This document shows positions 1 through 64,000 of a stretch of DNA of 64,000 nt, piece by piece. The notes beneath the pieces are model-generated. The model did not search any database. It saw nothing but the letters and a program-made list of their open reading frames with translations, and had not been told where the DNA came from. The position numbers were made by a program, and so were the translations under genes. Numbering within the stretch: the first letter of the stretch is position 1; every line of letters starts with the position of its first letter. The stretch spans positions 46,782-110,781 of the forward strand of contig JACRHJ010000013.1 in the NCBI GenBank assembly GCA_016212105.1, read 5' to 3'. Source of the DNA: Nitrospirota bacterium (GTDB lineage Bacteria; Nitrospirota; JACRHJ01).

Positions 1-1099
1 GTATCGCTATTGCCGCGAGTATGCCGAGGATGGCGATACCCGTCACGGCGGCGGCTATCCAGACCACGACGCCGCTCGTCCCGCCTGCCGCGCGCAACCG
101 CTCCTTGAACATCGCCTGGTTCAGCACGCCGCCCGTCTCCAGCCTGCACTCGTCCCTGACGTCGTCCGCCTTCTTGGTCAGGTGCTTCCAGTACAGGTAA
201 TTACCGAGGATGCCGCGCCCTATCATCCAGAATATGCCGAAGAAACCCAGGAATATGTCGAGCACCGCCCAGAGGTACATCTTCCTGTATATGAACCACC
301 AGAACCCGAACAGGAAGCAGGGCCAGTGCCACGTCGTCGCGTACCCGTCGTGCTCGTCGAACTTGTCGAACTTCGCGCCGTACTTTCCGAAGTTCTCGCC
401 CACAAGCAGGGCAAGCTCCTCATCCGGAGACATGACGGCCGGCCTCTGCTGCTCCTTCGCGTATCGCTCGTCCCGCGACGCGGACTGGCCGGACGAAGGG
501 CCGGGGCCGCCGGAGGGACGCGGACGGCCGGTATCGGCCATAGTTATGGGGGCGTCCTCGCCTGCCTGCGCAGGGCCGGTCCGCGCCGGGCCGGGCGCAA
601 GGTCGCCGTAGCCGGACGACAGGCCGGGCGGTACCGGGCTCGGCGCGTCGCCGTAACCCGCGCCTAAGCCCGGGCCGGATTCCGGCGGGGGAGGCGGCGG
701 GGCAGCAGGCTCGTCGTGGCGGGTAAGGCCGGGCAGGTCGCCGTATCCCGCGGACGGCTCCTCCGCGTCCAGAGGCGGGTTCGAGGAGACCAGGCCCCCC
801 GCGGCCTCGAGTATCTCCTTCGTCCTTAAAGCCTTCTCCCTCGTGAACTTCCTGCCGAGCGTGAGCGGCAGCTTCTTCAGGTAGCCCATCGCCGTCTCGA
901 CGTCCTTCTTCGCTAGTTCGGCGAGCTTCGCCGCGACCTCCTCCTCACGGCCGTCCCAGACCGTCTGGAGGACGAGCGTATACTCGGCCGGGGCGCCAGG
1001 CCCGGAGGCCGGCGCTTCCTGAACCACTGCCTTTACACCGCAAGCGGGACAAAAGACGGCGCCGTCCGGAACCCCGGCCCCGCAGGATTTACAGTTCAA
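1..1099 (-). CDS. Partial (C-terminus beyond window edge) zinc-ribbon protein: N-terminal CxxC-x15-CxxC ribbon, a ribosomal L7/L12 C-terminal-domain-like segment, a Pro/Gly-rich linker and a DUF2628-like double-TM membrane domain
   Basis: Minus-strand frame open from a TTG at 1099-1097 to the window edge. TTG is preceded by AGGGGG SD (1104-1109 on the revcomp) and a TAA stop. N-terminus reads CKSCGAGVPDGAVFCPACG; then ...AAKLAELAKKDVETAMGYLKKLPLTLGRKFTREKALRTKEILEAAGG (L7/L12 CTD-like); C-terminus has W/F/Y-rich TM segments (WHWPCFLFGFWWFIYRKMYLWAVLDIFLGFFGIFWMIGRG). GC3 is high. It is missing from the ORF track because it is incomplete. Confidence 0.55.
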   Translation of the reverse strand, partial: MNCKSCGAGVPDGAVFCPACGVKAVVQEAPASGPGAPAEYTLVLQTVWDGREEEVAAKLAELAKKDVETAMGYLKKLPLTLGRKFTREKALRTKEILEAAGGLVSSNPPLDAEEPSAGYGDLPGLTRHDEPAAPPPPPPESGPGLGAGYGDAPSPVPPGLSSGYGDLAPGPARTGPAQAGEDAPITMADTGRPRPSGGPGPSSGQSASRDERYAKEQQRPAVMSPDEELALLVGENFGKYGAKFDKFDEHDGYATTWHWPCFLFGFWWFIYRKMYLWAVLDIFLGFFGIFWMIGRGILGNYLYWKHLTKKADDVRDECRLETGGVLNQAMFKERLRAAGGTSGVVVWIAAAVTGIAILGILAAIAI

Positions 1100-1225
1100 T
1101 TATGCCCCCTGTTTTATAGATATGTGACGTGCGGCAGAGACTTGTAGCGCGGTAAGGCAAACTCCTCCATCAATTTTACACAGCCTCATGAGAATGTCAA
1201 CGCAATTCATGCCCCCGCATCTCCC

Positions 1226-1254
1226 TTGACATCCGGACGGCGGAGGCGGATAAT
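1226..1254 (+). promoter_or_regulatory. Sigma70-like promoter upstream of hflX (TTGACA-17nt-GATAAT)
   Basis: cccTTGACAtccggacggcggaggcgGATAATact: a consensus -35 with a 17-nt spacer and a 5/6 match at -10. Confidence 0.45.
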
Positions 1255-1316
1255 ACTACTAAGGTCAAATTCGGGAAAACACCTCGCCTTTTTGCAAAAA
1301 GGCGACCAAAAAACTT

Positions 1317-3002
1317 TTGAGAGTTAACAGCTACTGCCATCAGGAGGCCCTTATCACCACAGTACACGGAAACACAACCGGGCTGAAGGCCGGGGAGATA
1401 AAGAAGCTCGAAAACATTTACCGCCGCAAGGTGCCTGCGCACGAGTTCGTCACCGCCGAACTGGGCCGGTACATGACGCTCATATCGCGCGACATCGGCC
1501 GACAGGTCGCGGTCCTGATAGACAGGGGCGGCGGGATACCGTTCGTCATCGTAGGCGACAAGCAGGAGATAACCATACCGGACCTCGCGGACTACTCGCT
1601 CGGGCCGAAGAAGCTCCGGGGCCTGCGCCTCGTCCACACCCACCTGCGCGAGGAGCCGCTGACCAACGACGACCTGACCGACCTCGCGCTGCTGCGGCTC
1701 GACGCTATGTGCGCGCTCGGCGTACAGCCGGACGGCTTCCCTGGCCGCGTGTACGTCGCGCACCTCCTCCCGCCCAACCCGGAGGAGAAGACCTGGGCGC
1801 TCATCCCGCCGTTCCCGTTCCACCAGTTGGACATTGACCCGGTAAGCTTCACGGAGGCGCTCGAAGACGAGATGCTCCGCGTGCAGGCCGAGTCCTTCGA
1901 CGTAAAGGACACGAGAGAGAAGGCGATACTCATATCCGTCATGCCCAAGAGAAACAAAGCCGTCCTGGCCGAGCAGAAGGAGGCGATGGAGGAGCTGGTC
2001 GAACTCGCACGCTCCGCCGACGTCCTCGTCCTCGAGACCGTCCTCCAGAGGCCGGACAAGCTCTCACCCAAATACCTGATGGGTTCCGGCCGCCTCAAGG
2101 ACGTCATCATCACCGCGCTCCAGAAGGGCGCGACGATGCTGATATTCGACCAGGAGCTTACCCCTTCCCAGATAAACAACATAACCGAGATGACCGAGAT
2201 GAAGGTCATAGACCGCTCTCAGTTGATACTCGACATATTCTCCCGGCGCGCGCACTCCAAAGACGGCAAGGTGCAGGTCGAGCTTGCCCAGCTCAAGTAC
2301 ATGCTGCCGAGGCTTATGGGCAAGGGCACCGCGATGTCGCGCCTGATGGGCGGCATCGGCGGCCGCGGCCCCGGCGAGACCAAGCTCGAGTCCGACAGGA
2401 GGCGCGTGCGCGACAGGATTTCCCAGTTGGAACGCGCGCTCGGCGCGCTCTCCGCCGCCCGCAAGCAGAGGAAGACCCGCCGCGCCGACGCGGGCCTCCC
2501 GATTGTCTCGATAGTCGGGTACACCAACGCGGGCAAGTCCACGCTCCTGAACAAGCTGACCCAGAGCGACACCATCGTCGAGGACAAGCTGTTCGCAACG
2601 CTCGACACCGCGTCCCGGCGGCTTCGCTTCCCGCGCGACCACGACGTGATAATCACGGACACCGTCGGGTTCATACGCGACCTGCCCGCGCCGCTGTTCG
2701 CCGCGTTCCACGCGACCCTTGAGGAGCTTGCCGACGCGGACCTCCTGATGCACGTCGTGGACATATCCAGCCCGCGGTTCGAGGAGCAGATGGCCTCTGT
2801 CGAGAGCATCCTCCAGCAGTTGGGCCTCGACGACAAGGAGCGGATAATAGTGTTCAACAAGGCCGACCTTGTCGACCCGGACATAGCCTTCTCGATAGCG
2901 CGCCGTTACGAGGGCATCGCGCTGTCCGCGCTCGACAGGAAGACCTTCCCGCCGCTGATGCAGGAGCTTGAGGAGAGGCTGTGGGAGCGGGAGGAGGATT
3001 AG
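1317..3002 (+). CDS. hflX: GTPase HflX (long form with ~190-aa N-terminal extension); start codon uncertain
   Basis: HflX N-domain (ILDIFSRRAHSKDGKVQVELAQLKY, GPGETKLE). G1 motif VGYTNAGKSTLLN. Hallmark DTVGFIRDLP. Longest ORF starts at TTG 1317 with no SD; an AGGAGG at 1342-1347 is not followed by a canonical start codon, so the true start is unclear. Confidence 0.9.
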   Translation: MRVNSYCHQEALITTVHGNTTGLKAGEIKKLENIYRRKVPAHEFVTAELGRYMTLISRDIGRQVAVLIDRGGGIPFVIVGDKQEITIPDLADYSLGPKKLRGLRLVHTHLREEPLTNDDLTDLALLRLDAMCALGVQPDGFPGRVYVAHLLPPNPEEKTWALIPPFPFHQLDIDPVSFTEALEDEMLRVQAESFDVKDTREKAILISVMPKRNKAVLAEQKEAMEELVELARSADVLVLETVLQRPDKLSPKYLMGSGRLKDVIITALQKGATMLIFDQELTPSQINNITEMTEMKVIDRSQLILDIFSRRAHSKDGKVQVELAQLKYMLPRLMGKGTAMSRLMGGIGGRGPGETKLESDRRRVRDRISQLERALGALSAARKQRKTRRADAGLPIVSIVGYTNAGKSTLLNKLTQSDTIVEDKLFATLDTASRRLRFPRDHDVIITDTVGFIRDLPAPLFAAFHATLEELADADLLMHVVDISSPRFEEQMASVESILQQLGLDDKERIIVFNKADLVDPDIAFSIARRYEGIALSALDRKTFPPLMQELEERLWEREED

Positions 3003-3041
3003 ACCGGGTAGGCTTCATTGATATTTCGGGGGTAGACACAA

Positions 3042-3830
3042 ATGCAAAATCGTTACGTCGGGGACATCGGAGATTTCGGTAAGTTCGGACTACTGAAGAC
3101 ATTGTGCCAGCCAGATGAGGAAGGCAACCAGCTTTCCCTTGGGGTAGTTTGGTATCTTGTTCCTGATGAGAACCACAACAACGACGGCAAGCATGTAGCA
3201 TATCTTGAGCCCAGCATAGGCAATATTGCCAATTTCAGAGAATGCGACCCGGTTCTTTATGATGCTATATCAAATATTGTCCGCAATGGTGAACGAACCA
3301 TCACCAGCATACGTCAGCGAAACCTTTTGCCGCGTGGGACTGCTTTTTATGAGGCGGCTTTGACTTTTAACGATATCCCAAATATAGGCTCATCTGCGCG
3401 CAAAACGAGGATTGCCTATCGTCAGGAATGGTTAAGCGGAGCGCTGGAGACTACAAAATCGTGCAATGTTGTTTTTGCAGACCCTGATAACGGTCTTGAA
3501 GTAGGCATTGAGCGTCATCAAGCGAAAGGCCCTAAATACGTCTATTTTGATGAACTATCGCCTTTTATAAAGAGAGGCCAGAGCTTAATTGTTTATCATC
3601 ATCTGTGTAGAGATGGGGACGCCCGCACACAAATTAAACGCAGGCTTGACCAGCTTAGAGGTATGGCTGCCGACACCGAAGGTATTGCCGCTCTGCAATT
3701 TCGTAGAGGAACCGCGAGAGCGTATTTTATCATACCCGCTATAGAGCACAAAACAACACTTTCAAATAATATCCAGGAATTTGTGAGCGGCAATTGGGGG
3801 CGGCATTTTGTACTGCATGAGTCACTCTAA
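3042..3830 (+). CDS. Hypothetical protein of a low-GC island (262 aa); N-terminal YVGDIGDFGKFGLL glycine-rich motif, VVFADPDNGLE and LIVYHH motifs; no family recognised
   Basis: ATG at 3042 preceded by GGGGGTAG. Local GC ~45% versus ~65% in flanking genes. The frame is clean, and 16 nt separate it from the next gene (co-oriented, operon-like). Confidence 0.6.
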   Translation: MQNRYVGDIGDFGKFGLLKTLCQPDEEGNQLSLGVVWYLVPDENHNNDGKHVAYLEPSIGNIANFRECDPVLYDAISNIVRNGERTITSIRQRNLLPRGTAFYEAALTFNDIPNIGSSARKTRIAYRQEWLSGALETTKSCNVVFADPDNGLEVGIERHQAKGPKYVYFDELSPFIKRGQSLIVYHHLCRDGDARTQIKRRLDQLRGMAADTEGIAALQFRRGTARAYFIIPAIEHKTTLSNNIQEFVSGNWGRHFVLHESL

Positions 3831-3845
3831 TACAGGAGAAAAAGT

Positions 3846-4307
3846 ATGAGCCAAGAGACGGAACCCATATGCAATAGGTGGCAGGAGAAGGTGCTCGATA
3901 AGTTTAATGAAGCAATCGAAGACGCAAAGAGAATTATCACAGACAAGAAGAAGATTTCAGCGTTGCTTGACAAGGCACATGAAATGCTTGACGCCCTCAA
4001 GAGAGTAGCCTCGCCAAAATATAAACAGGCATTGGACGAAGTTCAAACGCTGATGAGGTTAATCCGCACATGGGTTTCAGGTGAATACACCAATGTGCCC
4101 GTGTGGACGATAATAATGGCGGTTGCCGCAATTCTCTACTTGGTGAATCCTTTTGACATAATACCAGATACCATCCCCGTCGTTGGACTTCTGGATGATG
4201 CGTTTGTAATTCGTATGGTTTGCATCGCTATAATGGCCGATTTGGATGCGTTCAGGAAGTGGGAGAATTCCAGAGGCAGCGGTGTAGTAGAACCGCAAAC
4301 AGCGTAG
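3846..4307 (+). CDS. DUF1232 (YkvA-like) small membrane protein
   Basis: Signature NPFDIIPDTIPVVGLLDDAFVIRMVCIAIM, typical of PF06803. N-terminal amphipathic helix region; low GC like its upstream partner. Confidence 0.7.
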   Translation: MSQETEPICNRWQEKVLDKFNEAIEDAKRIITDKKKISALLDKAHEMLDALKRVASPKYKQALDEVQTLMRLIRTWVSGEYTNVPVWTIIMAVAAILYLVNPFDIIPDTIPVVGLLDDAFVIRMVCIAIMADLDAFRKWENSRGSGVVEPQTA

Positions 4308-4336
4308 ACAAAGAACGGCATAAACTTATCATCGAA

Positions 4337-4370
4337 GAAGCCCGCGACGTGTGTCGCGGGCTTCTTCGTT
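4337..4370. terminator. Perfect 14-bp-stem hairpin between convergent genes (island operon vs guaA); likely bidirectional terminator
   Basis: gaagaagcccgcgac-gtgtg-tcgcgggcttcttc. On the minus strand it is followed by gatgataagtttatg. Confidence 0.55.
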
Positions 4371-4386
4371 ACATGCAAGCAAAAAC

Positions 4387-5955
4387 CTACTCCCACTCAA
4401 TAGTAGACGGCGGCTTCGACGAAATATCGTAGCACACCCGGTTCACGCCCTTTATCTCGTTTATTATCCGGTTCGATATCACGCCAAGCAGGTCGTACGG
4501 CAGACGCACCCAGTCGGCGGTCATCCCGTCCTTGGAGTTCACGGCACGCAGCGCGACGACGTTCTCGTATGTCCGCTCGTCGCCCATGACGCCGACGGTA
4601 CGAATGGGCAGCAGCACCGCGAACGACTGCCATATCTCCCTGTACAGACCCGCCTTCTTTATCTCCTCCAGGACGACCGCGTCCGCCTCGCGCAGTATGC
4701 GAAGACGCTCCGCGTTTACCTCGCCGAGTATGCGTATGGCAAGCCCCGGGCCGGGGAACGGCTGACGCCAGATTATCTCGTCCGGCATCCCGAGCTCCTT
4801 GCCAAGCTCCCTGACCTCGTCCTTGAACAGCTCGCGGAGCGGCTCGACAAGCTTCAGCTTCATCTTCTCCGGCAAGCCCCCGACGTTGTGGTGGGACTTT
4901 ATGATGGCAGACGGGCCTTTGAGCGACACGCTCTCGATTACGTCCGGGTAGAGCGTACCCTGCGCGAGGAACTCCGCCCCTTCGACCTTCGCAGCCTCGG
5001 CCTCGAACACCTCTATGAACGTCGTGCCGATAATCTTGCGCTTCTTCTCCGGGTCTTCCACTCCCGCCAGCCTGGACAGGAACGTCTCGGAGGAGTCCAC
5101 GTACTTGAGGTTCAGGCCCATCTGCGCGTAGGTCTCCGGCACCCGCTCCGCCTCGCCCTTCCTCAGCACGCCGTTGTTTACGAATATGCAGGAGAGCTGG
5201 TCGCCGATGGCCCTGTGCACGATGACCGCCGCGACCGAGGAGTCCACGCCTCCGGACAGCGCACATATCACCTTCCGGTCGCCGACCTGCTCTCGTATGA
5301 TGCCGACCGCGTAGTCTATGAAGCTGCCCATGTCCCAGGTCGGTTCGCAGCCGCAGATGCCGAACAGGAAGTTCTTGAGTATCTGGAAGCCCTGCGGCGT
5401 GTGTACGACCTCCGGGTGGAACTGCACGCCGTAGAAACGGCGCGCCTTATCCGCCATCGCCGCGGTCGGGGAGTTGTCCGTGTGCGCGACCGGCCCGAAG
5501 CCCTCCGGCATCCGCTCAATCCTGTCGCCGTGCGACATCCAGACCACTGTGCTGCTCGCGGACTCGCCCTCGCCTATGCCGCCGATCGCCTTGAGGAGGT
5601 CCGACTCGTCGTCGATAAGAAGCTCCGCCCGGCCGTACTCGCGCTTGGCCGCCTTGGCGACCTCCCCGCCAAGCAGGTGGGTCATGAGCTGCATCCCGTA
5701 GCATATGCCGAGCACCGGGACTCCGAGGTCCAGGTGCTCCTTCGAGATGAGCGGCGCGCCGTCGTCGTAGACGCTTGACGGGCCGCCGGAGAGTATCAGG
5801 CCTTTGGGGTTGAACGCACGCACCTTCTCGATACCCGCGTTGTACGGCATTATCTCGCAGTAGACCTTCGCCTCCCTGACCCTGCGCGCGATGAGCTGGG
5901 TGTACTGTGAACCGAAGTCGAGTACGAGTACCCTTTGCTGGTGTATGTCTGACAA
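4387..5955 (-). CDS. guaA: GMP synthase (glutamine-hydrolysing)
   Basis: [28 protein letters not shown]..., GATase and ATP-PPase (SGGVDSS) motifs, C-terminus ...[11 protein letters not shown] start at 5955 with GGAGG 8 nt upstream. Confidence 0.95.
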
Positions 5956-5959
5956 GACG

Positions 5960-6277
5960 TTGACCTCCGGTAATTAATTGTGCGGGCGCGGTTTTTCGCG
6001 CCCTTCCAAACTGTAGGGGCCGACCGTCGTGTCGGCCCTTGCGGTTGTTATTATGTAGGGGCGGGCCTCCGTGCCCGCCCTTGCGGTTTATTTGTTCGTC
6101 ATTCCCGCGAAGGCGGGAATCCAGGAAGTTGTAGGGCGCGACGCCCCCGGCGCGCCGGAATAAGGTGCGGGCGCGGAATCCGCGCCCCTACAATATTCAT
6201 ATACAGGCAGATTCTTCGCTTCGCTCAGAATGACACCAAAGAGGGCGGGCACGGGGACCCGCCCCTACATAAAATCC
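5960..6277. repeat. Intergenic mosaic of short hairpin repeat modules (families F, C, D, A, E, F, J, D)
   Basis: tgtaggggccgaccgtcgtgtcggccc; tgtaggggcgggcctccgtgcccgccc; gtcattcccgcgaaggcgggaatcc; tgtagggcgcgacgcccccggcgcgcc; ttcgcttcgctcagaatgacacc; gggcgggcacggggacccgcccctacataaaa. All recur elsewhere in the window. Confidence 0.85.
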
Positions 6278-6361
6278 AAATCCCCCTCATTCCCCCTTTT
6301 TCAAAGGGGGAGGTCAGGTCTTGTCCCCACTTTGTAAAAGGGGGGACTACAGGGGGGATTT
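6278..6361. repeat. 84-bp TIR-bounded hairpin element (copy 1), MITE-like; direct repeat of 6954..7038
   Basis: aaatccccctcattccccctttttcaaagggggaggtcaggtcttgtccccactttgtaaaaggggggactacaggggggattt. Terminal inverted repeats AAATCCCCC/GGGGGGATTT and an internal hairpin ccccctttttcaaaggggg. Confidence 0.75.
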
Positions 6362-6368
6362 GCCTTCC

Positions 6369-6854
6369 TCACTCGTCCTTCAGCTTGAAGTCCGTCCCGC
6401 CCTGGTCGTCGCCGGCGCGCGCCTCCCATACAAGCTCCAGCATGCTGCCGGGGTGGTATATCTCAAGCACCTTCTTCGAATGCCCTCCGGCGGGAAGCGT
6501 GAAGACCCCGACCTTGAAGGACTTCCCGTCCATGCCGATGCTGAACGTGTACTCGTGCCCCGCCGGGAGCCGGACGTGGAACAGGCCGTCGTCCTGGTTT
6601 ATCTCGGCCGTGCGCCTGAAGTCCCCGGCCACGAATAACGCAAGCAGCGGCCCCTTGTGGGGAGTGCCGTACTCGGAGCAGAGCGTCCTGCCGAGCAACT
6701 GGACAGACTCGGCAGTCTCGGCGTCCGTCTTCTCCTCCGTGCACGGGGGCGGGATGTCGTCGATAATGACCGGGCCGGTCGTGGCCGCGTGCGCGGTCAG
6801 CGCGAAGAGCACCAGTGTGGACAGGATTACCAATAGCGCGAACTTGTACATCAT
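6369..6854 (-). CDS. Secreted hypothetical protein (signal peptide MMYKFALLVILSTLVLFALTAHA), flanked by two copies of an 84-bp element
   Basis: Clean 161-aa ORF with host-like GC and an N-terminal signal peptide; no family recognised. Confidence 0.6.
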   Translation of the reverse strand: MMYKFALLVILSTLVLFALTAHAATTGPVIIDDIPPPCTEEKTDAETAESVQLLGRTLCSEYGTPHKGPLLALFVAGDFRRTAEINQDDGLFHVRLPAGHEYTFSIGMDGKSFKVGVFTLPAGGHSKKVLEIYHPGSMLELVWEARAGDDQGGTDFKLKDE

Positions 6855-6953
6855 ACTGCAACTCCATACGTCGAGTCCGTCATTCCCGCTGGTGCGGGAA
6901 TCCAGGAACTTTACTGTTAGCAGTGACCGGTGATGATCATGCCCGGCCTCTTT

Positions 6954-7038
6954 AAATCCCCCTCAATCCCCCTTTTTCAAAGGGGGAGGCTTATGCATTG
7001 TCCCCACTTTGAAAAAGGGGGGACTACAGGGGGGATTT
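6954..7038. repeat. 84-bp TIR-bounded hairpin element (copy 2)
   Basis: aaatccccctcaatccccctttttcaaagggggaggcttatgcattgtccccactttgaaaaaggggggactacaggggggattt. About 85% identical to copy 1, same orientation. Confidence 0.75.
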
Positions 7039-7052
7039 GCTTTTCTCTCCCC

Positions 7053-7475
7053 TCACACCAGCTCCTTGCCCGTCGTCGCCATGCTCAGCTTGCCGTGCAC
7101 GACGCCCTTCGTCCCGATCATCCGGTCGGCAATCCTCTTGACCACCGAGGCCTTGCCGCGCACGACCATCACTTCGAGGCAGTTGTGCTCGTCCAGGTGC
7201 ACGTGCAGGTTAGATATTATCGCGTGGTAGAAGTGGTGCTGGAGGTCGTTCAGGGTGTCCGACAGCTCTCGCGTGTGGTGGTTGTACACGAGCGTGATCG
7301 TACCGACCACCTCCTGGTCCTCCTCCCACTCCCGGCCGACGAGCGCGTCCCGTATCAGGTCGCGTATCGCCTCGGAGCGGTTGGTATAGCCCTTCTCGGC
7401 GGTGAACCCGTCGAACCGGTCCATCAGCTTCTTGTCTATGGAAATCGCAATGCGTGTCAGGTCTTTTCCACCCAA
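7053..7475 (-). CDS. nikR: Nickel-responsive regulator NikR (RHH + ACT-like metal-binding domain)
   Basis: [16 protein letters not shown]...[16 protein letters not shown] (ribbon-helix-helix); C-domain H-rich ([20 protein letters not shown]). TTG start at 7475 with GGAGGG 9 nt upstream. Confidence 0.85.
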
Positions 7476-7518
7476 GGCCGTCCGCCCTCCGAAACCGGTT
7501 AATTTCAGCTATGCCGTT

Positions 7519-7547
7519 TATTATGTATGCTTAGGATTTCAAGTCAA
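7519..7547 (-). promoter_or_regulatory. Putative sigma70 promoter for nikR (TTGACT-17-ATAATA on minus strand)
   Basis: Minus strand reads cTTGACTtgaaatcctaagcatacATAATAaacgg, upstream of nikR. Confidence 0.35.
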
Positions 7548-7629
7548 GAAAAAAATGCCGGGGCCGCAACCATATTGGCGATGATGCGCATAAAATACAG
7601 CGTTAGTTGAACAATCCGCCAGAATTAAC

Positions 7630-7659
7630 TTGACATTAAAAGTACGGTATTGCTATTCT
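7630..7659 (+). promoter_or_regulatory. Putative sigma70 promoter for the ApbE-like gene (TTGACA-18-TATTCT)
   Basis: aacTTGACAttaaaagtacggtattgcTATTCTatg; divergent from the nikR promoter. Confidence 0.35.
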
Positions 7660-7731
7660 ATGTTATACGTTTTCGAAGTCAAGAACAGGGCCGGATAAAC
7701 TTCCCCCCGCTGTTCAGGGGCAGGACGCGGT

Positions 7732-8460
7732 TTGCTTATGTACGAGGAGCGGACTTACAGGGGCAGGGTGCGCGCGGACGGGCTCGTCGCATTCACGGCC
7801 GTCGTCAAGGAGACCGACCTCTTTATCCTCGCGGACAGCGACCTCTCGGCGCTCGCGCTCGAAGTGGTCATAAGGCACCGGCACCAGCTCGAGACCTACA
7901 TCGCGGGCCACCCGGAGTTCCTGACCTCGCTCGTGCCTGTCGAGCTGAAGCTCGGCGCGCCGGAGTCCGCCGTGCGCATGGCGAGGGCCGCGCTGCCCGC
8001 GAACGTCGGGCCCATGGCGGCGGTCGCTGGCACGTTCTCGGAGCTTGTCGGCGAGGCGCTCCTCGCCCGGTCGTCCCAGGCCATCGTCGAGAACGGCGGG
8101 GACATCTATATCAAATCGACAAGCGAGCGGGTTGTCGCCCTTTACGCCGGCGACTCGCCGCTCTCCGGCAGGGTCGGGCTTAACATCCGCCCTGGCGACA
8201 CGCCGCTGGGGGTATGCACGTCGTCGGGGCGGGTCGGCCATTCGCTCTCGCTCGGCAGGGCGCACGCGGCCTGCATAATATCGAAGTCCACCGCACTCGC
8301 GGACGCGGCCGCAACCGCCGTCGGAAACGCCGTGCAGGGGCCGGGCGACGTCGAGAAGGGCATTGCGCGCGCGCAGGAAATCGAAGGCGTCTTGGGCGCC
8401 GTGGTAATCGCGGGCGACCGGCTCGCCGCCTGGGGGCTGGTCGAATTGGTGAAACTGTAG
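7732..8460 (+). CDS. ApbE-like / UPF0280 family protein
   Basis: GPMAAVAGTFSE..., VENGGDIYIKS, LGVCTSSGRVGHSLSLGRAHAACIISKSTALADAAATA, resembling the ApbE fold; 242 aa. Confidence 0.55.
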   Translation: MLMYEERTYRGRVRADGLVAFTAVVKETDLFILADSDLSALALEVVIRHRHQLETYIAGHPEFLTSLVPVELKLGAPESAVRMARAALPANVGPMAAVAGTFSELVGEALLARSSQAIVENGGDIYIKSTSERVVALYAGDSPLSGRVGLNIRPGDTPLGVCTSSGRVGHSLSLGRAHAACIISKSTALADAAATAVGNAVQGPGDVEKGIARAQEIEGVLGAVVIAGDRLAAWGLVELVKL

Positions 8461-8948
8461 GGTGGGCTACGCCCCACCATTGCATATTGGATTTTGGTTC
8501 ACTGTAGGGCGCGACGCCCCCGGCGCGCCGAGGGTTGTCATTGCGAGGAGTCCCGCGCTTCGCGGGACGACGCGGCAATCTCCACCATAATAATACAAAC
8601 GGAGGAGGTTGCTTCGCTCCGCTCGCAAAGACAGATAATAACATGAAGGGCCGACACACGGGTCGGCACCTACATAAAAGCATGGCGGGCAATGCACGCC
8701 CTACAACTAATGTTGCAGGGGGCCGTACCAGGCGAAGCGCGTGTCAGCCCAACCTGTCACCCCCGTGAAAACGGGGGTCCATTTTAACCTTGCGCGGGAA
8801 AATGGATTCCCGCTTTCGCGGGAATGACAACCTTGAAAGGTCTGTCATGGCGGGCAATGCCCGCCCTGCAACTTCCTGGACCCCGTGTCAAGCACGGGGC
8901 GACAAGCATAATCCGTCATTCCCGCGAAGGCGGGAATCCAGGAATTTT
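8461..8948. repeat. Intergenic mosaic of hairpin modules (G, E, C, G-like, B, A, G-like, H, A)
   Basis: tgtagggtgggctacgccccacc; tgtagggcgcgacgcccccggcgcgccg; gggccgacacacgggtcggcacctacataaaag; gtcacccccgtgaaaacgggggtcc; ggattcccgctttcgcgggaatgac; ccccgtgtcaagcacgggg; gtcattcccgcgaaggcgggaatcc. Confidence 0.85.
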
Positions 8949-8979
8949 CACGAACACGAAACACGAACACGAAACACGG
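8949..8979 (+). promoter_or_regulatory. CA-rich tandem element (cgaacacgaaaca x2) occupying the SD position upstream of the FmdE-like gene; a second copy lies upstream of the GT2 gene at 58786..58806
   Basis: cacgaacacgaaacacgaacacgaaacacgg ends 12 nt before ATG 8991 with no SD in between. A 21-nt near-identical copy sits 13 nt before the ATG of the minus-strand gene 57888..58772. Confidence 0.4.
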
Positions 8980-8990
8980 AATTTAGCTAC

Positions 8991-9464
8991 ATGTCTTTCG
9001 ACTTCACAGCCCTCTACGAGTTCCACGGCCACCGCTGCCCGATGTCCACGATGGGCGCGCGTCTCGGTCTTGCCGCGATGGCCGCGCTCGGCGTGACGAA
9101 GGCCGACCAGTTCAAGGTCGAGGGGCTGTTCCATACGAAGAACTGCGCGCTGGACGGCATACAGTTCACCACCGGCTGTACGCTCGGGAACGGGAACCTC
9201 GCATATGCGGAGGAGGGACGCGCGGCGTTCACACTGAATCGGCGGGACGGCCGTGGCGGCGTAGTCGTGACGGTGTCCGGCGCCGCGCTCGAAAGGCTCT
9301 CCGGGTTCAAGGAGTTCAAGGCCCGGCTCATGGAGGAGCGCGATATAAGCGGCCTCGCCCGCGCGATGGAGATAGACGCGGAGATAAACAGGGGTTTCGA
9401 CGCCCTGGTCGACTGGGTACAGTCGGCGGACGAGGGCGGGTTGGTAACAGTGACAGCAGCTTGA
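8991..9464 (+). CDS. FmdE/FwdE-family domain protein (formylmethanofuran dehydrogenase subunit E-like)
   Basis: MSFDFTALYEFHGHRCPMSTMGARLGLAAM..., the HGHxCP motif of PF02663. The upstream part of the longest ORF (8790..) covers repeat modules and is rejected. Confidence 0.75.
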   Translation: MSFDFTALYEFHGHRCPMSTMGARLGLAAMAALGVTKADQFKVEGLFHTKNCALDGIQFTTGCTLGNGNLAYAEEGRAAFTLNRRDGRGGVVVTVSGAALERLSGFKEFKARLMEERDISGLARAMEIDAEINRGFDALVDWVQSADEGGLVTVTAA

Positions 9465-9476
9465 GGAGGTAGCCGC

Positions 9477-10409
9477 ATGGCCGCCAAAATATATGACGGG
9501 GTACTGGAGCTTATCGGCAAGACGCCGCTTGTGCGGCTTGTCCGGATGACCGGCGAGAAGGACGCGGCGGTCTATGCAAAGGTCGAGGGCGCGAACCCCG
9601 GCGGGAGCGTCAAGGACAGGATAGCGCTCTCGATGGTGGAGGAGGCCGAGAAGTCCGGCCACCTCAAGCCCGGCGGGCTGATAATAGAGCCGACGAGCGG
9701 GAATACCGGCATCGGCCTGGGCATAGTCGCGGCCATCAAGGGCTACAAGCTGATACTGACCATGCCGGAGACGATGTCCGTCGAGCGCAGGACGCTCCTT
9801 GCGGCGTACGGGGCGGAGCTTGTGCTGACCCCCGGCCCGGAGGGGATGCGGGGCGCGGTGGTAAAGGCGGAGGAGATAGCGGCCGCCAACCCCGGCAGCT
9901 TCATACCCCAGCAGTTCAACAACCCGGCGAACCCGGAGGTCCACAGGAAGACGACGGCGAGGGAGATACTCTCCGCGCTCGGCCCCCGGATAGACACGTT
10001 CGTCGCGGGCGTCGGCACCGGCGGCACCATCACCGGTGTAGGCGAGGTGCTCCGCTCCAAGAACAAGGACATAAAAATCGTCGCGGTCGAGCCGTCGGCG
10101 TCGCCCGTGCTGTCCGGCGGCACGCCCGGCCCGCACAAGATACAGGGCATAGGCGCGGGCTTTGTCCCGACGGTCCTGAACACGCAGATATACGACGAGA
10201 TAATACAGGTGACGAACGAGGACGCGGCGGATACAGCGAGGCGTCTCGCCGCCCAGGAGGGCATACTCGCCGGCATATCCTCCGGCGCGGCTCTTTTCGC
10301 CGCCCTCGCGGTGGCAAAGAGGCTCGGCAAGGGCAAGAACGTCGTCGTCATACTCCCGGACAGGGGCGAGCGCTACCTCAGCACGGGGCTGTTCGGGGGC
10401 GGGGCGTAG
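9477..10409 (+). CDS. cysK: Cysteine synthase (O-acetylserine sulfhydrylase)
   Basis: GKTPLVRL..., [10 protein letters not shown] (PLP lysine), [20 protein letters not shown]; 310 aa. Confidence 0.9.
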
Positions 10410-10410
10410 A

Positions 10411-10735
10411 TGTAACTTCCTGGGCTCCGTGTCAAAGCCTGCCCTGAGCCCCGGCTTTATGCATACCGGGGTAAACTCCGCCGAATGGGCACGGGGAGAC
10501 ACCAAAAGCCTGTCATTCCCGCGAAAGCGGGAATCCAGCGACGTTGCTTTTATCGTACCATTGAGAAAGGCAGGGCCGACACACGGGTCGGCCCCTACAT
10601 AAAAACAGAACCTTCGGCGCGCCGGGGGCGTCGCGCCCTACGAAATACCGCAGTGGGGGCCACACAGAAGTTCTTGGGCCGCCTTCTTACAAGAAGGCGG
10701 GACTTGTATCGTTAAAGCTGGCGTTTCTCATGCGC
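10411..10735. repeat. Intergenic mosaic (H with nested N insertion, A, C, E, K)
   Basis: ccgtgtcaaagcctgccctgagccccggctttatgcataccggggtaaactccgccgaatgggcacgggg; gtcattcccgcgaaagcgggaatcc; gggccgacacacgggtcggcccctacataaaaac; ggcgcgccgggggcgtcgcgccctac; agttcttgggccgccttcttacaagaaggcgggactt. Confidence 0.85.
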
Positions 10736-10772
10736 CGTTGACCACAACCTGTTCTGACAGGGGGAGAGTGAT

Positions 10773-11237
10773 ATGCAGTTATCGACCAAGGGGCGGTATG
10801 CGGTCAGGGCTATGTTCGACCTGGCGTTTTATTCGCAGGGGGAGCCTGTCCCGCTGTCGAGGATATCGGAGCGGGAGGAGATATCGCTCCATTACCTTGA
10901 GCAGCTCTTCAACAAGCTCCGTAAGGGCGGCGTGGTCGAGTCCGTGCGCGGCCCGTCCGGCGGGTTCAAGCTTGCGAGGAAGCCCTCCGAGATCTCCGTG
11001 GAGGAGATAATCAGCATCGTCGAGGGTCCGATAGTCCCGGTCTCCTGCCTGGAGCACAAGGACAAGGACAGGGTCTGCCACAGGGCGGAGAAATGCGTCA
11101 CGTTCATCCTCTGGAAGCGGCTGGGCAAGAACATAACCGAGTTCCTGTCCTCGGTCACGCTCCAGGACCTGGTGGACGAGGCGAGGGAGCTTCTCGACTC
11201 CGGGAAGGTCACGCACGACTATATGTTCTACATATAA
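10773..11237 (+). CDS. Rrf2-family transcriptional regulator (IscR/CymR-like, Cys-containing)
   Basis: MQLSTKGRYAVRAMFDLA... wHTH, SGGFKL, Cys residues C92/C101/C107; adjacent to cysK. Confidence 0.85.
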   Translation: MQLSTKGRYAVRAMFDLAFYSQGEPVPLSRISEREEISLHYLEQLFNKLRKGGVVESVRGPSGGFKLARKPSEISVEEIISIVEGPIVPVSCLEHKDKDRVCHRAEKCVTFILWKRLGKNITEFLSSVTLQDLVDEARELLDSGKVTHDYMFYI

Positions 11238-11239
11238 GT

Positions 11240-11400
11240 TCTTGTGTCGCCCCGTGCTTGACACGGGGTCCAGGAAGTTGTAGTTGCCCGATTTATCGGG
11301 CGGTTGTCAATGCAGGGCCGACACGCGGGTCGGCCCCTACATAAAAACAAGAACTTCCTGGATTCCCGCCTTCGCGGGAATGACGGCTATACTTGCAATA
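11240..11400. repeat. Intergenic mosaic (H, O, C, A)
   Basis: ccccgtgcttgacacgggg; ttgcccgatttatcgggcgg; gggccgacacgcgggtcggcccctacataaaaac; ggattcccgccttcgcgggaatgac. Confidence 0.8.
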
Positions 11401-11416
11401 GAAAGGACGTTCCATC

Positions 11417-12331
11417 ATGGACGACCACAAGCTTAAGGTCTTCTGCACGGTGGCCGAGACCAAGAGCTTCTCCAGGGCGTCGGAGATAATCCACCTGACC
11501 CAGCCGGCCGTGAGCCTGCAGGTGCAGGCGCTCGAGGAGATATACGAGACGAAGCTGTTCGACCGCTCCGGCGGGACGGTGACGCTCACCCCGGCGGGCG
11601 AGCTGTTGTACAACTACGCCAAGGACATACTCGGCCTGTACGCCTCGGCGAAGAAGGACATCAACGCGATGATCGGCCTCGTCAAGGGGAGCCTGTCCAT
11701 AGGCGCAAGCTCGACCGTCGGCAACTACCTCCTGCCCTCGGTCATCGTCGCCTTCCGGAAGAACCACCCGAGGATAAAGATAAACCTCATCGTCAGCAAC
11801 ACGAAGATGGTCGTGGAAAAGCTCCTCGCGGGCGAGATAGACCTGGGCATAGTCGAGGGCGACGTGACCAAGCACAAGCTTGTGGTGGACAAACTCCTGC
11901 CGGACGAGCTGGTGCTCATCATGAGCCCGGACCACCCGTGGGCGAAGCGCAAGAACGTCTCCGTCTCGGAGCTGCCAAAGGAGCCGTTCGTCATGCGCGA
12001 GCAGGGCTCCGGGACCAGGCAGATGATAGAGAAACGGCTCGAGGAGAACAAGATCTCGCCGGCCAGCCTGACGGTCTCCCTGTACCTCGGCAGCACGGAG
12101 GCGATAAAGACCGCGGTCGAGGACGGGCTCGGCGTGTCCATAGTGTCGTCGTGGGCGGCCCGCAAGGAGCTGCATGCCGGGAGCCTCGTCGCCGCCACAT
12201 TCAAGGACGCGAAGTTCCCGAGGCACTTCACGCTTATCCAGAGGAAGAACTCGTTCGCCTCGCACACGCAGGAGGAGTTCCTCGAGTTCCTCAAGATATA
12301 CCCCTACGAGAACCCGATGAAAAACGCATGA
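11417..12331 (+). CDS. LysR-family transcriptional regulator
   Basis: N-terminal HTH (LKVFCTVAETKSFSRASEIIHLTQPAVSLQVQALEE) and a LysR substrate-binding domain; 304 aa. Confidence 0.9.
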   Translation: MDDHKLKVFCTVAETKSFSRASEIIHLTQPAVSLQVQALEEIYETKLFDRSGGTVTLTPAGELLYNYAKDILGLYASAKKDINAMIGLVKGSLSIGASSTVGNYLLPSVIVAFRKNHPRIKINLIVSNTKMVVEKLLAGEIDLGIVEGDVTKHKLVVDKLLPDELVLIMSPDHPWAKRKNVSVSELPKEPFVMREQGSGTRQMIEKRLEENKISPASLTVSLYLGSTEAIKTAVEDGLGVSIVSSWAARKELHAGSLVAATFKDAKFPRHFTLIQRKNSFASHTQEEFLEFLKIYPYENPMKNA

Positions 12332-13482
12332 CCCTTTCGAAGATTGCAGTCCTCCCGCTGATACTGGCGTTCACGGCCACCCTCCTGGCCTGGACGGAGC
12401 CCGTCCATGCCCGCGACGGCGGGCGGAAGGTTGTTCACACATCCCGCAAGAAGTCCACAAAAAAGTCCCGCAGGTCGTCCTGGAAGAAGAAACCGGCCGT
12501 AAGGCCACCCGCGCATGCGCGCCCGGCAGACCCTGCCGCCGAGGCCGCGGCGCTCGCGGCTTCCGGCGAGGCCCTGCTGGACGGCTACGACGGTACGGAC
12601 AACGCCATGATCGACCGCGCGGAAAGCGAGTTCAGGAAGGCGCTCGCCACGGAACCCGGGCTGGTTGCGGGTTACGTCGGGCTGTCGAAGGTCGCGGCAT
12701 ACCGGGGTTACGCCGGGGGCGGCAGCTTCGACGACAGGGCGCTTACCCGCGCGCTGACGCTCGCGGACAGGGCGCTGGAGCTCGACCCGTCCTCAGGCGC
12801 CGCCTACCTCCAGCGGGGCTACATCCTGTTCTACCTGGAGAGCTACGGGCTTGCGAGGCGGCAGGCGGACAGGGCGGAGGGGCTCGGTGTCAAGGCGTCC
12901 GCGCTTTACGGCGAGCTTGCAATAAAGTCCGGGGACCGTACTGAGGCGAGGCGCATGTTCAAGGCCGCGCTGGGCGAGGCGGGCGAAAGCAGGGGCAGGA
13001 AGGCGGACGCGCTCGACGCGCTCGGGGAGCTTGCGATGGCCGACGCCGACTACGACACCGCCGTGGAGATGTTCAAAGGCGCCTCCGCGCTCAGGCCGGA
13101 CTCGTCATGGGAGGCGTCGAACTACGGGCTGGCCCTTGTCCAGTCCGGGCGTTACGACGAGGCGATAGAGATACTCGGCTACTCGCTGAAGAAGCACGAC
13201 TTCCCGGAGGCGAGGAGCAACCTCGCGCTCGCCTACCTCAAGAAAGGCGTATTCCTGCACGACTCCGGAGAAACGGCGAGGGCGAAGCGCTGCTACCTGA
13301 ATGCGCTGGAAATCGACCCCGGCCTCAAGCCCGTTTACAGGAACCTCGCCGCCATATACCAGGCGGAGGGGAACGACGAGGGCGTGAGGTCCCTGTGCCG
13401 CAGGCTCATGAAGCAAGACCCCGACGACCCCTGGGCAAGGCTCACGCTCGAAGAGATGGCCGGGACAGTACCCCCGCACTGA
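12328..13482 (+). CDS. Secreted TPR-repeat protein
   Basis: ATG 12328 overlaps the LysR stop (ATGA). Signal peptide MTLSKIAVLPLILAFTATLLAWTEPVHA, then multiple TPR-like A/L/Y-rich repeats. The longest ORF from 11938 is rejected because it overlaps LysR in another frame. Confidence 0.75.
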   Translation: MTLSKIAVLPLILAFTATLLAWTEPVHARDGGRKVVHTSRKKSTKKSRRSSWKKKPAVRPPAHARPADPAAEAAALAASGEALLDGYDGTDNAMIDRAESEFRKALATEPGLVAGYVGLSKVAAYRGYAGGGSFDDRALTRALTLADRALELDPSSGAAYLQRGYILFYLESYGLARRQADRAEGLGVKASALYGELAIKSGDRTEARRMFKAALGEAGESRGRKADALDALGELAMADADYDTAVEMFKGASALRPDSSWEASNYGLALVQSGRYDEAIEILGYSLKKHDFPEARSNLALAYLKKGVFLHDSGETARAKRCYLNALEIDPGLKPVYRNLAAIYQAEGNDEGVRSLCRRLMKQDPDDPWARLTLEEMAGTVPPH

Positions 13483-13485
13483 CCC

Positions 13486-14121
13486 CTACCTCCCGAGCGG
13501 CATGCCCCGCTTGAACAGCATCGGGACCCTTGCGGACTCGTGGTCGAGGTAGACCCTGTCGAGGACTACAAGCACCGGCCCGCCCTTCATCTCCTTGGGC
13601 CTCGAAAACACCACGAGCCCGGAGGCCTTCCCGCCCGGCTCTATGGCCAGCGTGTTGTCGAGCGCGGTCTCCCTGTATACCTCCATCCTCTCCTCGACGT
13701 CGTCCATCTTCACCAGTTCGAAGTCTGTATAAAGAGACGTGTAGTCGAGGGCGAAGGTCGGGTCGCCCTTGGGCGGATACAGCTCAGTCCTCCGCGGGTC
13801 GTAAGTGAGGAGCTTCTTCTCGCCCCTGTTCTCTATAGTCATGTACATGACTATGTACGGGCCGGGCGGGAACGGATTCTTGTACTTCCCGTCCTTGAGG
13901 AGCGAGAAGTAGACGTCGAGGTTCTCCGGCGACAGGTACGAGACCTCTACCATCACGTCCGGGACAGTGTACCGCACAGTGTTGCCTTCGTACTGGTACA
14001 GCTTGTCTTCCGCTTCCATATTCTCCTCATAAGGCGAGATGCTCCCGCACCCGGTGAGCGCGAAGGCCGCGAGCGCGGCGCACAGGCTTATCAGGCAGAG
14101 CTTGACGGATGAGTCTCTCAT
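13486..14121 (-). CDS. Lipoprotein, hypothetical
   Basis: Signal peptide plus lipobox LTGC (MRDSSVKLCLISLCAALAAFALTGCGS). GGAGG before the ATG. Confidence 0.65.
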   Translation of the reverse strand: MRDSSVKLCLISLCAALAAFALTGCGSISPYEENMEAEDKLYQYEGNTVRYTVPDVMVEVSYLSPENLDVYFSLLKDGKYKNPFPPGPYIVMYMTIENRGEKKLLTYDPRRTELYPPKGDPTFALDYTSLYTDFELVKMDDVEERMEVYRETALDNTLAIEPGGKASGLVVFSRPKEMKGGPVLVVLDRVYLDHESARVPMLFKRGMPLGR

Positions 14122-14196
14122 TTTGGCACCTCCGGTATTCCGGCCAAGTTATCATAACATGGCCGGGGTGTCAACAGGCCCGGCCAAATAAAGGGT

Positions 14197-14224
14197 TTGA
14201 TTTATCCCGCCTTTGGTTTATAAT
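14197..14224 (+). promoter_or_regulatory. Putative sigma70 promoter (TTGATT-16-TATAAT) for the paralog pair
   Basis: ggTTTGATTtatcccgcctttggttTATAATgtatgc, ~40 nt upstream of ATG 14263. Confidence 0.45.
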
Positions 14225-14262
14225 GTATGCGGTAAAAATACACCCCAACAGCCGGAGTAGAC

Positions 14263-14544
14263 ATGAAACTCACGCCCATGCAGGTAAGGTCTCTGTCGGA
14301 CGAGATGGTGTCGCAGCTGTCCAGGCACGGCCTTGTGAAGCTCAAGGTACCGGCCGAGACGGCCTCGGCGATGGTCGAGAAGGCCCTGACCGACGACCTC
14401 CAGGCCGAGGACAGGCTGAACGAGGAGGTCGAGAAGATACTGAAGGCCCACGAGAGGGACATCGCGGCGGGCCGCATGGACTACAAGACGATGTTCGACC
14501 TCGTCAAGAAGAAGCTCGTGCGCGAGCGCGGCCTGGTACTATAG
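14263..14544 (+). CDS. Small conserved protein, DUF507-like (paralog 1)
   Basis: 93 aa. Shares the pattern M+L..xx..LS....L...G...L.....ED...EV.K.....R.I..G....D.MF with the next gene. Confidence 0.5.
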   Translation: MKLTPMQVRSLSDEMVSQLSRHGLVKLKVPAETASAMVEKALTDDLQAEDRLNEEVEKILKAHERDIAAGRMDYKTMFDLVKKKLVRERGLVL

Positions 14545-14610
14545 CAATTCCCCCTCACCCCCAGCCCCGTACACCCGCGAGGGGAGAGGGGAGCACACGG
14601 AGAATACGAT

Positions 14611-14886
14611 ATGCGCCTTTCGGAAGACAAGATAAGCCACCTCTCGCACGTCGCCTTCGACGCGCTGGTCAAGGGCGGCGCGGCCGAGCTTCTCGCGGAC
14701 GACGCGAAGGTGCGCCGCGAGCTGAAACAGCTCATCGCGCGCCGCGTTAAGGAGGAGGACGAGGTCGGTGACATCGTCAGGAAGAAGATACAGTCCTACT
14801 CGCGCCGCATAATGGAGGGCAGCCCGGAATGGGACGTGATGTTCCGGAAGCACTACGAAGAGGAGATGAACAAGCGGGGGAAGTAG
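14611..14886 (+). CDS. Small conserved protein, DUF507-like (paralog 2)
   Basis: 91 aa: MRLSEDKISHLSHVAFDALVKGG...GSPEWDVMFRKHYEE. Paralogous to 14263..14544; GGAG RBS. Confidence 0.5.
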   Translation: MRLSEDKISHLSHVAFDALVKGGAAELLADDAKVRRELKQLIARRVKEEDEVGDIVRKKIQSYSRRIMEGSPEWDVMFRKHYEEEMNKRGK

Positions 14887-14887
14887 C

Positions 14888-15140
14888 CTCGTTTGCCTTT
14901 ATGTAGGGGCAGGTCCCCGTGCCTGCCCTGCCTGTCACCCCCGCGAACGCGGGGGTCCGGTGACTTGGTTCCGGGCTTGTTTCTTGATTGACGAAAGTCC
15001 CTGGATTCCCGCTGGAGTTTACCCCGGTACTCCTAAGGCCGGGGCGGGAATGACGTTCAACTAAAACGTGAATTGCCGTACCTTTTCTTAACTCACAAAA
15101 GTTCTTGGGCCGCCTTCTTTCAAGAAGGCGGGACTTTGTT
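14888..15140. repeat. Intergenic mosaic (D, B, A with nested N insertion, K)
   Basis: tgtaggggcaggtccccgtgcctgccc; gtcacccccgcgaacgcgggggtcc; ggattcccgc[tggagtttaccccggtactcctaaggccgggg]cgggaatgac; aagttcttgggccgccttctttcaagaaggcgggactt. Confidence 0.85.
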
Positions 15141-15156
15141 CTTCGAGGTTTATGTA

Positions 15157-17271
15157 ATGTCATCCGGCAGGGAAATATCAGCGGAAGGCGTCATCGGCAG
15201 GAACAGGTTCCTCATCGCCGTGTCCGCGGCATACTTGGCCGCGGCCGTCAGCCCGCTGTGGGGGCTCGCATGGGGCACGATGGCCGCGGCGGTCTGGTCC
15301 GGCGTCGTACTCGTCCTGCTCCTTGCCGGGAGCTGGCGGATGCTGCGCGCGGGCGGCCCGCAGTCGAGGACGGACTTCGAGTTCATCGTCCCGCTCATCC
15401 TCGCGGTGAACCTCTTCGCGTCGCTGCTCGGCCCGGACAGGGCATGGCTCCAGCCGATGGCATATCTTGTTGTCGCCCTCTGCGCCCTCTACTTCTCCAT
15501 AGGCTTCAACCTCTCGGTCGCGGGCCTGATATTCGGTCTCGAATTTCTGAACGCCGTCGTCACGCCTGACGGCCTCGACCTCGAGAAGTCCATAAGCCTC
15601 CTCGTCTTCGGCGCGTACCTCGTGGCCGCCGCGCTGGTCCTCGGCAGGCTGTTCCAGTCCGAGTACAGGAAGCGGGAGCGGGCTGTCAAGGCCGTGAAAC
15701 GGCTGCAGGAGGGCGCGCTTTCGCTCGACACCGAAGACACGCCCGACCCGACGGTCGGACACATCTCCCCCGTGGGGAAGATGGGCAGGCTCCTCGACCA
15801 GGCGGCGACGCTCGACCGCGCACTCGAAGACCTCCTCGAGACCGCCCGCTCCGCGATACCCTCCGAGAACGCGCTCCTGTTCATGCCGGAGAGCGGGGGG
15901 GACGGCCTGTTCCTGAGGCTTTACCTGGGCGGCGCGGGCATAATCGAGGACTGCACCATACCCGCGGGCCAAGGGCTTGTCGGCTGGGTGGCCAAGGAGA
16001 AAAAGCCTCTGGTCACGCACGGCAAGGCGAGGGGCATTGGATACGTAAAGAACGAGGAGTCAGTGCGCTCGCTGGTAGCCGCGCCGATAATGAACGGCGG
16101 CTACCTGGAGGGTGTCATAGTGCTCGACTCCTCCCAGCCGGACGCGTTCACGGACGTCGAGAAGGACGTGCTGGAGCGGTTCGCGGGAATCGCGCTGTAC
16201 CTGCTCCAGAACGCGAGGCAGTACCAGCAGGCGGACCACTCAGCCAGGAACTTCGGAGCGCTCCACAAGATAAGCTCCGAGCTGTCTTCCACGCTCGACC
16301 TGGGCGACATACTGGAGCGGCTCGCTACTCTCTCAAAGGACATCCTGCCCTACGACAACCTCACCATCGCCCTGACCGAGGCGGGCGGCAAGGTGCGGTT
16401 CAGGACGATAAAGGGCTACGGGCCGATGCAGCCCCCTGCCGACGCGGTGGCCGTCGAGGGTAGCCTGCTCGGCTGGATCGTCGAGAACCGCCAGCCGCTC
16501 AGCTTCTCGGACCTCGACCAGCGCACCGACAAGCTGCCTATATTCCCCGTCAAGGACCTCCAGGCCTCATGCCGGTCTTTCCTCGGCATACCGCTGGTCA
16601 GCCACGACGAGGTGCTGGGGCTGTTCACGCTGTCGCTCCGGGAGCCGGACGCGATAACCGGATACCAGCAGCACGTGCTGTCCATCATAGCGAACCAGGT
16701 CGCGGTCAACATAGCCAACGCGAAGCTGCACTACATGATGCAGCAGATGGCGACGACCGACGGGCTGACCGGGCTCATCAACCACAGGCATTTCCAGGAG
16801 AAGGCGGACGCGGAGTTCGCGCGCGTGGCGCGGTACCCCGGCCCGCTGTCCATACTCCTGCTGGACATCGACCACTTCAAAAAGGTGAACGACACTTACG
16901 GACACCCCGTCGGGGACGCGGTATTGAAGCGCGTATCGAAGATACTCAAGGACACGGTCCGGGACTCGGACATCGCGGCCCGTTACGGAGGCGAGGAGTT
17001 CGTCGCGCTCCTCACGAACACGGACGAGAAGGGCGCGATGCAGATGGCGGAGCGCATCCGCGTGACCATCGAGAAGAGCCGGTTCCTTCTGGACGGCAAG
17101 AACATACCCATCACGGTAAGCGTCGGCTGCGCGAGCCACCCGGTGGACGCGGGCGACAAGGCCGGGCTTATCGCGAAGGCCGACCAGGCACTCTACTGGT
17201 CCAAGGGCCACGGCAGGAACCGCTGCACGCCGTCGCGCGAGGTGGGCGATGCCGCCCCGGAGAAACATTAG
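15157..17271 (+). CDS. Membrane-anchored diguanylate cyclase with two GAF domains (GGDEF, GGEEF active-site motif)
   Basis: N-terminal multi-TM region, two GAF domains, then the GGDEF domain: LTGLINHRHFQEKADAEFARVARY..LSILLLDIDHFKKVNDTYGH..GDAVL...RYGGEEFVALL. Start set at ATG 15157 (GAGG RBS), after the K hairpin repeat, rather than the upstream TTG 15073. Confidence 0.9.
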   Translation: MSSGREISAEGVIGRNRFLIAVSAAYLAAAVSPLWGLAWGTMAAAVWSGVVLVLLLAGSWRMLRAGGPQSRTDFEFIVPLILAVNLFASLLGPDRAWLQPMAYLVVALCALYFSIGFNLSVAGLIFGLEFLNAVVTPDGLDLEKSISLLVFGAYLVAAALVLGRLFQSEYRKRERAVKAVKRLQEGALSLDTEDTPDPTVGHISPVGKMGRLLDQAATLDRALEDLLETARSAIPSENALLFMPESGGDGLFLRLYLGGAGIIEDCTIPAGQGLVGWVAKEKKPLVTHGKARGIGYVKNEESVRSLVAAPIMNGGYLEGVIVLDSSQPDAFTDVEKDVLERFAGIALYLLQNARQYQQADHSARNFGALHKISSELSSTLDLGDILERLATLSKDILPYDNLTIALTEAGGKVRFRTIKGYGPMQPPADAVAVEGSLLGWIVENRQPLSFSDLDQRTDKLPIFPVKDLQASCRSFLGIPLVSHDEVLGLFTLSLREPDAITGYQQHVLSIIANQVAVNIANAKLHYMMQQMATTDGLTGLINHRHFQEKADAEFARVARYPGPLSILLLDIDHFKKVNDTYGHPVGDAVLKRVSKILKDTVRDSDIAARYGGEEFVALLTNTDEKGAMQMAERIRVTIEKSRFLLDGKNIPITVSVGCASHPVDAGDKAGLIAKADQALYWSKGHGRNRCTPSREVGDAAPEKH

Positions 17272-17372
17272 GACACTTCCACGTCCCGCCTTTTTGTAAA
17301 AAGGCGGCCCAAAAACTTTCGGCAGATTGCATTGTTCCATGCCGCCTGAACTGCTGGTACTGCAAAATTCTA

Positions 17373-17401
17373 TTGCATTTTTGTAATGATGCATCTATTA
17401 T
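17373..17401 (+). promoter_or_regulatory. Putative sigma70 promoter (TTGCAT-17-TATTAT) in an AT-rich leader upstream of the hybrid kinase
   Basis: tctaTTGCATttttgtaatgatgcatcTATTATattaaaat. It overlaps the TGCAAaattctaTTGCA and GATGCATC palindromes, which are possible operators. Confidence 0.45.
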
Positions 17402-17446
17402 ATTAAAATATCTTCACTTTTCCCTCGACATCCCAAGAAAGGAAGC

Positions 17447-20119
17447 ATGAAGAACAGCCTCAGGACAAGAGCCCTGCTGGTCGTCTTTGCAACCCTTTCC
17501 CTCGTGCTGGGCGCGAACACGCTCATCCTTTCCTGGGGGTTCGCGAGCTTCCAGAAGGAGACCCTCCAGACCAAGACCCGGATACTCGGGGAGCACCTGC
17601 GCGAACAGCTCGCCCGCGCGATAAACCTCGGCCTGCCCCTGGACGCGCTCGAGGGCGTCAACGAGTCCTGCCGCGAGATAATCGAGGACGACAAGGACAT
17701 CGGGTACGCCATGCTGGTGGACACCCAGAGCAGGATACTCTACCACAACGACCCGCTCCTCGCCGGCCGCTTCCTCAGGGACCCGGCGTCCGTCAAGGCT
17801 TCCGCCGCCACCGACTACGTCGTCCAGACCCGTACCGAGGACGACGTCAGGTACTACGACGTGTCCATCCCGATATTCGACACGGACCACAAGCTGCTCG
17901 GCTCCGTCCGGCTCGGGCTCAAGTACAACTCCGTCTCGGCGCACATCTACCCGCTGCTCATCAAGTCCTTCTTCGTCGCGCTGTTCACGTTCATCCTCGC
18001 GTCCGCGCTCGTGTCCTTCCTGGTCAGCAGGAAGATAGTCAACCCGATAGTCGAGCTTTCCGGCACGGCGTCCCAGATCGCCGAGGGCGACCTCTCCCGC
18101 CGCCTCGTCATCTCGTCCAGGGACGAGGTCGGCCAGCTCGCGGGCTCCTTCAACCGGATGGCCGAGTCGCTCCGCGAGAGGGAGGAGCGCATACAGGACG
18201 GGTACCGCGACCTCGAGACCGCCAACGAGAGCCTCCAGTACTCCTACGCCCAGCTCGAGGAGGCCGCGGCCGAGCTGGAGCTGAAGGGCTCGCACCTGAA
18301 CGAGAAGGTGGCCGAGCTGTCGTTCCTCCACGACGCGACGGACCGCCTCAGGCTTAGCATCGAGCTGGACGACATCCTCTCCTCCGTCGTGCGCGACACC
18401 ACCGTCGGCCTCGGTTACGAGCGGGTGCTGCTCGCACTCGTGGACGACAGCTCGAAGACGCTGACCGAGAGGCTCGCCATAGGCTTCGACGGGAAGGACA
18501 GGCCGCCGTTCTCCGAGCCGCTCGACGGCAGCAGCGTGTTCGCGGCCGCGGTCTCGGAGCGGGGCGTCCAGTACGTCGCCCAGGCGTCCCTCGACTCGCG
18601 CGTCCCCAAGCACGTCGAGGAGTCCCTGAACCTGAAGGAGTTCGCCGTCATCCCGATGGTGGGCAAGGACCGATGCGTCGGAGCGCTCATAGCGGACAAC
18701 AGGCGTACGTCAATGCCCATACGCAAGGACAAGCTCGACATCATGAACACCTTCGCCTCCACCGCCGCAATGGCGGTCGAGAACGCATACCTCTACCGCC
18801 AGCTCGTGGACAACCTCGACACGGTCGAGCGCGCGAACCGCGAGCTACGCATGCTCGACAGGACGAAGACGAACTTCCTCTCGCTCGCCTCCCACGAGCT
18901 TCGCACCCCGCTCGTCTCGGTGATGGGCTACCTGAACCTCATGCTCGCAGGCGACCTGGGCGAGATCTCAGCCGAGCAGAGGGAGATGCTGGAGATTGCC
19001 ATCAAAGGCGCGTCCCGCCTCCGGGACATTATCGAGGACCTCCTGATGGTCGCGAAGATCGAGGGCGGGCGTATGCCCCTCAAGCTCCGCTGGATCTCGG
19101 CATCGGACGTGGTCGGCTCGTCCATAGACGAGATAAAGACGTTCATGGGCGGGCGCGAGGTGGCGATAAAGACCGAGGGCCTGGAGCTTCTTCCCAAGTT
19201 CGAGGCCGACTTCGACCGTGTTCAGCAGTGCTTCATCAACGTCATAGGGAACGCGGTGAAGTACACCCCGGACGGGGGCAGGATAACCGTCAGCGGCCGC
19301 AAGGTGAAGGTGGACAGGGAAAAGGGCAAGATAAAGCCGGTGCCGTTCGACAACTCCATACTCTCGTCCGACACCTACCTGGAGTTCGTGGTCGAGGACA
19401 CCGGCATAGGCATAAACAAGGAGGACCTCGAAAAGATATTCGACAAGTTCTTCGAGGCCGGCGACGTGGACATGCACTCCACCGGCAAGTCCAAGTTCCT
19501 CGGCGGAGGCACGGGCCTCGGCCTCTCCATAGTCAAGGGCATCGTCGAGGCGCACCACGGCCGAATCTGGGCGGAGAGCGACTGCAGCGACGCCGAGAGA
19601 TGCCCCGGCAGCCGGTTCGTCATGCTCGTCCCGATGAAGCAGCCCGTATCCAAGGCCGAGGCCCCGCTCCCGGTCATGGAAAAAGAGGCGTTTGCGCGCA
19701 CGGAGGCCTCCGTCCCGAACATGCCCAAGGTCGCGGCCCAGAAGCCCAGGGTCCTGCTAATCGAGGACGACGAGGACACCATAGTGTTCACCCGCCTGAT
19801 CCTCGACAAGAAGTTCAGCGTCTCGGTCGCCAAGGACGGGTTCGAGGGGCTGAAGAAGGCCTTCTCGGAGAAGCCGGTCGCCATCCTGTTAGACGTCTGG
19901 ATGCACGGCATAGACGGGCTCGAGGTATGCAGGATACTCAAGGAGAACAAGCGCACGTCCGACATACCGGTGGCGATGTTCACCGCGGCCGCCCAGCAGC
20001 ACGAGAGGGAGCGCGGCATGAGCGCCGGAGCGGACGACTACATCACGAAGCCGTTCACCCCGGCCGAGCTGAACCAGCGTATCGAGAAGCTCATCAGCAG
20101 CGCTGCCAGGGTCTCCTGA
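17447..20119 (+). CDS. Hybrid sensor histidine kinase (periplasmic sensor-HAMP-GAF-HisKA-HATPase_c-REC)
   Basis: Two TM segments flank a ~150-aa periplasmic domain. HAMP (ELSGTASQIAEGDLSRRL). H-box SHELRTPL; G-boxes GTGLGLSI; C-terminal REC (VLLIEDDEDT...DVWMHGIDG...K). Confidence 0.9.
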   Translation: MKNSLRTRALLVVFATLSLVLGANTLILSWGFASFQKETLQTKTRILGEHLREQLARAINLGLPLDALEGVNESCREIIEDDKDIGYAMLVDTQSRILYHNDPLLAGRFLRDPASVKASAATDYVVQTRTEDDVRYYDVSIPIFDTDHKLLGSVRLGLKYNSVSAHIYPLLIKSFFVALFTFILASALVSFLVSRKIVNPIVELSGTASQIAEGDLSRRLVISSRDEVGQLAGSFNRMAESLREREERIQDGYRDLETANESLQYSYAQLEEAAAELELKGSHLNEKVAELSFLHDATDRLRLSIELDDILSSVVRDTTVGLGYERVLLALVDDSSKTLTERLAIGFDGKDRPPFSEPLDGSSVFAAAVSERGVQYVAQASLDSRVPKHVEESLNLKEFAVIPMVGKDRCVGALIADNRRTSMPIRKDKLDIMNTFASTAAMAVENAYLYRQLVDNLDTVERANRELRMLDRTKTNFLSLASHELRTPLVSVMGYLNLMLAGDLGEISAEQREMLEIAIKGASRLRDIIEDLLMVAKIEGGRMPLKLRWISASDVVGSSIDEIKTFMGGREVAIKTEGLELLPKFEADFDRVQQCFINVIGNAVKYTPDGGRITVSGRKVKVDREKGKIKPVPFDNSILSSDTYLEFVVEDTGIGINKEDLEKIFDKFFEAGDVDMHSTGKSKFLGGGTGLGLSIVKGIVEAHHGRIWAESDCSDAERCPGSRFVMLVPMKQPVSKAEAPLPVMEKEAFARTEASVPNMPKVAAQKPRVLLIEDDEDTIVFTRLILDKKFSVSVAKDGFEGLKKAFSEKPVAILLDVWMHGIDGLEVCRILKENKRTSDIPVAMFTAAAQQHERERGMSAGADDYITKPFTPAELNQRIEKLISSAARVS

Positions 20120-20124
20120 CCCCT

Positions 20125-20410
20125 TCCAGATTTGACACCCGCCGATTCCTCCGGTAATATTTATTCAACCCGCCGGGTTGTCATTCCCGCGAAAGCGGGA
20201 ATCCATTGGAAAAGCATAAAGCCAAAATGGACCCCCGTTTTCACGGGGGTGACAATCAAGGGATAAGTAGTAGGGTGGGCTGCGCCCACCAATAATAATC
20301 GGTGGGCATAGCCCACCCTACATGTTCGAGGTCTTTGTAGGGCGCGACGCCCTCGGCGCGCCGAGCCGTCAGACGATCGGTGCATAGCCCACCCTACATA
20401 TACAGGAGCG
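20125..20410. repeat. Intergenic mosaic (A, B, G, E, G)
   Basis: gtcattcccgcgaaagcgggaatcc; ggacccccgttttcacgggggtgac; tagggtgggctgcgcccacc...ggtgggcatagcccaccctaca; tgtagggcgcgacgccctcggcgcgccg. Confidence 0.85.
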
Positions 20411-20414
20411 CCTT

Positions 20415-22505
20415 TTGCTCGACAAATTCTTCAACCCGGCCTCCGTGTCCGTCATAGGGGCCGCACGCGAGCCGGGCAAGGTCGGGCACAGCATACTCTC
20501 CAATATGCTGGCCTACGGCTACAAGGGCGCGGTCTACCCGGTAAACCCGAAGACGGACGAGATAAACGGCCTCCGCTCATACAAGGACGTCCTGTCCATC
20601 CCGGGGCCGGTGGACCTCGCCGTCGTCGCCGTGCCGAGCCCGCATGTGGCGGGCGTGATACGGGACTGCGGCAGGAAGGGCATAACCGCCGCCGTGGTCA
20701 TTACCGCGGGCTTCAAGGAGACCGGGCCGGAGGGCCACGAGGCCGAGAGGGAGATGCTCGCGGCCGCGTCCGAGAACTGCGTCCGCATACTCGGCCCCAA
20801 CTGCCTGGGCCTCCTGAACACCGCCATAGGCCTGAACGCCTCTTTCGCCCCGTCCATGCCGCACAAGGGGAGCATCGCGTTCTTCTCGCAGTCCGGCGCG
20901 CTCTGCACCGCGATACTCGACTGGTCCCTGTCCCGTGGCGTGGGTTTCTCGAAGTTCGTCAGCCTCGGCAACAAGTCCGACGTGAGCGAGCTGGACATGA
21001 TGGCCTACCTCGCGGACGACCCGGAGACGAAGGTCATACTCGGCTACATCGAAGGCGTGGAAAACGGCAGGCTGTTCATGGAGCGCGCCTGGGAGACGGT
21101 CAGGAAGACGCCGGTGATAATAGCCAAATCCGGCGGCACCGCCGCCGGGGCGAAGGCGGCGTCGTCTCACACAGGCTCCCTCGCGGGCTCGGAGCGCGCG
21201 TTCGACGCCGCATTCCGGCAGACCGGGGTGCTCCGAGCGTCCACCATACAGGAGCTTTTCAACTTCGCCCAGGCATTCGCGGCGAGCCCCATACCGGCCG
21301 GGCCGCACATCGCGGTCGTGACCAACGCGGGCGGGCCGGGCATCATCGCGGCCGACGCGGCCGAGCGGTCTGACGCCCGGATGGCCGAGTTCTCGCCGGA
21401 TACGATAGCGAGGCTCCGCGAAAAGCTTCCGCCTTCAGCGGGCTTCTTCAACCCCGTGGACGTCATAGGAGACGCGCGCTCAGACAGGTACGAGGCCGCG
21501 CTGGACGCGGTCCTGGACGACCCGTCCGTGGACGGCGCGCTCGTGATACTTACACCGCAGGCTATGACCGACGTGGAGGAGACCGCCCGCGTGATTACCT
21601 CCGTCCGCGCCAAAAAGGGCAAGCCGGTGCTCGCCTCTTTCATGGGCGGGCAGAGGGTCGCGGCTGGCATAGACCTCCTGAACGCGGCGGGCCTCCCGGT
21701 CTACCCGTACCCGGAGGACGGTGTCAAAGCCTTCGAGGCGCTGGTGCATTACCGCTCCGCGCGAGAGAAGACGCCGCCTGAGCCGAAACACTTCGATGTG
21801 GACTCGGCCTCCGTGCACAGGGCCATATCCAAGGCCATAGGCTCCGGAGGCCGCGAGCTTGGCGAGAAGGACGCGCGCGAGGTGCTCACCGCGTACGGCT
21901 TCCGGGTGCCAGGTAACGTCCTCGCGGTGACGTCTTCCGAGGCGGTCAAGGCCGCGCGCTCCATCGGGTACCCGGTCGTGATGAAGATAGCGTCGCCCGA
22001 CATACTGCACAAGACGGACGTCGGAGGCGTAAAGGTCGGGGTGAAGGACGACAAGGCGGTCGAGGCCGCGTTCCTCGAGATAACGTCGAACGCAAGGCGG
22101 CTGATGCCGTCCGCGCTTGTCCTCGGCTGCATGGTGCAGGAGATGGTGTCCGGAGGCCGCGAGGTCATTATCGGGATGAGCGCGGACCCGCAGTTCGGGC
22201 CGCTTCTGATGTTCGGCATGGGCGGTATATACGTCGAGGCGCTCAAGGACGTGACCTTCCGGGTCGCGCCCATCGACGAAAGAGACGCCAGGGAGATGGT
22301 CGAGGAGATAAAGACCTACAGGATACTTAAAGGTTTACGTGGGGAGAAGTCTTCCGACATGGACGCTATAATCGACGGCATCCTGCGTGTATCGCAGCTC
22401 GTCACGGACTTCCCGGACATAGTCGAGATGGACATCAACCCGTTCCTCGTCATGGAGGAGGGCCGGGGCGCGGTCACCGTGGACGCGAGGTTGACGCTAA
22501 AATAG
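20415..22505 (+). CDS. Acetyl-CoA synthetase (ADP-forming), fused alpha/beta (NDP-forming acyl-CoA synthetase family)
   Basis: N-terminal CoA-binding domain (FNPASVSVIGAAREPGKVGH), ligase-CoA domain and C-terminal ATP-grasp domain; 696 aa. Confidence 0.85.
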   Translation: MLDKFFNPASVSVIGAAREPGKVGHSILSNMLAYGYKGAVYPVNPKTDEINGLRSYKDVLSIPGPVDLAVVAVPSPHVAGVIRDCGRKGITAAVVITAGFKETGPEGHEAEREMLAAASENCVRILGPNCLGLLNTAIGLNASFAPSMPHKGSIAFFSQSGALCTAILDWSLSRGVGFSKFVSLGNKSDVSELDMMAYLADDPETKVILGYIEGVENGRLFMERAWETVRKTPVIIAKSGGTAAGAKAASSHTGSLAGSERAFDAAFRQTGVLRASTIQELFNFAQAFAASPIPAGPHIAVVTNAGGPGIIAADAAERSDARMAEFSPDTIARLREKLPPSAGFFNPVDVIGDARSDRYEAALDAVLDDPSVDGALVILTPQAMTDVEETARVITSVRAKKGKPVLASFMGGQRVAAGIDLLNAAGLPVYPYPEDGVKAFEALVHYRSAREKTPPEPKHFDVDSASVHRAISKAIGSGGRELGEKDAREVLTAYGFRVPGNVLAVTSSEAVKAARSIGYPVVMKIASPDILHKTDVGGVKVGVKDDKAVEAAFLEITSNARRLMPSALVLGCMVQEMVSGGREVIIGMSADPQFGPLLMFGMGGIYVEALKDVTFRVAPIDERDAREMVEEIKTYRILKGLRGEKSSDMDAIIDGILRVSQLVTDFPDIVEMDINPFLVMEEGRGAVTVDARLTLK

Positions 22506-22510
22506 GAGGT

Positions 22511-23587
22511 ATGCGGATGGTCTCGATATACATCGTCTCCACCACGGGCTACTCCGGCAAGAGCCTGGTTACACTCGGGCTCGGCCTGAGGATGCGGGCG
22601 GACGGCATCTCGGCGGGTTTCATGAAGCCATTCGGCAGGTCGCCGGTCGTGGAGGACGGGGTCCTTATGGACGGCGACGCCTCGTTCATGAAGAAGACGC
22701 TCGGCCTCGACGACCCTGTCGGGACGATATGCCCGGTGGTCTACACGCACGACCTGTACGCCGAGGCGCTGCGCGGCAGGGGCCGGGACCTGGCCACGGC
22801 CGTGATGAAGGCACACAAGGCGCTGTCGAAGGGCAGGGACGCCCTCCTTGTCGGCGGCGCGCGCGACGTCTACGACGGCGCGTTCATCGGCATCTCCGCG
22901 CTCCGGCTGATACCAAAGATGGACGCGAAGGTGCTGATGGTGGACCCGTTCGAAGGCGAGGTCTGCGTGGACTGTCTGCTTGCCGTGAAGGAGCTTCTCG
23001 GAGACCGGCTGATAGGCGCCGTGGTCAACAAGGTCCCGGCCGAGGGCGTGGACTTCGTCCGGGGGATGGCCGGGCCCTTCCTCAAGAAAAAGGGCATCCC
23101 GCTCCTGGGCGTAATACCGGCGGACAAGCTGCTCCACTCCATATCCGTCGGCCAGCTCGCCGAGTCGCTCGGCGGCCGCGTGCTGTGCGCGGAGGACAGG
23201 CTCGACGAGCTTGTCGAGAACTTCCTCATAGGCGCGATGGACGCGGAGAGCGCGCTCAAATACTTCCGGAAGACGCCGAACAAGGCTGTAGTCACCGGCG
23301 GCCACCGCTCGGACATACAGCTCGCCGCGCTGGAGACGTCCACCCGCTGCCTCGTCCTGACGGGCGACATGCTGCCGAACAACCTGATAATCGCCAAGGC
23401 ACGCACCGCCGGAGTCCCCATCATCGTGGTCAGGCACGACACGCTCACCACCGTGGAGCGGTTCGAGGCCGTACTCGGCAAGGTCAGGATACGCGAGGAG
23501 CGCAAGGTGGAAAGCGCCCGCTGGATGATGGAGGAGCATTTCGACTACAAGGCCTTCTACAGGCTCGCGGGGCTGAGGAAGCCTTGA
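22511..23587 (+). CDS. Phosphotransacetylase N-terminal-domain-like protein (P-loop/DRTGG domain)
   Basis: MRMVSIYIVSTTGYSGKSLVTLGL (CobQ/Pta-N-like P-loop) and a later DRTGG-like segment (GGHRSD). Adjacent to the ADP-forming acetyl-CoA synthetase. Confidence 0.65.
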   Translation: MRMVSIYIVSTTGYSGKSLVTLGLGLRMRADGISAGFMKPFGRSPVVEDGVLMDGDASFMKKTLGLDDPVGTICPVVYTHDLYAEALRGRGRDLATAVMKAHKALSKGRDALLVGGARDVYDGAFIGISALRLIPKMDAKVLMVDPFEGEVCVDCLLAVKELLGDRLIGAVVNKVPAEGVDFVRGMAGPFLKKKGIPLLGVIPADKLLHSISVGQLAESLGGRVLCAEDRLDELVENFLIGAMDAESALKYFRKTPNKAVVTGGHRSDIQLAALETSTRCLVLTGDMLPNNLIIAKARTAGVPIIVVRHDTLTTVERFEAVLGKVRIREERKVESARWMMEEHFDYKAFYRLAGLRKP

Positions 23588-23943
23588 GCCGAGGTTTCGT
23601 CGCCGCGCTCCTGTCCGGGCTCGCCTGCCCCGGCGCGGGGCAGATATACAACAGGCAGTACGTAAAGGGCGGGATACTTGCCGCCATAACGCTCATTATC
23701 GTCGGCGCGGTTTTCTATCTTACATGGACCGGGATGTCCGAGGCCACTTCGTCCATGCCCCCGGAGGAGGTGCTCCTGGACCTCTTCGGCATTGCCCGCC
23801 GCGTCCTCGAATCCAACAGGGAGACGTTCCTCCGGCTAACGGCCGCGTTCGCCGTCGTGTGGGTGTATGGCATGGTTGACGCATATGTGTGCGGCGGACG
23901 GGTAAAAGACCTCGACACGCCCGGCACGCGTGGGTCTTTGTAG
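23584..23943 (+). CDS. Small membrane protein (TM2/DUF4870-like GxGQxYNxQxxKG motif); TTG start overlapping the upstream stop
   Basis: The tail of ORF 22729..23943 reads MSRGFVAALLSGLACPGAGQIYNRQYVKGGILAAITLIIVGAVFYL... after TTG 23584, which is preceded by GAGGAAG. Not listed separately in the ORF track. Confidence 0.45.
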   Translation: MSRGFVAALLSGLACPGAGQIYNRQYVKGGILAAITLIIVGAVFYLTWTGMSEATSSMPPEEVLLDLFGIARRVLESNRETFLRLTAAFAVVWVYGMVDAYVCGGRVKDLDTPGTRGSL

Positions 23944-24068
23944 GGTGCGACGCCCCCTCAAGCCGATTGTCATTCCCGCGAAAGCGGGAATCCATTGTAA
24001 TGGCCGAGTCAAATTGGACCCCCGTTTTCACGGGGGTGACAGGCAGGGCCGACACACGGGTCGGCCCC
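23944..24068. repeat. Intergenic mosaic (E-like, A, B, C)
   Basis: tgtagggtgcgacgccccc; gtcattcccgcgaaagcgggaatcc; ggacccccgttttcacgggggtgac; gggccgacacacgggtcggcccctacatgaaag. Confidence 0.85.
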
Positions 24069-24071
24069 TAC

Positions 24072-24710
24072 ATGAAAGCAAGAAGATACACCTTGCCCGA
24101 AGACGCCTACAACATAGAATCCGGCGAGGACAAGGCCTGGCGCGAGCTGGCCGCCGCCGGCCCGGAGTCGGTCGTGAAGCGGAGCCTCGCTGCCTACGAC
24201 GCCGCGTCCGGCAGCTACACCCTGACTGTCTTCGGCGAGGAGTACCTCGTTTCACCCGCCACGCGGACCATATCCAACCTCTCAAACCCGTCACGCGCTG
24301 ACGAAATCCTGCTACGCCTCGCTGTACCCGTCTACCTCGTGAACGCCCGCGCGGTTGAGCCGTCCGGCGTGCTGGTCAAGGAGTTCACCGGCGGCGAGAT
24401 ATTCCTCAAGGGCACACACGTCCTGCCGACGGACGAGATAGCGAAGAAGTACGGAAGCGACGGTGATTATTTCCTGAGGGCGGGGATGGCGGAGCTTGGC
24501 GGAGCGCCGGTGAGGCTGGGTGATGCGGCAATCGGGTTCAGGCCGTTCCCGCGCGTCTCGATGACGATGATACTCTGGCTCATGGACGAGGAGTTTCCCG
24601 CGCGGGCGAGCCTTCTCTTCGACGGAAACGCGGACAGGCACATGCCTATTGACGTGGTCTGGGCGGCCGCCCTGCTGGCGTGTGAGAGGATGCTGAAGAT
24701 CCTGAATTAA
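24072..24710 (+). CDS. Hypothetical protein (212 aa)
   Basis: ATG 24072 immediately after the repeat block. Host-like GC; no family recognised by eye. Confidence 0.55.
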   Translation: MKARRYTLPEDAYNIESGEDKAWRELAAAGPESVVKRSLAAYDAASGSYTLTVFGEEYLVSPATRTISNLSNPSRADEILLRLAVPVYLVNARAVEPSGVLVKEFTGGEIFLKGTHVLPTDEIAKKYGSDGDYFLRAGMAELGGAPVRLGDAAIGFRPFPRVSMTMILWLMDEEFPARASLLFDGNADRHMPIDVVWAAALLACERMLKILN

Positions 24711-24716
24711 TATCAG

Positions 24717-25322
24717 TTAAGATATAACCGTTGATTTAAATGCACTTTGAATGTCTTCGATAAACTTCTTGAAACTATTATCTCGTTTTGATGCGAGTTT
24801 TACATCCATTTCTTTTGCTAAATCTCCTCCGTATTCGGCCCCGCCTCTACGTGGCCTTATCCCGCCAGCAATAAAGGCATCCCTCAACATCTTTTTGTAA
24901 ACATCCTTCTCGCATTTTCCAAGTTGCGGGGTATCGGGGGTAGGTATGTTGCCGACCGTCGCCAATGCTTTGCAATCCAATAAATACCAGCACTCGATAT
25001 GTGGCTCTGGTAAAGCCAGGACAAGCGGTGTCAATCCTAATGCATCGCCGGTCTCTTTTTCTACAAGTTTTCGTTTTCCGTTATAGCCAGAACAATTGGC
25101 ATCAACCGAAACCACGACAACATCGTATTTTATAGCACGGCCTATTTTCAACCCGCTCAAATACCGATAGTAGGTCCCCAACGATGCACCTTTTTGATCG
25201 TTAAGGACAACTATTTCGATAGCAATTTTCTTATCGGCGGCGACTCGTTCGATTAAACCGCAGATTATTTCTTTCTGCGCGATGTCCTCCAGAAACACGG
25301 CGACTCGAAGAATTCTACCCAC
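24717..25322 (-). CDS. DUF4276-family protein (TOPRIM/OLD-like, AbiLii-like) in a low-GC island
   Basis: GRILRVAVFLEDIAQKE (N-terminal acidic strand), DVVVVSVDAN (DxD-like), HIECWYLLD (E-x-W motif). Preferred start is GTG 25322 with GGAG 6 nt upstream, overlapping the upstream stop by 8 nt; TTG 25364 and ATG 25358 are alternatives. GC ~45%. Confidence 0.65.
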   Translation of the reverse strand: MGRILRVAVFLEDIAQKEIICGLIERVAADKKIAIEIVVLNDQKGASLGTYYRYLSGLKIGRAIKYDVVVVSVDANCSGYNGKRKLVEKETGDALGLTPLVLALPEPHIECWYLLDCKALATVGNIPTPDTPQLGKCEKDVYKKMLRDAFIAGGIRPRRGGAEYGGDLAKEMDVKLASKRDNSFKKFIEDIQSAFKSTVIS

Positions 25323-26619
25323 CGTAAACTCCGGTCGCAAAGTTCTCTTCGAGCGCATCGTCAATCTCTTGTTTCATGAATAATTCACCAAATGTGCTGA
25401 ACGGCATGATTTGCGTTCTCTGGTTTTCCCAAAGGCTTACAAATAGCTGCTCCGATTCGAAACAACGCGCAAATATGGGGGAATGCGTTGTTATGATTAC
25501 CTGCTTCTGCATCGTCTCAACATATTCAATAAACCAGTCGGCAAGCAGTTGAATCCTGCGGGGATGTACGCCGTTTTCCGGTTCTTCGTAGCCAACTACA
25601 TTCGCAGGTTTCAGGGCGGATAGTATGCTGGCGATACCAATAATCCGGAGAGTACCCTCCGAGACTACCCTTGCGGTCCTTTCCCCGTCTTCTTCCGTAA
25701 CGTGAAGCAGGAGCTGCCCATCTTTAGTACGCTCGATGAGGATATCCTTAACCCTCGGCAATACCTGGGCAAGTGATTTCACCAATGAAGCGAACTGCTT
25801 GGGATTTTCTGCTTCGAGAGTATTTAGAAACGCCGTCAGATTTTCTCCTCGGCTGCCAATGTTTTTCACTTCTGAAATTGGATTTGCCGCCCGCATGATT
25901 TCACGGGGTTCAAAATAATAGAACGCCCATTTTTCCATCTCCCGCTTTGCAAGGCTCATATGCTGATAATGTGGTAAATACAAAGGCGTTGATAGAATTG
26001 TATGGTCTATACCGACATCAAAATATCTGGGATGCGCCTGACCCTCCATGCGTAGCGAAAGTTTACCATTTGATTTTCCAACAAACGGGTTCCGGCTTTT
26101 TAAGGTTTCAGTGAAATCTTTTCGTAATGCTTCCAGCTTTTCATCGAATACACCTATGTTACCGGACTTCAAGTCTACCCTCAGTACAAGTCTGTATCTA
26201 AGTTGCCTGCAAAGTGCAATCCTTTCCTGCGGTGTTGAATCAAATTGAACGTCACCGTGCAGTTCATGCTTAATGTCATCTTTGCTATCGATGTACGGCT
26301 TGCGAATAGCCTTTATTTCTTCTTTAAGTTCTTTTTCCGTATCTTCATCAATCTCAAGGTCGACCTCGAAAGTTATGTCTCTGCTTCCGTATTCATCGGA
26401 GGGGGTCCAGCCGTAAATACACTCTAGTGGTAATCCCCTATGAGAGGAAAAAGCCTTAGTCAGGGTGGGGTTGGTAACAGTGCTTGAGAGCAGGGCCAAA
26501 GCGTCGAGCAGGTTACTTTTGCCCGTGGCGTTCGGCCCCATGATAACGGCAAGCGGGCCGATAGTCAGTTCGAAATCCTTGAACGACTTGTAACCGTCAA
26601 TATAAATGCGTCTTATCAT
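25315..26619 (-). CDS. AAA_21/AAA_15-type ABC ATPase (OLD/AbiLi-like)
   Basis: MIRRIYIDGYKSFKDFELTIGPLAVIMGPNATGKSNLLDAL (Walker A); VVGYEEPENGVHP (Walker B/D-loop); H-loop ITTHSP. Start set at ATG 26619 by the family N-terminus (ORF track gives 26676). GC ~45%. Confidence 0.8.
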   Translation of the reverse strand: MIRRIYIDGYKSFKDFELTIGPLAVIMGPNATGKSNLLDALALLSSTVTNPTLTKAFSSHRGLPLECIYGWTPSDEYGSRDITFEVDLEIDEDTEKELKEEIKAIRKPYIDSKDDIKHELHGDVQFDSTPQERIALCRQLRYRLVLRVDLKSGNIGVFDEKLEALRKDFTETLKSRNPFVGKSNGKLSLRMEGQAHPRYFDVGIDHTILSTPLYLPHYQHMSLAKREMEKWAFYYFEPREIMRAANPISEVKNIGSRGENLTAFLNTLEAENPKQFASLVKSLAQVLPRVKDILIERTKDGQLLLHVTEEDGERTARVVSEGTLRIIGIASILSALKPANVVGYEEPENGVHPRRIQLLADWFIEYVETMQKQVIITTHSPIFARCFESEQLFVSLWENQRTQIMPFSTFGELFMKQEIDDALEENFATGVYGG

Positions 26620-26701
26620 ATTTGCATGCCTTTTCCATCGGTAAACCTGAGAGAATGCCGTCGCCAAGTACGACATGCTATCGGAAACCTTCCGCCACCC
26701 C

Positions 26702-27079
26702 CTACTTCTTCACAAGCGAGCTGACCAGCTTGAGCAGCTCGGCCGTCTGTATGGGCTTCGAGAGGTATGCGTTCGCGCCGAGCGCGAGGCCCTTCTTCCT
26801 GTCCTCTTCCGCGCCCTCGGTCGTGATTATTATTATGGGTATCTCCCTGTACTGGTCGTTGCCCCTGATGAGCGAGACGAGCTTCAGGCCGTCCATGATG
26901 GGCATGTTGATGTCTGTAAGGATAAGGTCGAACTTCGCCGTCGAGAGCTTCTTGAGCGCGTCTATGCCGTCCGAGGCCTCGATTATCTTCGAGCCGTGCA
27001 CCCTCTTCAGGGCGAACGATATGAGCTGCCTCATGGTCGGTGAATCCTCAACTACAAGAAAATGAATATCGGGCATCAC
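26702..27079 (-). CDS. cheY: CheY-like single-domain response regulator
   Basis: HFLVVEDS...DLILTDINMP..DG...K motifs; 125 aa. Confidence 0.85.
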   Translation of the reverse strand: MMPDIHFLVVEDSPTMRQLISFALKRVHGSKIIEASDGIDALKKLSTAKFDLILTDINMPIMDGLKLVSLIRGNDQYREIPIIIITTEGAEEDRKKGLALGANAYLSKPIQTAELLKLVSSLVKK

Positions 27080-27103
27080 GTCCTCCGTAAAGTTTAACCG
27101 GGC

Positions 27104-28003
27104 TTACTCGCCGGCGGGTTTGTCCTTCATCAGCTCCAAAAAGCTCTGTATGGTTACAAGCTTCCTCTCGGACTGGGAGTACAGCTTCGACGAGAATATA
27201 GCCGTCGCCGCGTGCCCCGCGAGCATGGAGAACAGCTCGTAGTCCACGTCCGTGAAGCTCGGCTTCTGGAGGAGCAGCTTGTATATGACTATCACGCCAA
27301 TGACGTGCTCCTTTATCTGGAGCGGTATGCAGACTATCGGGTTTTGCAGGTCGTCGCCCGGCACGGAGGAGATGTCCTCCTCGAAGAAGCTGTCGCCGGA
27401 GAGGGCGACGGAGCCTATCCGCCCCTCGCCGATGGGCACGGCCGGCATGTCCTCGATGGGTATGCCCTCGGTGGCCACGGCGGTCAGGACGTTGGTCTTC
27501 TCGTCCATGAGCATGACCGCGAACCTCTCGGCGCCGACCAGGTTCATTATGATCTCGAGGACGGTCTTGACCGCCTCGCCGAAGTCGAGCGTGGAGTGGA
27601 GCTGGTAGCTCGCAACGTAGAGGTTGGCGAGGTTGTTATTCTCCATCTCGACCTCGATGTACTTCTCGGCGAAGTCCTTGTTCTCCATCTCGACCTCGCG
27701 GTAGCGCTCCATCAGGCGGCGGTTCTCCTCCTCGAGGACGGCGACCTTGTCCTGGAGCGGCTTCAGGTTGCCCGGGCCGCTGGTCCTTATCATCCGGTTT
27801 TCCTCTTCGAGCTGGACCACCTTGAACCGGAGCTTCTCGTTCTCCTTCAGGACCTCCTGGGTGAACTCCTCACCCTTCCTGAACACCTGGAGGAACTCCT
27901 CCGCCTTGTTCTTGATGTGGTTGAACCCGTCCTTCCCGTCTTTCTGGTCCACAACTGCCTCCCTCTTATCGTCCGAATAAAATATCAGTCTCTTTGTCAG
28001 CAA
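27104..28003 (-). CDS. Coiled-coil plus GAF-domain protein of the chemosensory cluster
   Basis: N-terminal heptad-rich region (LEEENRMIR...LEEENRRLMERYREVEMEN) and a C-terminal GAF-like domain. Confidence 0.65.
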   Translation of the reverse strand: MLTKRLIFYSDDKREAVVDQKDGKDGFNHIKNKAEEFLQVFRKGEEFTQEVLKENEKLRFKVVQLEEENRMIRTSGPGNLKPLQDKVAVLEEENRRLMERYREVEMENKDFAEKYIEVEMENNNLANLYVASYQLHSTLDFGEAVKTVLEIIMNLVGAERFAVMLMDEKTNVLTAVATEGIPIEDMPAVPIGEGRIGSVALSGDSFFEEDISSVPGDDLQNPIVCIPLQIKEHVIGVIVIYKLLLQKPSFTDVDYELFSMLAGHAATAIFSSKLYSQSERKLVTIQSFLELMKDKPAGE

Positions 28004-29070
28004 CAGGTCTTTATCAGCTCGTCGGCCATCATGCCGAGCGGCAGGACGTGGTCCACCGCGCCCGACTTGACCGCCTCCTTGGGCATGCCGTAGATGACGG
28101 CCGTCTCCTTGGACTCGGCGAACGTAACCCCGCCCGCGCCCTTTATCGAGACGACGCCCTCCGCCCCGTCGTTACCCATCCCGGTCAGTATAACTCCGGC
28201 CGTCTTCCCGCCGTAACAATGCGCGGCGGACGTCATCATCACGTCTATGGAAGGCGCGTACTTGTCGGACGGCTTTATGTCGCGGAGTACCACCCTGACG
28301 CTGCCGTGCGCGCGCTCGAAGGCCATGTGGCTCCCGCCGGGGCAGATGAGCGCGCGACCGGGGAACACGAGGTCCCCGTGCTGGGCCTCCTTCACCTCGA
28401 GCGCGGACAGCTTGTCGAGCCGCTCCGCGAAGAACCTGGTGAAGTTGGCGGGCATGTGCTGTGACACCGCGACCGCCGCGGGGAAGTCCTTGGGCAGCTT
28501 TGTGAGTATCGCCTGGATCGCGGGCGGCCCGCCGGTGGACGCGCCTATGGCCAGCATCTCGTACCTGCCGCACGCGGCCGCCTTGTCGGCGCCCATCCGT
28601 GGCGGAGGCATGCCCGCGGCCGGCTTCTCCCTCGCCACCTGTTCGAGGAGGGCGACCGAGTTGCTCACCCGCTTCATCTCGACCGGGGCGAAGGTCTTTA
28701 CCTTTGTCAGCAGCTCCGCGCGCAGGTCCTCCATGCTCATGCCCGGCCCGACCGGCTTGGGCAGGAAGTCGACCGCGCCGAACTCGAGCGCGCGTATAAC
28801 GCTCTTGTCGTCCGCGCGCGAGCTGACGACCAGCACCGGCAGCGGCATGGACTTCATCAGCCAGCGCAGGAACGTGAACCCGTCCATCCTCGGCATCTCG
28901 AGGTCGAGCGTGATGAGGTCCGGCTTGAGCCTGACCACCCGCTCTATGGCCTCCTCGCCGTCCGCGGCAGTCCCCACGACGTCCACGTAGGGCGACGAGT
29001 CGAGCATCTTGGACAGGACGTCCCTGTTGTAGGCGGAGTCGTCCACGACGAGGACTTTTATGATTTTCAA
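27997..29070 (-). CDS. cheB: Chemotaxis response regulator protein-glutamate methylesterase CheB
   Basis: N-terminal REC (VLVVDDSAYNR...DLITLDLEMPRMDG). C-terminal methylesterase (GASTGGPPA, H, VILTGMGNDGAEG). Confidence 0.9.
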   Translation of the reverse strand: MKIIKVLVVDDSAYNRDVLSKMLDSSPYVDVVGTAADGEEAIERVVRLKPDLITLDLEMPRMDGFTFLRWLMKSMPLPVLVVSSRADDKSVIRALEFGAVDFLPKPVGPGMSMEDLRAELLTKVKTFAPVEMKRVSNSVALLEQVAREKPAAGMPPPRMGADKAAACGRYEMLAIGASTGGPPAIQAILTKLPKDFPAAVAVSQHMPANFTRFFAERLDKLSALEVKEAQHGDLVFPGRALICPGGSHMAFERAHGSVRVVLRDIKPSDKYAPSIDVMMTSAAHCYGGKTAGVILTGMGNDGAEGVVSIKGAGGVTFAESKETAVIYGMPKEAVKSGAVDHVLPLGMMADELIKTCC

Positions 29071-29104
29071 TTTATGCTGCCTTCTGTAGGGGCCGGAAAA
29101 ATGC

Positions 29105-29300
29105 CGGCCCTCGTTGATTCTGGTTTATGTAGCTGCCCGATTCATCGGGCGTTTTTAATAGCGCCCACAACTGAGCGGGTTACAACTGTTTGTCACCCCC
29201 GTGCAAACGGGGGTCCATTTTGACGTTATTCATGAAAATGGATTCCCGCTTTCGCGGGAATGACGATATCGAGAGTTGGCGCGGGAACTATCCCTGCCAA
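29105..29300. repeat. Intergenic mosaic (O, B, A)
   Basis: ctgcccgattcatcgggcg; gtcacccccgtgcaaacgggggtcc; ggattcccgctttcgcgggaatgac. Confidence 0.8.
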
Positions 29301-29309
29301 CACGCCCCC

Positions 29310-30194
29310 CTATCGTCCGTCCCGGCAGATGGGAGCGCCGACCCCGACTTTGGCCGGCTTCTGGTAGACCATGTCGTTCGTCAGGTGCACCAGCTTGAAC
29401 GCCGCCGATATGTTCATCAGAGACTCGGCGTGGCCGAGCAGGAGGTACCCGCCGGGCACCAGCTTGTTGTAGAACGTCTCCACCAGCTTCTTCTTCGAGT
29501 CCATGTCGAAGTAGATTATAACATTTCGGCAGAAAATCAAGTCAAAATCTTTCAGGAAGCTCAGTTTGTACGGGTCGAACAGGTTGAGGTAGCTGAAGCT
29601 CACCATCTTCCTCACCTCGTCCGCTATCTTGTAGTTCCCCGGTGAGTCCTCCTTGAAGAACCTGGCCAGCCGCCTGTCGTCGGTCGTGCGGAACGCGCTC
29701 TTCTTGTAAATCGCGCGCCTTGCCGAGCCGAGGACCTTCTGGTTTATGTCGCTCCCTATTATCTCTATGTCCCAGCCTGGGCAGTAGCCCTTCTCCATCA
29801 GGAGCATGGCTATGGTGTACGGCTCCTCGCCGGTGGAGCAGCCGGCGCTCCATATCCGGAGCGTCCGGTCTTCCTTCCTCTTCGCTATCTCCGGTACTAT
29901 CTCGTCCGTGAAGGCCTTCAACTGCGCCTCCTCCCGGAAGAAGTACGTCTCGTTCGTCGTGAGCGAGTCTATTACCTCGACCAGCTCCTCCTCCTTCCTG
30001 CGGTCGTACGTCAGGAAGTGGTAGTAGTCCTTGAAGCTCTTGAACTGGTGGAGGCGCACCCTCCTCGTGAGACGCCGCTGGAGGAGGTACTTCGAGTTGT
30101 CGTCGAAGTACATGCCGCAGTAGTCCCTTATATAATCCCTGAGGAGGCGGAACACGTCCTCGGGAAGGTCCATCAGGTCTTCCTGAAAAAGCAT
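29310..30194 (-). CDS. cheR: Chemotaxis protein methyltransferase CheR
   Basis: ETYFFRE..., SAGCSTGEEPYTIAML, FDLIFCRNVIIYF. Confidence 0.9.
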   Translation of the reverse strand: MLFQEDLMDLPEDVFRLLRDYIRDYCGMYFDDNSKYLLQRRLTRRVRLHQFKSFKDYYHFLTYDRRKEEELVEVIDSLTTNETYFFREEAQLKAFTDEIVPEIAKRKEDRTLRIWSAGCSTGEEPYTIAMLLMEKGYCPGWDIEIIGSDINQKVLGSARRAIYKKSAFRTTDDRRLARFFKEDSPGNYKIADEVRKMVSFSYLNLFDPYKLSFLKDFDLIFCRNVIIYFDMDSKKKLVETFYNKLVPGGYLLLGHAESLMNISAAFKLVHLTNDMVYQKPAKVGVGAPICRDGR

Positions 30195-30198
30195 CGGT

Positions 30199-32184
30199 TC
30201 ACCCTTCGAGGAACTTCTTCGCCGTCTCCCTTACTATCGCCTCGTCCGGGGAGGCAAGGACCCCCCCGAGCAGTTCCCTGTAGCCCGGCACGCCGAGCGT
30301 ACCTATCGCCTCGACCGCCGCGAGCCTGACGCTCCAGTCCGGGTCGGCGAGGAGCGCGGAAAGTTCCGCCGTGAGGTCCGCCCCTGGGTAGTTCACGAGC
30401 GCGCCGGCCGCGGCCTTCCTTATCTCCGGGTCGGCGTCCCCGAGCGAGAGCTTCAGGGCGTCCAGCGCGCCGGGGCTCTTGGTCTCGCCGATGGCCTCTA
30501 TAGCGGCTATCTTTACCGGGCCGTAGGAATCCCTCAATAGCGGCATCAGCCCCTCGACCGCCTTGGGGCTGCCGGTCGCGGCCAGGCCGCGCGCGGCGGA
30601 CGCCCTGACCCAGGCGTCCACGTCCTTTATGAGCAGCATGAGCGGCTCGACGGCAAGCTCCGAGCCGGACGCCGAAAGCGCGTTGACCACTGCGAGCCGG
30701 ACGTCCGGGTCCTCGTCGGTGACGGCGGTCAGTATGCCCTTCACCGCCTTGTCCGCCCCGCACCTGGCGAGCGACGCCACGGCCGCCTTCCTTACGTCAG
30801 CCTCCTCGTCCCTTACCAGGCCGGTCAGGAGGTCGTATGCCTCCGGGCCGTCCATCATGCCAGCGAGGGCGGCCACGTTCCTCCGGAAGCCGGGGTCGTC
30901 GTCCCTCGCAAGCTCCGGCAGGTGCGCGGCAAGCTCCGGCCCGGCAAGCATGCCGAGCGTGCTTATCGCCTCCTCCTGCACGTCCTCGTAGTCGTCCTTG
31001 AGGAGCCTCAGCACCGGCCCGACCGCCCTACGGTCCCCCAGCTGCCCGAGCGCCCGTGCGGCCGCGCTCCTCGTATGTCCGTTCTCGTCGTCTATGAGCG
31101 GGATGAGGTAGTCCACGGCGCGGACGTCTCCGGACTTGCCGAGCACGTAGGCGGCCACCATGCGGACGACGCTTTCCTCGTCCGCGAGCAGGGACAGGAC
31201 CGGGTCCACCCCGTCCTTCGAAATCTCGTATATAGCCTCCGCTGCCGCGTCGCGCGCGCCTTCGTAGGGCAGGAGCCTGGCGAGCGCCTCGACCGAGGTC
31301 TTGTCACGCACCGCGCCGAGGAGGCATGCCGCGGCCGTCCGAAGCTCGTCGTCCTCGCCATCCAGGCAGGAGACGATGAAGTCCAGCCCGTCCCGGCCGA
31401 GCGTCCCGGATATGGAAGCCGACGTCCCGGGCTTGTCCGCCGACGCCTTCCATATGCGCGCGAGGCCCTTTATCGCCGTCTCGCGTATGACCGGGGCAGG
31501 GTCTGTGAGCGCCTCGGCAAGCGTCGGGAGCGCGGACTCGCCGCCTATCTTTCCGAGCGCCTCCACTGCGGCCTCTCTGAGGTACCTGTCCTTCGCGGCC
31601 TCTATAAGCGGGCCCACGGCGCCCTTTTCTCCCATCTCTCCGAGTGCGGCGGCGGCATTGAACGCGAGCCACTGGTCCTCGGTGCGTAGCAGCTCCACGA
31701 GCCGCCCGGATGCCTCGGCGTACTTCATCTTCCCCAGGTACTCGGCGGCCGCGGCGCGCACGTTCACGTCCTCGTCGTCGAGCGCGGCCATCAGCGCAGG
31801 CCCCCCGCAAGGGTCGCCTATCTCGCCGACTATGTCCACGATGAACTTCCTGACGTCCGCGTCCGCCTCGGCGAACCTCGCGGACAGTGCGTCTGCCGCG
31901 TGCGGGCCCATCTTGATGAGCGCCTCGGCGGCGGAGTTTCGCATGCCCGCGTTGTCGTCTGAATACAGCGCCCTGTAAAGCCCCTCGAACGCAAGGCCCG
32001 GGTCGAGCCTCAGGATGCCGTCCACCGCGGTCTTCCTGACGCGCCAGTCGGGGTCGCCGATGGCCTTCAGGAGCGGGGCGGCGGCCTCTTCCTGGCCGCA
32101 GTCCATCACCGCCAGGACCGCCTGACGCCTGACCTCCGGGTCGCCGTCATCGAGCATCGCGAGGGCGTCTCTCTCGTTTTCCAA
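30199..32184 (-). CDS. HEAT-repeat protein (PBS-lyase-type HEAT repeats) of the chemosensory cluster
   Basis: About 20 tandem ~31-aa repeats (D..VR..A..ALG.IG...A...L..LL.D). Separated by 4 nt from cheR. Confidence 0.85.
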   Translation of the reverse strand: MENERDALAMLDDGDPEVRRQAVLAVMDCGQEEAAAPLLKAIGDPDWRVRKTAVDGILRLDPGLAFEGLYRALYSDDNAGMRNSAAEALIKMGPHAADALSARFAEADADVRKFIVDIVGEIGDPCGGPALMAALDDEDVNVRAAAAEYLGKMKYAEASGRLVELLRTEDQWLAFNAAAALGEMGEKGAVGPLIEAAKDRYLREAAVEALGKIGGESALPTLAEALTDPAPVIRETAIKGLARIWKASADKPGTSASISGTLGRDGLDFIVSCLDGEDDELRTAAACLLGAVRDKTSVEALARLLPYEGARDAAAEAIYEISKDGVDPVLSLLADEESVVRMVAAYVLGKSGDVRAVDYLIPLIDDENGHTRSAAARALGQLGDRRAVGPVLRLLKDDYEDVQEEAISTLGMLAGPELAAHLPELARDDDPGFRRNVAALAGMMDGPEAYDLLTGLVRDEEADVRKAAVASLARCGADKAVKGILTAVTDEDPDVRLAVVNALSASGSELAVEPLMLLIKDVDAWVRASAARGLAATGSPKAVEGLMPLLRDSYGPVKIAAIEAIGETKSPGALDALKLSLGDADPEIRKAAAGALVNYPGADLTAELSALLADPDWSVRLAAVEAIGTLGVPGYRELLGGVLASPDEAIVRETAKKFLEG

Positions 32185-32214
32185 GACAGTCTCCTTGCTG
32201 TATTATTAATCCGG

Positions 32215-32470
32215 CGGATGAATATCCGGACATCCTCTTACATACGCACGCTCAAGGGGGCGCGCCCCCTTGCACCCCCGGACAAGGGGGAAACGTTCCC
32301 CCTTGCATCCCCTCGACCCTGTACGGATGGAGGCCAACTTATGGCGAGCTTTGCCCGCCGTATTTTTAACAACCTGGCCTCATCCTTGTGCTCCCCCTCT
32401 TAAGATAAGAGGGGGCCGGGGGGCGTTATGAAGTAACGGCGATTAATCTGAATATTCAGCAGCCGGGTTA
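32215..32470. repeat. Intergenic hairpin modules (L family)
   Basis: caagggggcgcgcccccttg, caagggggaaacgttcccccttg and ccctcttaagataagaggg hairpins. Confidence 0.7.
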
Positions 32471-32475
32471 ATATC

Positions 32476-34449
32476 CTAAACCAGCTTGTCCCTCACCGCG
32501 GTCAACATCGTATCGTCGCCCAGCGCCTTCGGGACGTGCCCGCAGCCGAGCTCGGCACGCCTCCTGTCGGAGGCCTCGTCCAGCTGGTTCACGAAGATTA
32601 TGTGTATGTCCCTAGTCGCCGGGTCGTTCTTGAGTATGCTCGCGAAGTCCATACCGTCGAGGTCAGGAAGCGCCGCGTCTATGATTACGAAGCCCGGCAG
32701 CGTCTCACGCGCGAGCCCCAGCGCGGCCGTGCCGCTATACGCCGCCACTACCCTGAACCCGGCCGACTCGAACGTGCGCCTGCGGGCCGCGAGAGTGTCA
32801 GGGTCCGTGTCCACGAGCATTACCGTATTGGTGCTCATGGTCTCCGCCTCGCCCTCGACCGGCACGATCGCGGGCTTCGACGAGGCCTCCGGGGACGCGA
32901 CGAGCGGCCTTGGCAGGCTCATGACGAACCGCGCGCCCGCTCCGCCGTGGCTGGTCGGGCTCTCGGCCCAGATCCTGCCCTCGTGTTCCTTGACTATGGC
33001 CCTGGAGATAGCGAGCCCGAGCCCGCTCCCGCCCCGCCTCCTCGTGGCGGACATGTCCACCTGGTAGAACCTGTCGAATATGCGGTCGAGCTTGTCCGCC
33101 GGTATGCCCGCGCCCTCGTCCTCGACGGTCAGCCTGACCTCGTCCTCAAGGACGCTCGTGATGACCCTTACCCTGCCGCCGGGGCTGGAGAACTTAATCG
33201 CGTTCCCTGCGAGGTTGGTTACCACCTGTTCGAGCTTCTCCCTGTCGCCCAGGACGGTCAGCGGGCCGTCCGGGCAGGAGACCTCGACGGACACGCCCGA
33301 CTGCCTGGCTATGACGCTCGTGGACTTCACGACGCCGCGCGCGAGCTGGTTCAGGTCTATCCGCGTGAACCTTATATGCCCCCCGCCCTCCTCCATCCTC
33401 GAAAGGTCGAGCAGGTTCGTTATCAGGTTTATCAGACGGTCGGTGTTCTGCTCCGCTATCTTGAGGAACTCGCGCCTCGTCTCCGCGTCCTCTATATCGC
33501 TCTCCATCAGGAGGTTTATCGCGCCCTTGATGGATGTGAGCGGGGTGCGCAGCTCGTGGGAGACGGTGGAGACGAAGTTGGTCTTCATCTCGTCCACCTC
33601 CCTTTCCTTCGTGATGTCCTTGAAGGTGACGACCCGGCCCTTCATGCCGCCGGACTCGTCCCTGATGGCCGAGGACAGCCTCCTGAGAACCCTCCGGTAA
33701 GGCCTGACCAGCGTCACTACGAACGACGTCTCGGTCTCCGGGCTGGACGACACCGCCATGTACTTCTTCAGGAACTCGCCGGAGTCCTCGACCCGCTCGG
33801 AGAGCTTGTCCACGAGCGTCCTGACGTGCTCGCCCCTCGCCTGCTCCTCCCTGACGCCGAATATCTCCTCGGCCTCCGGGTTCATGAGGATCACCCGCTC
33901 CGACGCGTCGAGCGCCAAGATGCCGTCCCTGATCGAATGGACTATCGTGTCCGTCTGCACCTTGCCGGCCTTCAGCTCCTGGTTGGCCTCCTCCAGCCGG
34001 AAGGCCATGTCGGTCACCCACTCGTTCATGTGCTGGAGCGACCGGGCCGTCTGGCGGGACTCCTCGGCCGACTCGGTCAGCCTCGCGGTCAGGCCCTCGG
34101 CCTCCTTCCGGGAGGCGTCGAGGCTCTCGATCTTTTCCTTCAGGCTTGCCGCCATCTCGTTGAAGCCGGCCGCCAACGCGGCCAGCTCCCCCGGAGACCC
34201 GACCTCCACCCTGTGGCCGAGGTTGCCCGAGGAAAACTCGGCCGTGCCCCGGACAAGCTCCGCAATCGGCTTCGATACCCAGCCCGCTATCCAGCCCGCG
34301 GCGAGTATCCCGAGCAGGAACGCGGCCAGCGCGGCCGCGAGGGCCTGCCAGAAGCCGCCGTACAACGCCACGGCGCCGACCAGCGCCCCTACAAGGAGGA
34401 CGGTCAGCGATATGTACAACGACAGCCTGAGCCTGAGGGTGTCCTTCAT
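32476..34449 (-). CDS. Hybrid sensor histidine kinase (2TM-HAMP-PAS-HisKA-HATPase_c-REC)
   Basis: HAMP (IAELVRGTAEFSSGNLGHRV). H-box SHELRTPLTSI; G-box GSGLGLAI. C-terminal REC (VMLVDTDPD...IIDAALPDLDG). Confidence 0.85.
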   Translation of the reverse strand: MKDTLRLRLSLYISLTVLLVGALVGAVALYGGFWQALAAALAAFLLGILAAGWIAGWVSKPIAELVRGTAEFSSGNLGHRVEVGSPGELAALAAGFNEMAASLKEKIESLDASRKEAEGLTARLTESAEESRQTARSLQHMNEWVTDMAFRLEEANQELKAGKVQTDTIVHSIRDGILALDASERVILMNPEAEEIFGVREEQARGEHVRTLVDKLSERVEDSGEFLKKYMAVSSSPETETSFVVTLVRPYRRVLRRLSSAIRDESGGMKGRVVTFKDITKEREVDEMKTNFVSTVSHELRTPLTSIKGAINLLMESDIEDAETRREFLKIAEQNTDRLINLITNLLDLSRMEEGGGHIRFTRIDLNQLARGVVKSTSVIARQSGVSVEVSCPDGPLTVLGDREKLEQVVTNLAGNAIKFSSPGGRVRVITSVLEDEVRLTVEDEGAGIPADKLDRIFDRFYQVDMSATRRRGGSGLGLAISRAIVKEHEGRIWAESPTSHGGAGARFVMSLPRPLVASPEASSKPAIVPVEGEAETMSTNTVMLVDTDPDTLAARRRTFESAGFRVVAAYSGTAALGLARETLPGFVIIDAALPDLDGMDFASILKNDPATRDIHIIFVNQLDEASDRRRAELGCGHVPKALGDDTMLTAVRDKLV

Positions 34450-34475
34450 GCCGGGGACCTCCTGACCTTCGCCCG

Positions 34476-36161
34476 TTACGACTTCAGCTCCGACGCCTTC
34501 TTCCCGAGAGACCTGGCCTGGGAGGTGAGCACCTCCACCCCGTCGTTCATCCTGGCGACCAGGTCGACGTTGCCCACGACGCTGTCCTGTATGCGGGCCA
34601 CAAGTTCCTCTATCCTGGCGCTGTCGTCCAGCTGCGTCTTCACCGCGTGGCGCATCTGGCCCGTCATCTCCGAGACCTGGCCGACCGCGTCCTTCAGCCG
34701 CCGGCTGCCCTTCGCCTGCTCGACAGTGGACTTCCTCAGCGCCATCGACAGCTCTTTTATCTTCGAGGCCGAGAGCATGACGCCCTCGGCGGAACGCGCC
34801 TGCTCCTGGGTCGCACCGGAAATCTTCGACGTCATTTCCGCTATGCCAGCGACCGCCTGGCTCACCTGCATCACCTTGTCCACCTGCTCCGCCGTCGCCG
34901 AGGCTATCTCGCCGGTCACTTCCTTGGAGATGACGACGCCCTCGATGATCTTGCCCAGCGCCTCGCCCGCCCTTGCGGTCAGGACGACGCCCTCCTCGAC
35001 CCTGGCCTGGCCGGACTCCATGGACCTGACCGCGAGCGTGACGTCCCTCTGCACCGCCTTGATTATCTTCACGATCTCCTTGGTGGAGACGCCGGTCCTC
35101 TCCGCAAGCTCCTTTATCTCGTCCGCGACGACCGCGAAGGAGCGGCCCTGCTCGCCCGCCTGGGCCGCGATTATCGCGGCGTTCAGCGCGAGCAGGTTGG
35201 TCTTCTCGCTGACCTCCGCTATGACCTTGTTTATCTCGTCGATGGCCTTCGAGCTTCGCCCAAGTCTCCTGACCATCTCGGCCCCGCCCTCGACCTCTTC
35301 CCTTATGCGCTCCATGCCCTCGATGGTCTGCTGGACCGCCACCTTGCCGGTCTCGGCGTCCGAGACGACCTCCTCGGCTAGCTCCGCCGAGCGGCGGGTG
35401 TTCTTGTCCACCCGGGCGAACGAGACCTGAATGCTCTCGATGTTGGCATTGGTCTTTTTCGCCAGCGCGGCGAGCTGGTCCACGCTCCCGGCGGTCTCGA
35501 CTATGGACATCGCCATGCTGTCGGTCATCGAGGCGCTCTCGACGATGGAGTCGAACAGCGCGCCCGCAGAGGAGGAGACGTCCTCGACGGAAGCCGCGAG
35601 CTGGCTTACCGCCACCGCGCTCTCGGACGCCACGGACATCACGCGCTCCACGTTCTCGGAAATCATGCCGCCCGAGCCGTTCAGCTCGCGCATCGCCTCG
35701 GTCACTGTCTCGACCGAGCCTATCTGCGTCTCGGAGTAGTCGATCACCTCGCGGCAGCGCGCGGAGATGCCGTCGGCCGCGGCGAGCATGTCTGCGGAGG
35801 ACCTCTCGACCTCGCCGCCTATCCCGGCCATGCGTCCGGCCAGCCTGTCGAGCCCGGCCCTTATCGCGTCCAGCTCGTCGCGTCCGGAATCCTGAGATGC
35901 GCCGGGCGTCCCGGCCATCGCGTCCACCGCGCCGGACAGCCTGGAAAGCGGGCCTATGACGAGGAGCCCGAAGGCGTAGTACAAGGACGCGACGGCGAGG
36001 CCCGCCCCGAGCAGAGCCAGGAACGACACGGCCGTGACGGACAGCCCGTCGCCGTAGATGACGAGCGCCGCGCCGCCAGGCAGAAGGCCTATGGCGGCTG
36101 ACGCAGCGGCGGAGGCTATGAATTTGACGCCGAGGCCTTTACGGCGCATCTTGTTCTCCAC
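34476..36161 (-). CDS. Methyl-accepting chemotaxis protein (membrane-anchored, no large periplasmic domain)
   Basis: Two TM segments, HAMP-like region and an MCP signalling domain ([35 protein letters not shown]). Confidence 0.9.
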
Positions 36162-36164
36162 GTG

Positions 36165-36350
36165 CCGGCGGTTGATTACCTAAATCCCCCATCCTCTGAT
36201 AAGAGGGGGGCTGGGTGGTGTTATTAATTCAGCAACATAATAGGCAAACTTCCTGGACCCCGTGTCAAGCACGGGGAGACGAACAAGCACACGTCATTCC
36301 CGCCCCGGCTTTAGACATACCGGGGCAGGCTCCAGCGGGAATCCAGTGAC
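36165..36350. repeat. Intergenic mosaic (M, H, A with nested N insertion)
   Basis: cctctgataagaggggggctgggtggtg; ccccgtgtcaagcacgggg; gtcattcccgc[cccggctttagacataccggggcaggctcca]gcgggaatcc. Confidence 0.85.
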
Positions 36351-36414
36351 TTTTGTTACTTCGCATGGTTTGCACATAATGCTGCCAGCTAAATATGAAG
36401 TACCGCAACCTGCG

Positions 36415-36948
36415 TCACGCGGGCGACTGCCCCGCGTCTCTTTTAGCAAGCTCCTCGGCCGCGACGAGCCCCTTCAGCTCGTCGCCGGTAAGAAGCCTGT
36501 CCACGTCGAGTATGACGATAAGCCTGTCGCCTACCTTGCCGACCCCGGTAAAGTACTCCGTGTCCGTGCCCTTGACGGTGTCCGGGGTCGCCTCCACGTT
36601 GTCGGAGTTCAGGTATATGACCTCGTAGACCTCGTCCACCACCATCCCGAGGACGCGCCCCTCGAGCCGGACGATAATGACCCGCACCTTCTTGGGGTCG
36701 CCGCCTTCGGAGTCCACGCCGAACCTCTTTCTGAGGTCTACGATGGGCACCACCTTGCCGCGCAGGTTCATGACCCCCTCGACGAACCGCGGCGCCCTCG
36801 GTATCTTCGTGACCTTCTGGGGCCTGATTATCTCCATGATCTTCATGATGTCCATGGAGTACTCCTCGCCCCCGACCTTGAAGACGGCGAGCTGCATCTC
36901 AGTAACCGCCCTCGAGGCCTCTTTCGGCCTGAGCCTGTCTATAGCCAT
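36415..36948 (-). CDS. cheW: Chemotaxis coupling protein CheW
   Basis: QLAVFKVGGEEYSMDIMKIMEII..., VEGVMNLRGKVVPIVDLRKRFG; 177 aa. Confidence 0.9.
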   Translation of the reverse strand: MAIDRLRPKEASRAVTEMQLAVFKVGGEEYSMDIMKIMEIIRPQKVTKIPRAPRFVEGVMNLRGKVVPIVDLRKRFGVDSEGGDPKKVRVIIVRLEGRVLGMVVDEVYEVIYLNSDNVEATPDTVKGTDTEYFTGVGKVGDRLIVILDVDRLLTGDELKGLVAAEELAKRDAGQSPA

Positions 36949-36961
36949 CTGAAGCCCCTTC

Positions 36962-39859
36962 CTACTTGTATTCTATGCCGTAGATCTGCTTCATCATCTT
37001 CCGCACGCCCTCGTAGTCCGAGTCGGAAGACTTGACGAAGCCGTCGTACTCCGGGTCTATCGCCCGGAGCGCCTTCGCGGCGGCGGGGTCCGTGACCTTC
37101 ATGGCGGCCAGCGCCTCCCGCAGCTGCTCCCGCGTTGCCTTGTCCAGGTTCTTGCCGGCGACAACGTTGAAGTTCGGGATGTCTCCGGAGACGTGTACCA
37201 CGCGGAGCCCCTCCTCCTGGTGCTGCCTGGCGATGGACACCGCCATGCCGCCGGCGTCCGCGTCGCCCTCCAGCACCGCCCTGACCACCTCGTCCTGGCG
37301 GTGCATGTACTTGTATGACTTGAGGTCCTGGAGCTTGATCCCGGCCTCTGCCAGCACCGCCCTCGGCATCAGGTGCGAGGTCGAGGACTTCTCGTCCCCG
37401 AACGCGAACGTCCTGCCGGCGACGTCCGCGAGCGAGTTAACGCCGCTGCCCTCTCGCGTCGCGATCACCGAGTTCGTGGACGGGCGGCCCTTGGCGGACG
37501 CGGTGACGAGCACCTTTGCCCCGAACTTGTGCCTCGCCTCGACGTACGTTGTCGGGCTCATGTAGCAGATGTCCGTCCTGCCCTGCCCGAGGTCGTTCAC
37601 GGTCTCCGACATGTCGTGGCCGGCCACCACCTCGACCTTGACCCCGAGCCTGTCGGACAGGTACTCGGCGAGCGGGGTGAAGTGCCTCCTCATCGCTGAC
37701 GCGTCCTCTATCGGTATCACGCCCATCCGGAGCGTCTTGTCCGCGAGGTTGTATTCCGACATCAGCACGAAGTGGTTTATCTCCTCCCTGAGGACGTCTG
37801 CCTGCCTGGTCAGCTCCGTGACTGACTGGTCCATCTCGGACGCGAGCGTTACGGACTGAGCGGTTATGTCCCTTATCTTCTCTATCGCGCCTACTATCTC
37901 CTGGCTGCCCTTCCTCTGCTCGGACGTCGCGGAGGCTATGTGCTGCACCTTCTCGGAGACGTTCTCGACCGCCATCGTGATCTGCTTGCTGCCCTTGGCC
38001 TGCTCGGCCATCGCGTTACGCACCTGCTTGGCTATCTCGCTCATCTTCTCCGAGGCCATCATTATCTGCTCGGTGCCCTTCGCCTGCTCCTGCGTCGCCT
38101 TGAGTATGTGCTGCACCATGTCGCTGATGGACAGCATCGCGTCCGAGACCTGGCGTATCCCCTCGGCCTGCTCGACCGTCGCCTTCTCGATGCCCTTCGA
38201 CATGCTGGCCGACTTCGACGACGACTCGACTATCTTGACCAGCGCGTCCTTTGCCTCGTATGCTATCTTAACGCCCTGCTCGACGCTGTCGCGGCCGCTC
38301 TTTATGGACACGACCGCGTCCCTCGCCTCGGTCTGGACCGCGCCGATTAGCTTCGCTATCTCGGACGTGGACGAGGACGTCCGCTCCGCCAGGTCCTTTA
38401 TCTCGCTCGCCACGACCGCGAAGCCCTTGCCGTGCTCGCCCGCCTGGGCGGCGAGTATGGCCGCGTTAAGCGCGAGGAGCGACGTCTGGTCCGTGACCTC
38501 GTCGATGACGTTCAGTATCTCGCCTATCTCCTCCGAGCGGCCGCCGAGCTGCTCTATGACGTGCGCGGCCTTGACGACAGTGTCCTTTATCTCCTCCATG
38601 CCCTTTATGGTCTTCTCTACCGCCCTCATGCCGAGCTCAGACGCCTCGGCCGTGACCTTCTCGGACAGCCCGGTGGACTCTTTCGCCACCGACTCGACCT
38701 CCTTGATGGACGCGCCCATCTCTGTCGCGGACGCAGTGGTCTCCTCGGCCGCAGACGACAGGACGTCGACGTTCTCGGAGACCTGCCTGACCGTCGCGGC
38801 CATCTCCATGATGGAAGAAGACGTAGACTCGGTCGAGGCGGACAGGTCGTTCGTGATGCTCGCCACCTCGTCTATCGAGGCGGCCATCTCCATGATGGAA
38901 GAGGAAGACGACTCCGCGGAGGACGAGAGAGACTCGACGCTCTCCGCGACCTCGCGTATGGAGGCGTTCATCTCCTCCATCGACGAGGAAGTGGACTCCG
39001 TCAGCTCCTGCTGCACCAGCGCGCCCTCTGATATCTTCTTCGAGTTTATCGCTATCCGCTCTGTCGCGTTGGTCACGCTTATGGAGGCGTCCTTTACCTT
39101 GCCGAGCATGTTCTTGAGGTTCGCCACCATCGTGTTGATGGCGCCGCCGAGCGCGCCCAGCTCGTCCTCCGTCTTTACGTCTATGGTCTTGGTCAGGTCG
39201 CCCTTGGCGATCTGCGTCGCGGTCACCACGAGGTAGGATATCGGGTCCGTTATGAACCTCGTGATGAAGAACGTGAACGCGAAAATGGCGATGACCAGCG
39301 AGACGACGCCGATGAGCACCGACCTTTTCACAAGCTGGTCCTTCTTCGCGCCAAGCTCCTCGTAGCCGAGCCCCAGCCGGAGCGCGCCGATGTGCTTGTC
39401 CTCTGCGTCCTTGAGCGGTATGACGGCGTCGTAGTACTTCTTGTCCTTGTAGGTGAAGGTCCTGTACTTCCCCTCCTCCACCTCCTTGGCCGCAGCGGCG
39501 CTGACCGCGTCGTCCATAACCTTCCCGACCTGCCCCGGGTCGTCGGCGTAAAGCACCTTGCCGGCCGTGTCGGTGATGATGCAGTACCCGATGTTCTCGT
39601 GCTTCTGGGTAAGTACCATGCACTCGTCGCTCACGCCCTCCAGCGAGTCGAGCGTAAGCCCGAGGTTCAGCGCCTTGGACAGGTTGTTCCTGAACTCCTG
39701 CCCGACCACGAACGCCTTGTCCAGGAACGCGTCCGTGTAGCTGCTCGTGAACCCGTAGGTCAGCGCCACGGTCAGCAGTGTGACCACGAGCACCAGCATC
39801 CCGGTGACCATGCCGAGCGCCCTGAATTTCAGCGATTTAATGGTGAAGTCCAGCTTCAT
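36962..39859 (-). CDS. Methyl-accepting chemotaxis protein with a periplasmic sensor, HAMP, long MA domain and a C-terminal PhnD/SsuA-like substrate-binding (PBP) domain
   Basis: The periplasmic domain resembles the sensor of the kinase at 17447. MA domain ([34 protein letters not shown]). C-terminal ~270 aa: MGVIPIEDASAMRRHFTPLAEYLSDRLGVKVEVV...CYMSPTTYVEARHKFG...TFAFGDEKSSTSHLMP (phosphonate-binding-protein-like). Confidence 0.85.
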   Translation of the reverse strand: MKLDFTIKSLKFRALGMVTGMLVLVVTLLTVALTYGFTSSYTDAFLDKAFVVGQEFRNNLSKALNLGLTLDSLEGVSDECMVLTQKHENIGYCIITDTAGKVLYADDPGQVGKVMDDAVSAAAAKEVEEGKYRTFTYKDKKYYDAVIPLKDAEDKHIGALRLGLGYEELGAKKDQLVKRSVLIGVVSLVIAIFAFTFFITRFITDPISYLVVTATQIAKGDLTKTIDVKTEDELGALGGAINTMVANLKNMLGKVKDASISVTNATERIAINSKKISEGALVQQELTESTSSSMEEMNASIREVAESVESLSSSAESSSSSIMEMAASIDEVASITNDLSASTESTSSSIMEMAATVRQVSENVDVLSSAAEETTASATEMGASIKEVESVAKESTGLSEKVTAEASELGMRAVEKTIKGMEEIKDTVVKAAHVIEQLGGRSEEIGEILNVIDEVTDQTSLLALNAAILAAQAGEHGKGFAVVASEIKDLAERTSSSTSEIAKLIGAVQTEARDAVVSIKSGRDSVEQGVKIAYEAKDALVKIVESSSKSASMSKGIEKATVEQAEGIRQVSDAMLSISDMVQHILKATQEQAKGTEQIMMASEKMSEIAKQVRNAMAEQAKGSKQITMAVENVSEKVQHIASATSEQRKGSQEIVGAIEKIRDITAQSVTLASEMDQSVTELTRQADVLREEINHFVLMSEYNLADKTLRMGVIPIEDASAMRRHFTPLAEYLSDRLGVKVEVVAGHDMSETVNDLGQGRTDICYMSPTTYVEARHKFGAKVLVTASAKGRPSTNSVIATREGSGVNSLADVAGRTFAFGDEKSSTSHLMPRAVLAEAGIKLQDLKSYKYMHRQDEVVRAVLEGDADAGGMAVSIARQHQEEGLRVVHVSGDIPNFNVVAGKNLDKATREQLREALAAMKVTDPAAAKALRAIDPEYDGFVKSSDSDYEGVRKMMKQIYGIEYK

Positions 39860-39868
39860 CGAGGCCTC

Positions 39869-40843
39869 CTACTTTATCACCTTCGTGGCGGCGTTCAGGA
39901 CGTCGAAGGGCACCTTGAGGCCCAGGGTGTTGGCCGCCTTGAGGTTCAGCACGAGGTCGACCCTCTTCGCGTTCTCGACCTCCATGCCGGACGGGGAACC
40001 GCCCTTGAGTATCTTCGCTACCTGTTCCGCGGCCGCCTCGCCCTGCTCCGCGGACGACGGCGCGAGCGCGAGGAGCGCGCCCTTCTCTGCCAGTCCGGCG
40101 ACCTGGGTCACGGCGGGCGTCTTGGCCTTGTTGGTAGCCCCGATAATGCCGACGGCCTCCCTGGACACGACCGCGCTGCACGAGATGTATACGCAGTCGG
40201 AGTCCTTGGCCGCCCCAGGCACCTTGCCCTTGACCTCGGAGGCGCTCCTGGCGGCGACCTCGCTCACCTGGAAGCCGAGGCCCGACGCGCTCTTCTTTAT
40301 CTCGTCGAGCTGCACCACGGAGTCCTTCTCGTCCGGGTTGTAGATTACCGCTATCTTCGCGAACGGCGTTATGGACTTGAGCGTCTTCAGGAGCGTGGTC
40401 ATCGGGACCTTCGAGCTGACCCCGGTCGAGTTGCCCTTCTTCAGCCCGCATGACTGCGGGTCGTAGACGTATGAGAAGACGACCGGTATGCTGGAGGTCT
40501 CCTTGAGCGCGGCGAGCGCGGCCGGCGCGCCGTAGGTGACGATGACGTCCACGCCGACGCCGACGAACTTCCTGACGCTGTTCGTCCAGGACATCGGGTC
40601 CGGGTTAGGGGTCTGGACGAATATCTCCACCTTGTTCTGGTCGAAGCCGTGCTTGGCGAGCGCGCCGACGAACGCCTTGTGGGCGTCCTGGTACCGCTGC
40701 ACGTCGCCGGACATCACGACCCCGATGGACTTTTCCGCCGCCTCCGCCCGCCCGGAGAATCCGAGCACAAGAAGGCATAGCAGCATCATGATTATTTTAT
40801 TCGACCGCATGGTCATCCTCCTGCCTGAAAATATGCATCGCAA
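39869..40843 (-). CDS. Periplasmic substrate-binding protein, COG2984 (ABC-type uncharacterised transport system) family
   Basis: Signal peptide, SIGVVMSGDVQRYQDAHKAFVGALAKHGF, PVVFSYVYDP, GNSTGVS. Start could be 40843, 40816 or 40810. Confidence 0.7.
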   Translation of the reverse strand: MRCIFSGRRMTMRSNKIIMMLLCLLVLGFSGRAEAAEKSIGVVMSGDVQRYQDAHKAFVGALAKHGFDQNKVEIFVQTPNPDPMSWTNSVRKFVGVGVDVIVTYGAPAALAALKETSSIPVVFSYVYDPQSCGLKKGNSTGVSSKVPMTTLLKTLKSITPFAKIAVIYNPDEKDSVVQLDEIKKSASGLGFQVSEVAARSASEVKGKVPGAAKDSDCVYISCSAVVSREAVGIIGATNKAKTPAVTQVAGLAEKGALLALAPSSAEQGEAAAEQVAKILKGGSPSGMEVENAKRVDLVLNLKAANTLGLKVPFDVLNAATKVIK

Positions 40844-40860
40844 TAATTACGGATTAAACC

Positions 40861-42900
40861 CTACCAGTTCCTGGTCAGCAGCACGAGCACAGCCTGGGCG
40901 GTGCCGTCCTGGTCCCCGTCCTGGGGCTGGTCCTGCATGTCCTGGTAGTTGTTCAGGTTATAGCTCGCCTCGGCGCCCCAGCCGTTACGGAAGGCGTACT
41001 TCGCCGTCACGCCGCCGCCGGTCTCGCGGACCTTGAGGTTGGTGAGCGGGCCGATGTACGAGGACGAAACGCCCGCGTTCGCGACGCTTGTCCTGAACCG
41101 CCCCCTGGACCATGACTGGTGGAACTCCCCGTTCAGAGACAGCGGGAACGCGAACTCGTAGTCCGCGCCGAGCAAGTACATGTGGGACGTGTCCCTGTTT
41201 GTCACGTGGTCCTCGGTAGGCGCGGCGAAGGGAGGAAGGTTGAATTCCATCTCCTGGGCCTTCTTGTACCTCGTGTAGTCGTACGACGCGTTGAGCGAGA
41301 GCCTCTCGGCGGGCGTCCAGGACACGAGCGCGCCGACGTTGTCTCTCGACAGCCTCATCTCGGCGTTGTTGTTTTCGGCGCGGGTTATGCGGTAGTAGAG
41401 GTCAGCCGCGACGGACGTGGACGGCGTCCAGTCGACGTCGAACCTTCCCGTGAACTGTGTCTTGGGCCTTATCGCATAGGCCGGGTCGCTGTTGTACAGG
41501 CACTGCACCGCGCCCTTGGCCTTGAGGCTCCTGGACGGCCTTACGTCCACGCCGACCTTCACCGTATGCTGGTTCTCCTCGGACGGTATCGGCAGTATGC
41601 CGGGGATCGTGGGGTCGGTGTACCACACGACCTCCTTGTACCTCTCCTTCTTCTCGAACAGGTACTCGACCTTCATGCCGAACCAGTTGCACGGCGTGTA
41701 ACGCACCGTCGCCTCCGCCTTGTTCGTGCGGCTGTCTACCGCGTTCTTCGTGGGCCGGTTCTTTACGGCCGGCGCGCCCGGGTAGTTCGGCTCGAAGATA
41801 AAGTCCGGCGTCTCGGTGTCGAGCTCAAGGTAGCGGTAACGGAGCGCGACGGTCACATGCTCGAACGGCATCAGCGTCAGGTCCGTGTATGCGCGCCTGA
41901 AGTCCACTTTCGCGTCTGATATGTTGTTCTCCTTGCCGCCGTTGACGAACGTGGCCGAGCCGACTATCCTGCCGGTCAGGTCCGTGTGGGCCTTTACGGC
42001 GTCCTCGCTGGTCGTTATCTCCGGCATGAAGGCATGCTCGGCCGTGTAGGTTGTCGCGCCCACCCTGTACCTGTCGAACAGCGTCGTGTCTTTGTGGGAG
42101 TCGAACGTCTTTATACGGTGGGCGTACTCAAGCTCCACCGGGCCGAAATGGCCGTTGGCCCCGGCCCTGTACTGCCTGGTTATCCAGTCGATCGACCGCG
42201 TCTGGCCGTACTTGGCGCTGCCGGTGTCGCCCGGGTTCCTTGCGTAGAACCTCTTCTGGACGCTGCCCTCCTTCGTGAACTGGCGGAACTCGCCGAATAC
42301 ATGGTACGCCCTGTCCGGCCACTTGAGCCTCAGGTGGAGCCTGTTGTCGTGTACCGTCGCGTGGTATATGTCGTCCCCGCCCAGTTCGAAGTAGGTAGCC
42401 GCCGTCACCGGCTTTAAGTGGTCGAGGTTGTGCCAGAGGCCGAGGCCGATGTAGCTGAGCTTAACCGCATCTTTGTAAGCATACGCGAACTCGGTCTGGT
42501 AGTCGTACTGGTTCTTCATGTCCAGCTCCGCGTCGAACCGGTGCGGGAGCGGGCTGTAGTGGAGCTTGAACCCGCCGGTGACGCTCGAATGCGGCCACCC
42601 GAACTCCATGGCCCGGTTGGCCCCGTTCACGTCGACCACCCTCCCGCCAAGCCAGGTCCTGAATTCCGGCTCGAGGTTGAAGTGCATCGGCGGGAGTTCC
42701 GCTACCTCTTCCTCCCACGCGGCGGCCTCGTCCAGCGAGGCCGAGCCGTCTTCCTCCGCGACTGCGGCCGCGTCATCGGCGCCAGCCTCGGCGCCCGAGT
42801 AGTCCGCCGGCGTCTCGCCGCCCATTACCGGCGCGGCCACGCAGACGATAGATACAATCAGCAGTATATAAAGCAGGTTTTTCATTTTGTCGCCTCCCAA
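40861..42900 (-). CDS. Outer-membrane beta-barrel protein, candidate MtrB/PioB/MtoB-like porin partner of the adjacent decaheme cytochrome
   Basis: Signal peptide; 679 aa rich in alternating aromatic/polar beta-strand patterns (YxY, Y-rich loops). C-terminal ...VLVLLTRNW has the terminal aromatic typical of OMP barrels. Sits 16 nt downstream of the cytochrome. Confidence 0.55.
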   Translation of the reverse strand: MGGDKMKNLLYILLIVSIVCVAAPVMGGETPADYSGAEAGADDAAAVAEEDGSASLDEAAAWEEEVAELPPMHFNLEPEFRTWLGGRVVDVNGANRAMEFGWPHSSVTGGFKLHYSPLPHRFDAELDMKNQYDYQTEFAYAYKDAVKLSYIGLGLWHNLDHLKPVTAATYFELGGDDIYHATVHDNRLHLRLKWPDRAYHVFGEFRQFTKEGSVQKRFYARNPGDTGSAKYGQTRSIDWITRQYRAGANGHFGPVELEYAHRIKTFDSHKDTTLFDRYRVGATTYTAEHAFMPEITTSEDAVKAHTDLTGRIVGSATFVNGGKENNISDAKVDFRRAYTDLTLMPFEHVTVALRYRYLELDTETPDFIFEPNYPGAPAVKNRPTKNAVDSRTNKAEATVRYTPCNWFGMKVEYLFEKKERYKEVVWYTDPTIPGILPIPSEENQHTVKVGVDVRPSRSLKAKGAVQCLYNSDPAYAIRPKTQFTGRFDVDWTPSTSVAADLYYRITRAENNNAEMRLSRDNVGALVSWTPAERLSLNASYDYTRYKKAQEMEFNLPPFAAPTEDHVTNRDTSHMYLLGADYEFAFPLSLNGEFHQSWSRGRFRTSVANAGVSSSYIGPLTNLKVRETGGGVTAKYAFRNGWGAEASYNLNNYQDMQDQPQDGDQDGTAQAVLVLLTRNW

Positions 42901-42916
42901 GGTTGTACCGTAATGC

Positions 42917-43888
42917 CTACTTTAAGAAAACGCCCGGCCTGGTCGCGCTGTTGCTGGGCGAATCCGTGCCGTGTATCTCGGTGTGGCAGTCCGTGCAACG
43001 CGTGGCACGGTCGGTAGAGCCAGTGACCCTGTGGCTCTCGTGGCACTGGTAGCACAGGTACGGCATCTTGGACGTAAGCAGGCCGTCGTTCACCGAGCCG
43101 TGGGAGACGTGGCAGTTGCGGCAGTCCTCGGTCACGTCCGCGTGCTCGTAGGCGAACGGCCCCTCCTTCTCGGCGTGGCAGGCGGTGCAGACCTCCTTGA
43201 CCGTCGCCTCCCTCAGCTGCTTCTCGTTGGCCGTCCCGTGAGGGTCGTGGCAGTCGAGGCAGTTAACCCTCTGCTCCGGCACCGGGTGGTGCGTCGGGAG
43301 CGCGAATTCGGCCTTTATGTACTGGTGGCAGCTGTAGCATAGCTGTGCCACGTCCTTGGGGTGGACCTTGAGGTCGGCGCCCTTGTGGACCTTGTGGCAG
43401 TCGAAACAGGAGACGCCGGACATGTTGTGGACGCCGGAGTTCCAGTTGTGCAGGTTGAACGTCGCGTTGGACGAATGGCATTTCATGCATATCAGCGCCT
43501 GTGCCTGCTTGGGCAGGCCATCCAGGTCTATGAACGTCTCGTAATCACAGGTCTGCACGCCGTCCACGTCCTTGATGCCCTTTATCGCCAGACTCCCCGG
43601 CCCGTGGCAGGACTCGCAGTTGACCAGCGGCAGGCCGGACTCGGCCGAGAGCTGCGCGCCCATCGTTGACGCCTCGAAGTACTTCTTGTACTGGTCGTGG
43701 GCGTGGCACTTGGCCAGGCACGCCTGGTCGCCGACGTAGTCGGCGTCGAGACGGCCGACTATCAGCTTCTCGTACTCCTTCACCGGGATGATCGGCTTGC
43801 TTGCCATCATCGAGACGCAGCCCGTGACCGTAGCGAATACGGCGGCCGCGAACACAACCAGGAAAGGCCCTGTCCTCATACTCAGCAT
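42917..43888 (-). CDS. Decaheme c-type cytochrome (MtrA/PioA/MtoA-like, periplasmic/lipoprotein)
   Basis: Ten CXXCH motifs counted: CLAKCH, CESCH, CMKCH, CFDCH, CYSCH, CLDCH, CTACH, CRNCH, CYQCH, CTDCH. 323 aa; signal peptide with possible lipobox TVTGC. Confidence 0.9.
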   Translation of the reverse strand: MLSMRTGPFLVVFAAAVFATVTGCVSMMASKPIIPVKEYEKLIVGRLDADYVGDQACLAKCHAHDQYKKYFEASTMGAQLSAESGLPLVNCESCHGPGSLAIKGIKDVDGVQTCDYETFIDLDGLPKQAQALICMKCHSSNATFNLHNWNSGVHNMSGVSCFDCHKVHKGADLKVHPKDVAQLCYSCHQYIKAEFALPTHHPVPEQRVNCLDCHDPHGTANEKQLREATVKEVCTACHAEKEGPFAYEHADVTEDCRNCHVSHGSVNDGLLTSKMPYLCYQCHESHRVTGSTDRATRCTDCHTEIHGTDSPSNSATRPGVFLK

Positions 43889-44003
43889 CTCATACCTCCT
43901 TGACTCGCATGTGACAATAACTGCTTACCCTTGATTAATCTTCCTGAAACGAAGCACTGAATATATCAACCAGGCTGTAATGCCTGTAATCGACCGCCGT
44001 CCG

Positions 44004-46871
44004 CTACTGTATCCTCCGCACCATCTCCCTGACGCCGTCGTAGTCCGAGTCGCGGGACTCTATGAAGCCGGTGTAGTCCTTGTCGAGCGACGTGAGGATG
44101 AGCTTCTCCTCCGCGGACCTCGGCGAAAGCGAGGTGAGCGCGAGCTTCAGCTTGTCGGCGAGGACGGTGTCGAGGCCCGGCCTCGCGCAGAAGTTGAACT
44201 CCGGTATGTCGTCGGAGGTCTTTATGAACCGGAGGCCCTTCTCCTTGTACTGGTTCGCGGTGGTCTCCCTGAGGCCGCCCGCGTCCAGCTCGCCCAGGAG
44301 CACCGCCTTGGCCACGTCGTCGTGGTGGCCCAGGAAGCGGTACTCCCTGAGGTCCGTAAGCTTGACGCCCGCCTTGGCGAGCATGTAACGCGGCACCAGG
44401 TAGCTGGACGTGGACATCTCGTCGCCAAAGGCGAACGTCCGCCCCTTCAGGTCCTCGATGCGCTTGACGTCGCTGTCCTGCCTCGTGACTATCATCGTGT
44501 GGGTGTACGGGACGCCGTTCCTCATCGCCTTCGCGAGGAGCGACACTCCGTAATGCTCGTGCGCCTCTATGTACGTCGTCGGCGTCATGTAGCAGATGTC
44601 CGCGACCCCCGTGCCGACGTCCTTTACCGCGTCCGTGAACGACGAGGTGAGCTTGAAGACCACCTCGCGCCCGACCCTGCGGGAGAGGTACGCCGCGAGC
44701 GGCGAGAACTTCTTGTACATCTGGGCCGGGCTCTCCAGCGGCACCAGGCCGAGCTTGATTATCTCGGAGCCGGCCCCGGTAATCCTGAATGTGCCGACCT
44801 CGTCCTTCAGCTCCTCAATGTGCCTGGCGAGTTCCTCGACCGCGAGGCCCATCTCGGAGGCCAGCGTCTCGTTCTCGAGCGCGACGTCCCTGATGCGCTC
44901 GACCGAGCGGACCATGTCCTCGCTGCCCTTCCTCTGCTCGTTAATCGCGTTCGCTATGTGCTGGGCCTGCTGGTTGGTGTTCTCGACCGCCATTATTATA
45001 AGGTCGGAGCCCTTGGACTGCTCGGCGGTCGCGGTCCGTACGTGCCTCGCCACCTCCTTGACCTTGTCCGCCTCGCGCAGTATCTGGTCGGAGCCCTGCG
45101 TAAGCTCGGACGTCGCCCGCTGTATGGACTGGACTATGTCCCTGGTGTTGACCATCGCCTCGGCGACACGCTTGGCGCCCTCCGCCTGCTCCATCGTCGC
45201 GTCCTCTATCCGCTTGGACATCTCGGAGGACTGCGCCGACGACTTCACTATACCCTCCAGCACGTCCTTGGCCTGGTAGACGACGGCCTGGCCCTCCTCG
45301 ACCGCGGCCTTGCCGGACTCCATCGCCTGCACCGCCTCGGAGGCCTCGGCCTGGACGGTGGCGATGAGCTTGGAAATCTCCTGCGTGGACGACGCGGTCC
45401 TCTCCGCCAGGTCCTTTATCTCGTCAGCGACCACCGCGAATCCCTTGCCGTGCTCGCCCGCCTGGGACGCGAGTATGGCAGCGTTCAGCGACAGAAGCTC
45501 CGTCTGGTCGGTGACCTCGTCTATGACGTTCAGTATCTCGCCTATCTGGCGCGAGCGGCCGCCGAGCCGGTTGATGACCTCAGCCGAGCGGTTGACCTCG
45601 TTCTTGATCTTGCTCATTCCCTCGATGGCGCGCTCCATCGCCCCCATACCGAGCCTCCGGGCGTCGGTCGTGACCTTCTCCGAGAGCTGGGCCGACTCCT
45701 TGGCCGCGCCCTCGACGTCCCTGATGGAGTTCGCCACACGCGTGATTGACTCCACGCTCGTGTCGGCCGCGTCCGACAGGACTCCGACGTAGCGCGAGAC
45801 CTCACGGATGGACGCGGTTATCTGGCTGATGGACGAGACGGTCGAGTCTACCGAGGACGACAGCACCGCCGCGCTCCCCGCGATCTCGTCTATCGAGGCG
45901 GTCATCTCCAGTATCGAGGACGACGTGGACTCAGCCGAGTAGTACAGGCTGTCCGCGGACTCCGCTACGCCCTTTATCGAGGCGTTTATCTCCTCGATGC
46001 CGCCGGACGAGGACTCGACCGCGCGCGCCTGGACGTGCGCGCCCTCCGCCACCTTTGCAGAGTTGACGACTATCTGCGTAGAGACCGAGCCGACCTGGTA
46101 GCTCATCCGGTTTATCCTCTGGACGACCCTCTGGACGCTGTCTATGAAACTGTTGAAGCTCCCGGCGAGCTGCCCCATCTCGTCCTTCGACCCGGACTCC
46201 ATGCGGTATGTGAGGTCCTTGTCCCTCTCCATCTGTGTCATGACGCCGACCGCCTTCTCTATCGGTGAAAGCACGACTCTCCTGAGCCAGAGCGCGAGCA
46301 GGAGCGCGACAAGCGCGATCGCGGCAAACGCGTTCAGTATCGCCATGAGCTTGTGGTCCTTGATGTCGGCGTAGACCTTCTCGAGCGAGACGGATACGGC
46401 GAGGACGCCCTGGTACTTGTGGTCGCTCCCGTGGCAGCCCTGGCAGCTCTCCTCGTTCACGAGCGGCTTGAAGAGCGTCAGCGACCGCTTGTCCTTCAGC
46501 TCGGAGACGATGCCCGTCGCGAGCGCCTCCCTCACCCTTGCTTCGACGTCGGCGGGCGGGTCGGGGTAGCCCGCGTCGAGGTATATCTCGTCGCCGTCCT
46601 TGTTGAAGACGCGGACCTCCTTTATGCCGGACACAGTCCTCAGCTCCGAGACCATACCGCTCGCGGACTCCGGCTGGCCGGTGTTCATGACCGTCTTCAT
46701 ACTCGATATGATGGCCGAGGCCAGAAGCTCCGTCTTCGAGTGGTTGGCGGCGAGCAGCTCGGTCTCCTCCTTCTGGAGCGTCATGTATACGAGGAGCCCG
46801 AACCCGCCCATGAGCGTGGCCACGACTATCGCTATAATCTTGGTCTGCATGCGGCTGATGAACATTTTCAC
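44004..46871 (-). CDS. Methyl-accepting chemotaxis protein with a heme-c (CXXCH) periplasmic sensor domain and a C-terminal PhnD/SsuA-like PBP domain
   Basis: TM1 [19 protein letters not shown]; ~140-aa periplasmic domain containing SCQGCH (nt 46445..46431), DUF3365/Tll0287-like; TM2; HAMP; MA domain; C-terminal [35 protein letters not shown]...[16 protein letters not shown]. Paralogous to 36962..39859, with >85% nt identity across parts of the MA domain. Confidence 0.85.
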
Positions 46872-47773
46872 CCTTCCATAGCCAGGATGCGGCCTGTGTT
46901 TAGGAGTATCAGAAGCCGGTCGCCCATGCGGCCGACGCCCTGTATGTATTCCGCCTCGACGCCGCCTATAACGGCGGGCGGGGGCTCAATAGTCTTCATC
47001 GGGAACCTCACGACCCCCGTCACCTTGTCCACGATGACGCCCTGCGGCATGCCCTCCTCGGACACGACGACTATGCGCGTCGCCCTCGTGTGCTCTGCCT
47101 CATCGAAGCCGAGCCGCTTCTTTATGTCGAACACCGGGATTATCACGCCGCGAAGCGATATTATGCCCCTGACGAAGCCCGGCGCCCTCGGGACGTCCGT
47201 TATCTTCTGGAGCCTTATTATCTCGAGCACGTCCTCGACCCGGACCGCGTACTCCTCGCTGCCGAGACGGAACGCGAGGTACTCGACCACGGCGTCTCCG
47301 GTGTCGGCGGCCTCGCCCGGCCCGTCGTCCACCGCGTGAGGGGGCGGAGACGGAGGCTCGTCGGCGGGCGGCTGGTCCCAGACGGGCGGCTCTTCGGGGG
47401 CCTCGGGTCCCGGGACGTCTTCCATCAGATCGCCGGCGGCACCGAATGGCAGAGGCCCGTCCTCGGACAGCGTCAGGAACATGTCGCCAAGCTCCGCATC
47501 GTCTTCGGGCTCCGGCTCAGACTCCGGGACTGGCTCCGTCGCCTTTGCCTTCTTGCGCCCGGCACCGGCCTTTTTCCTTTTCGGTTTGGGTTCCGGCACG
47601 GCGGACGCCACGGGGACGGCGGGCGCACCGCCCTCGTCCGTCACCGGATCGGCTTCCAGCGACGTTGCCGTCTCTTCGGCGGACACTTCAGCCGGGCCGG
47701 CCGCGTCCTTCGCTGCCTCCGCTTCCGCGTCCTTCAGCCCCTTGGCCTTCTTTCTTATCTCAAGCAGGTCCAT
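46868..47773 (-). CDS. cheW: CheW-like protein with ~170-aa disordered Pro/Glu/Ala-rich N-terminal extension
   Basis: C-terminal CheW domain ([58 protein letters not shown]). Overlaps the MCP start by 4 nt. Confidence 0.85.
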
Positions 47774-48579
47774 CAGCCCTCCAGCCCGAGGTCACGGGCC
47801 GCGTCTTCCACCATGGCGCGCGCGACGACCGCCGCGCCAGCGCCCATCCCCGACAGAAGCGCCCCGGTGGCGATGTTGTTTATCACCCTCGGTATCCCGC
47901 CGGAGAACCTGTGTATCGCCTCGACAGCGCCCTCGTCGAAGAGGTCTTCCTCCCTGCCCGCGACCCCGGCCCTGTGCCGGAGGTAGCTCGCCGTGTCATC
48001 GAGGCCGAGCGGTTCGAGGTGGTAGCTCATCCCTATCCTCTGCCGGAGCGCGTCGTAGGCGGGCCGTTTCAGCCGGGCGCGAAGCTCCGGCTGCCCGATG
48101 ATGACCAGGGCGAGCAGGTTCCTGTCGTCCAGCTGGTAGTTCGTGAGGAGGCGTATCTCCTCGAACGTGTCCTTGCCGGGTATGAGCTGGGCCTCGTCGA
48201 CTATTACCACGGGGCAGACGCCCTCCTCGTACATCCTGTAAAGCGCGTCGTTTATCTGCTCCAGCAGGTCGGTCTTGAAATGCTTCGGCCTCTCGACGCC
48301 GAGCTGCCTGGCGAGCATCCGCAGGAGCTGGGCAGGGGAGAGCCTCGGGTTTATGATGAGGAGCGGCCTGTACGACTCGTCCAGCGAGTCGATAAGGGCG
48401 CGCGACAGCGTCGTCTTCCCGGAGCCTATGCCGCCGGTCAGGAGCGCGAAGTCACGCTCCTCGACCGCGTACTGGAGGCGCGCGAGCGCCTCCGCGTGGC
48501 CCTTGCTCATGAAAAGGAACGACGGGTCGGGCGTCTTCGAGAAACACCTCGCCTTCAGGCCGTAGAACTCCTCGTACAT
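47773..48579 (-). CDS. ExeA/GspA-like AAA ATPase (AAA_22, COG3267)
   Basis: ALLTGGIGSGKTTLSRAL (Walker A), VVIVDEAQ (Walker B); 268 aa. Embedded between cheA and cheW. Confidence 0.75.
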   Translation of the reverse strand: MYEEFYGLKARCFSKTPDPSFLFMSKGHAEALARLQYAVEERDFALLTGGIGSGKTTLSRALIDSLDESYRPLLIINPRLSPAQLLRMLARQLGVERPKHFKTDLLEQINDALYRMYEEGVCPVVIVDEAQLIPGKDTFEEIRLLTNYQLDDRNLLALVIIGQPELRARLKRPAYDALRQRIGMSYHLEPLGLDDTASYLRHRAGVAGREEDLFDEGAVEAIHRFSGGIPRVINNIATGALLSGMGAGAAVVARAMVEDAARDLGLEG

Positions 48580-48584
48580 GCTGC

Positions 48585-48855
48585 TACCTCGACTTCATGT
48601 AAAACAACCGCGAAAACCCCGCCTTCTTGTAAGAAGGCGGCCCAAGAACTTTTGTGAGATATTGTAGGGTGGGCATTGCCCGCCATGCTTTTATGCAGGG
48701 GCCGACCCGTGTGTCGGCCCCTGCCTGTCACCCCCGTGAAAACGGGGGTCCATGTTGACTTTATGCGTTACAATGGATTCCCGCTTTCGCGGGAATGACA
48801 ATACATCGTATAAAGGCGGATTCTTCGCTTCGCTCAGAATGACACCATTAAAACA
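48585..48855. repeat. Intergenic mosaic (K, G, C, B, A, J)
   Basis: ccccgccttcttgtaagaaggcggcccaagaactt; tgtagggtgggcattgcccgcc; tgcaggggccgacccgtgtgtcggcccc; gtcacccccgtgaaaacgggggtcc; ggattcccgctttcgcgggaatgac; ttcgcttcgctcagaatgacacc. Confidence 0.85.
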
Positions 48856-48858
48856 AAC

Positions 48859-50841
48859 CTACCTTCTCAGCGTCGCTTCGTCTATCAGCGCCTCGACGTC
48901 CAGCACAAGCACGACCTCGTTGTCGCCGAGCTCGGTCGCACCGGCTATGCCCGGCACGTTCTTCAGCTTCTCGCCTATGCTCTTTATGACTATCTCCTGC
49001 TGACCGACGAGCCTGTCCACCACAAGCCCGAGCCGCCTCTCCGCGATGCCGACTACTACCACGTAGAGGTAGTCGCCCGCGTCTGACTTGGGCAGGCTGA
49101 ACACGCGGTCGAGCCACAGAAGCGGCAGGGTCTCTCCCCTGAGCGAGACGACCTCGCGCTTCTCGATCGTGGTTATCCTGTCCCTCGTTATCATCAGGGA
49201 CTCTAGGACGGACGACAGCGGCACCGCGAACGTCTCGGCCGAGACGTCCACTATCAGCGCCTTGATGATGGCGAGAGTTATGGGCAGCGTTATCGTGAAC
49301 TTCGTCCCCACGCCTATCTCGGTCTCGACGTCTATCATGCCGGAGAGCCTTGATACGTTCTTCTTCACAACGTCCATCCCGACGCCGCGCCCGGAGACCT
49401 CGCTGACCTTCTCCGACGTGGAAAACCCGGGCATGAATATGAAGTCCATTATCTCGCGCTTCGACAGGACGTCCGACTCCTTTATAAGCTCCCTCTCGAC
49501 CGCCTTCCTCCTGACCTTCTCGTGGTCTATGCCGCCACCGTCGTCCTCGACGGTTATCACGACACGGTTCCCCTTGGGGAAGGCGTCCAGCCTGATGGTG
49601 CCCCTCTCCGGCTTGCCGCGCCTCGCCCTTACCTGGGCGGCCTCTATGCCGTGGTCTATCGAGTTCCGGATGAGGTGCATCAAGGGGTCGGACATGTCCT
49701 CGACCATCAGCTTGTCGAGCTCCGTGTCCTCGCCGGACATCTCGAGGTCTATGTCCTTGCCGACGTCGCCGGCGTACTTCCTGACCGCCTGGGTCAGCCT
49801 CGTGAATATCTGGCCGATGGGCACCATCCTGACCTCTATCACGCCCTCCTGAAGCTCGCCGAGCTTACGCTCGAACGTCCGGGTGGCCTTGTGGAGGTCC
49901 ACCGCGATGCCGGTGAAGCCGTGCAGGCCGCGCAGGTCTTTGCTAAGCTGGGATATTATGTTCTTGGAGAGCACCAGCTCGCCGACGATGTTCATCAGGT
50001 GGTCGAGCCGGCTAATGTCCACGCGGACGGTCTTCGACAGGCTCTTGATGGTCGGCGAGGCGGCCTCGGAGGCGGCCTTCTTCTCCTCCGCCTTGTACTT
50101 TATCTCTACGACCTCCGCGCCCAGGCCGCCGACTTCCTCGACCAGCCTGTCCATAGTGGACTTCGTGCCCATCAGGAGGTTGAACTCGATGCCCATGTCC
50201 GGGCTCATCCCGGAGGACGGGAGCGTGCTGATTATCTCGCCCAGGGACTTCAGCTTGTCGTTCAGCGCTGTCAGGTCCTTGTCGAAGGTCATAAGGTCGA
50301 ACCGGGCCTTGACGAGGAATATCCCGTTCTTCGCCTTTACGTTCTCCTTCAGGCGGTGCTCCTCGTACTCCGTCAGGACCGCGACCAGTGCCGGGTCTAT
50401 GGCAAGCTCGTCCACCGGCGACTTCTTGTCCGCCCCGCCGCCGCCCGTCATCGCGGCCTCTATCACGGCGGCGATGTCCGTGGTGTCCGCGCGCTCGAAC
50501 CCGCTCCGGCTTATGTCCTCGGACAGCTCCTTCAGCCGGTCGAGCGCCTGGAAGATGGCCTGCGTGACCTCCGGCGTGATGGGCACCTTGCCGAGCCGGA
50601 GCGCGTCCAACAGCGACTCGAGCTTGTGCGACAGGGTCGAGACACCCGTGAACCCGAACATGCCGGACAGCCCCTTCAGCGAGTGGACGCCCCGGAATAT
50701 CGCGTTCACCACGTCCGGGTCCACCGAGCCGGCCTCGACCATCGCCTCCATCTGGATGAGGTGCTGGTTGAGGTCCTCGAGTATGTCCTCGGCCTCGGCC
50801 AGGAACTCGCCTTTTGACCGTTCGTCTTTTTCTGACGCCAA
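48859..50841 (-). CDS. cheA: Chemotaxis histidine kinase CheA
   Basis: P1/Hpt (FRGVHSLKGLSGMFGF), dimerisation domain, HATPase (DDGGGID, GRGVGMDVV) and C-terminal CheW-like domain. TTG start 50841 with GGAGA 8 nt upstream. Confidence 0.9.
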   Translation of the reverse strand: MASEKDERSKGEFLAEAEDILEDLNQHLIQMEAMVEAGSVDPDVVNAIFRGVHSLKGLSGMFGFTGVSTLSHKLESLLDALRLGKVPITPEVTQAIFQALDRLKELSEDISRSGFERADTTDIAAVIEAAMTGGGGADKKSPVDELAIDPALVAVLTEYEEHRLKENVKAKNGIFLVKARFDLMTFDKDLTALNDKLKSLGEIISTLPSSGMSPDMGIEFNLLMGTKSTMDRLVEEVGGLGAEVVEIKYKAEEKKAASEAASPTIKSLSKTVRVDISRLDHLMNIVGELVLSKNIISQLSKDLRGLHGFTGIAVDLHKATRTFERKLGELQEGVIEVRMVPIGQIFTRLTQAVRKYAGDVGKDIDLEMSGEDTELDKLMVEDMSDPLMHLIRNSIDHGIEAAQVRARRGKPERGTIRLDAFPKGNRVVITVEDDGGGIDHEKVRRKAVERELIKESDVLSKREIMDFIFMPGFSTSEKVSEVSGRGVGMDVVKKNVSRLSGMIDVETEIGVGTKFTITLPITLAIIKALIVDVSAETFAVPLSSVLESLMITRDRITTIEKREVVSLRGETLPLLWLDRVFSLPKSDAGDYLYVVVVGIAERRLGLVVDRLVGQQEIVIKSIGEKLKNVPGIAGATELGDNEVVLVLDVEALIDEATLRR

Positions 50842-50844
50842 GAG

Positions 50845-51170
50845 GAAATCTCCTGAAAGAATCTACGACAAAGTCCCGCCTTCTTGAAAGAAGGCGGCCC
50901 AAGAACTTCTAAACGGCTTCCGTGCGAAACTCGTCGTCCCGAGCGAAGCCGAGGGACCTGCTTTTATGTAGGGGCCGACCCGTGTGTCGGCCCTGACTCT
51001 TCATTAGATTTCGTAGTGGCCGGCCTCTGAATGGCCCGTATGGAGTCCGTGCCCTAAAATTATCGTGTCGCCCCGTGCTTGCCCTCCATTGTCACCCCCG
51101 TGAAAACGGGGGTCCATTTTGACCTTGTGCATTACAATGGATTCCCGCTTTCGCGGGAATGACAAGCGTT
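50845..51170. repeat. Intergenic mosaic (K, C, H, B, A)
   Basis: aagtcccgccttcttgaaagaaggcggcccaagaactt; tgtaggggccgacccgtgtgtcggccc; ccccgtgcttgccc; gtcacccccgtgaaaacgggggtcc; ggattcccgctttcgcgggaatgac. Confidence 0.85.
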
Positions 51171-51172
51171 AT

Positions 51173-51550
51173 TCAGACCGTCACCCCCAGCACCTTCTTG
51201 ATAAGTTCCTGCAGGTCCTCGCCCTTGAACGGCTTGACTATGTAGCCCGAGGCCCCGAGGGCAAGGCCCCGCCTGCGGTCCTCCTCGCTCTTTTCGGTGG
51301 AGACCACGATGAGCGGTATGGACTTGTAGTTGGGGTGGCCCTTGACGAAGCTGATAAGCTCCAGTCCGTTTATGTCGGGCATGTTTATGTCGGTGATTAT
51401 CAGGTCGAACTGGTGGGACGGGAGCGCCTTCAGCGCGTCGAAACCGCTTCCGGCCTCATGGGTGACGAAGCCTGGCAGGGCCTCGACCGTCGCCCGGATG
51501 AGACCCCGCATCGCCTTCGAATCCTCTACTATAAGGACTTTCCTGGTCAT
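51173..51550 (-). CDS. cheY: CheY-like single-domain response regulator
   Basis: KVLIVEDS...DLIITDINMPDINGLE...K; 125 aa. Confidence 0.85.
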   Translation of the reverse strand: MTRKVLIVEDSKAMRGLIRATVEALPGFVTHEAGSGFDALKALPSHQFDLIITDINMPDINGLELISFVKGHPNYKSIPLIVVSTEKSEEDRRRGLALGASGYIVKPFKGEDLQELIKKVLGVTV

Positions 51551-51594
51551 TAAGCGCTCCCCGCCTGAAGGGTTTACCCCTTGTCAAGGTTGGA

Positions 51595-52827
51595 CTACGT
51601 ATTCTTTTCCTTCAGCCTCTCAAGTTCCATAATCTTTCTTTCGAGCAGGGCCTTCTCCATTGCGAGGCCCGCCTGGTACACGAATATCTCAAGGCCGGCG
51701 ATGTTCGGGACCGGCTTCCTGTCCGGGAGGTTGTCCCCGTACAGGAGCGCCACGACCCTGTCGTTGCTGACCAGGGGTATCAGGAAGAACTCCTCCGGCT
51801 CGCTGCCGCCCAGCTCCTTGACGAGGTATGCGTCCCACGCGGTGTGCGAAAACCTCCCGAGCATCGACCTCTTGTTGGCAACCACCTCCGTGAAGATGGA
51901 CTTCTCGGAGACCGGGACGCGTATCTGTCTTACCCTGTGGTCGGCTGAGGCCTCCTTCAGCTCTATGCCGAACTGCCCCAGCCCCTTTACGTCCTCGCGG
52001 GTGACCATGAACAGGACCGAGCGGTTCACGACCTCGCTCGCGTACCGGAGGACGAGGAGCGTTATCTCCGCGGTCGCGGTCGGGAACCTCAGCTCCTCGA
52101 ACATCGACTTCAGCGTGCTCATCTCGCGGGAACGGTCGAGGGCCGCCCTCTCCTCGCCGGAGACCTTCGTGGAGGACGGGGCCATGCCCTGCTCCTCCAG
52201 GAAGTCGGAGAACTCCGAGGCCGCCTTCTTCTTGGCGTTGTCCGGCGCGACCCTGGGCTCCGGGAAGGCCTCGACGGTCTGGGCCGCCTTGGCCTTCGCC
52301 GCAACCTTGCCGTCCCGCTTCTTCTCGTCCATCACCCGGGCGCCTTCCATCAGAAGGTACTCGGGGTTCAGCCCGGCCTTGAGCAGGAACTCCTGCGTCA
52401 CGACCTCTATCTTGTCGCCGGGCGTGACCTCGCCCAGGTCGAAGTTGAAGAACCCGTCCTCCCAGGAAAGCAGGGAGTAAATCATGTTCTCTATCTGGCC
52501 GCGGATCGTGTCCTCTAAGTCCTGCTGCCCGAGGTAGCCCATCTCGACCAGTATCTGGCCGAGACGGATCCCGCCGCCCAGCTTCTTCTGCGTGTCGAGC
52601 GCGCGGGTCAGGTCCCGTTCGTTTATCAGGCCCTTGGATATAAGTATGTTGCCGAGCGTGTCGCGCAGGTTGTCCGTCGCGGCCTGGATGACCTGGCCGT
52701 CCCTGAACACGACGACGGCGGCCCCGGCCTTGCTCTTCAGTACCAGGGTGCCGGTCTTCTTGCTCAGGCTTATTATCTGAAATATATCCGCAAGCGCCAG
52801 GTCTTCCAGACGCCCAACAAGGCTCAT
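51595..52827 (-). CDS. DUF4388-domain protein with C-terminal GAF-like region
   Basis: N-terminus MSLVGRLEDLALADIFQIISLSKKTGTLVLKS (the DUF4388 signature GxLxxhxLxDlhQ). 410 aa. Confidence 0.6.
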   Translation of the reverse strand: MSLVGRLEDLALADIFQIISLSKKTGTLVLKSKAGAAVVVFRDGQVIQAATDNLRDTLGNILISKGLINERDLTRALDTQKKLGGGIRLGQILVEMGYLGQQDLEDTIRGQIENMIYSLLSWEDGFFNFDLGEVTPGDKIEVVTQEFLLKAGLNPEYLLMEGARVMDEKKRDGKVAAKAKAAQTVEAFPEPRVAPDNAKKKAASEFSDFLEEQGMAPSSTKVSGEERAALDRSREMSTLKSMFEELRFPTATAEITLLVLRYASEVVNRSVLFMVTREDVKGLGQFGIELKEASADHRVRQIRVPVSEKSIFTEVVANKRSMLGRFSHTAWDAYLVKELGGSEPEEFFLIPLVSNDRVVALLYGDNLPDRKPVPNIAGLEIFVYQAGLAMEKALLERKIMELERLKEKNT

Positions 52828-52866
52828 AGACTTCCCCTGTCAAAGGTCGGTTTATAAAGATTTGTG

Positions 52867-52895
52867 ATTATATCACCCGTCAAACCGTTTGGCAA
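52867..52895 (-). promoter_or_regulatory. Putative sigma70 promoter (TTGCCA-17-TATAAT, minus strand) upstream of the DUF4388 gene
   Basis: Minus strand reads gTTGCCAaacggtttgacgggtgaTATAATcac. Confidence 0.35.
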
Positions 52896-52947
52896 CAATT
52901 TTGTACCTAAATATATGAGAAGTCTGGATAACGGGACGAGGCCGGTC

Positions 52948-54807
52948 TCATCGCCCCCGCCTTGCCTCAAGTTTCTCCATGAGCGCTGACGCGAGCCCCC
53001 TCTGCCCCTCGTCCGCGGCAAGGCCGAGCGCCTCCCCGGCTCGCGCAACCGCCTCGCCGAACATGCCGTTCTCTGCGTACAGGACGGCAAGGTTGTACGT
53101 CGTCTCGAAACCGGCCGGCGCGGCCTCGACCGCCGCCTCCATCTCCCTGAGCGCCTCAGCCCTCCGGCCGAGACCCCGAAGAGACATGGCGAGCATGTAG
53201 CGCGCCTCGGCGAAGCCCGGGCCGAGCCTGACCGCCTCCGCGAGTTCTCGCGCAGCTTCCCCGTACCGCCCCTCACGGTAGTAGACCTTGCCAAGGTTCA
53301 TGCGGCACTCGGCGCAGGCGGGCTTGAGCCGCACCGCCTCGGCGAACTCGGCCCCGGCCATGTCGGGCCTGCCCATCGCCAGGTAACAGGTGCCGAGGTT
53401 GTTGTGTGCCTTGTACGCCCTCTCGTCGTCCGGCTCCATGGCAAGCGCGCGGCTGAACTCGTCCACTGCCTCCTGGTACCGGCCCGCGTCGAGCAGCGCG
53501 GTGGCGAAATTGACATGCGCCCTCGCGTTGTGCGGAGACTTCCTGGCAACGTCGGCCCAGAGGTCGTAAGGCGTCGCCCAGACCGCGTTCCGGTTGTACG
53601 TAAGCAGCCCGAACAACAGGAGTACCGACACGGCGGCAGCGCGGCGAACGGCAGGCGCGTTTATCAGGCTCCAGCCGGCAACAGCCACGAAGCAGGCGCC
53701 GCCCGCCATCGGCAGGTACAGCCTGTACTCGACGGCGATGTCGGTTATGGGCACTATCACGGACTCAACAACGAAGCCGGCCAGGAACCACAGACCGAAG
53801 AGCGCAAGCTCCGGCCGGGCGCGCCGGAGCCTGTATATCCCCCACAGCATGAAGGCCGCAAGCGCGAGCCCGGCGACAGGAGCGGCCGTGGGCGACGTAA
53901 CGGCCGGAATAGAGTAGTCGGCGTTCTGGTTCACCGGAAACAGCAGCAGACGCGCGTACATCAGGAACGCGCCTGCCTCGGAGAGCCAGTAGGAAAGCAT
54001 GCCGTACTCCCAGACCGGCATCCTCGCGCCGCCCTCCGCATGGCCCCTGAGCGCGAAGTACAGGCCCGCCGCCGTGAGCATGACGGCATATACCGCCCCT
54101 GCCCGCATCCATCCGCGCCCGTCCGCGCGGGACTTCAGGCCCGGCAGTGTGTATACGAGGTCGTACACTGCGTACAATGCGAGGGCATTGAGCGCGATCT
54201 CCTTGGAGAACAGGCCAAACAGGAAGAGTACCGCGGACGATGCGGCCCATCCCCGCTCCGCGCCGTCCCTGTGGCGGATGAAGCAGATAAGCGACAGCAG
54301 GCAGAAAAACACGGCGAAGAGCGACGCGCGGCCCGATATGTAGGTCACGGCATGGGTCTGGACCGGGTGGAGCGCAAATAACGCTGCGGCGAACAGCCGG
54401 GCCGCAAAGCCGTCCCGATGTCCAACCCGACTCATCACCATGCCGGCGAGGACGAAGACGAGCAGCGAGTTCAGTATGTGCACGGCGAGGTTCAGCGCGT
54501 GCCAGCCCGCGACGTCATAGCCTCCGAGGGCGTAGCTCACCGCATAGCTGGCGAGCGTCATTGGGCGGTAGTGCGACCTGTCAGGCCTGTAGCTCGAAAG
54601 CGAGCTGTCCGTGAAGAAATGCGGGAGGTTGGAGATGTCCCGGATGTGCGGGTTGTCCAGTATCTGGTGGTTGTCGTCGTAATGGAACGCCGCGCCGAAT
54701 GTGTTGGAATACGCGAGCGCGCACAGGGCGGCGAGGACGATGACGGCGATGGCCGTCCTCGACGCGCCGGATATATTGCAGAGGCCTCTGGTAGCGTTAT
54801 CTGTCAT
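52948..54807 (-). CDS. Polytopic membrane protein with C-terminal TPR repeats (PMT/DUF1736-like glycosyltransferase-type architecture)
   Basis: About 11 predicted TM helices in the N-terminal 420 aa, then TPR-like repeats (AHVNFATALLDAGRYQEAVDEFSRALAMEPDD...). Confidence 0.65.
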   Translation of the reverse strand: MTDNATRGLCNISGASRTAIAVIVLAALCALAYSNTFGAAFHYDDNHQILDNPHIRDISNLPHFFTDSSLSSYRPDRSHYRPMTLASYAVSYALGGYDVAGWHALNLAVHILNSLLVFVLAGMVMSRVGHRDGFAARLFAAALFALHPVQTHAVTYISGRASLFAVFFCLLSLICFIRHRDGAERGWAASSAVLFLFGLFSKEIALNALALYAVYDLVYTLPGLKSRADGRGWMRAGAVYAVMLTAAGLYFALRGHAEGGARMPVWEYGMLSYWLSEAGAFLMYARLLLFPVNQNADYSIPAVTSPTAAPVAGLALAAFMLWGIYRLRRARPELALFGLWFLAGFVVESVIVPITDIAVEYRLYLPMAGGACFVAVAGWSLINAPAVRRAAAVSVLLLFGLLTYNRNAVWATPYDLWADVARKSPHNARAHVNFATALLDAGRYQEAVDEFSRALAMEPDDERAYKAHNNLGTCYLAMGRPDMAGAEFAEAVRLKPACAECRMNLGKVYYREGRYGEAARELAEAVRLGPGFAEARYMLAMSLRGLGRRAEALREMEAAVEAAPAGFETTYNLAVLYAENGMFGEAVARAGEALGLAADEGQRGLASALMEKLEARRGR

Positions 54808-54920
54808 GTAATCCCGCGTCTCCGTTTGCGCGCTGGCGCGTTATAATGCGCATTAATACCTCTATAAGCAATATTCGAGCCAAATGCCGGAGATGTTTGA
54901 AGATTTTTTCTCGAAAACCC

Positions 54921-54947
54921 TTGACACCCCGGCCGATTTATTATAAT
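54921..54947 (+). promoter_or_regulatory. Putative sigma70 promoter (TTGACA-15-TATAAT) upstream of atpB
   Basis: cccTTGACAccccggccgatttatTATAATatctg. The spacer is slightly short. Confidence 0.35.
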
Positions 54948-55026
54948 ATCTGCCGCTAAGTTTAAAAAGCTAAAAATGCGGACCGGAGAATTTAATCCTG
55001 TATATATAATGTAAAGGGGTAGAACA

Positions 55027-55698
55027 ATGAAAGAAGCGCCGCTTTTCCTGCACAGCCTGCAGCTCGGCAGCTGGCACGTGCCCGCCCACATCGTATACAC
55101 CTGGATCGTCATGGCACTGCTCATAGGCATGTCGCTCATGGTCAGGAGCAACCTGAAGCAGATACCGGGCGGACTCCAGAACCTCGTCGAGGCCTTCATC
55201 GGCGGCATCCGCGACTTCACCGTCAACACGATGGGCCCGCACGGGCTCGACTACTTCCCGCTCATCGGGACCGCGGCCTTCTTCATCCTCATCTCGAACC
55301 TCATCGGCGTCATACCGGGCTTCGAGTCGCCCACGTCGAACCTCAACACCACCGCGGCATGCGCGCTCGTCGTCTTCGCCTCGACCCACGTCGTCGGGCT
55401 GTCGAAGCACGGCCTCGGCTACATCAAGCACTTCATGGGCCCGGTGCCCTGGCTCATCTGGCTTATGTTCCCCATCGAAGTGATAGGCCATCTGGCCCGT
55501 CCGGTCAGCCTTTCGCTCCGTCTCTTCGGCAACATCAAGGGCGAGGACCTGGTCATAGCCGTCCTGTTCTTGCTCGTCCCTTACTTGTTGCCATCGGTAA
55601 TGCTTGGGGTGGCAATATTCACGAGCTTCGTCCAGACGTTCGTCTTCTGTCTGCTGACGATGCTCTACCTTGCGGGCGCGATGGAGCACGCGCATTAA
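55027..55698 (+). CDS. atpB: F0F1 ATP synthase subunit a
   Basis: Five TM helices and the conserved R in LSLRLFGNI; 223 aa. Confidence 0.9.
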   Translation: MKEAPLFLHSLQLGSWHVPAHIVYTWIVMALLIGMSLMVRSNLKQIPGGLQNLVEAFIGGIRDFTVNTMGPHGLDYFPLIGTAAFFILISNLIGVIPGFESPTSNLNTTAACALVVFASTHVVGLSKHGLGYIKHFMGPVPWLIWLMFPIEVIGHLARPVSLSLRLFGNIKGEDLVIAVLFLLVPYLLPSVMLGVAIFTSFVQTFVFCLLTMLYLAGAMEHAH

Positions 55699-55765
55699 GC
55701 CGTAATAACGGGGCCTCGGCCCTCGCATACAGTATCCATCATTCGGGAAAGGAGGAACAAAACAA

Positions 55766-56131
55766 ATGAAAAAGACATTCTTCATGATGCTCATGAGCCT
55801 GGTCGCCGTCGCGCTTTCCGCCCCGGTCGCCCTCGCTGAGGAGATGGCCACCGCCGCCGCTACCGGCGCCGTCGACCACTCCAGCATCTATTCGTACGTC
55901 GCGCTCGGCTCCGGCCTGGGCATCGGCCTCGCCGCCCTCGGCACCGGTATCGGCCAGGGCATCGCGGCCAACGGCGCCGTCGAGGGTATCTCCAGGAACC
56001 CCGGCGCGTCCGGCAAGATCATGACCACCATGATCATCGGCCTCGCCATGATCGAGTCCCTCGCCATCTACGCGCTGGTCGTGTCGCTCATCATGCTCTT
56101 CATGAACCCGTACAAGATCTTCGCGGCCTAA
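55766..56131 (+). CDS. atpE: F0F1 ATP synthase subunit c with N-terminal signal-peptide-like extension
   Basis: [19 protein letters not shown] and [17 protein letters not shown] (the E/D carboxylate helix), preceded by [24 protein letters not shown]. Confidence 0.85.
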
Positions 56132-56156
56132 GGGTTTACGGAACCAGTATGCAAAA

Positions 56157-56188
56157 AGCCCCGTCCTTTTGGACGGGGCTTTTTTTAT
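56157..56188 (+). terminator. Rho-independent terminator after atpE
   Basis: agccccgtcc-tttt-ggacggggct followed by ttttttta. Confidence 0.8.
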
Positions 56189-56189
56189 T

Positions 56190-56385
56190 CAGGTTTTATG
56201 TAGGGGCCGACCCGTGTGTCGGCCCTTCATTTGTCTTATGTCTTGTGTAGGGGCGGGTCCCCGTGCCCGCCCTGGTATTACCGGCGCGCCGGAGTGCCGC
56301 GCCCTGCAAATTCAAAGGCAAGGGCCGACACGACGGTCGGCCCCTACAATTTTGATGGGCGCGGAAAACCGCGCCCATAATCAAT
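56190..56385. repeat. Intergenic mosaic (C, D, E-like, C, F)
   Basis: tgtaggggccgacccgtgtgtcggccc; tgtaggggcgggtccccgtgcccgccc; gggccgacacgacggtcggcccctacaa; gggcgcggaaaaccgcgccc. Confidence 0.85.
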
Positions 56386-56386
56386 A

Positions 56387-57718
56387 TTACACCACCACGC
56401 CCACCAGATCATAAGTGTGCGCCTCTGTAATCTCCACGTCCACCATCATACCCGGCTTTACCTTGCCCTCTGTAATGTATATCACGCCGTCGATGTCCGG
56501 GGCCTGGAAGTACGCGCGCCCCGCTATCAGCATCTCCGACTCCTTCGACGGACCGTCGACAAGGACCTTGTAAACCTGTCCGACGCGCACTTTATTCTTC
56601 GCAAGCGATATCTTCGCCTGCGCCTTCATAAGCTGGTCGCGCCGCTCGGCCGCAAGCTCCTCGCTGACCTTTCCGGCAAAACCCGCCGCGGGCGTCCCCT
56701 CCTCCTCCGAGTACGTGAACACGCCCAGGTGGTCGAACTCCGCGGACTTCACGAACCTGAGCAGCGCCATGAACTTCTCGCGCGTCTCGCCGGGGAAACC
56801 GACGATTATGGACGTCCTGAGCGCGACTCCGGGTATCTTCGCGCGTATCCGCTTTATCAGCGCGCGAATCTGCTTCGACGTCACCTTCCGGCCCATGCTC
56901 GATAGTATCTCGTCGTCTATGTGCTGGACCGGTATGTCGAGGTATTTGACCACTTTGCCGCTTCCCGCGATGAAGTCCAGCAGCTCGTCCGTGTAGTGCG
57001 CGGGATGCGTGTACAGGAGCCGCACCCATTCGAGCCCCTTTATACCTTCGAGCTGGGTCAGGAGGCCGGTCAGAGACTCCGTCGCCTTGAGGTCCGTCCC
57101 GTACGCGGTTATGTCCTGGGCGATTATGCAGACCTCTTTCACTCCCTGCCTGGCCATTGTCCTGGCCTCGGTGACAACGGAAGCCGAAGGCCGGCTCCTG
57201 AGCCTGCCGCGCACGGACGGTATGACACAGTACGAGCAGCGGTTGTCGCAGCCGTCCGAAACCTTGAGGTAGCCCCAATGCTTCGGGGTGAACCGGACAC
57301 GCGGTGTGTCGTGGCTGTAGACGAGCTTGGGCACGGGTACGCGGTGGGCCTTCCTCTCGTCGGCGCCCCTGGCAAGCCCGGCCAGGACCTCGGCGACCCT
57401 GTCGAACTCGCCGGTGCCGAGGTACGCGTCCACTTCGGGAAGCTCCTTGAGCATGCCCGCCTTGTACCTCTGCGACATGCAGCCGGTGACTATGAGGTGC
57501 TTGAGGTGCCCGTGCTCCTTGAGGTCGGCGGTTTCGAGTATCGCCTGTATGGACTCCTCGGTCGCGTCCTTTATAAAGGCGCAGGTATTGACGACGATAA
57601 CCTCCGCGTCCGTCTCGGATGCGGTAATCTCGTGGCCCGCGTCCATCAGGAGCCCGACCATCACCTCCGCGTCCACCTGGTTCTTGGGGCATCCGAGGCT
57701 TATCATACCGACCTTCAT
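56387..57718 (-). CDS. rimO: Ribosomal protein S12 methylthiotransferase RimO (radical SAM MTTase with TRAM domain)
   Basis: MTTase N-domain (ISLGCPKNQVDAE), radical SAM CxxxCxxC (CDNRCSYC), C-terminal TRAM domain. Confidence 0.9.
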   Translation of the reverse strand: MKVGMISLGCPKNQVDAEVMVGLLMDAGHEITASETDAEVIVVNTCAFIKDATEESIQAILETADLKEHGHLKHLIVTGCMSQRYKAGMLKELPEVDAYLGTGEFDRVAEVLAGLARGADERKAHRVPVPKLVYSHDTPRVRFTPKHWGYLKVSDGCDNRCSYCVIPSVRGRLRSRPSASVVTEARTMARQGVKEVCIIAQDITAYGTDLKATESLTGLLTQLEGIKGLEWVRLLYTHPAHYTDELLDFIAGSGKVVKYLDIPVQHIDDEILSSMGRKVTSKQIRALIKRIRAKIPGVALRTSIIVGFPGETREKFMALLRFVKSAEFDHLGVFTYSEEEGTPAAGFAGKVSEELAAERRDQLMKAQAKISLAKNKVRVGQVYKVLVDGPSKESEMLIAGRAYFQAPDIDGVIYITEGKVKPGMMVDVEITEAHTYDLVGVVV

Positions 57719-57724
57719 AATCTA

Positions 57725-57885
57725 CCTCATTTCCTTCAATGGTGTCATTCTGAGCGCAACGAAGAATCCGCCTGTATCAATAAAACCATCCCTCACCCGG
57801 CCCTTCGGGCCACCCTCTCCCCTTGAAGGGATAGGGTACATTATATAAGTCCCTCTTAGTTTCAGAGGGGGCTGGGGGTGAAGGC
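57725..57885. repeat. Intergenic modules (J, M)
   Basis: ggtgtcattctgagcgcaacgaagaatccgcc (revcomp of the J family); ccctcttagtttcagagggggctgggggtg. Confidence 0.7.
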
Positions 57886-57887
57886 TT

Positions 57888-58772
57888 CTACTTTTTCTTC
57901 TCCGCCTTTATGCTCTCCCTCCGGAGCACCGAGCCCCGGAGCATGTATATCACAAGCCTGAGCGCGATGCCCACGTACACCAGCCAGTTGTACAGGAATA
58001 TGTGCTTGTCCGCGAAATGCTTGTTGTAGAATATGAACAGGGACTTGTGGTATATCCAGACCATACGGTAGCCCTTGGTGCTCTTGCCCCGGTAATGGAC
58101 GACCTCGGCCTTGGGTATGTAGAATATACGCCAGCCCGCGTCCTTTATGCGCAGGCACCAGTCCACGTCCTGCGCCGCCATGAAGAACCGCTCGTCCAGG
58201 AGCCCGACCTGGTCGACCACCTCGCGCCGGACCATGAGGCAGGCGCCGTTTATCTGGTCAACTTCCTCGACATCGCCGTAGCCCTCGCGCTCGAAGAAGT
58301 ACTCGCGCGTGTACGGGTTCTTCGGGAACAGCCTGTACAGCCCGGTCGACACGAATATCGCGGCCATCATCGTCGGGCGCATCTTGCCGGTGTGCTGGAT
58401 TGTGCCGTCCGGGTTCAGGAGAGTGCCGCCGCACGCGCCCGCGTCCGGAGTTTTGTCCATGAACTCGACCATCATGTCGAGCGCGTTCGGCTTGACGTAT
58501 GTGTCCTCGTTCAGGAGGACGTAGTAACGCCCGGCCGCAATCTTCATCGCGAGGTTGTTGTTCTCTGAGAAGCCGAGCTTCGTCTTGTTCACGATGAGGC
58601 GGACGTCCGGGTACTCCGCCTTCGTCATCTCAAGGCTGCCGTCGGTCGATGCGTTCTCGACGAGTATCACCTCGAAGCTGATCCGCTGCGTGTTCTCGTA
58701 GACGGACTTCAGGCAGTCCCGCAGGAGGTCGCGGTTGTTCGTGTTAACAATGCATATGGAGAGGTCGGGCAT
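57888..58772 (-). CDS. Family 2 glycosyltransferase
   Basis: ICIVNTNNRDLL..., VILVENASTDGS, DED-like motifs; 294 aa. Confidence 0.85.
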   Translation of the reverse strand: MPDLSICIVNTNNRDLLRDCLKSVYENTQRISFEVILVENASTDGSLEMTKAEYPDVRLIVNKTKLGFSENNNLAMKIAAGRYYVLLNEDTYVKPNALDMMVEFMDKTPDAGACGGTLLNPDGTIQHTGKMRPTMMAAIFVSTGLYRLFPKNPYTREYFFEREGYGDVEEVDQINGACLMVRREVVDQVGLLDERFFMAAQDVDWCLRIKDAGWRIFYIPKAEVVHYRGKSTKGYRMVWIYHKSLFIFYNKHFADKHIFLYNWLVYVGIALRLVIYMLRGSVLRRESIKAEKKK

Positions 58773-58785
58773 AAGTAACGTGTCT

Positions 58786-58806
58786 CGTGTTCGTATTTCG
58801 TGTTCG
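58786..58806 (-). promoter_or_regulatory. Second copy of the CA-rich element cgaacacgaaatacgaacacg, 13 nt upstream of the GT2 start codon
   Basis: Minus strand reads ttaacgaacacgaaatacgaacacgagacacgttacttATG; no SD present. Confidence 0.4.
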
Positions 58807-58809
58807 TTA

Positions 58810-59046
58810 AAATCAAAACCGCCGGGCGCGGCTTTCGCGCCCGTTCCATTTGTAGGGGCCGACCTATGTGTCGGCCCTTCTTAATTATTTGTCGCCCCGT
58901 GCTTGACACGGGGTCCAGGAATTTTAAACTTCCTGGATTCCCGCCTTCGCGGGAATGACGGGCAAAGGCTGAGATTGCCGCGTCGCGTTGCTCCTCGCAA
59001 AGACAGGCAGGGCAGGGCGGGCACGGGGACCCGCCCCTACATAAAA
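58810..59046. repeat. Intergenic mosaic (C, H, A, P, D)
   Basis: tgtaggggccgacctatgtgtcggccc; ccccgtgcttgacacgggg; ggattcccgccttcgcgggaatgac; cgcaaagacagg; gggcgggcacggggacccgcccctacataaaa. Confidence 0.85.
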
Positions 59047-60027
59047 TCAGGCATCCGGCTCCCCGAAGAGCCGCCTCATTTCTTTTGCGGAAATCCTGCG
59101 CCGGGCCATTATATCCCGCCTCTTCGCGAGCGCGTCCGGCAGGAGCTTTACCACGTCCGCGTACGCGAGGAACAGGAACGGTTCAAAGAGGAGCGCGTAG
59201 GTCATGAGCTTCAGCTCGTACCAGAGGAGCCACGGAAGGCTAATCAGCACGTTTACCGGGTCGTCGTCCTTTATCATCGTCAGGTAGCGGTTCTTGTGCG
59301 AATGCCGCCTTATGAACTTGGGCACGGAGCTGCGCCCGGCCTCTTTCCAGCCGCGCCCGTGCTCGGCGACCGCATCCGGGACGTACAGCGTCTCCCAGCC
59401 CATTAAATTCATCCGCCATGCGAGGTCCACGTCTTCCTTGTACGAGAAGAACGACTCGTCGAAGACCTCGCCGTCAACCGCGACGTCGTCCAGCATCCTG
59501 CGCAAGAGGAGGGCGCACGCGCCGCACGGACCGAAGACACGGCAGGGCACGTCGTACTGGCCCATGTCCCGCTCCTCGCGGCCCCGGTCGAGCGCCTTCC
59601 GGTTCCTGTGCATCACCAGCCCGGCGGAGTCGATAAGCCCGGCGCTATCCGGCCTGACGAGCTTGGGGGCGACCGCACCCACGCCTCCGGCGGCCCATCC
59701 GGCGGAGGGTTTGTCGATGGCTGACAGCAGCCTGCCCACGAACCCCGGCACGAAACTTATGTCCGGGTTGACAAGGAGGATGTACTCGCCGGTCGCGGCG
59801 CGTATGCCCTGGTTGGCGGCGGCGGCGAACCCGCGGTTGTCTTCGTTATATATCAGCTTGGCGGATGGGCAACCGGCCCTGACCACGGCAAGAGTGCCGT
59901 CCACCGATCCGTTGTCGACGACGATTATCTCAGTGACGGCGGCATCGGCCGCAAGGCTACTCAGCAGCCCGGCTATTTCCGCCGCGCTGTTCCATGAGAT
60001 CGTCACGGCGGATACCAGCGCGCTCAT
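59047..60027 (-). CDS. Family 2 glycosyltransferase
   Basis: VTISWNSAAEI..., IIVVDNGSVDGT, LLVNPD; 326 aa. Confidence 0.85.
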   Translation of the reverse strand: MSALVSAVTISWNSAAEIAGLLSSLAADAAVTEIIVVDNGSVDGTLAVVRAGCPSAKLIYNEDNRGFAAAANQGIRAATGEYILLVNPDISFVPGFVGRLLSAIDKPSAGWAAGGVGAVAPKLVRPDSAGLIDSAGLVMHRNRKALDRGREERDMGQYDVPCRVFGPCGACALLLRRMLDDVAVDGEVFDESFFSYKEDVDLAWRMNLMGWETLYVPDAVAEHGRGWKEAGRSSVPKFIRRHSHKNRYLTMIKDDDPVNVLISLPWLLWYELKLMTYALLFEPFLFLAYADVVKLLPDALAKRRDIMARRRISAKEMRRLFGEPDA

Positions 60028-60106
60028 CCATCCTCCCCTCGTCCTCGGGACGCATGACCGCGCGCTGACGACGGATACATGGTTTCATCCCTGGCGACCA
60101 GGGCCA

Positions 60107-61516
60107 TCACGGCCTCCTGTATACGTCGTCGAACCTTACGATGTCGTCTTCTTTCAGATACTCCCCGTTCTGCACCTCGATTATCTGGAGCGGGACCTTC
60201 CCGGGGTTCTCGAGCCGGTGCCTGGTGGACATCGGTATGTAAGTGGACTCGTTAACGTGCACGTTCGTCACCTGGTCGCCGTTTGTCACGCGGGCCGTAC
60301 CGGCCACGACCACCCAGTGCTCGCTTCGGTGGTGGTGCATCTGGTGGGAGAGCTTCGCGCCGGGCTTGACCTCTATGCGTTTTATCTTGTACATCGGGCC
60401 TTCCTGCAGGACGGTATACGAGCCCCACGGACGCTTGACGGTCTTGTGCGTGATGTGTTCGTCGTAGCCGCGCCTCTTCAGCTCGGCCACGACCTCCTTC
60501 ACGTCCTGGGCCCGGTCCTTCCTGCAGACCAGCGTCGCGTCGGGGGTGTCCACGATTATCACGTCCTCAAGCCCGACCGCCGCGACCAGCCTGTCCTCGG
60601 CGTAGAACGTAGATCCCTTGCAGCCAACGTTCACGACCTTGCCGACCGAGACGTTTCCGTCCGCGTCCGGCGGAATTACCTCGCCGATAGCGTCCCAGCT
60701 TCCGAGGTCCGACCACGAGAAGTCCGCGACGATTACCGCGACGTTCTTCGAGCGCTCCATCACGCCGTAGTCAATGGAGATGGCCTTGACGGCGGAGAAC
60801 TCCTTATCGAGGACGGCGGCCTCCCTGGGCGTTCCGATCGCCTTGCCTATCCTGCCGAGCGACTTCGACAGCTCCGGCATGTGCTTCTTTATCTCGGCGA
60901 GGACGACGTCAGCGCGCCATACGAACATGCCGCTGTTCCAGAGGTACTCGCCTGATGCGACGTAATTCGCGGCCGTGTCCGTGTCCGGCTTCTCGACGAA
61001 CCGCTCGACCTTGAAGCTTCCCTTGTCTATCTTTGCGCCGAGCTTTATGTACCCATATCCGGTCTCCGGCCTGGTCGGCCTTATGCCGAAGACGACGAGG
61101 TACCCGGCCTCGGCCAGCTTCGCGGCCTTCCTCAGCACCGCGTGGAACTTAGCCTTCTCCTTTATCAGGTGGTCGGAGGGCAGGACGGCGATGACCGACT
61201 CCGGGTCGTCGATGCCCAGGTATAGCGCGCCGAGACCGACGGCCGGGGCGGTGTTCCGGGGCACCGGCTCCAGCATGATGTTTTTCTCCGGACCCGCGAT
61301 ACCCGCGTCGGCGAGCTGGCCCTTAATATCGAGGAGCAACTTGCCGTTGGTTATGATATGCACGTCCGCGGGCTTTATCATGGGCCCAAGCCGGAGCGCG
61401 GTCTCCTGGAGGAGCGTGTGTCCCCCGCCAATCCTGAGGAGCTGCTTGGGGTAGAGTTCCCTCGACAGCGGCCAGAACCTTGTACCCTGCCCGCCTGCCA
61501 ATATCAGCGCTTTCAC
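60107..61516 (-). CDS. manC: Mannose-1-phosphate guanylyltransferase / mannose-6-phosphate isomerase (bifunctional, cupin C-terminus)
   Basis: MKALILAGGQGTRFWPLSRELYPKQ..., C-terminal cupin HHHRSEHWVVVAGTARVT; 469 aa. Confidence 0.9.
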   Translation of the reverse strand: MKALILAGGQGTRFWPLSRELYPKQLLRIGGGHTLLQETALRLGPMIKPADVHIITNGKLLLDIKGQLADAGIAGPEKNIMLEPVPRNTAPAVGLGALYLGIDDPESVIAVLPSDHLIKEKAKFHAVLRKAAKLAEAGYLVVFGIRPTRPETGYGYIKLGAKIDKGSFKVERFVEKPDTDTAANYVASGEYLWNSGMFVWRADVVLAEIKKHMPELSKSLGRIGKAIGTPREAAVLDKEFSAVKAISIDYGVMERSKNVAVIVADFSWSDLGSWDAIGEVIPPDADGNVSVGKVVNVGCKGSTFYAEDRLVAAVGLEDVIIVDTPDATLVCRKDRAQDVKEVVAELKRRGYDEHITHKTVKRPWGSYTVLQEGPMYKIKRIEVKPGAKLSHQMHHHRSEHWVVVAGTARVTNGDQVTNVHVNESTYIPMSTRHRLENPGKVPLQIIEVQNGEYLKEDDIVRFDDVYRRP

Positions 61517-61534
61517 TTTGTGAATCCCTCCAAC

Positions 61535-63037
61535 TCAGTGCAGGTAACCGAGGGCCTTGAGCTGCTTCTTGGTCGCCTCGGACATCTCGGCGGCCTCGGC
61601 CTTCTTCAGGCCGGAGACGCTCTTCTCTTTTTCCATGACGAAGGCCTCAATTTCAGACCTGAGCTTCCGGGCCATGTCGGGCCTCCTGGACGATATGTCG
61701 TCGGCCTCCATCGGGTCGCCGGCCTTGTCGTAAAGGAAGCCATCCCGCCCGGGCGAGACGACCATGATGTACTTGTAACCGCCGGACTGGATGCTCTTCT
61801 TCTCGAACCCGGCCACGACCTGCTCGCTGAACGCGGGCATGTCCTTGATGGCGCCGTCACGGACGGCGGAGACGATGTCCGTCCCCTCCAGCGAGCCGGG
61901 CTTGACGGGCAGCCCTGCGAGCCCGAGCAGCGACGGCATGATGTCGATGTTCCTCACCTGGTCCCTGACGCGTCCGGCGGGCACCCCCGGTCCGTGGAAT
62001 ATGAGCGGGACGTCCAGAAGCTCGCGGAAGAGCGTGCGCCCGTGGTCGCAGCCGTAGTAGTCGTCGCCCAGGTCCCTCATGTATTTTGTCTCGAACACGG
62101 CGTGCTCCCAGAACTCCTCGCCATGGTCGGAGGCGATGACGATCACGGTGTCCTCGTACAGGCCGCCCTTCTTCAGGTAGTCCACGAACTTCGCCAGTTC
62201 CGAGTCCAGGAACGCGAGGCCGCCGTCGTAAAACGATACCTTGTGGTCCCGGAAGTCCCTGAACCCGGCGGTGCCGAGCCCCTTGCCGTCAGAATATTTC
62301 CAGTCGTAATACAGCTTCTTTTTTGACGGGTCGAGCGGCATGAACTTCGAGTCGAACGGCGCGGGCGGGCTGGTCGGCGAATGCAGGTCCATCATCTGAA
62401 GGTGCAGGAAGAACGGCCTGCCCTGCCCCCCTGTGTCCGCCCTGAGGCCGTCTATATACTCCCTCGCCGCCCCGAACATCTTGTCCGCCTTGGCGAAGTA
62501 TATGTACCTGGTCTTGTCGAAACCCCGGCTCATTCCGAAGTCCTTGCCGTAGTGCTTGTCGCCCTTCTTCTCCCCCTCCGTCCCCTTGAGGAACGGGTTG
62601 CCGGTGATGCACGCGGTGGCGTATCCGCCGTCGTGGAAGACCTCGGCTATCGAGGCCGCTCCCGCCGGCAGGCCGTGCACCTTGTCGCCCCTGACCGCCT
62701 TGCCGCCGTGCTCGTACTTCACGCCCGCCCCAAGCTGGAACGGGTACCTGGACGAGAACATGCTCGCCATCGACGGCGCGGTCCAGGGCGCCTGCGACAC
62801 CGCGTTCTCAAAGAGAAGCCCTTCACCCGCAAGCCTGTCGATGAACGGGGATGTGTCCCGCCTGTAGCCGTAGCAGCCGAGGTGGTCCTTCCTCAGCGTG
62901 TCCACAAGCACGACTATGACGTTCGGCCTTCCGGAGCGAGGCGGCTTGCCTGAGGCGTCCTCCCTGCCCCCGCAGCCGAGTGAAAAAACCGCCGCGGCCG
63001 CCGCGAGGAGCGCGCAGCGCAAAAACATCGTCCTCAT
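61535..63037 (-). CDS. Sulfatase-family (alkaline-phosphatase superfamily) lipoprotein
   Basis: Lipobox FSLGCGG; N-terminal NVIVVLVDTLRKDHLGCYGY (the sulfatase metal/FGly region with C-x-x-x-x, though not the canonical CxPxR); DHGEEFWEH. Confidence 0.75.
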   Translation of the reverse strand: MRTMFLRCALLAAAAAVFSLGCGGREDASGKPPRSGRPNVIVVLVDTLRKDHLGCYGYRRDTSPFIDRLAGEGLLFENAVSQAPWTAPSMASMFSSRYPFQLGAGVKYEHGGKAVRGDKVHGLPAGAASIAEVFHDGGYATACITGNPFLKGTEGEKKGDKHYGKDFGMSRGFDKTRYIYFAKADKMFGAAREYIDGLRADTGGQGRPFFLHLQMMDLHSPTSPPAPFDSKFMPLDPSKKKLYYDWKYSDGKGLGTAGFRDFRDHKVSFYDGGLAFLDSELAKFVDYLKKGGLYEDTVIVIASDHGEEFWEHAVFETKYMRDLGDDYYGCDHGRTLFRELLDVPLIFHGPGVPAGRVRDQVRNIDIMPSLLGLAGLPVKPGSLEGTDIVSAVRDGAIKDMPAFSEQVVAGFEKKSIQSGGYKYIMVVSPGRDGFLYDKAGDPMEADDISSRRPDMARKLRSEIEAFVMEKEKSVSGLKKAEAAEMSEATKKQLKALGYLH

Positions 63038-63846
63038 GCAACCCTCCTGTCCACCCCACCCGGGAACCGCGCGTCCTTCGAAGCGCAGTACCTGGCGCTC
63101 TCGAAACCCTCGCCCGCCGCCCCGTCCGCCACGACGTCCAGCAGCCGGCCGCCGGCGCCAGCCACGGCATCCTCAACCTCACGCCGCGGTATCACGTTCA
63201 TCGATATCGTGAACACGCCGCCGGGCGTCATGACGGGGGTGGTGGACTTAGCCTCGCCCCGCCCACGGTCCCCGTCAGGGGCCTGGAAGACCGCCAGCCC
63301 GCCCGGACGCACCACGCGGATGAACTCCCTGACGTATCCGAGCGCGTCTTTTTTGTCCATGTGCTGGAGCACGATGTTCGAGTAAACCAGGTCGAACACG
63401 CCGTCCTCGAACGGGAGGACGCAGCGGGTGTTGAGCGTGAACCTCACCCGCCCTCCGAAGCGGTTGTTTTTCTCCGCCAGGTGCAGCATGTCCTTGGAAA
63501 TATCCACGCCGTCTACAGACCCGTAGTGTTCCGCAAGGGCGAAGCTGAGCCTGCCCACACCGCACCCGAAATCGAGCGCGCGGCCGAAACTGTGGCCGGG
63601 GGCCATCCTCCTGACGTACTCGGCCACACGGGCGGCCTCCGCCTTCCCTGTCGCATAGAACTCGGCTTCGTCCCACCTGCCGCCCCGCTTGGACGGGTCG
63701 GTAAGCACGCCCCACAGCGGGTCGTGCCTGCCTATGGCCTCCCAGTTCTTCCTGACCGAGTCGAGACCTTCCTCCTGCCCGATGCCCAGGTACCTTCGGG
63801 CGAGCTTCCAGGCGTAATACTTCATGTATCCGGCGATACGCATCAT
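63034..63846 (-). CDS. Class I SAM-dependent methyltransferase
   Basis: ALDFGCGVGRLSFALA (motif I), DLVYSNIVLQHM; overlaps the sulfatase start by 4 nt. Confidence 0.8.
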   Translation of the reverse strand: MMRIAGYMKYYAWKLARRYLGIGQEEGLDSVRKNWEAIGRHDPLWGVLTDPSKRGGRWDEAEFYATGKAEAARVAEYVRRMAPGHSFGRALDFGCGVGRLSFALAEHYGSVDGVDISKDMLHLAEKNNRFGGRVRFTLNTRCVLPFEDGVFDLVYSNIVLQHMDKKDALGYVREFIRVVRPGGLAVFQAPDGDRGRGEAKSTTPVMTPGGVFTISMNVIPRREVEDAVAGAGGRLLDVVADGAAGEGFESARYCASKDARFPGGVDRRVA

Positions 63847-64000
63847 CCAGCCTTTTGCCCGCCCGCGGCACGCCCCGTGACGAGCCCGAGCCTCCGCGCA
63901 TAGAGCCTGCCCACCGCCTCCGGCGACAGGACGCGCTGCACGGTCTCCCTGGCGTTGACGGACATTCGCCCCCTCGCCTCCGGGTCGCCGTATACCAGCC
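63843..64000 (-). CDS. Partial glycosyltransferase family 1 (GT4-like) C-terminus; N-terminus beyond window
   Basis: Frame reads ...LVYGDPEARGRMSVNARETVQRVLSPEAVGRLYARRLGLVTGRAAGGQKAG*, a typical GT1 C-terminal motif. Its stop overlaps the methyltransferase ATG. Confidence 0.5.
   Translation of the reverse strand, partial: LVYGDPEARGRMSVNARETVQRVLSPEAVGRLYARRLGLVTGRAAGGQKAG

Follow-up and report, generated by a model that had tools for sequence, protein, structure and literature searches.

The genes for a decahaem cytochrome and an outer-membrane barrel that we analysed in a 64-kb stretch of Nitrospirota DNA (the window) lie in a cassette built into a chemosensory operon. On genomic evidence, above all this synteny, we give an even chance to the view that the pair serves a redox-sensing pathway as its input across the outer membrane. 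Established here are what the parts are, how they are ordered and that the cassette is conserved. Judged from sequence, the pair encodes an MtrA/MtrB-type outer-membrane electron conduit without a dedicated outer MtrC-like cytochrome. In our reading, this conduit is not a respiratory module standing on its own but belongs to a cassette of four genes, which encode the cytochrome, the barrel, an orphan PF04392 binding protein and an sCache_3_2 chemoreceptor. Because the conduit is located inside a signalling operon, and is nearly always accompanied by a binding protein and a receptor, it may sense the extracellular redox state and not serve only respiration.

Organization of the chemosensory gene cluster

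The list of open reading frames places both genes on the minus strand, the cytochrome gene first and the barrel gene second, in the middle and not at the edge of a chemosensory cluster of about 26 kb (Table 1). The apparent operon runs in the order PATAN, CheY, CheA, ATPase, CheW, MCP1, cassette, CheW, MCP3, hybrid histidine kinase, HEAT, CheR, CheB and GAF. All cluster genes share one strand, and around the conduit pair they overlap or are separated by intergenic gaps of 9-31 nt, while the gap upstream of the cytochrome gene measures 115 nt. A sequence scan revealed no strong same-strand terminator inside the cluster. According to Pfam and to the annotation of locus L001, this one cluster encodes the components looked for in a Che pathway, namely CheA, CheW, MCP, CheR and CheB plus a receiver protein.

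Table 1. Predicted features of the chemosensory cluster, in the order of the apparent operon (positions in the window)
Feature	Position	Strand	Evidence and remarks
Sigma-70-like promoter match	52867..52895	-	11/12 with an extended -10, the best in the region; lies shortly upstream of the PATAN gene; consensus match only
DUF4388/PATAN protein with MshE-like c-di-GMP-binding motif	51595..52827	-	PF14332; NF053729, 49.5 bits versus cut-off 38; first gene of the apparent operon
Single-domain response regulator (CheY-like)	51173..51550	-	ORF; the corresponding L001 gene has PF00072
CheA histidine kinase	48859..50841	-	Pfam: Hpt, dimerisation, HATPase and CheW domains
AAA_22 ATPase resembling the XrtA/PEP-CTERM-associated ATPase	47773..48579	-	PF13401; TIGR03015, 238.6 bits, below cut-off 324.5
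CheW1, CheW-domain protein	46868..47773	-	PF01584, E=3.1e-36; 4-nt overlap with the MCP1 start
MCP1, chemoreceptor with haem-c (CQGCH) periplasmic sensor, HAMP, MCP signalling domain and C-terminal PhnD-like domain	44004..46871	-	PF21563; PDB 3b42, 3b47
Decahaem c-type cytochrome, DmsE/MtrA family, predicted lipoprotein	42917..43888	-	323 aa; TIGR03508; PDB 6r2q_A
MtrB-like outer-membrane beta-barrel	40861..42900	-	679 aa as maximal ORF, likely start 42885 (674 aa); N-terminus acidic and disordered; ends in Trp
Orphan periplasmic binding protein, TrpX-like, with signal peptide	39869..40843	-	PF04392, E=4.5e-43; PDB 3lkv, E=6.7e-33
MCP2, chemoreceptor with periplasmic sCache_3_2 sensor, HAMP, MCP signalling domain and C-terminal cytoplasmic PhnD-like domain	36962..39859	-	Pfam
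CheW2	36415..36948	-	PF01584, E=3.9e-40
MCP3, chemoreceptor with membrane hairpin, without periplasmic domain	34476..36161	-	PF00015; hydrophobic segments only within residues 9-73
Hybrid histidine kinase, HAMP-PAS-HisKA-HATPase-receiver	32476..34449	-	Pfam
HEAT-repeat protein, NblB/CpcE-like	30199..32184	-	PF13646; NblB/CpcE-like matches below cut-offs; conserved in related loci
CheR methyltransferase	29310..30194	-	PF01739, PF03705
CheB methylesterase with receiver domain	27997..29070	-	PF01339, PF00072
GAF-domain protein	27104..28003	-	GAF_3, GAF_2; overlaps the CheB stop; last cluster gene

Identity of the cytochrome and the barrel

An earlier note on this DNA had described a porin-cytochrome module that consists of two genes and resembles MtrA/MtrB, and the two open reading frames indeed bear this description out by their matches to TIGR03508, to 6r2q and to the structure of MtrB. 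The cytochrome scored above the cut-off of the DmsE/MtrA family model TIGR03508 (241.2 versus 192.2 bits, E=1.2e-71), and it aligned with MtrA (PDB 6r2q_A, E=5.4e-41) over residues 53-313, that is from the first haem motif to past the tenth. For this sequence-based assignment a chance match is ruled out by these two scores. The identity of neither protein is new, because both are already named by NCBI in a near-identical Nitrospirota MAG; the NCBI name of the identical cytochrome protein is 'DmsE family decaheme c-type cytochrome'. The count of ten haem sites in 323 aa was confirmed, but they are not all CXXCH: nine are, and the first haem motif is a CX3CH (CLAKCH, residues 57-62) that is kept in 16/16 aligned relatives. 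In the same alignment of 16 relatives, ten invariant or nearly invariant non-motif histidines are candidates for the distal ligands. The N-terminus carries a lipoprotein-type signal (VTG-C24), in which a hydrophobic segment is followed by G23-C24, invariant in the 16 relatives. A ribosome-binding site, AAGGAGG, is located 6 nt upstream of the ATG of the cytochrome gene. The possibility of a membrane-anchored quinol dehydrogenase of the NapC/NrfH type, which the earlier note had raised, was rejected in view of the TIGR03153 score (29.9 bits versus a cut-off of 134.2), the ten haem sites and the lipobox cysteine after the hydrophobic segment.

The barrel gene follows the cytochrome gene after 16-31 nt, depending on the choice of start. 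Translation probably begins at Met6 (ATG at 42885), in agreement with the start called in a near-identical NCBI record; across the alignment, this methionine is almost invariant. The previously proposed length of 679 aa is therefore that of the maximal ORF, whereas the likely true length is 674 aa. The protein has a single hydrophobic segment, at its N-terminus, and its terminal aromatic residue, W679, is invariant in 24 homologues. In an AF2 model, about 23-25 strands are seen from residue 145 to residue 677, where some 26 would be expected of a barrel that can sheath a decahaem cytochrome, and the pLDDT is below 50 over residues 17-168, though residues 78-161 are conserved. The view that the barrel is a sheath of the MtrB/PioB kind found partial support: MtrB is its best match among solved structures, but it fell far below the cut-off of the MtrB/PioB model TIGR03509 (39.7 versus 240.05 bits). 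PF11854 gave no match to the barrel at E≤1; several homologues have precomputed PF11854 matches, marked as faint where marks are shown. A search of the PDB with the barrel sequence gave no match. The model of the GSU2204/OmcL family, NF041027, was matched by 67/67 sampled representatives of the barrel family and TIGR03509 by only 15/67. By sequence, the barrel is thus placed closer to the Geobacter GSU2204/OmcL branch than to the MtrB/PioB family. Matches to porins and to PelB remained below their thresholds, and the unrelated porin or alginate-export identity considered in the earlier note was rejected.

Comparison with known conduits

The pair resembles MtrA-MtrB of Shewanella MtrCAB (PDB 6R2Q) in the cytochrome-then-barrel order, the DmsE-family decahaem cytochrome, the MtrB-like barrel and the terminal aromatic residue. 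It differs in the CX3CH spacing of the first haem motif and in being embedded in a che operon together with a PF04392 binding protein. Furthermore, as had been correctly noted before, mtrC is absent from the 64-kb window. There is no other multihaem ORF in the window, and MCP1 is the only other sizeable ORF with CXXCH. MtrA is made as a soluble periplasmic-type precursor, unlike the cytochrome described here with its invariant lipobox cysteine. MtoAB of Sideroxydans and Gallionella and PioAB of Rhodopseudomonas palustris share the AB-only arrangement and the combination of a DmsE-family decahaem cytochrome with a barrel. However, no MtoD, CymA(MtoC) or PioC-like partner appears among the annotated neighbours of the present pair, its context is sensory, and our sequence comparisons provided no evidence that would place it nearer to MtoAB/PioAB than to MtrAB or OmcKL. 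The assignment to the iron-oxidiser type, which had been drawn only from the absence of mtrC, thus found no support specific to it; the barrel is nearer to GSU2204/OmcL. GSU2203/GSU2204 (OmcK/OmcL) of Geobacter and syntrophic sulfate reducers likewise form a two-gene cytochrome-plus-barrel arrangement without a third cytochrome (PMC10553843). Nonetheless, both of our proteins remained below the curated cut-offs of these families: NF041028 (GSU2203/OmcK) was the second-best NCBIfam match of the cytochrome (221.5 bits, cut-off 325) and NF041027 the best of the barrel (76.9 bits, cut-off 350). Moreover, members of the GSU2204 family are by definition (seleno)proteins with a CXXCH, whereas this motif is absent from the present barrel and from 47 relatives.

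Conservation of the cassette

Among loci of sufficient length from seven GTDB Nitrospirota MAGs, every one keeps the order CheA, AAA_22 ATPase, CheW, MCP1 (where present), cytochrome, barrel, binding protein, MCP2, CheW and, further on, HEAT and CheR. In every related locus the ATPase gene keeps its place between those for CheA and CheW, and MCP2 is conserved directly after the binding protein. This order persists in MAG loci where the identity of the barrel, the fastest-evolving component, is down to 36-47% versus 58-74% for its neighbours.

We also inspected a metagenomic set of 80 loci, whose cytochromes are 54-74% identical. The barrel followed the cytochrome in 58/58 of these loci and the PF04392 protein followed the barrel in 47/50, which makes the binding protein the most constant partner of the pair. 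CheA, AAA_22 ATPase and CheW were found upstream in 16/28 loci, and the cassette also occurs alone, apart from che genes (L095). When at least 5.5 kb of downstream sequence was available (n=41), the binding protein was present in 39 loci, and the next gene or genes encoded an MCP (30 loci), a PhnD-like protein plus a histidine kinase (7 loci) or a PhnD-like protein only (2 loci). No similarity was detectable between the histidine kinases of the kinase-type cassettes and the sCache sensor. One front end is thus coupled to two types of transducer, MCP and histidine kinase, and this speaks for its role as an input module. Both the chemosensory operon and the near-constant binding protein and signal transducer downstream of the pair had escaped the earlier note.

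Candidate readers of the conduit

The MCP1 sensor passes PF21563 (47.4 bits versus a cut-off of 27) and is homologous to the haem-c sensors of Geobacter GSU0935 (PDB 3b42, E=9.2e-11) and GSU0582 (3b47, E=1e-6), with its CQGCH aligned to the CQSCH of 3b42. The sensor domains of GSU0582 and GSU0935 have been proposed to act as sensors or switches of redox potential (PMC8396549). Different from these chemoreceptors, MCP1 adjoins an outer-membrane conduit and has a C-terminal PhnD-like domain. The position of its gene immediately upstream of the conduit suggests what reduces or oxidises its haem. Only some members of the clade have MCP1, namely the window and loci L003/L004 and L014-L016, so that it cannot be the universal reader. 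Elsewhere, the slot upstream of the cytochrome is taken by CheW directly (7 loci) or, in 31 loci of a sister clade, by a 740-aa MtrC/MtrF-like ten-haem lipoprotein directly upstream of the decahaem gene (PF22113, 60.9 bits versus a cut-off of 30), which gives these loci a full MtrCAB-like trio.

MCP2 has two hydrophobic segments only, at residues 10-40 and 175-207. The binding protein has no conserved cysteine or haem motif, and no ABC permease or ATPase for it is annotated among its neighbours in the cluster. Solved members of the PF04392 family bind aromatic amino acids, and orphan solute-binding proteins beside chemoreceptors are often indirect ligand sensors (PMC10443332). The restricted spread of MCP1, these properties of the binding protein and the dissimilarity of the kinases to the sCache sensor weigh against the redox-sensing interpretation.

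A possible redox-sensing pathway

In the redox-sensing pathway that we propose, the lipid-anchored decahaem cytochrome would be seated in, and sheathed by, the large barrel. Its haem chain could equilibrate with extracellular redox-active material, for instance Fe/Mn minerals, Fe(II) or humics, and electron flow along it would relay the redox state across the outer membrane. This state may be read through direct haem-to-haem electron exchange with the MCP1 sensor in the periplasm and/or through docking of the PF04392 protein on the MCP2 sCache sensor, after which the receptors would modulate CheA. The output, which would pass via CheY and the PATAN protein with its c-di-GMP motif, is likelier to be surface behaviour or matrix production than flagellar steering.

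Barrels that report an external state to an inner-membrane transducer are known from FecA-FecR surface signalling and from the RcsF lipoprotein, which is threaded through OmpA/C/F. The analogy is one of concept and not of homology, and the signal here would be electrons of a haem chain instead of ligand binding or lipid perturbation. The cluster itself, with CheA, CheW, CheR and CheB plus non-canonical extra genes, resembles in gene content the HEAT-repeat-containing clusters of delta-proteobacteria, namely the 'beta group' clusters of Geobacter and the Che7 cluster of Myxococcus, which has a HEAT protein. To our knowledge, no conduit has been reported inside either type of cluster. HEAT-type delta-proteobacterial clusters are thought to govern matrix or development and not swimming, and the Geobacter beta clusters have been described as being without mcp genes (PMC2577667).

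Alternative explanations

A less likely, but serious, alternative is that the pair forms an ordinary respiratory conduit for Fe(II) oxidation, as proposed in the earlier note, or for Fe(III)/Mn(IV)/humic reduction, which carries metabolic flux, is not itself a sensor and is only co-transcribed with a che system. Through energy taxis, or with the help of a soluble cue sensed via the binding protein, this system would steer cells to sites at which they can use the conduit. Co-transcription with che genes would also be expected if the pathway steered cells to the substrate of a respiratory conduit, and this counts against the sensing reading. The parts are homologous to respiratory MtrAB, the sister clade possesses the MtrCAB-like trio, and a few relatives (L011, L012, L071) lack any signalling gene. 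GSU2203/GSU2204, the closest relatives among the curated families, are regarded as an EET conduit of two genes (PMC10553843) and are induced on hematite and magnetite (PMC4070692). However, the window contains no quinol dehydrogenase, periplasmic shuttle cytochrome, HiPIP or cupredoxin, and the pair is located in the middle of the che operon. Respiration would also have no obvious need for an orphan binding protein or for the MCP or histidine kinase transducer found in 37/41 loci.

It is improbable that the cassette serves uptake or sensing of a ligand, with the barrel as a channel, the PF04392 protein presenting a molecule to the sCache receptor, and the cytochrome as a redox-controlled plug or a modifier of the ligand that, for example, reduces a metal chelate or quinone. 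The common role of orphan binding proteins as indirect ligand sensors (PMC10443332) and the constancy of this partner would fit such a route, and fast evolution of the barrel is expected of a surface-exposed specificity determinant. Against it, transporter genes are absent nearby and a chain of ten haems would be a costly plug. In MtrCAB (6r2q), the only solved relative, the cytochrome fills the lumen of the barrel.

A DmsEF-type conduit that supplies an extracellular terminal reductase, with genes at another site of the genome, is highly improbable: the top curated family TIGR03508 is named after DmsE, but the name covers MtrA, MtrD, PioA and MtoA alike, and our queries detected genes for a molybdopterin or Fe-S reductase neither in the window nor in about 90 related loci.

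Implications

It has long been an open question how bacteria locate insoluble electron acceptors and donors and react to them. The explanations given at present are indirect: they invoke chemotaxis towards Fe(II) that has been released, or energy taxis, in which a cell senses its own metabolism. If the respiratory interpretation is right, the present locus simply adds a further MtrAB-like pair, which automatic annotation had already named. With slightly less than even confidence, we propose more generally that an outer-membrane haem wire can act as a sensory antenna, and that the cassette with its chemoreceptor or histidine kinase is an 'electroreception' module apart from respiratory EET. With such a module, cells could sense the redox state of insoluble or extracellular material that they are unable to import, and feed it into CheA or two-component signalling. 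If true, a conduit wired to receptors would represent a direct and testable mechanism for sensing insoluble acceptors and donors, and MtrAB-type conduits would have been recruited for signalling. This would change how 'EET genes' are read in metagenomes of Nitrospirota and similar uncultured lineages.

Identity of the cytochrome and the barrel

The decahaem cytochrome and the large barrel protein are both encoded on the minus strand, a point on which the earlier note, otherwise right about the positions of the two open reading frames, needs correction. The ten haem sites of the cytochrome had also been counted correctly. However, not all of these are of the CXXCH type, as nine CXXCH motifs are accompanied by one CX3CH motif (CLAKCH, residues 57-62), and the first haem site has this CX3CH form in all 16 aligned relatives. 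The suspected kinship with MtrA was borne out by a match to chain A of 6r2q (MtrA in the Shewanella baltica Mtr complex) over residues 53-313 (E=5.4e-41), and by a score of 241.2 bits against TIGR03508, the model for DmsE family decahaem cytochromes. With a curated cut-off of 192.2 bits for this model, the protein is classified as a DmsE family member. The score against the GSU2203 family model was 221.5 bits, which is under the cut-off of 325, and a NapC/NrfH-like identity can be set aside in view of only 29.9 bits versus 134.2 for the NrfH model. The gene is preceded by a strong ribosome-binding site, and the N-terminus of the protein consists of a hydrophobic segment ending in V-T-G-C24. 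Because G23-C24 is invariant in the alignment, we infer that this represents a lipoprotein signal.

The downstream gene encodes 679 aa when read as the maximal ORF, as previously described, but translation most likely starts at Met6, as in the near-identical public record, which gives a protein of 674 aa. This protein has one N-terminal hydrophobic segment followed by an acidic, poorly conserved stretch, and the aromatic residue noticed at its C-terminus is a Trp that is invariant in the alignment. Its likeness to MtrB was evident at the level of structure. In an AlphaFold2 model of moderate quality that was built from 24 homologues (mean pLDDT 66.9, residues 17-168 not modelled), about 23-25 strands were present, and a Foldseek search with this model placed 6r2q_B (MtrB) on top with an E-value of 4.6e-13, seven orders of magnitude before the next match. 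The assignment to MtrB/PioB by sequence did not hold in the same way, as the barrel scored 39.7 bits versus a cut-off of 240 for TIGR03509. For NF041027, the GSU2204 family, the values were 76.9 versus 350 bits, and the CXXCH motif that is the defining mark of the latter family is absent from the window barrel. By these cut-offs, the barrel falls outside both families and is placed at the superfamily level only. No match was found in a sequence search of the PDB, and when 40 aligned barrel sequences were used as a profile in order to reach canonical MtrB or named Geobacter relatives, the same 24 proteins were recovered.

An exhaustive profile search over 1.84 billion representatives showed that the barrel family is modest in size, with 518 representatives at E<=1e-3 and 194 at E<=1e-30. 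In an NCBIfam scan of 67 sampled members, all 67 matched the GSU2204 model and only 15 matched TIGR03509, none of them near either cut-off. The barrel is therefore part of a branch of the MtrB/PioB superfamily that has no name as yet and stands closer to OmcL (GSU2204) of Geobacter than to MtrB proper. An alginate, Pel or porin identity was rejected, the matches to PF24604 and PF02530 being under the thresholds.

As proposed previously, MtrC is missing from the window: no multihaem ORF other than the cytochrome was found in the 64 kb, and the sole other sizeable CXXCH ORF is the adjoining chemoreceptor. The label of an iron-oxidiser module of the MtoAB/PioAB type could not be upheld, since no MtoD/CymA/PioC-type partner is adjacent and no specific link connects the window pair to these systems.

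The pair is part of a chemosensory gene cluster

The cytochrome and barrel genes are internal to a minus-strand array whose limits are at about 52.8 and 27.1 kb. In the order of transcription, this array encodes a DUF4388/PATAN protein, a CheY-like receiver, CheA, an AAA_22 ATPase, CheW, the chemoreceptor MCP1, the cytochrome, the barrel, a PF04392 binding protein, the chemoreceptor MCP2, CheW, a third chemoreceptor (MCP3), a hybrid histidine kinase, a HEAT-repeat protein, CheR, CheB and a GAF protein. The pair and the chemosensory genes form one transcription-like unit: genes around the pair overlap or are spaced by 9-31 nt, with 115 nt before the cytochrome, no strong same-strand terminator was found inside the che cluster, and, of the promoter-like sites in the region, the best-matching one precedes the PATAN gene.

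The periplasmic sensor of MCP1 is homologous to the haem-c sensors GSU0935 and GSU0582 of Geobacter (PDB 3b42 and 3b47; E=9e-11), with the CXXCH motif aligned, and these Geobacter domains have been proposed to switch with redox potential (PMC8396549). The sensor of MCP2 is an sCache_3_2 domain. Each receptor contains exactly two hydrophobic segments, and its signalling hairpin is followed by a C-terminal PhnD-like domain (PF12974). Judging from this predicted topology, the PhnD-like domain must be cytoplasmic, because no membrane segment precedes it. The PF04392 protein carries a signal peptide and is regarded as an orphan binding protein because an ABC permease or ATPase partner is absent. 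Solved relatives of this protein bind aromatic amino acids (PMC10443332); a redox-active disulfide or haem site was rejected, as there are no conserved Cys residues in 55 sequences.

The PATAN protein, encoded first in the operon, contains an MshE-like c-di-GMP-binding motif (49.5 bits, cut-off 38), and the AAA_22 ATPase resembles the XrtA/PEP-CTERM-associated ATPase at 238 bits, which is under the cut-off of 324. Together these proteins hint at an output in matrix or surface behaviour rather than swimming. The hybrid histidine kinase is a single ORF of 657 aa in the window and was called as two genes (427 and 148 aa) in a near-identical NCBI Nitrospirota contig (L001) that is otherwise 97-100% identical. 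This is a frameshift or assembly difference, by which the window can be told apart from that record.

Several other genes of the window deserve mention. A 453-aa AAA_15/AAA_21 ATPase, for which HEC-01A was the match among PADLOC candidate defence proteins (E=1.3e-54), overlaps a 215-aa partner with no Pfam or PADLOC match. This pair adjoins the che cluster in a low-GC stretch (0.52-0.54 at 24-28 kb) and is probably an inserted defence island. A second hybrid histidine kinase, encoded on the plus strand after a GAF-GAF-GGDEF diguanylate cyclase, has the same sensor type as MCP2, and neither a binding protein nor a conduit adjoins it. Beyond the che cluster lies a polysaccharide-type gene set.

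Genes and loci considered in this analysis, with coordinates on the window or on the related locus named
Feature	Location	Position	Strand	Remarks
Large barrel protein	window	40861-42900	minus	3' of the cytochrome
Decahaem cytochrome	window	42917-43888	minus	323-aa ORF
MCP1	window	44004-46871	minus	haem-c sensor
MCP2	window	36962-39859	minus	sCache_3_2 sensor
PATAN protein	window	51595-52827	minus
AAA_22 ATPase	window	47773-48579	minus
Hybrid histidine kinase	window	32476-34449	minus	single ORF
Hybrid histidine kinase	L001	18499-20474		two genes
HEC-01A-like ATPase and its 215-aa partner	window	24717-26676	minus
GAF-GAF-GGDEF diguanylate cyclase	window	15073-17271	plus
sCache_3_2-HAMP-GAF hybrid histidine kinase	window	17447-20119	plus
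Polysaccharide-type gene set	window	56387-63846	minus	MiaB-like radical-SAM enzyme, two family-2 glycosyltransferases, mannose-1-phosphate guanylyltransferase/isomerase, sulfatase, methyltransferase
MtrC/MtrF-like lipoprotein of sister clade	L034	7736-9958		30 further loci, e.g. L019, L038, L063, L077
Kinase-type cassette	L013	11026-17101		also L027, L037, L042, L046, L064, L065, L076, L083, L085, L090

Conservation and variants of the cassette

When GTDB species genomes were searched, members of the barrel subfamily came only from Nitrospirota MAGs (7 loci), and the order CheA-AAA22-CheW-[MCP1]-cytochrome-barrel-PF04392-MCP2-CheW-...-HEAT-CheR was kept in every sufficiently long locus. Divergence is far more rapid in the barrel than in the genes around it, with identities of just 36-47% compared to 58-74%. 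A metagenome scan with the cytochrome alignment yielded 80 loci with identities of 54-74%. Here, the cytochrome was followed by the barrel in 58 of 58 loci and the PF04392 protein came next in 47 of 50. The binding protein was present in 39 of the 41 loci with at least 5.5 kb of downstream sequence; next, these 41 loci encoded a chemoreceptor (30), a secreted PhnD-like protein and a hybrid histidine kinase (7), a PhnD-like protein only (2) or nothing (2). Of 28 loci that reached far enough upstream, 16 had CheA-AAA22-CheW there. The four-gene unit also exists by itself, remote from che genes (L095), and a few relatives consist of bare cytochrome-barrel pairs (L011, L012 and L071). In about 90% of the related loci, cytochrome, barrel and PF04392 protein are, as a unit, coupled to a transducer, which can be a chemoreceptor or a histidine kinase.

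In the kinase-type cassettes, the genes for the decahaem, the barrel and the PF04392 protein are followed by one for a PhnD-like protein that stands alone and is secreted, and by a hybrid histidine kinase gene; che genes are absent from these loci. The PhnD-like domain is thus periplasmic as a stand-alone protein and cytoplasmic as part of a receptor. A single sensor domain common to both types of cassette was rejected, as the kinases show no similarity to the MCP-type sCache sensor.

Directly upstream of the decahaem, three arrangements were observed: a haem-c receptor as in the window (4 loci), CheW with nothing between (7 loci) and, in a sister clade, a lipoprotein of about 740 aa with ten haem motifs (31 loci). 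This lipoprotein, whose gene separates those of CheW and the decahaem, carries one CX3CH motif besides nine of the CXXCH type, and scores above the Pfam threshold for MtrC/MtrF domain II/IV. On this predicted gene content, the sister clade combines a complete MtrCAB-like trio with the same chemosensory surroundings, and the window's clade is set apart by the missing MtrC.

A possible role of the conduit in redox sensing

The pair thus consists of a decahaem that resembles MtrA and a barrel that resembles MtrB, and its identity as such is ordinary, already annotated and not new. The module would work like both MtrAB and OmcKL, and OmcK/OmcL may lie close to a che cluster in the GSU2203-GSU2226 region of G. 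sulfurreducens. GSU2203/GSU2204 (OmcK/OmcL) is regarded as a two-gene porin:cytochrome conduit (PMC10553843) that is induced on hematite and magnetite (PMC4070692). The 'beta-group' che clusters of Geobacter contain extra genes, and have been described as lacking mcp genes and a conduit (PMC2577667). In the literature covered by our search, there was no account of an MtrAB-like pair inside a chemosensory (che) or two-component cassette. The conserved embedding of a conduit in signalling cassettes thus appears to be undescribed.

It is simplest to suppose that one front end supplies both types of signalling output and so acts as an input device, and we consider the chances evenly balanced that the conduit serves as the trans-outer-membrane input of a redox-sensing pathway. 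The cytochrome would be seated inside the barrel, electrons would pass along the conduit, and the redox state of extracellular material would thereby be carried across the outer membrane. These electrons may be read by MCP1, whose haem-c sensor, encoded just upstream, is the obvious candidate in the window, or by the binding protein together with MCP2. The output may be surface behaviour or matrix control, the only pointers to which are the PATAN/c-di-GMP, HEAT and PEP-CTERM-ATPase-like proteins and the glycosyltransferase genes further along. The sensory reading has its weak points, as MCP1 is not universal among the loci, the universal partner, the PF04392 protein, has no conserved Cys or haem sites in its predicted sequence, and the sCache sensor is not shared by the kinases in the kinase-type cassettes. 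The main rival, an ordinary respiratory conduit that is co-transcribed with a taxis system, is quite possible, although we rate it as less likely than the sensory reading. Should the conduit be sensory, its embedding in signalling cassettes offers a testable mechanism for sensing the extracellular redox state.
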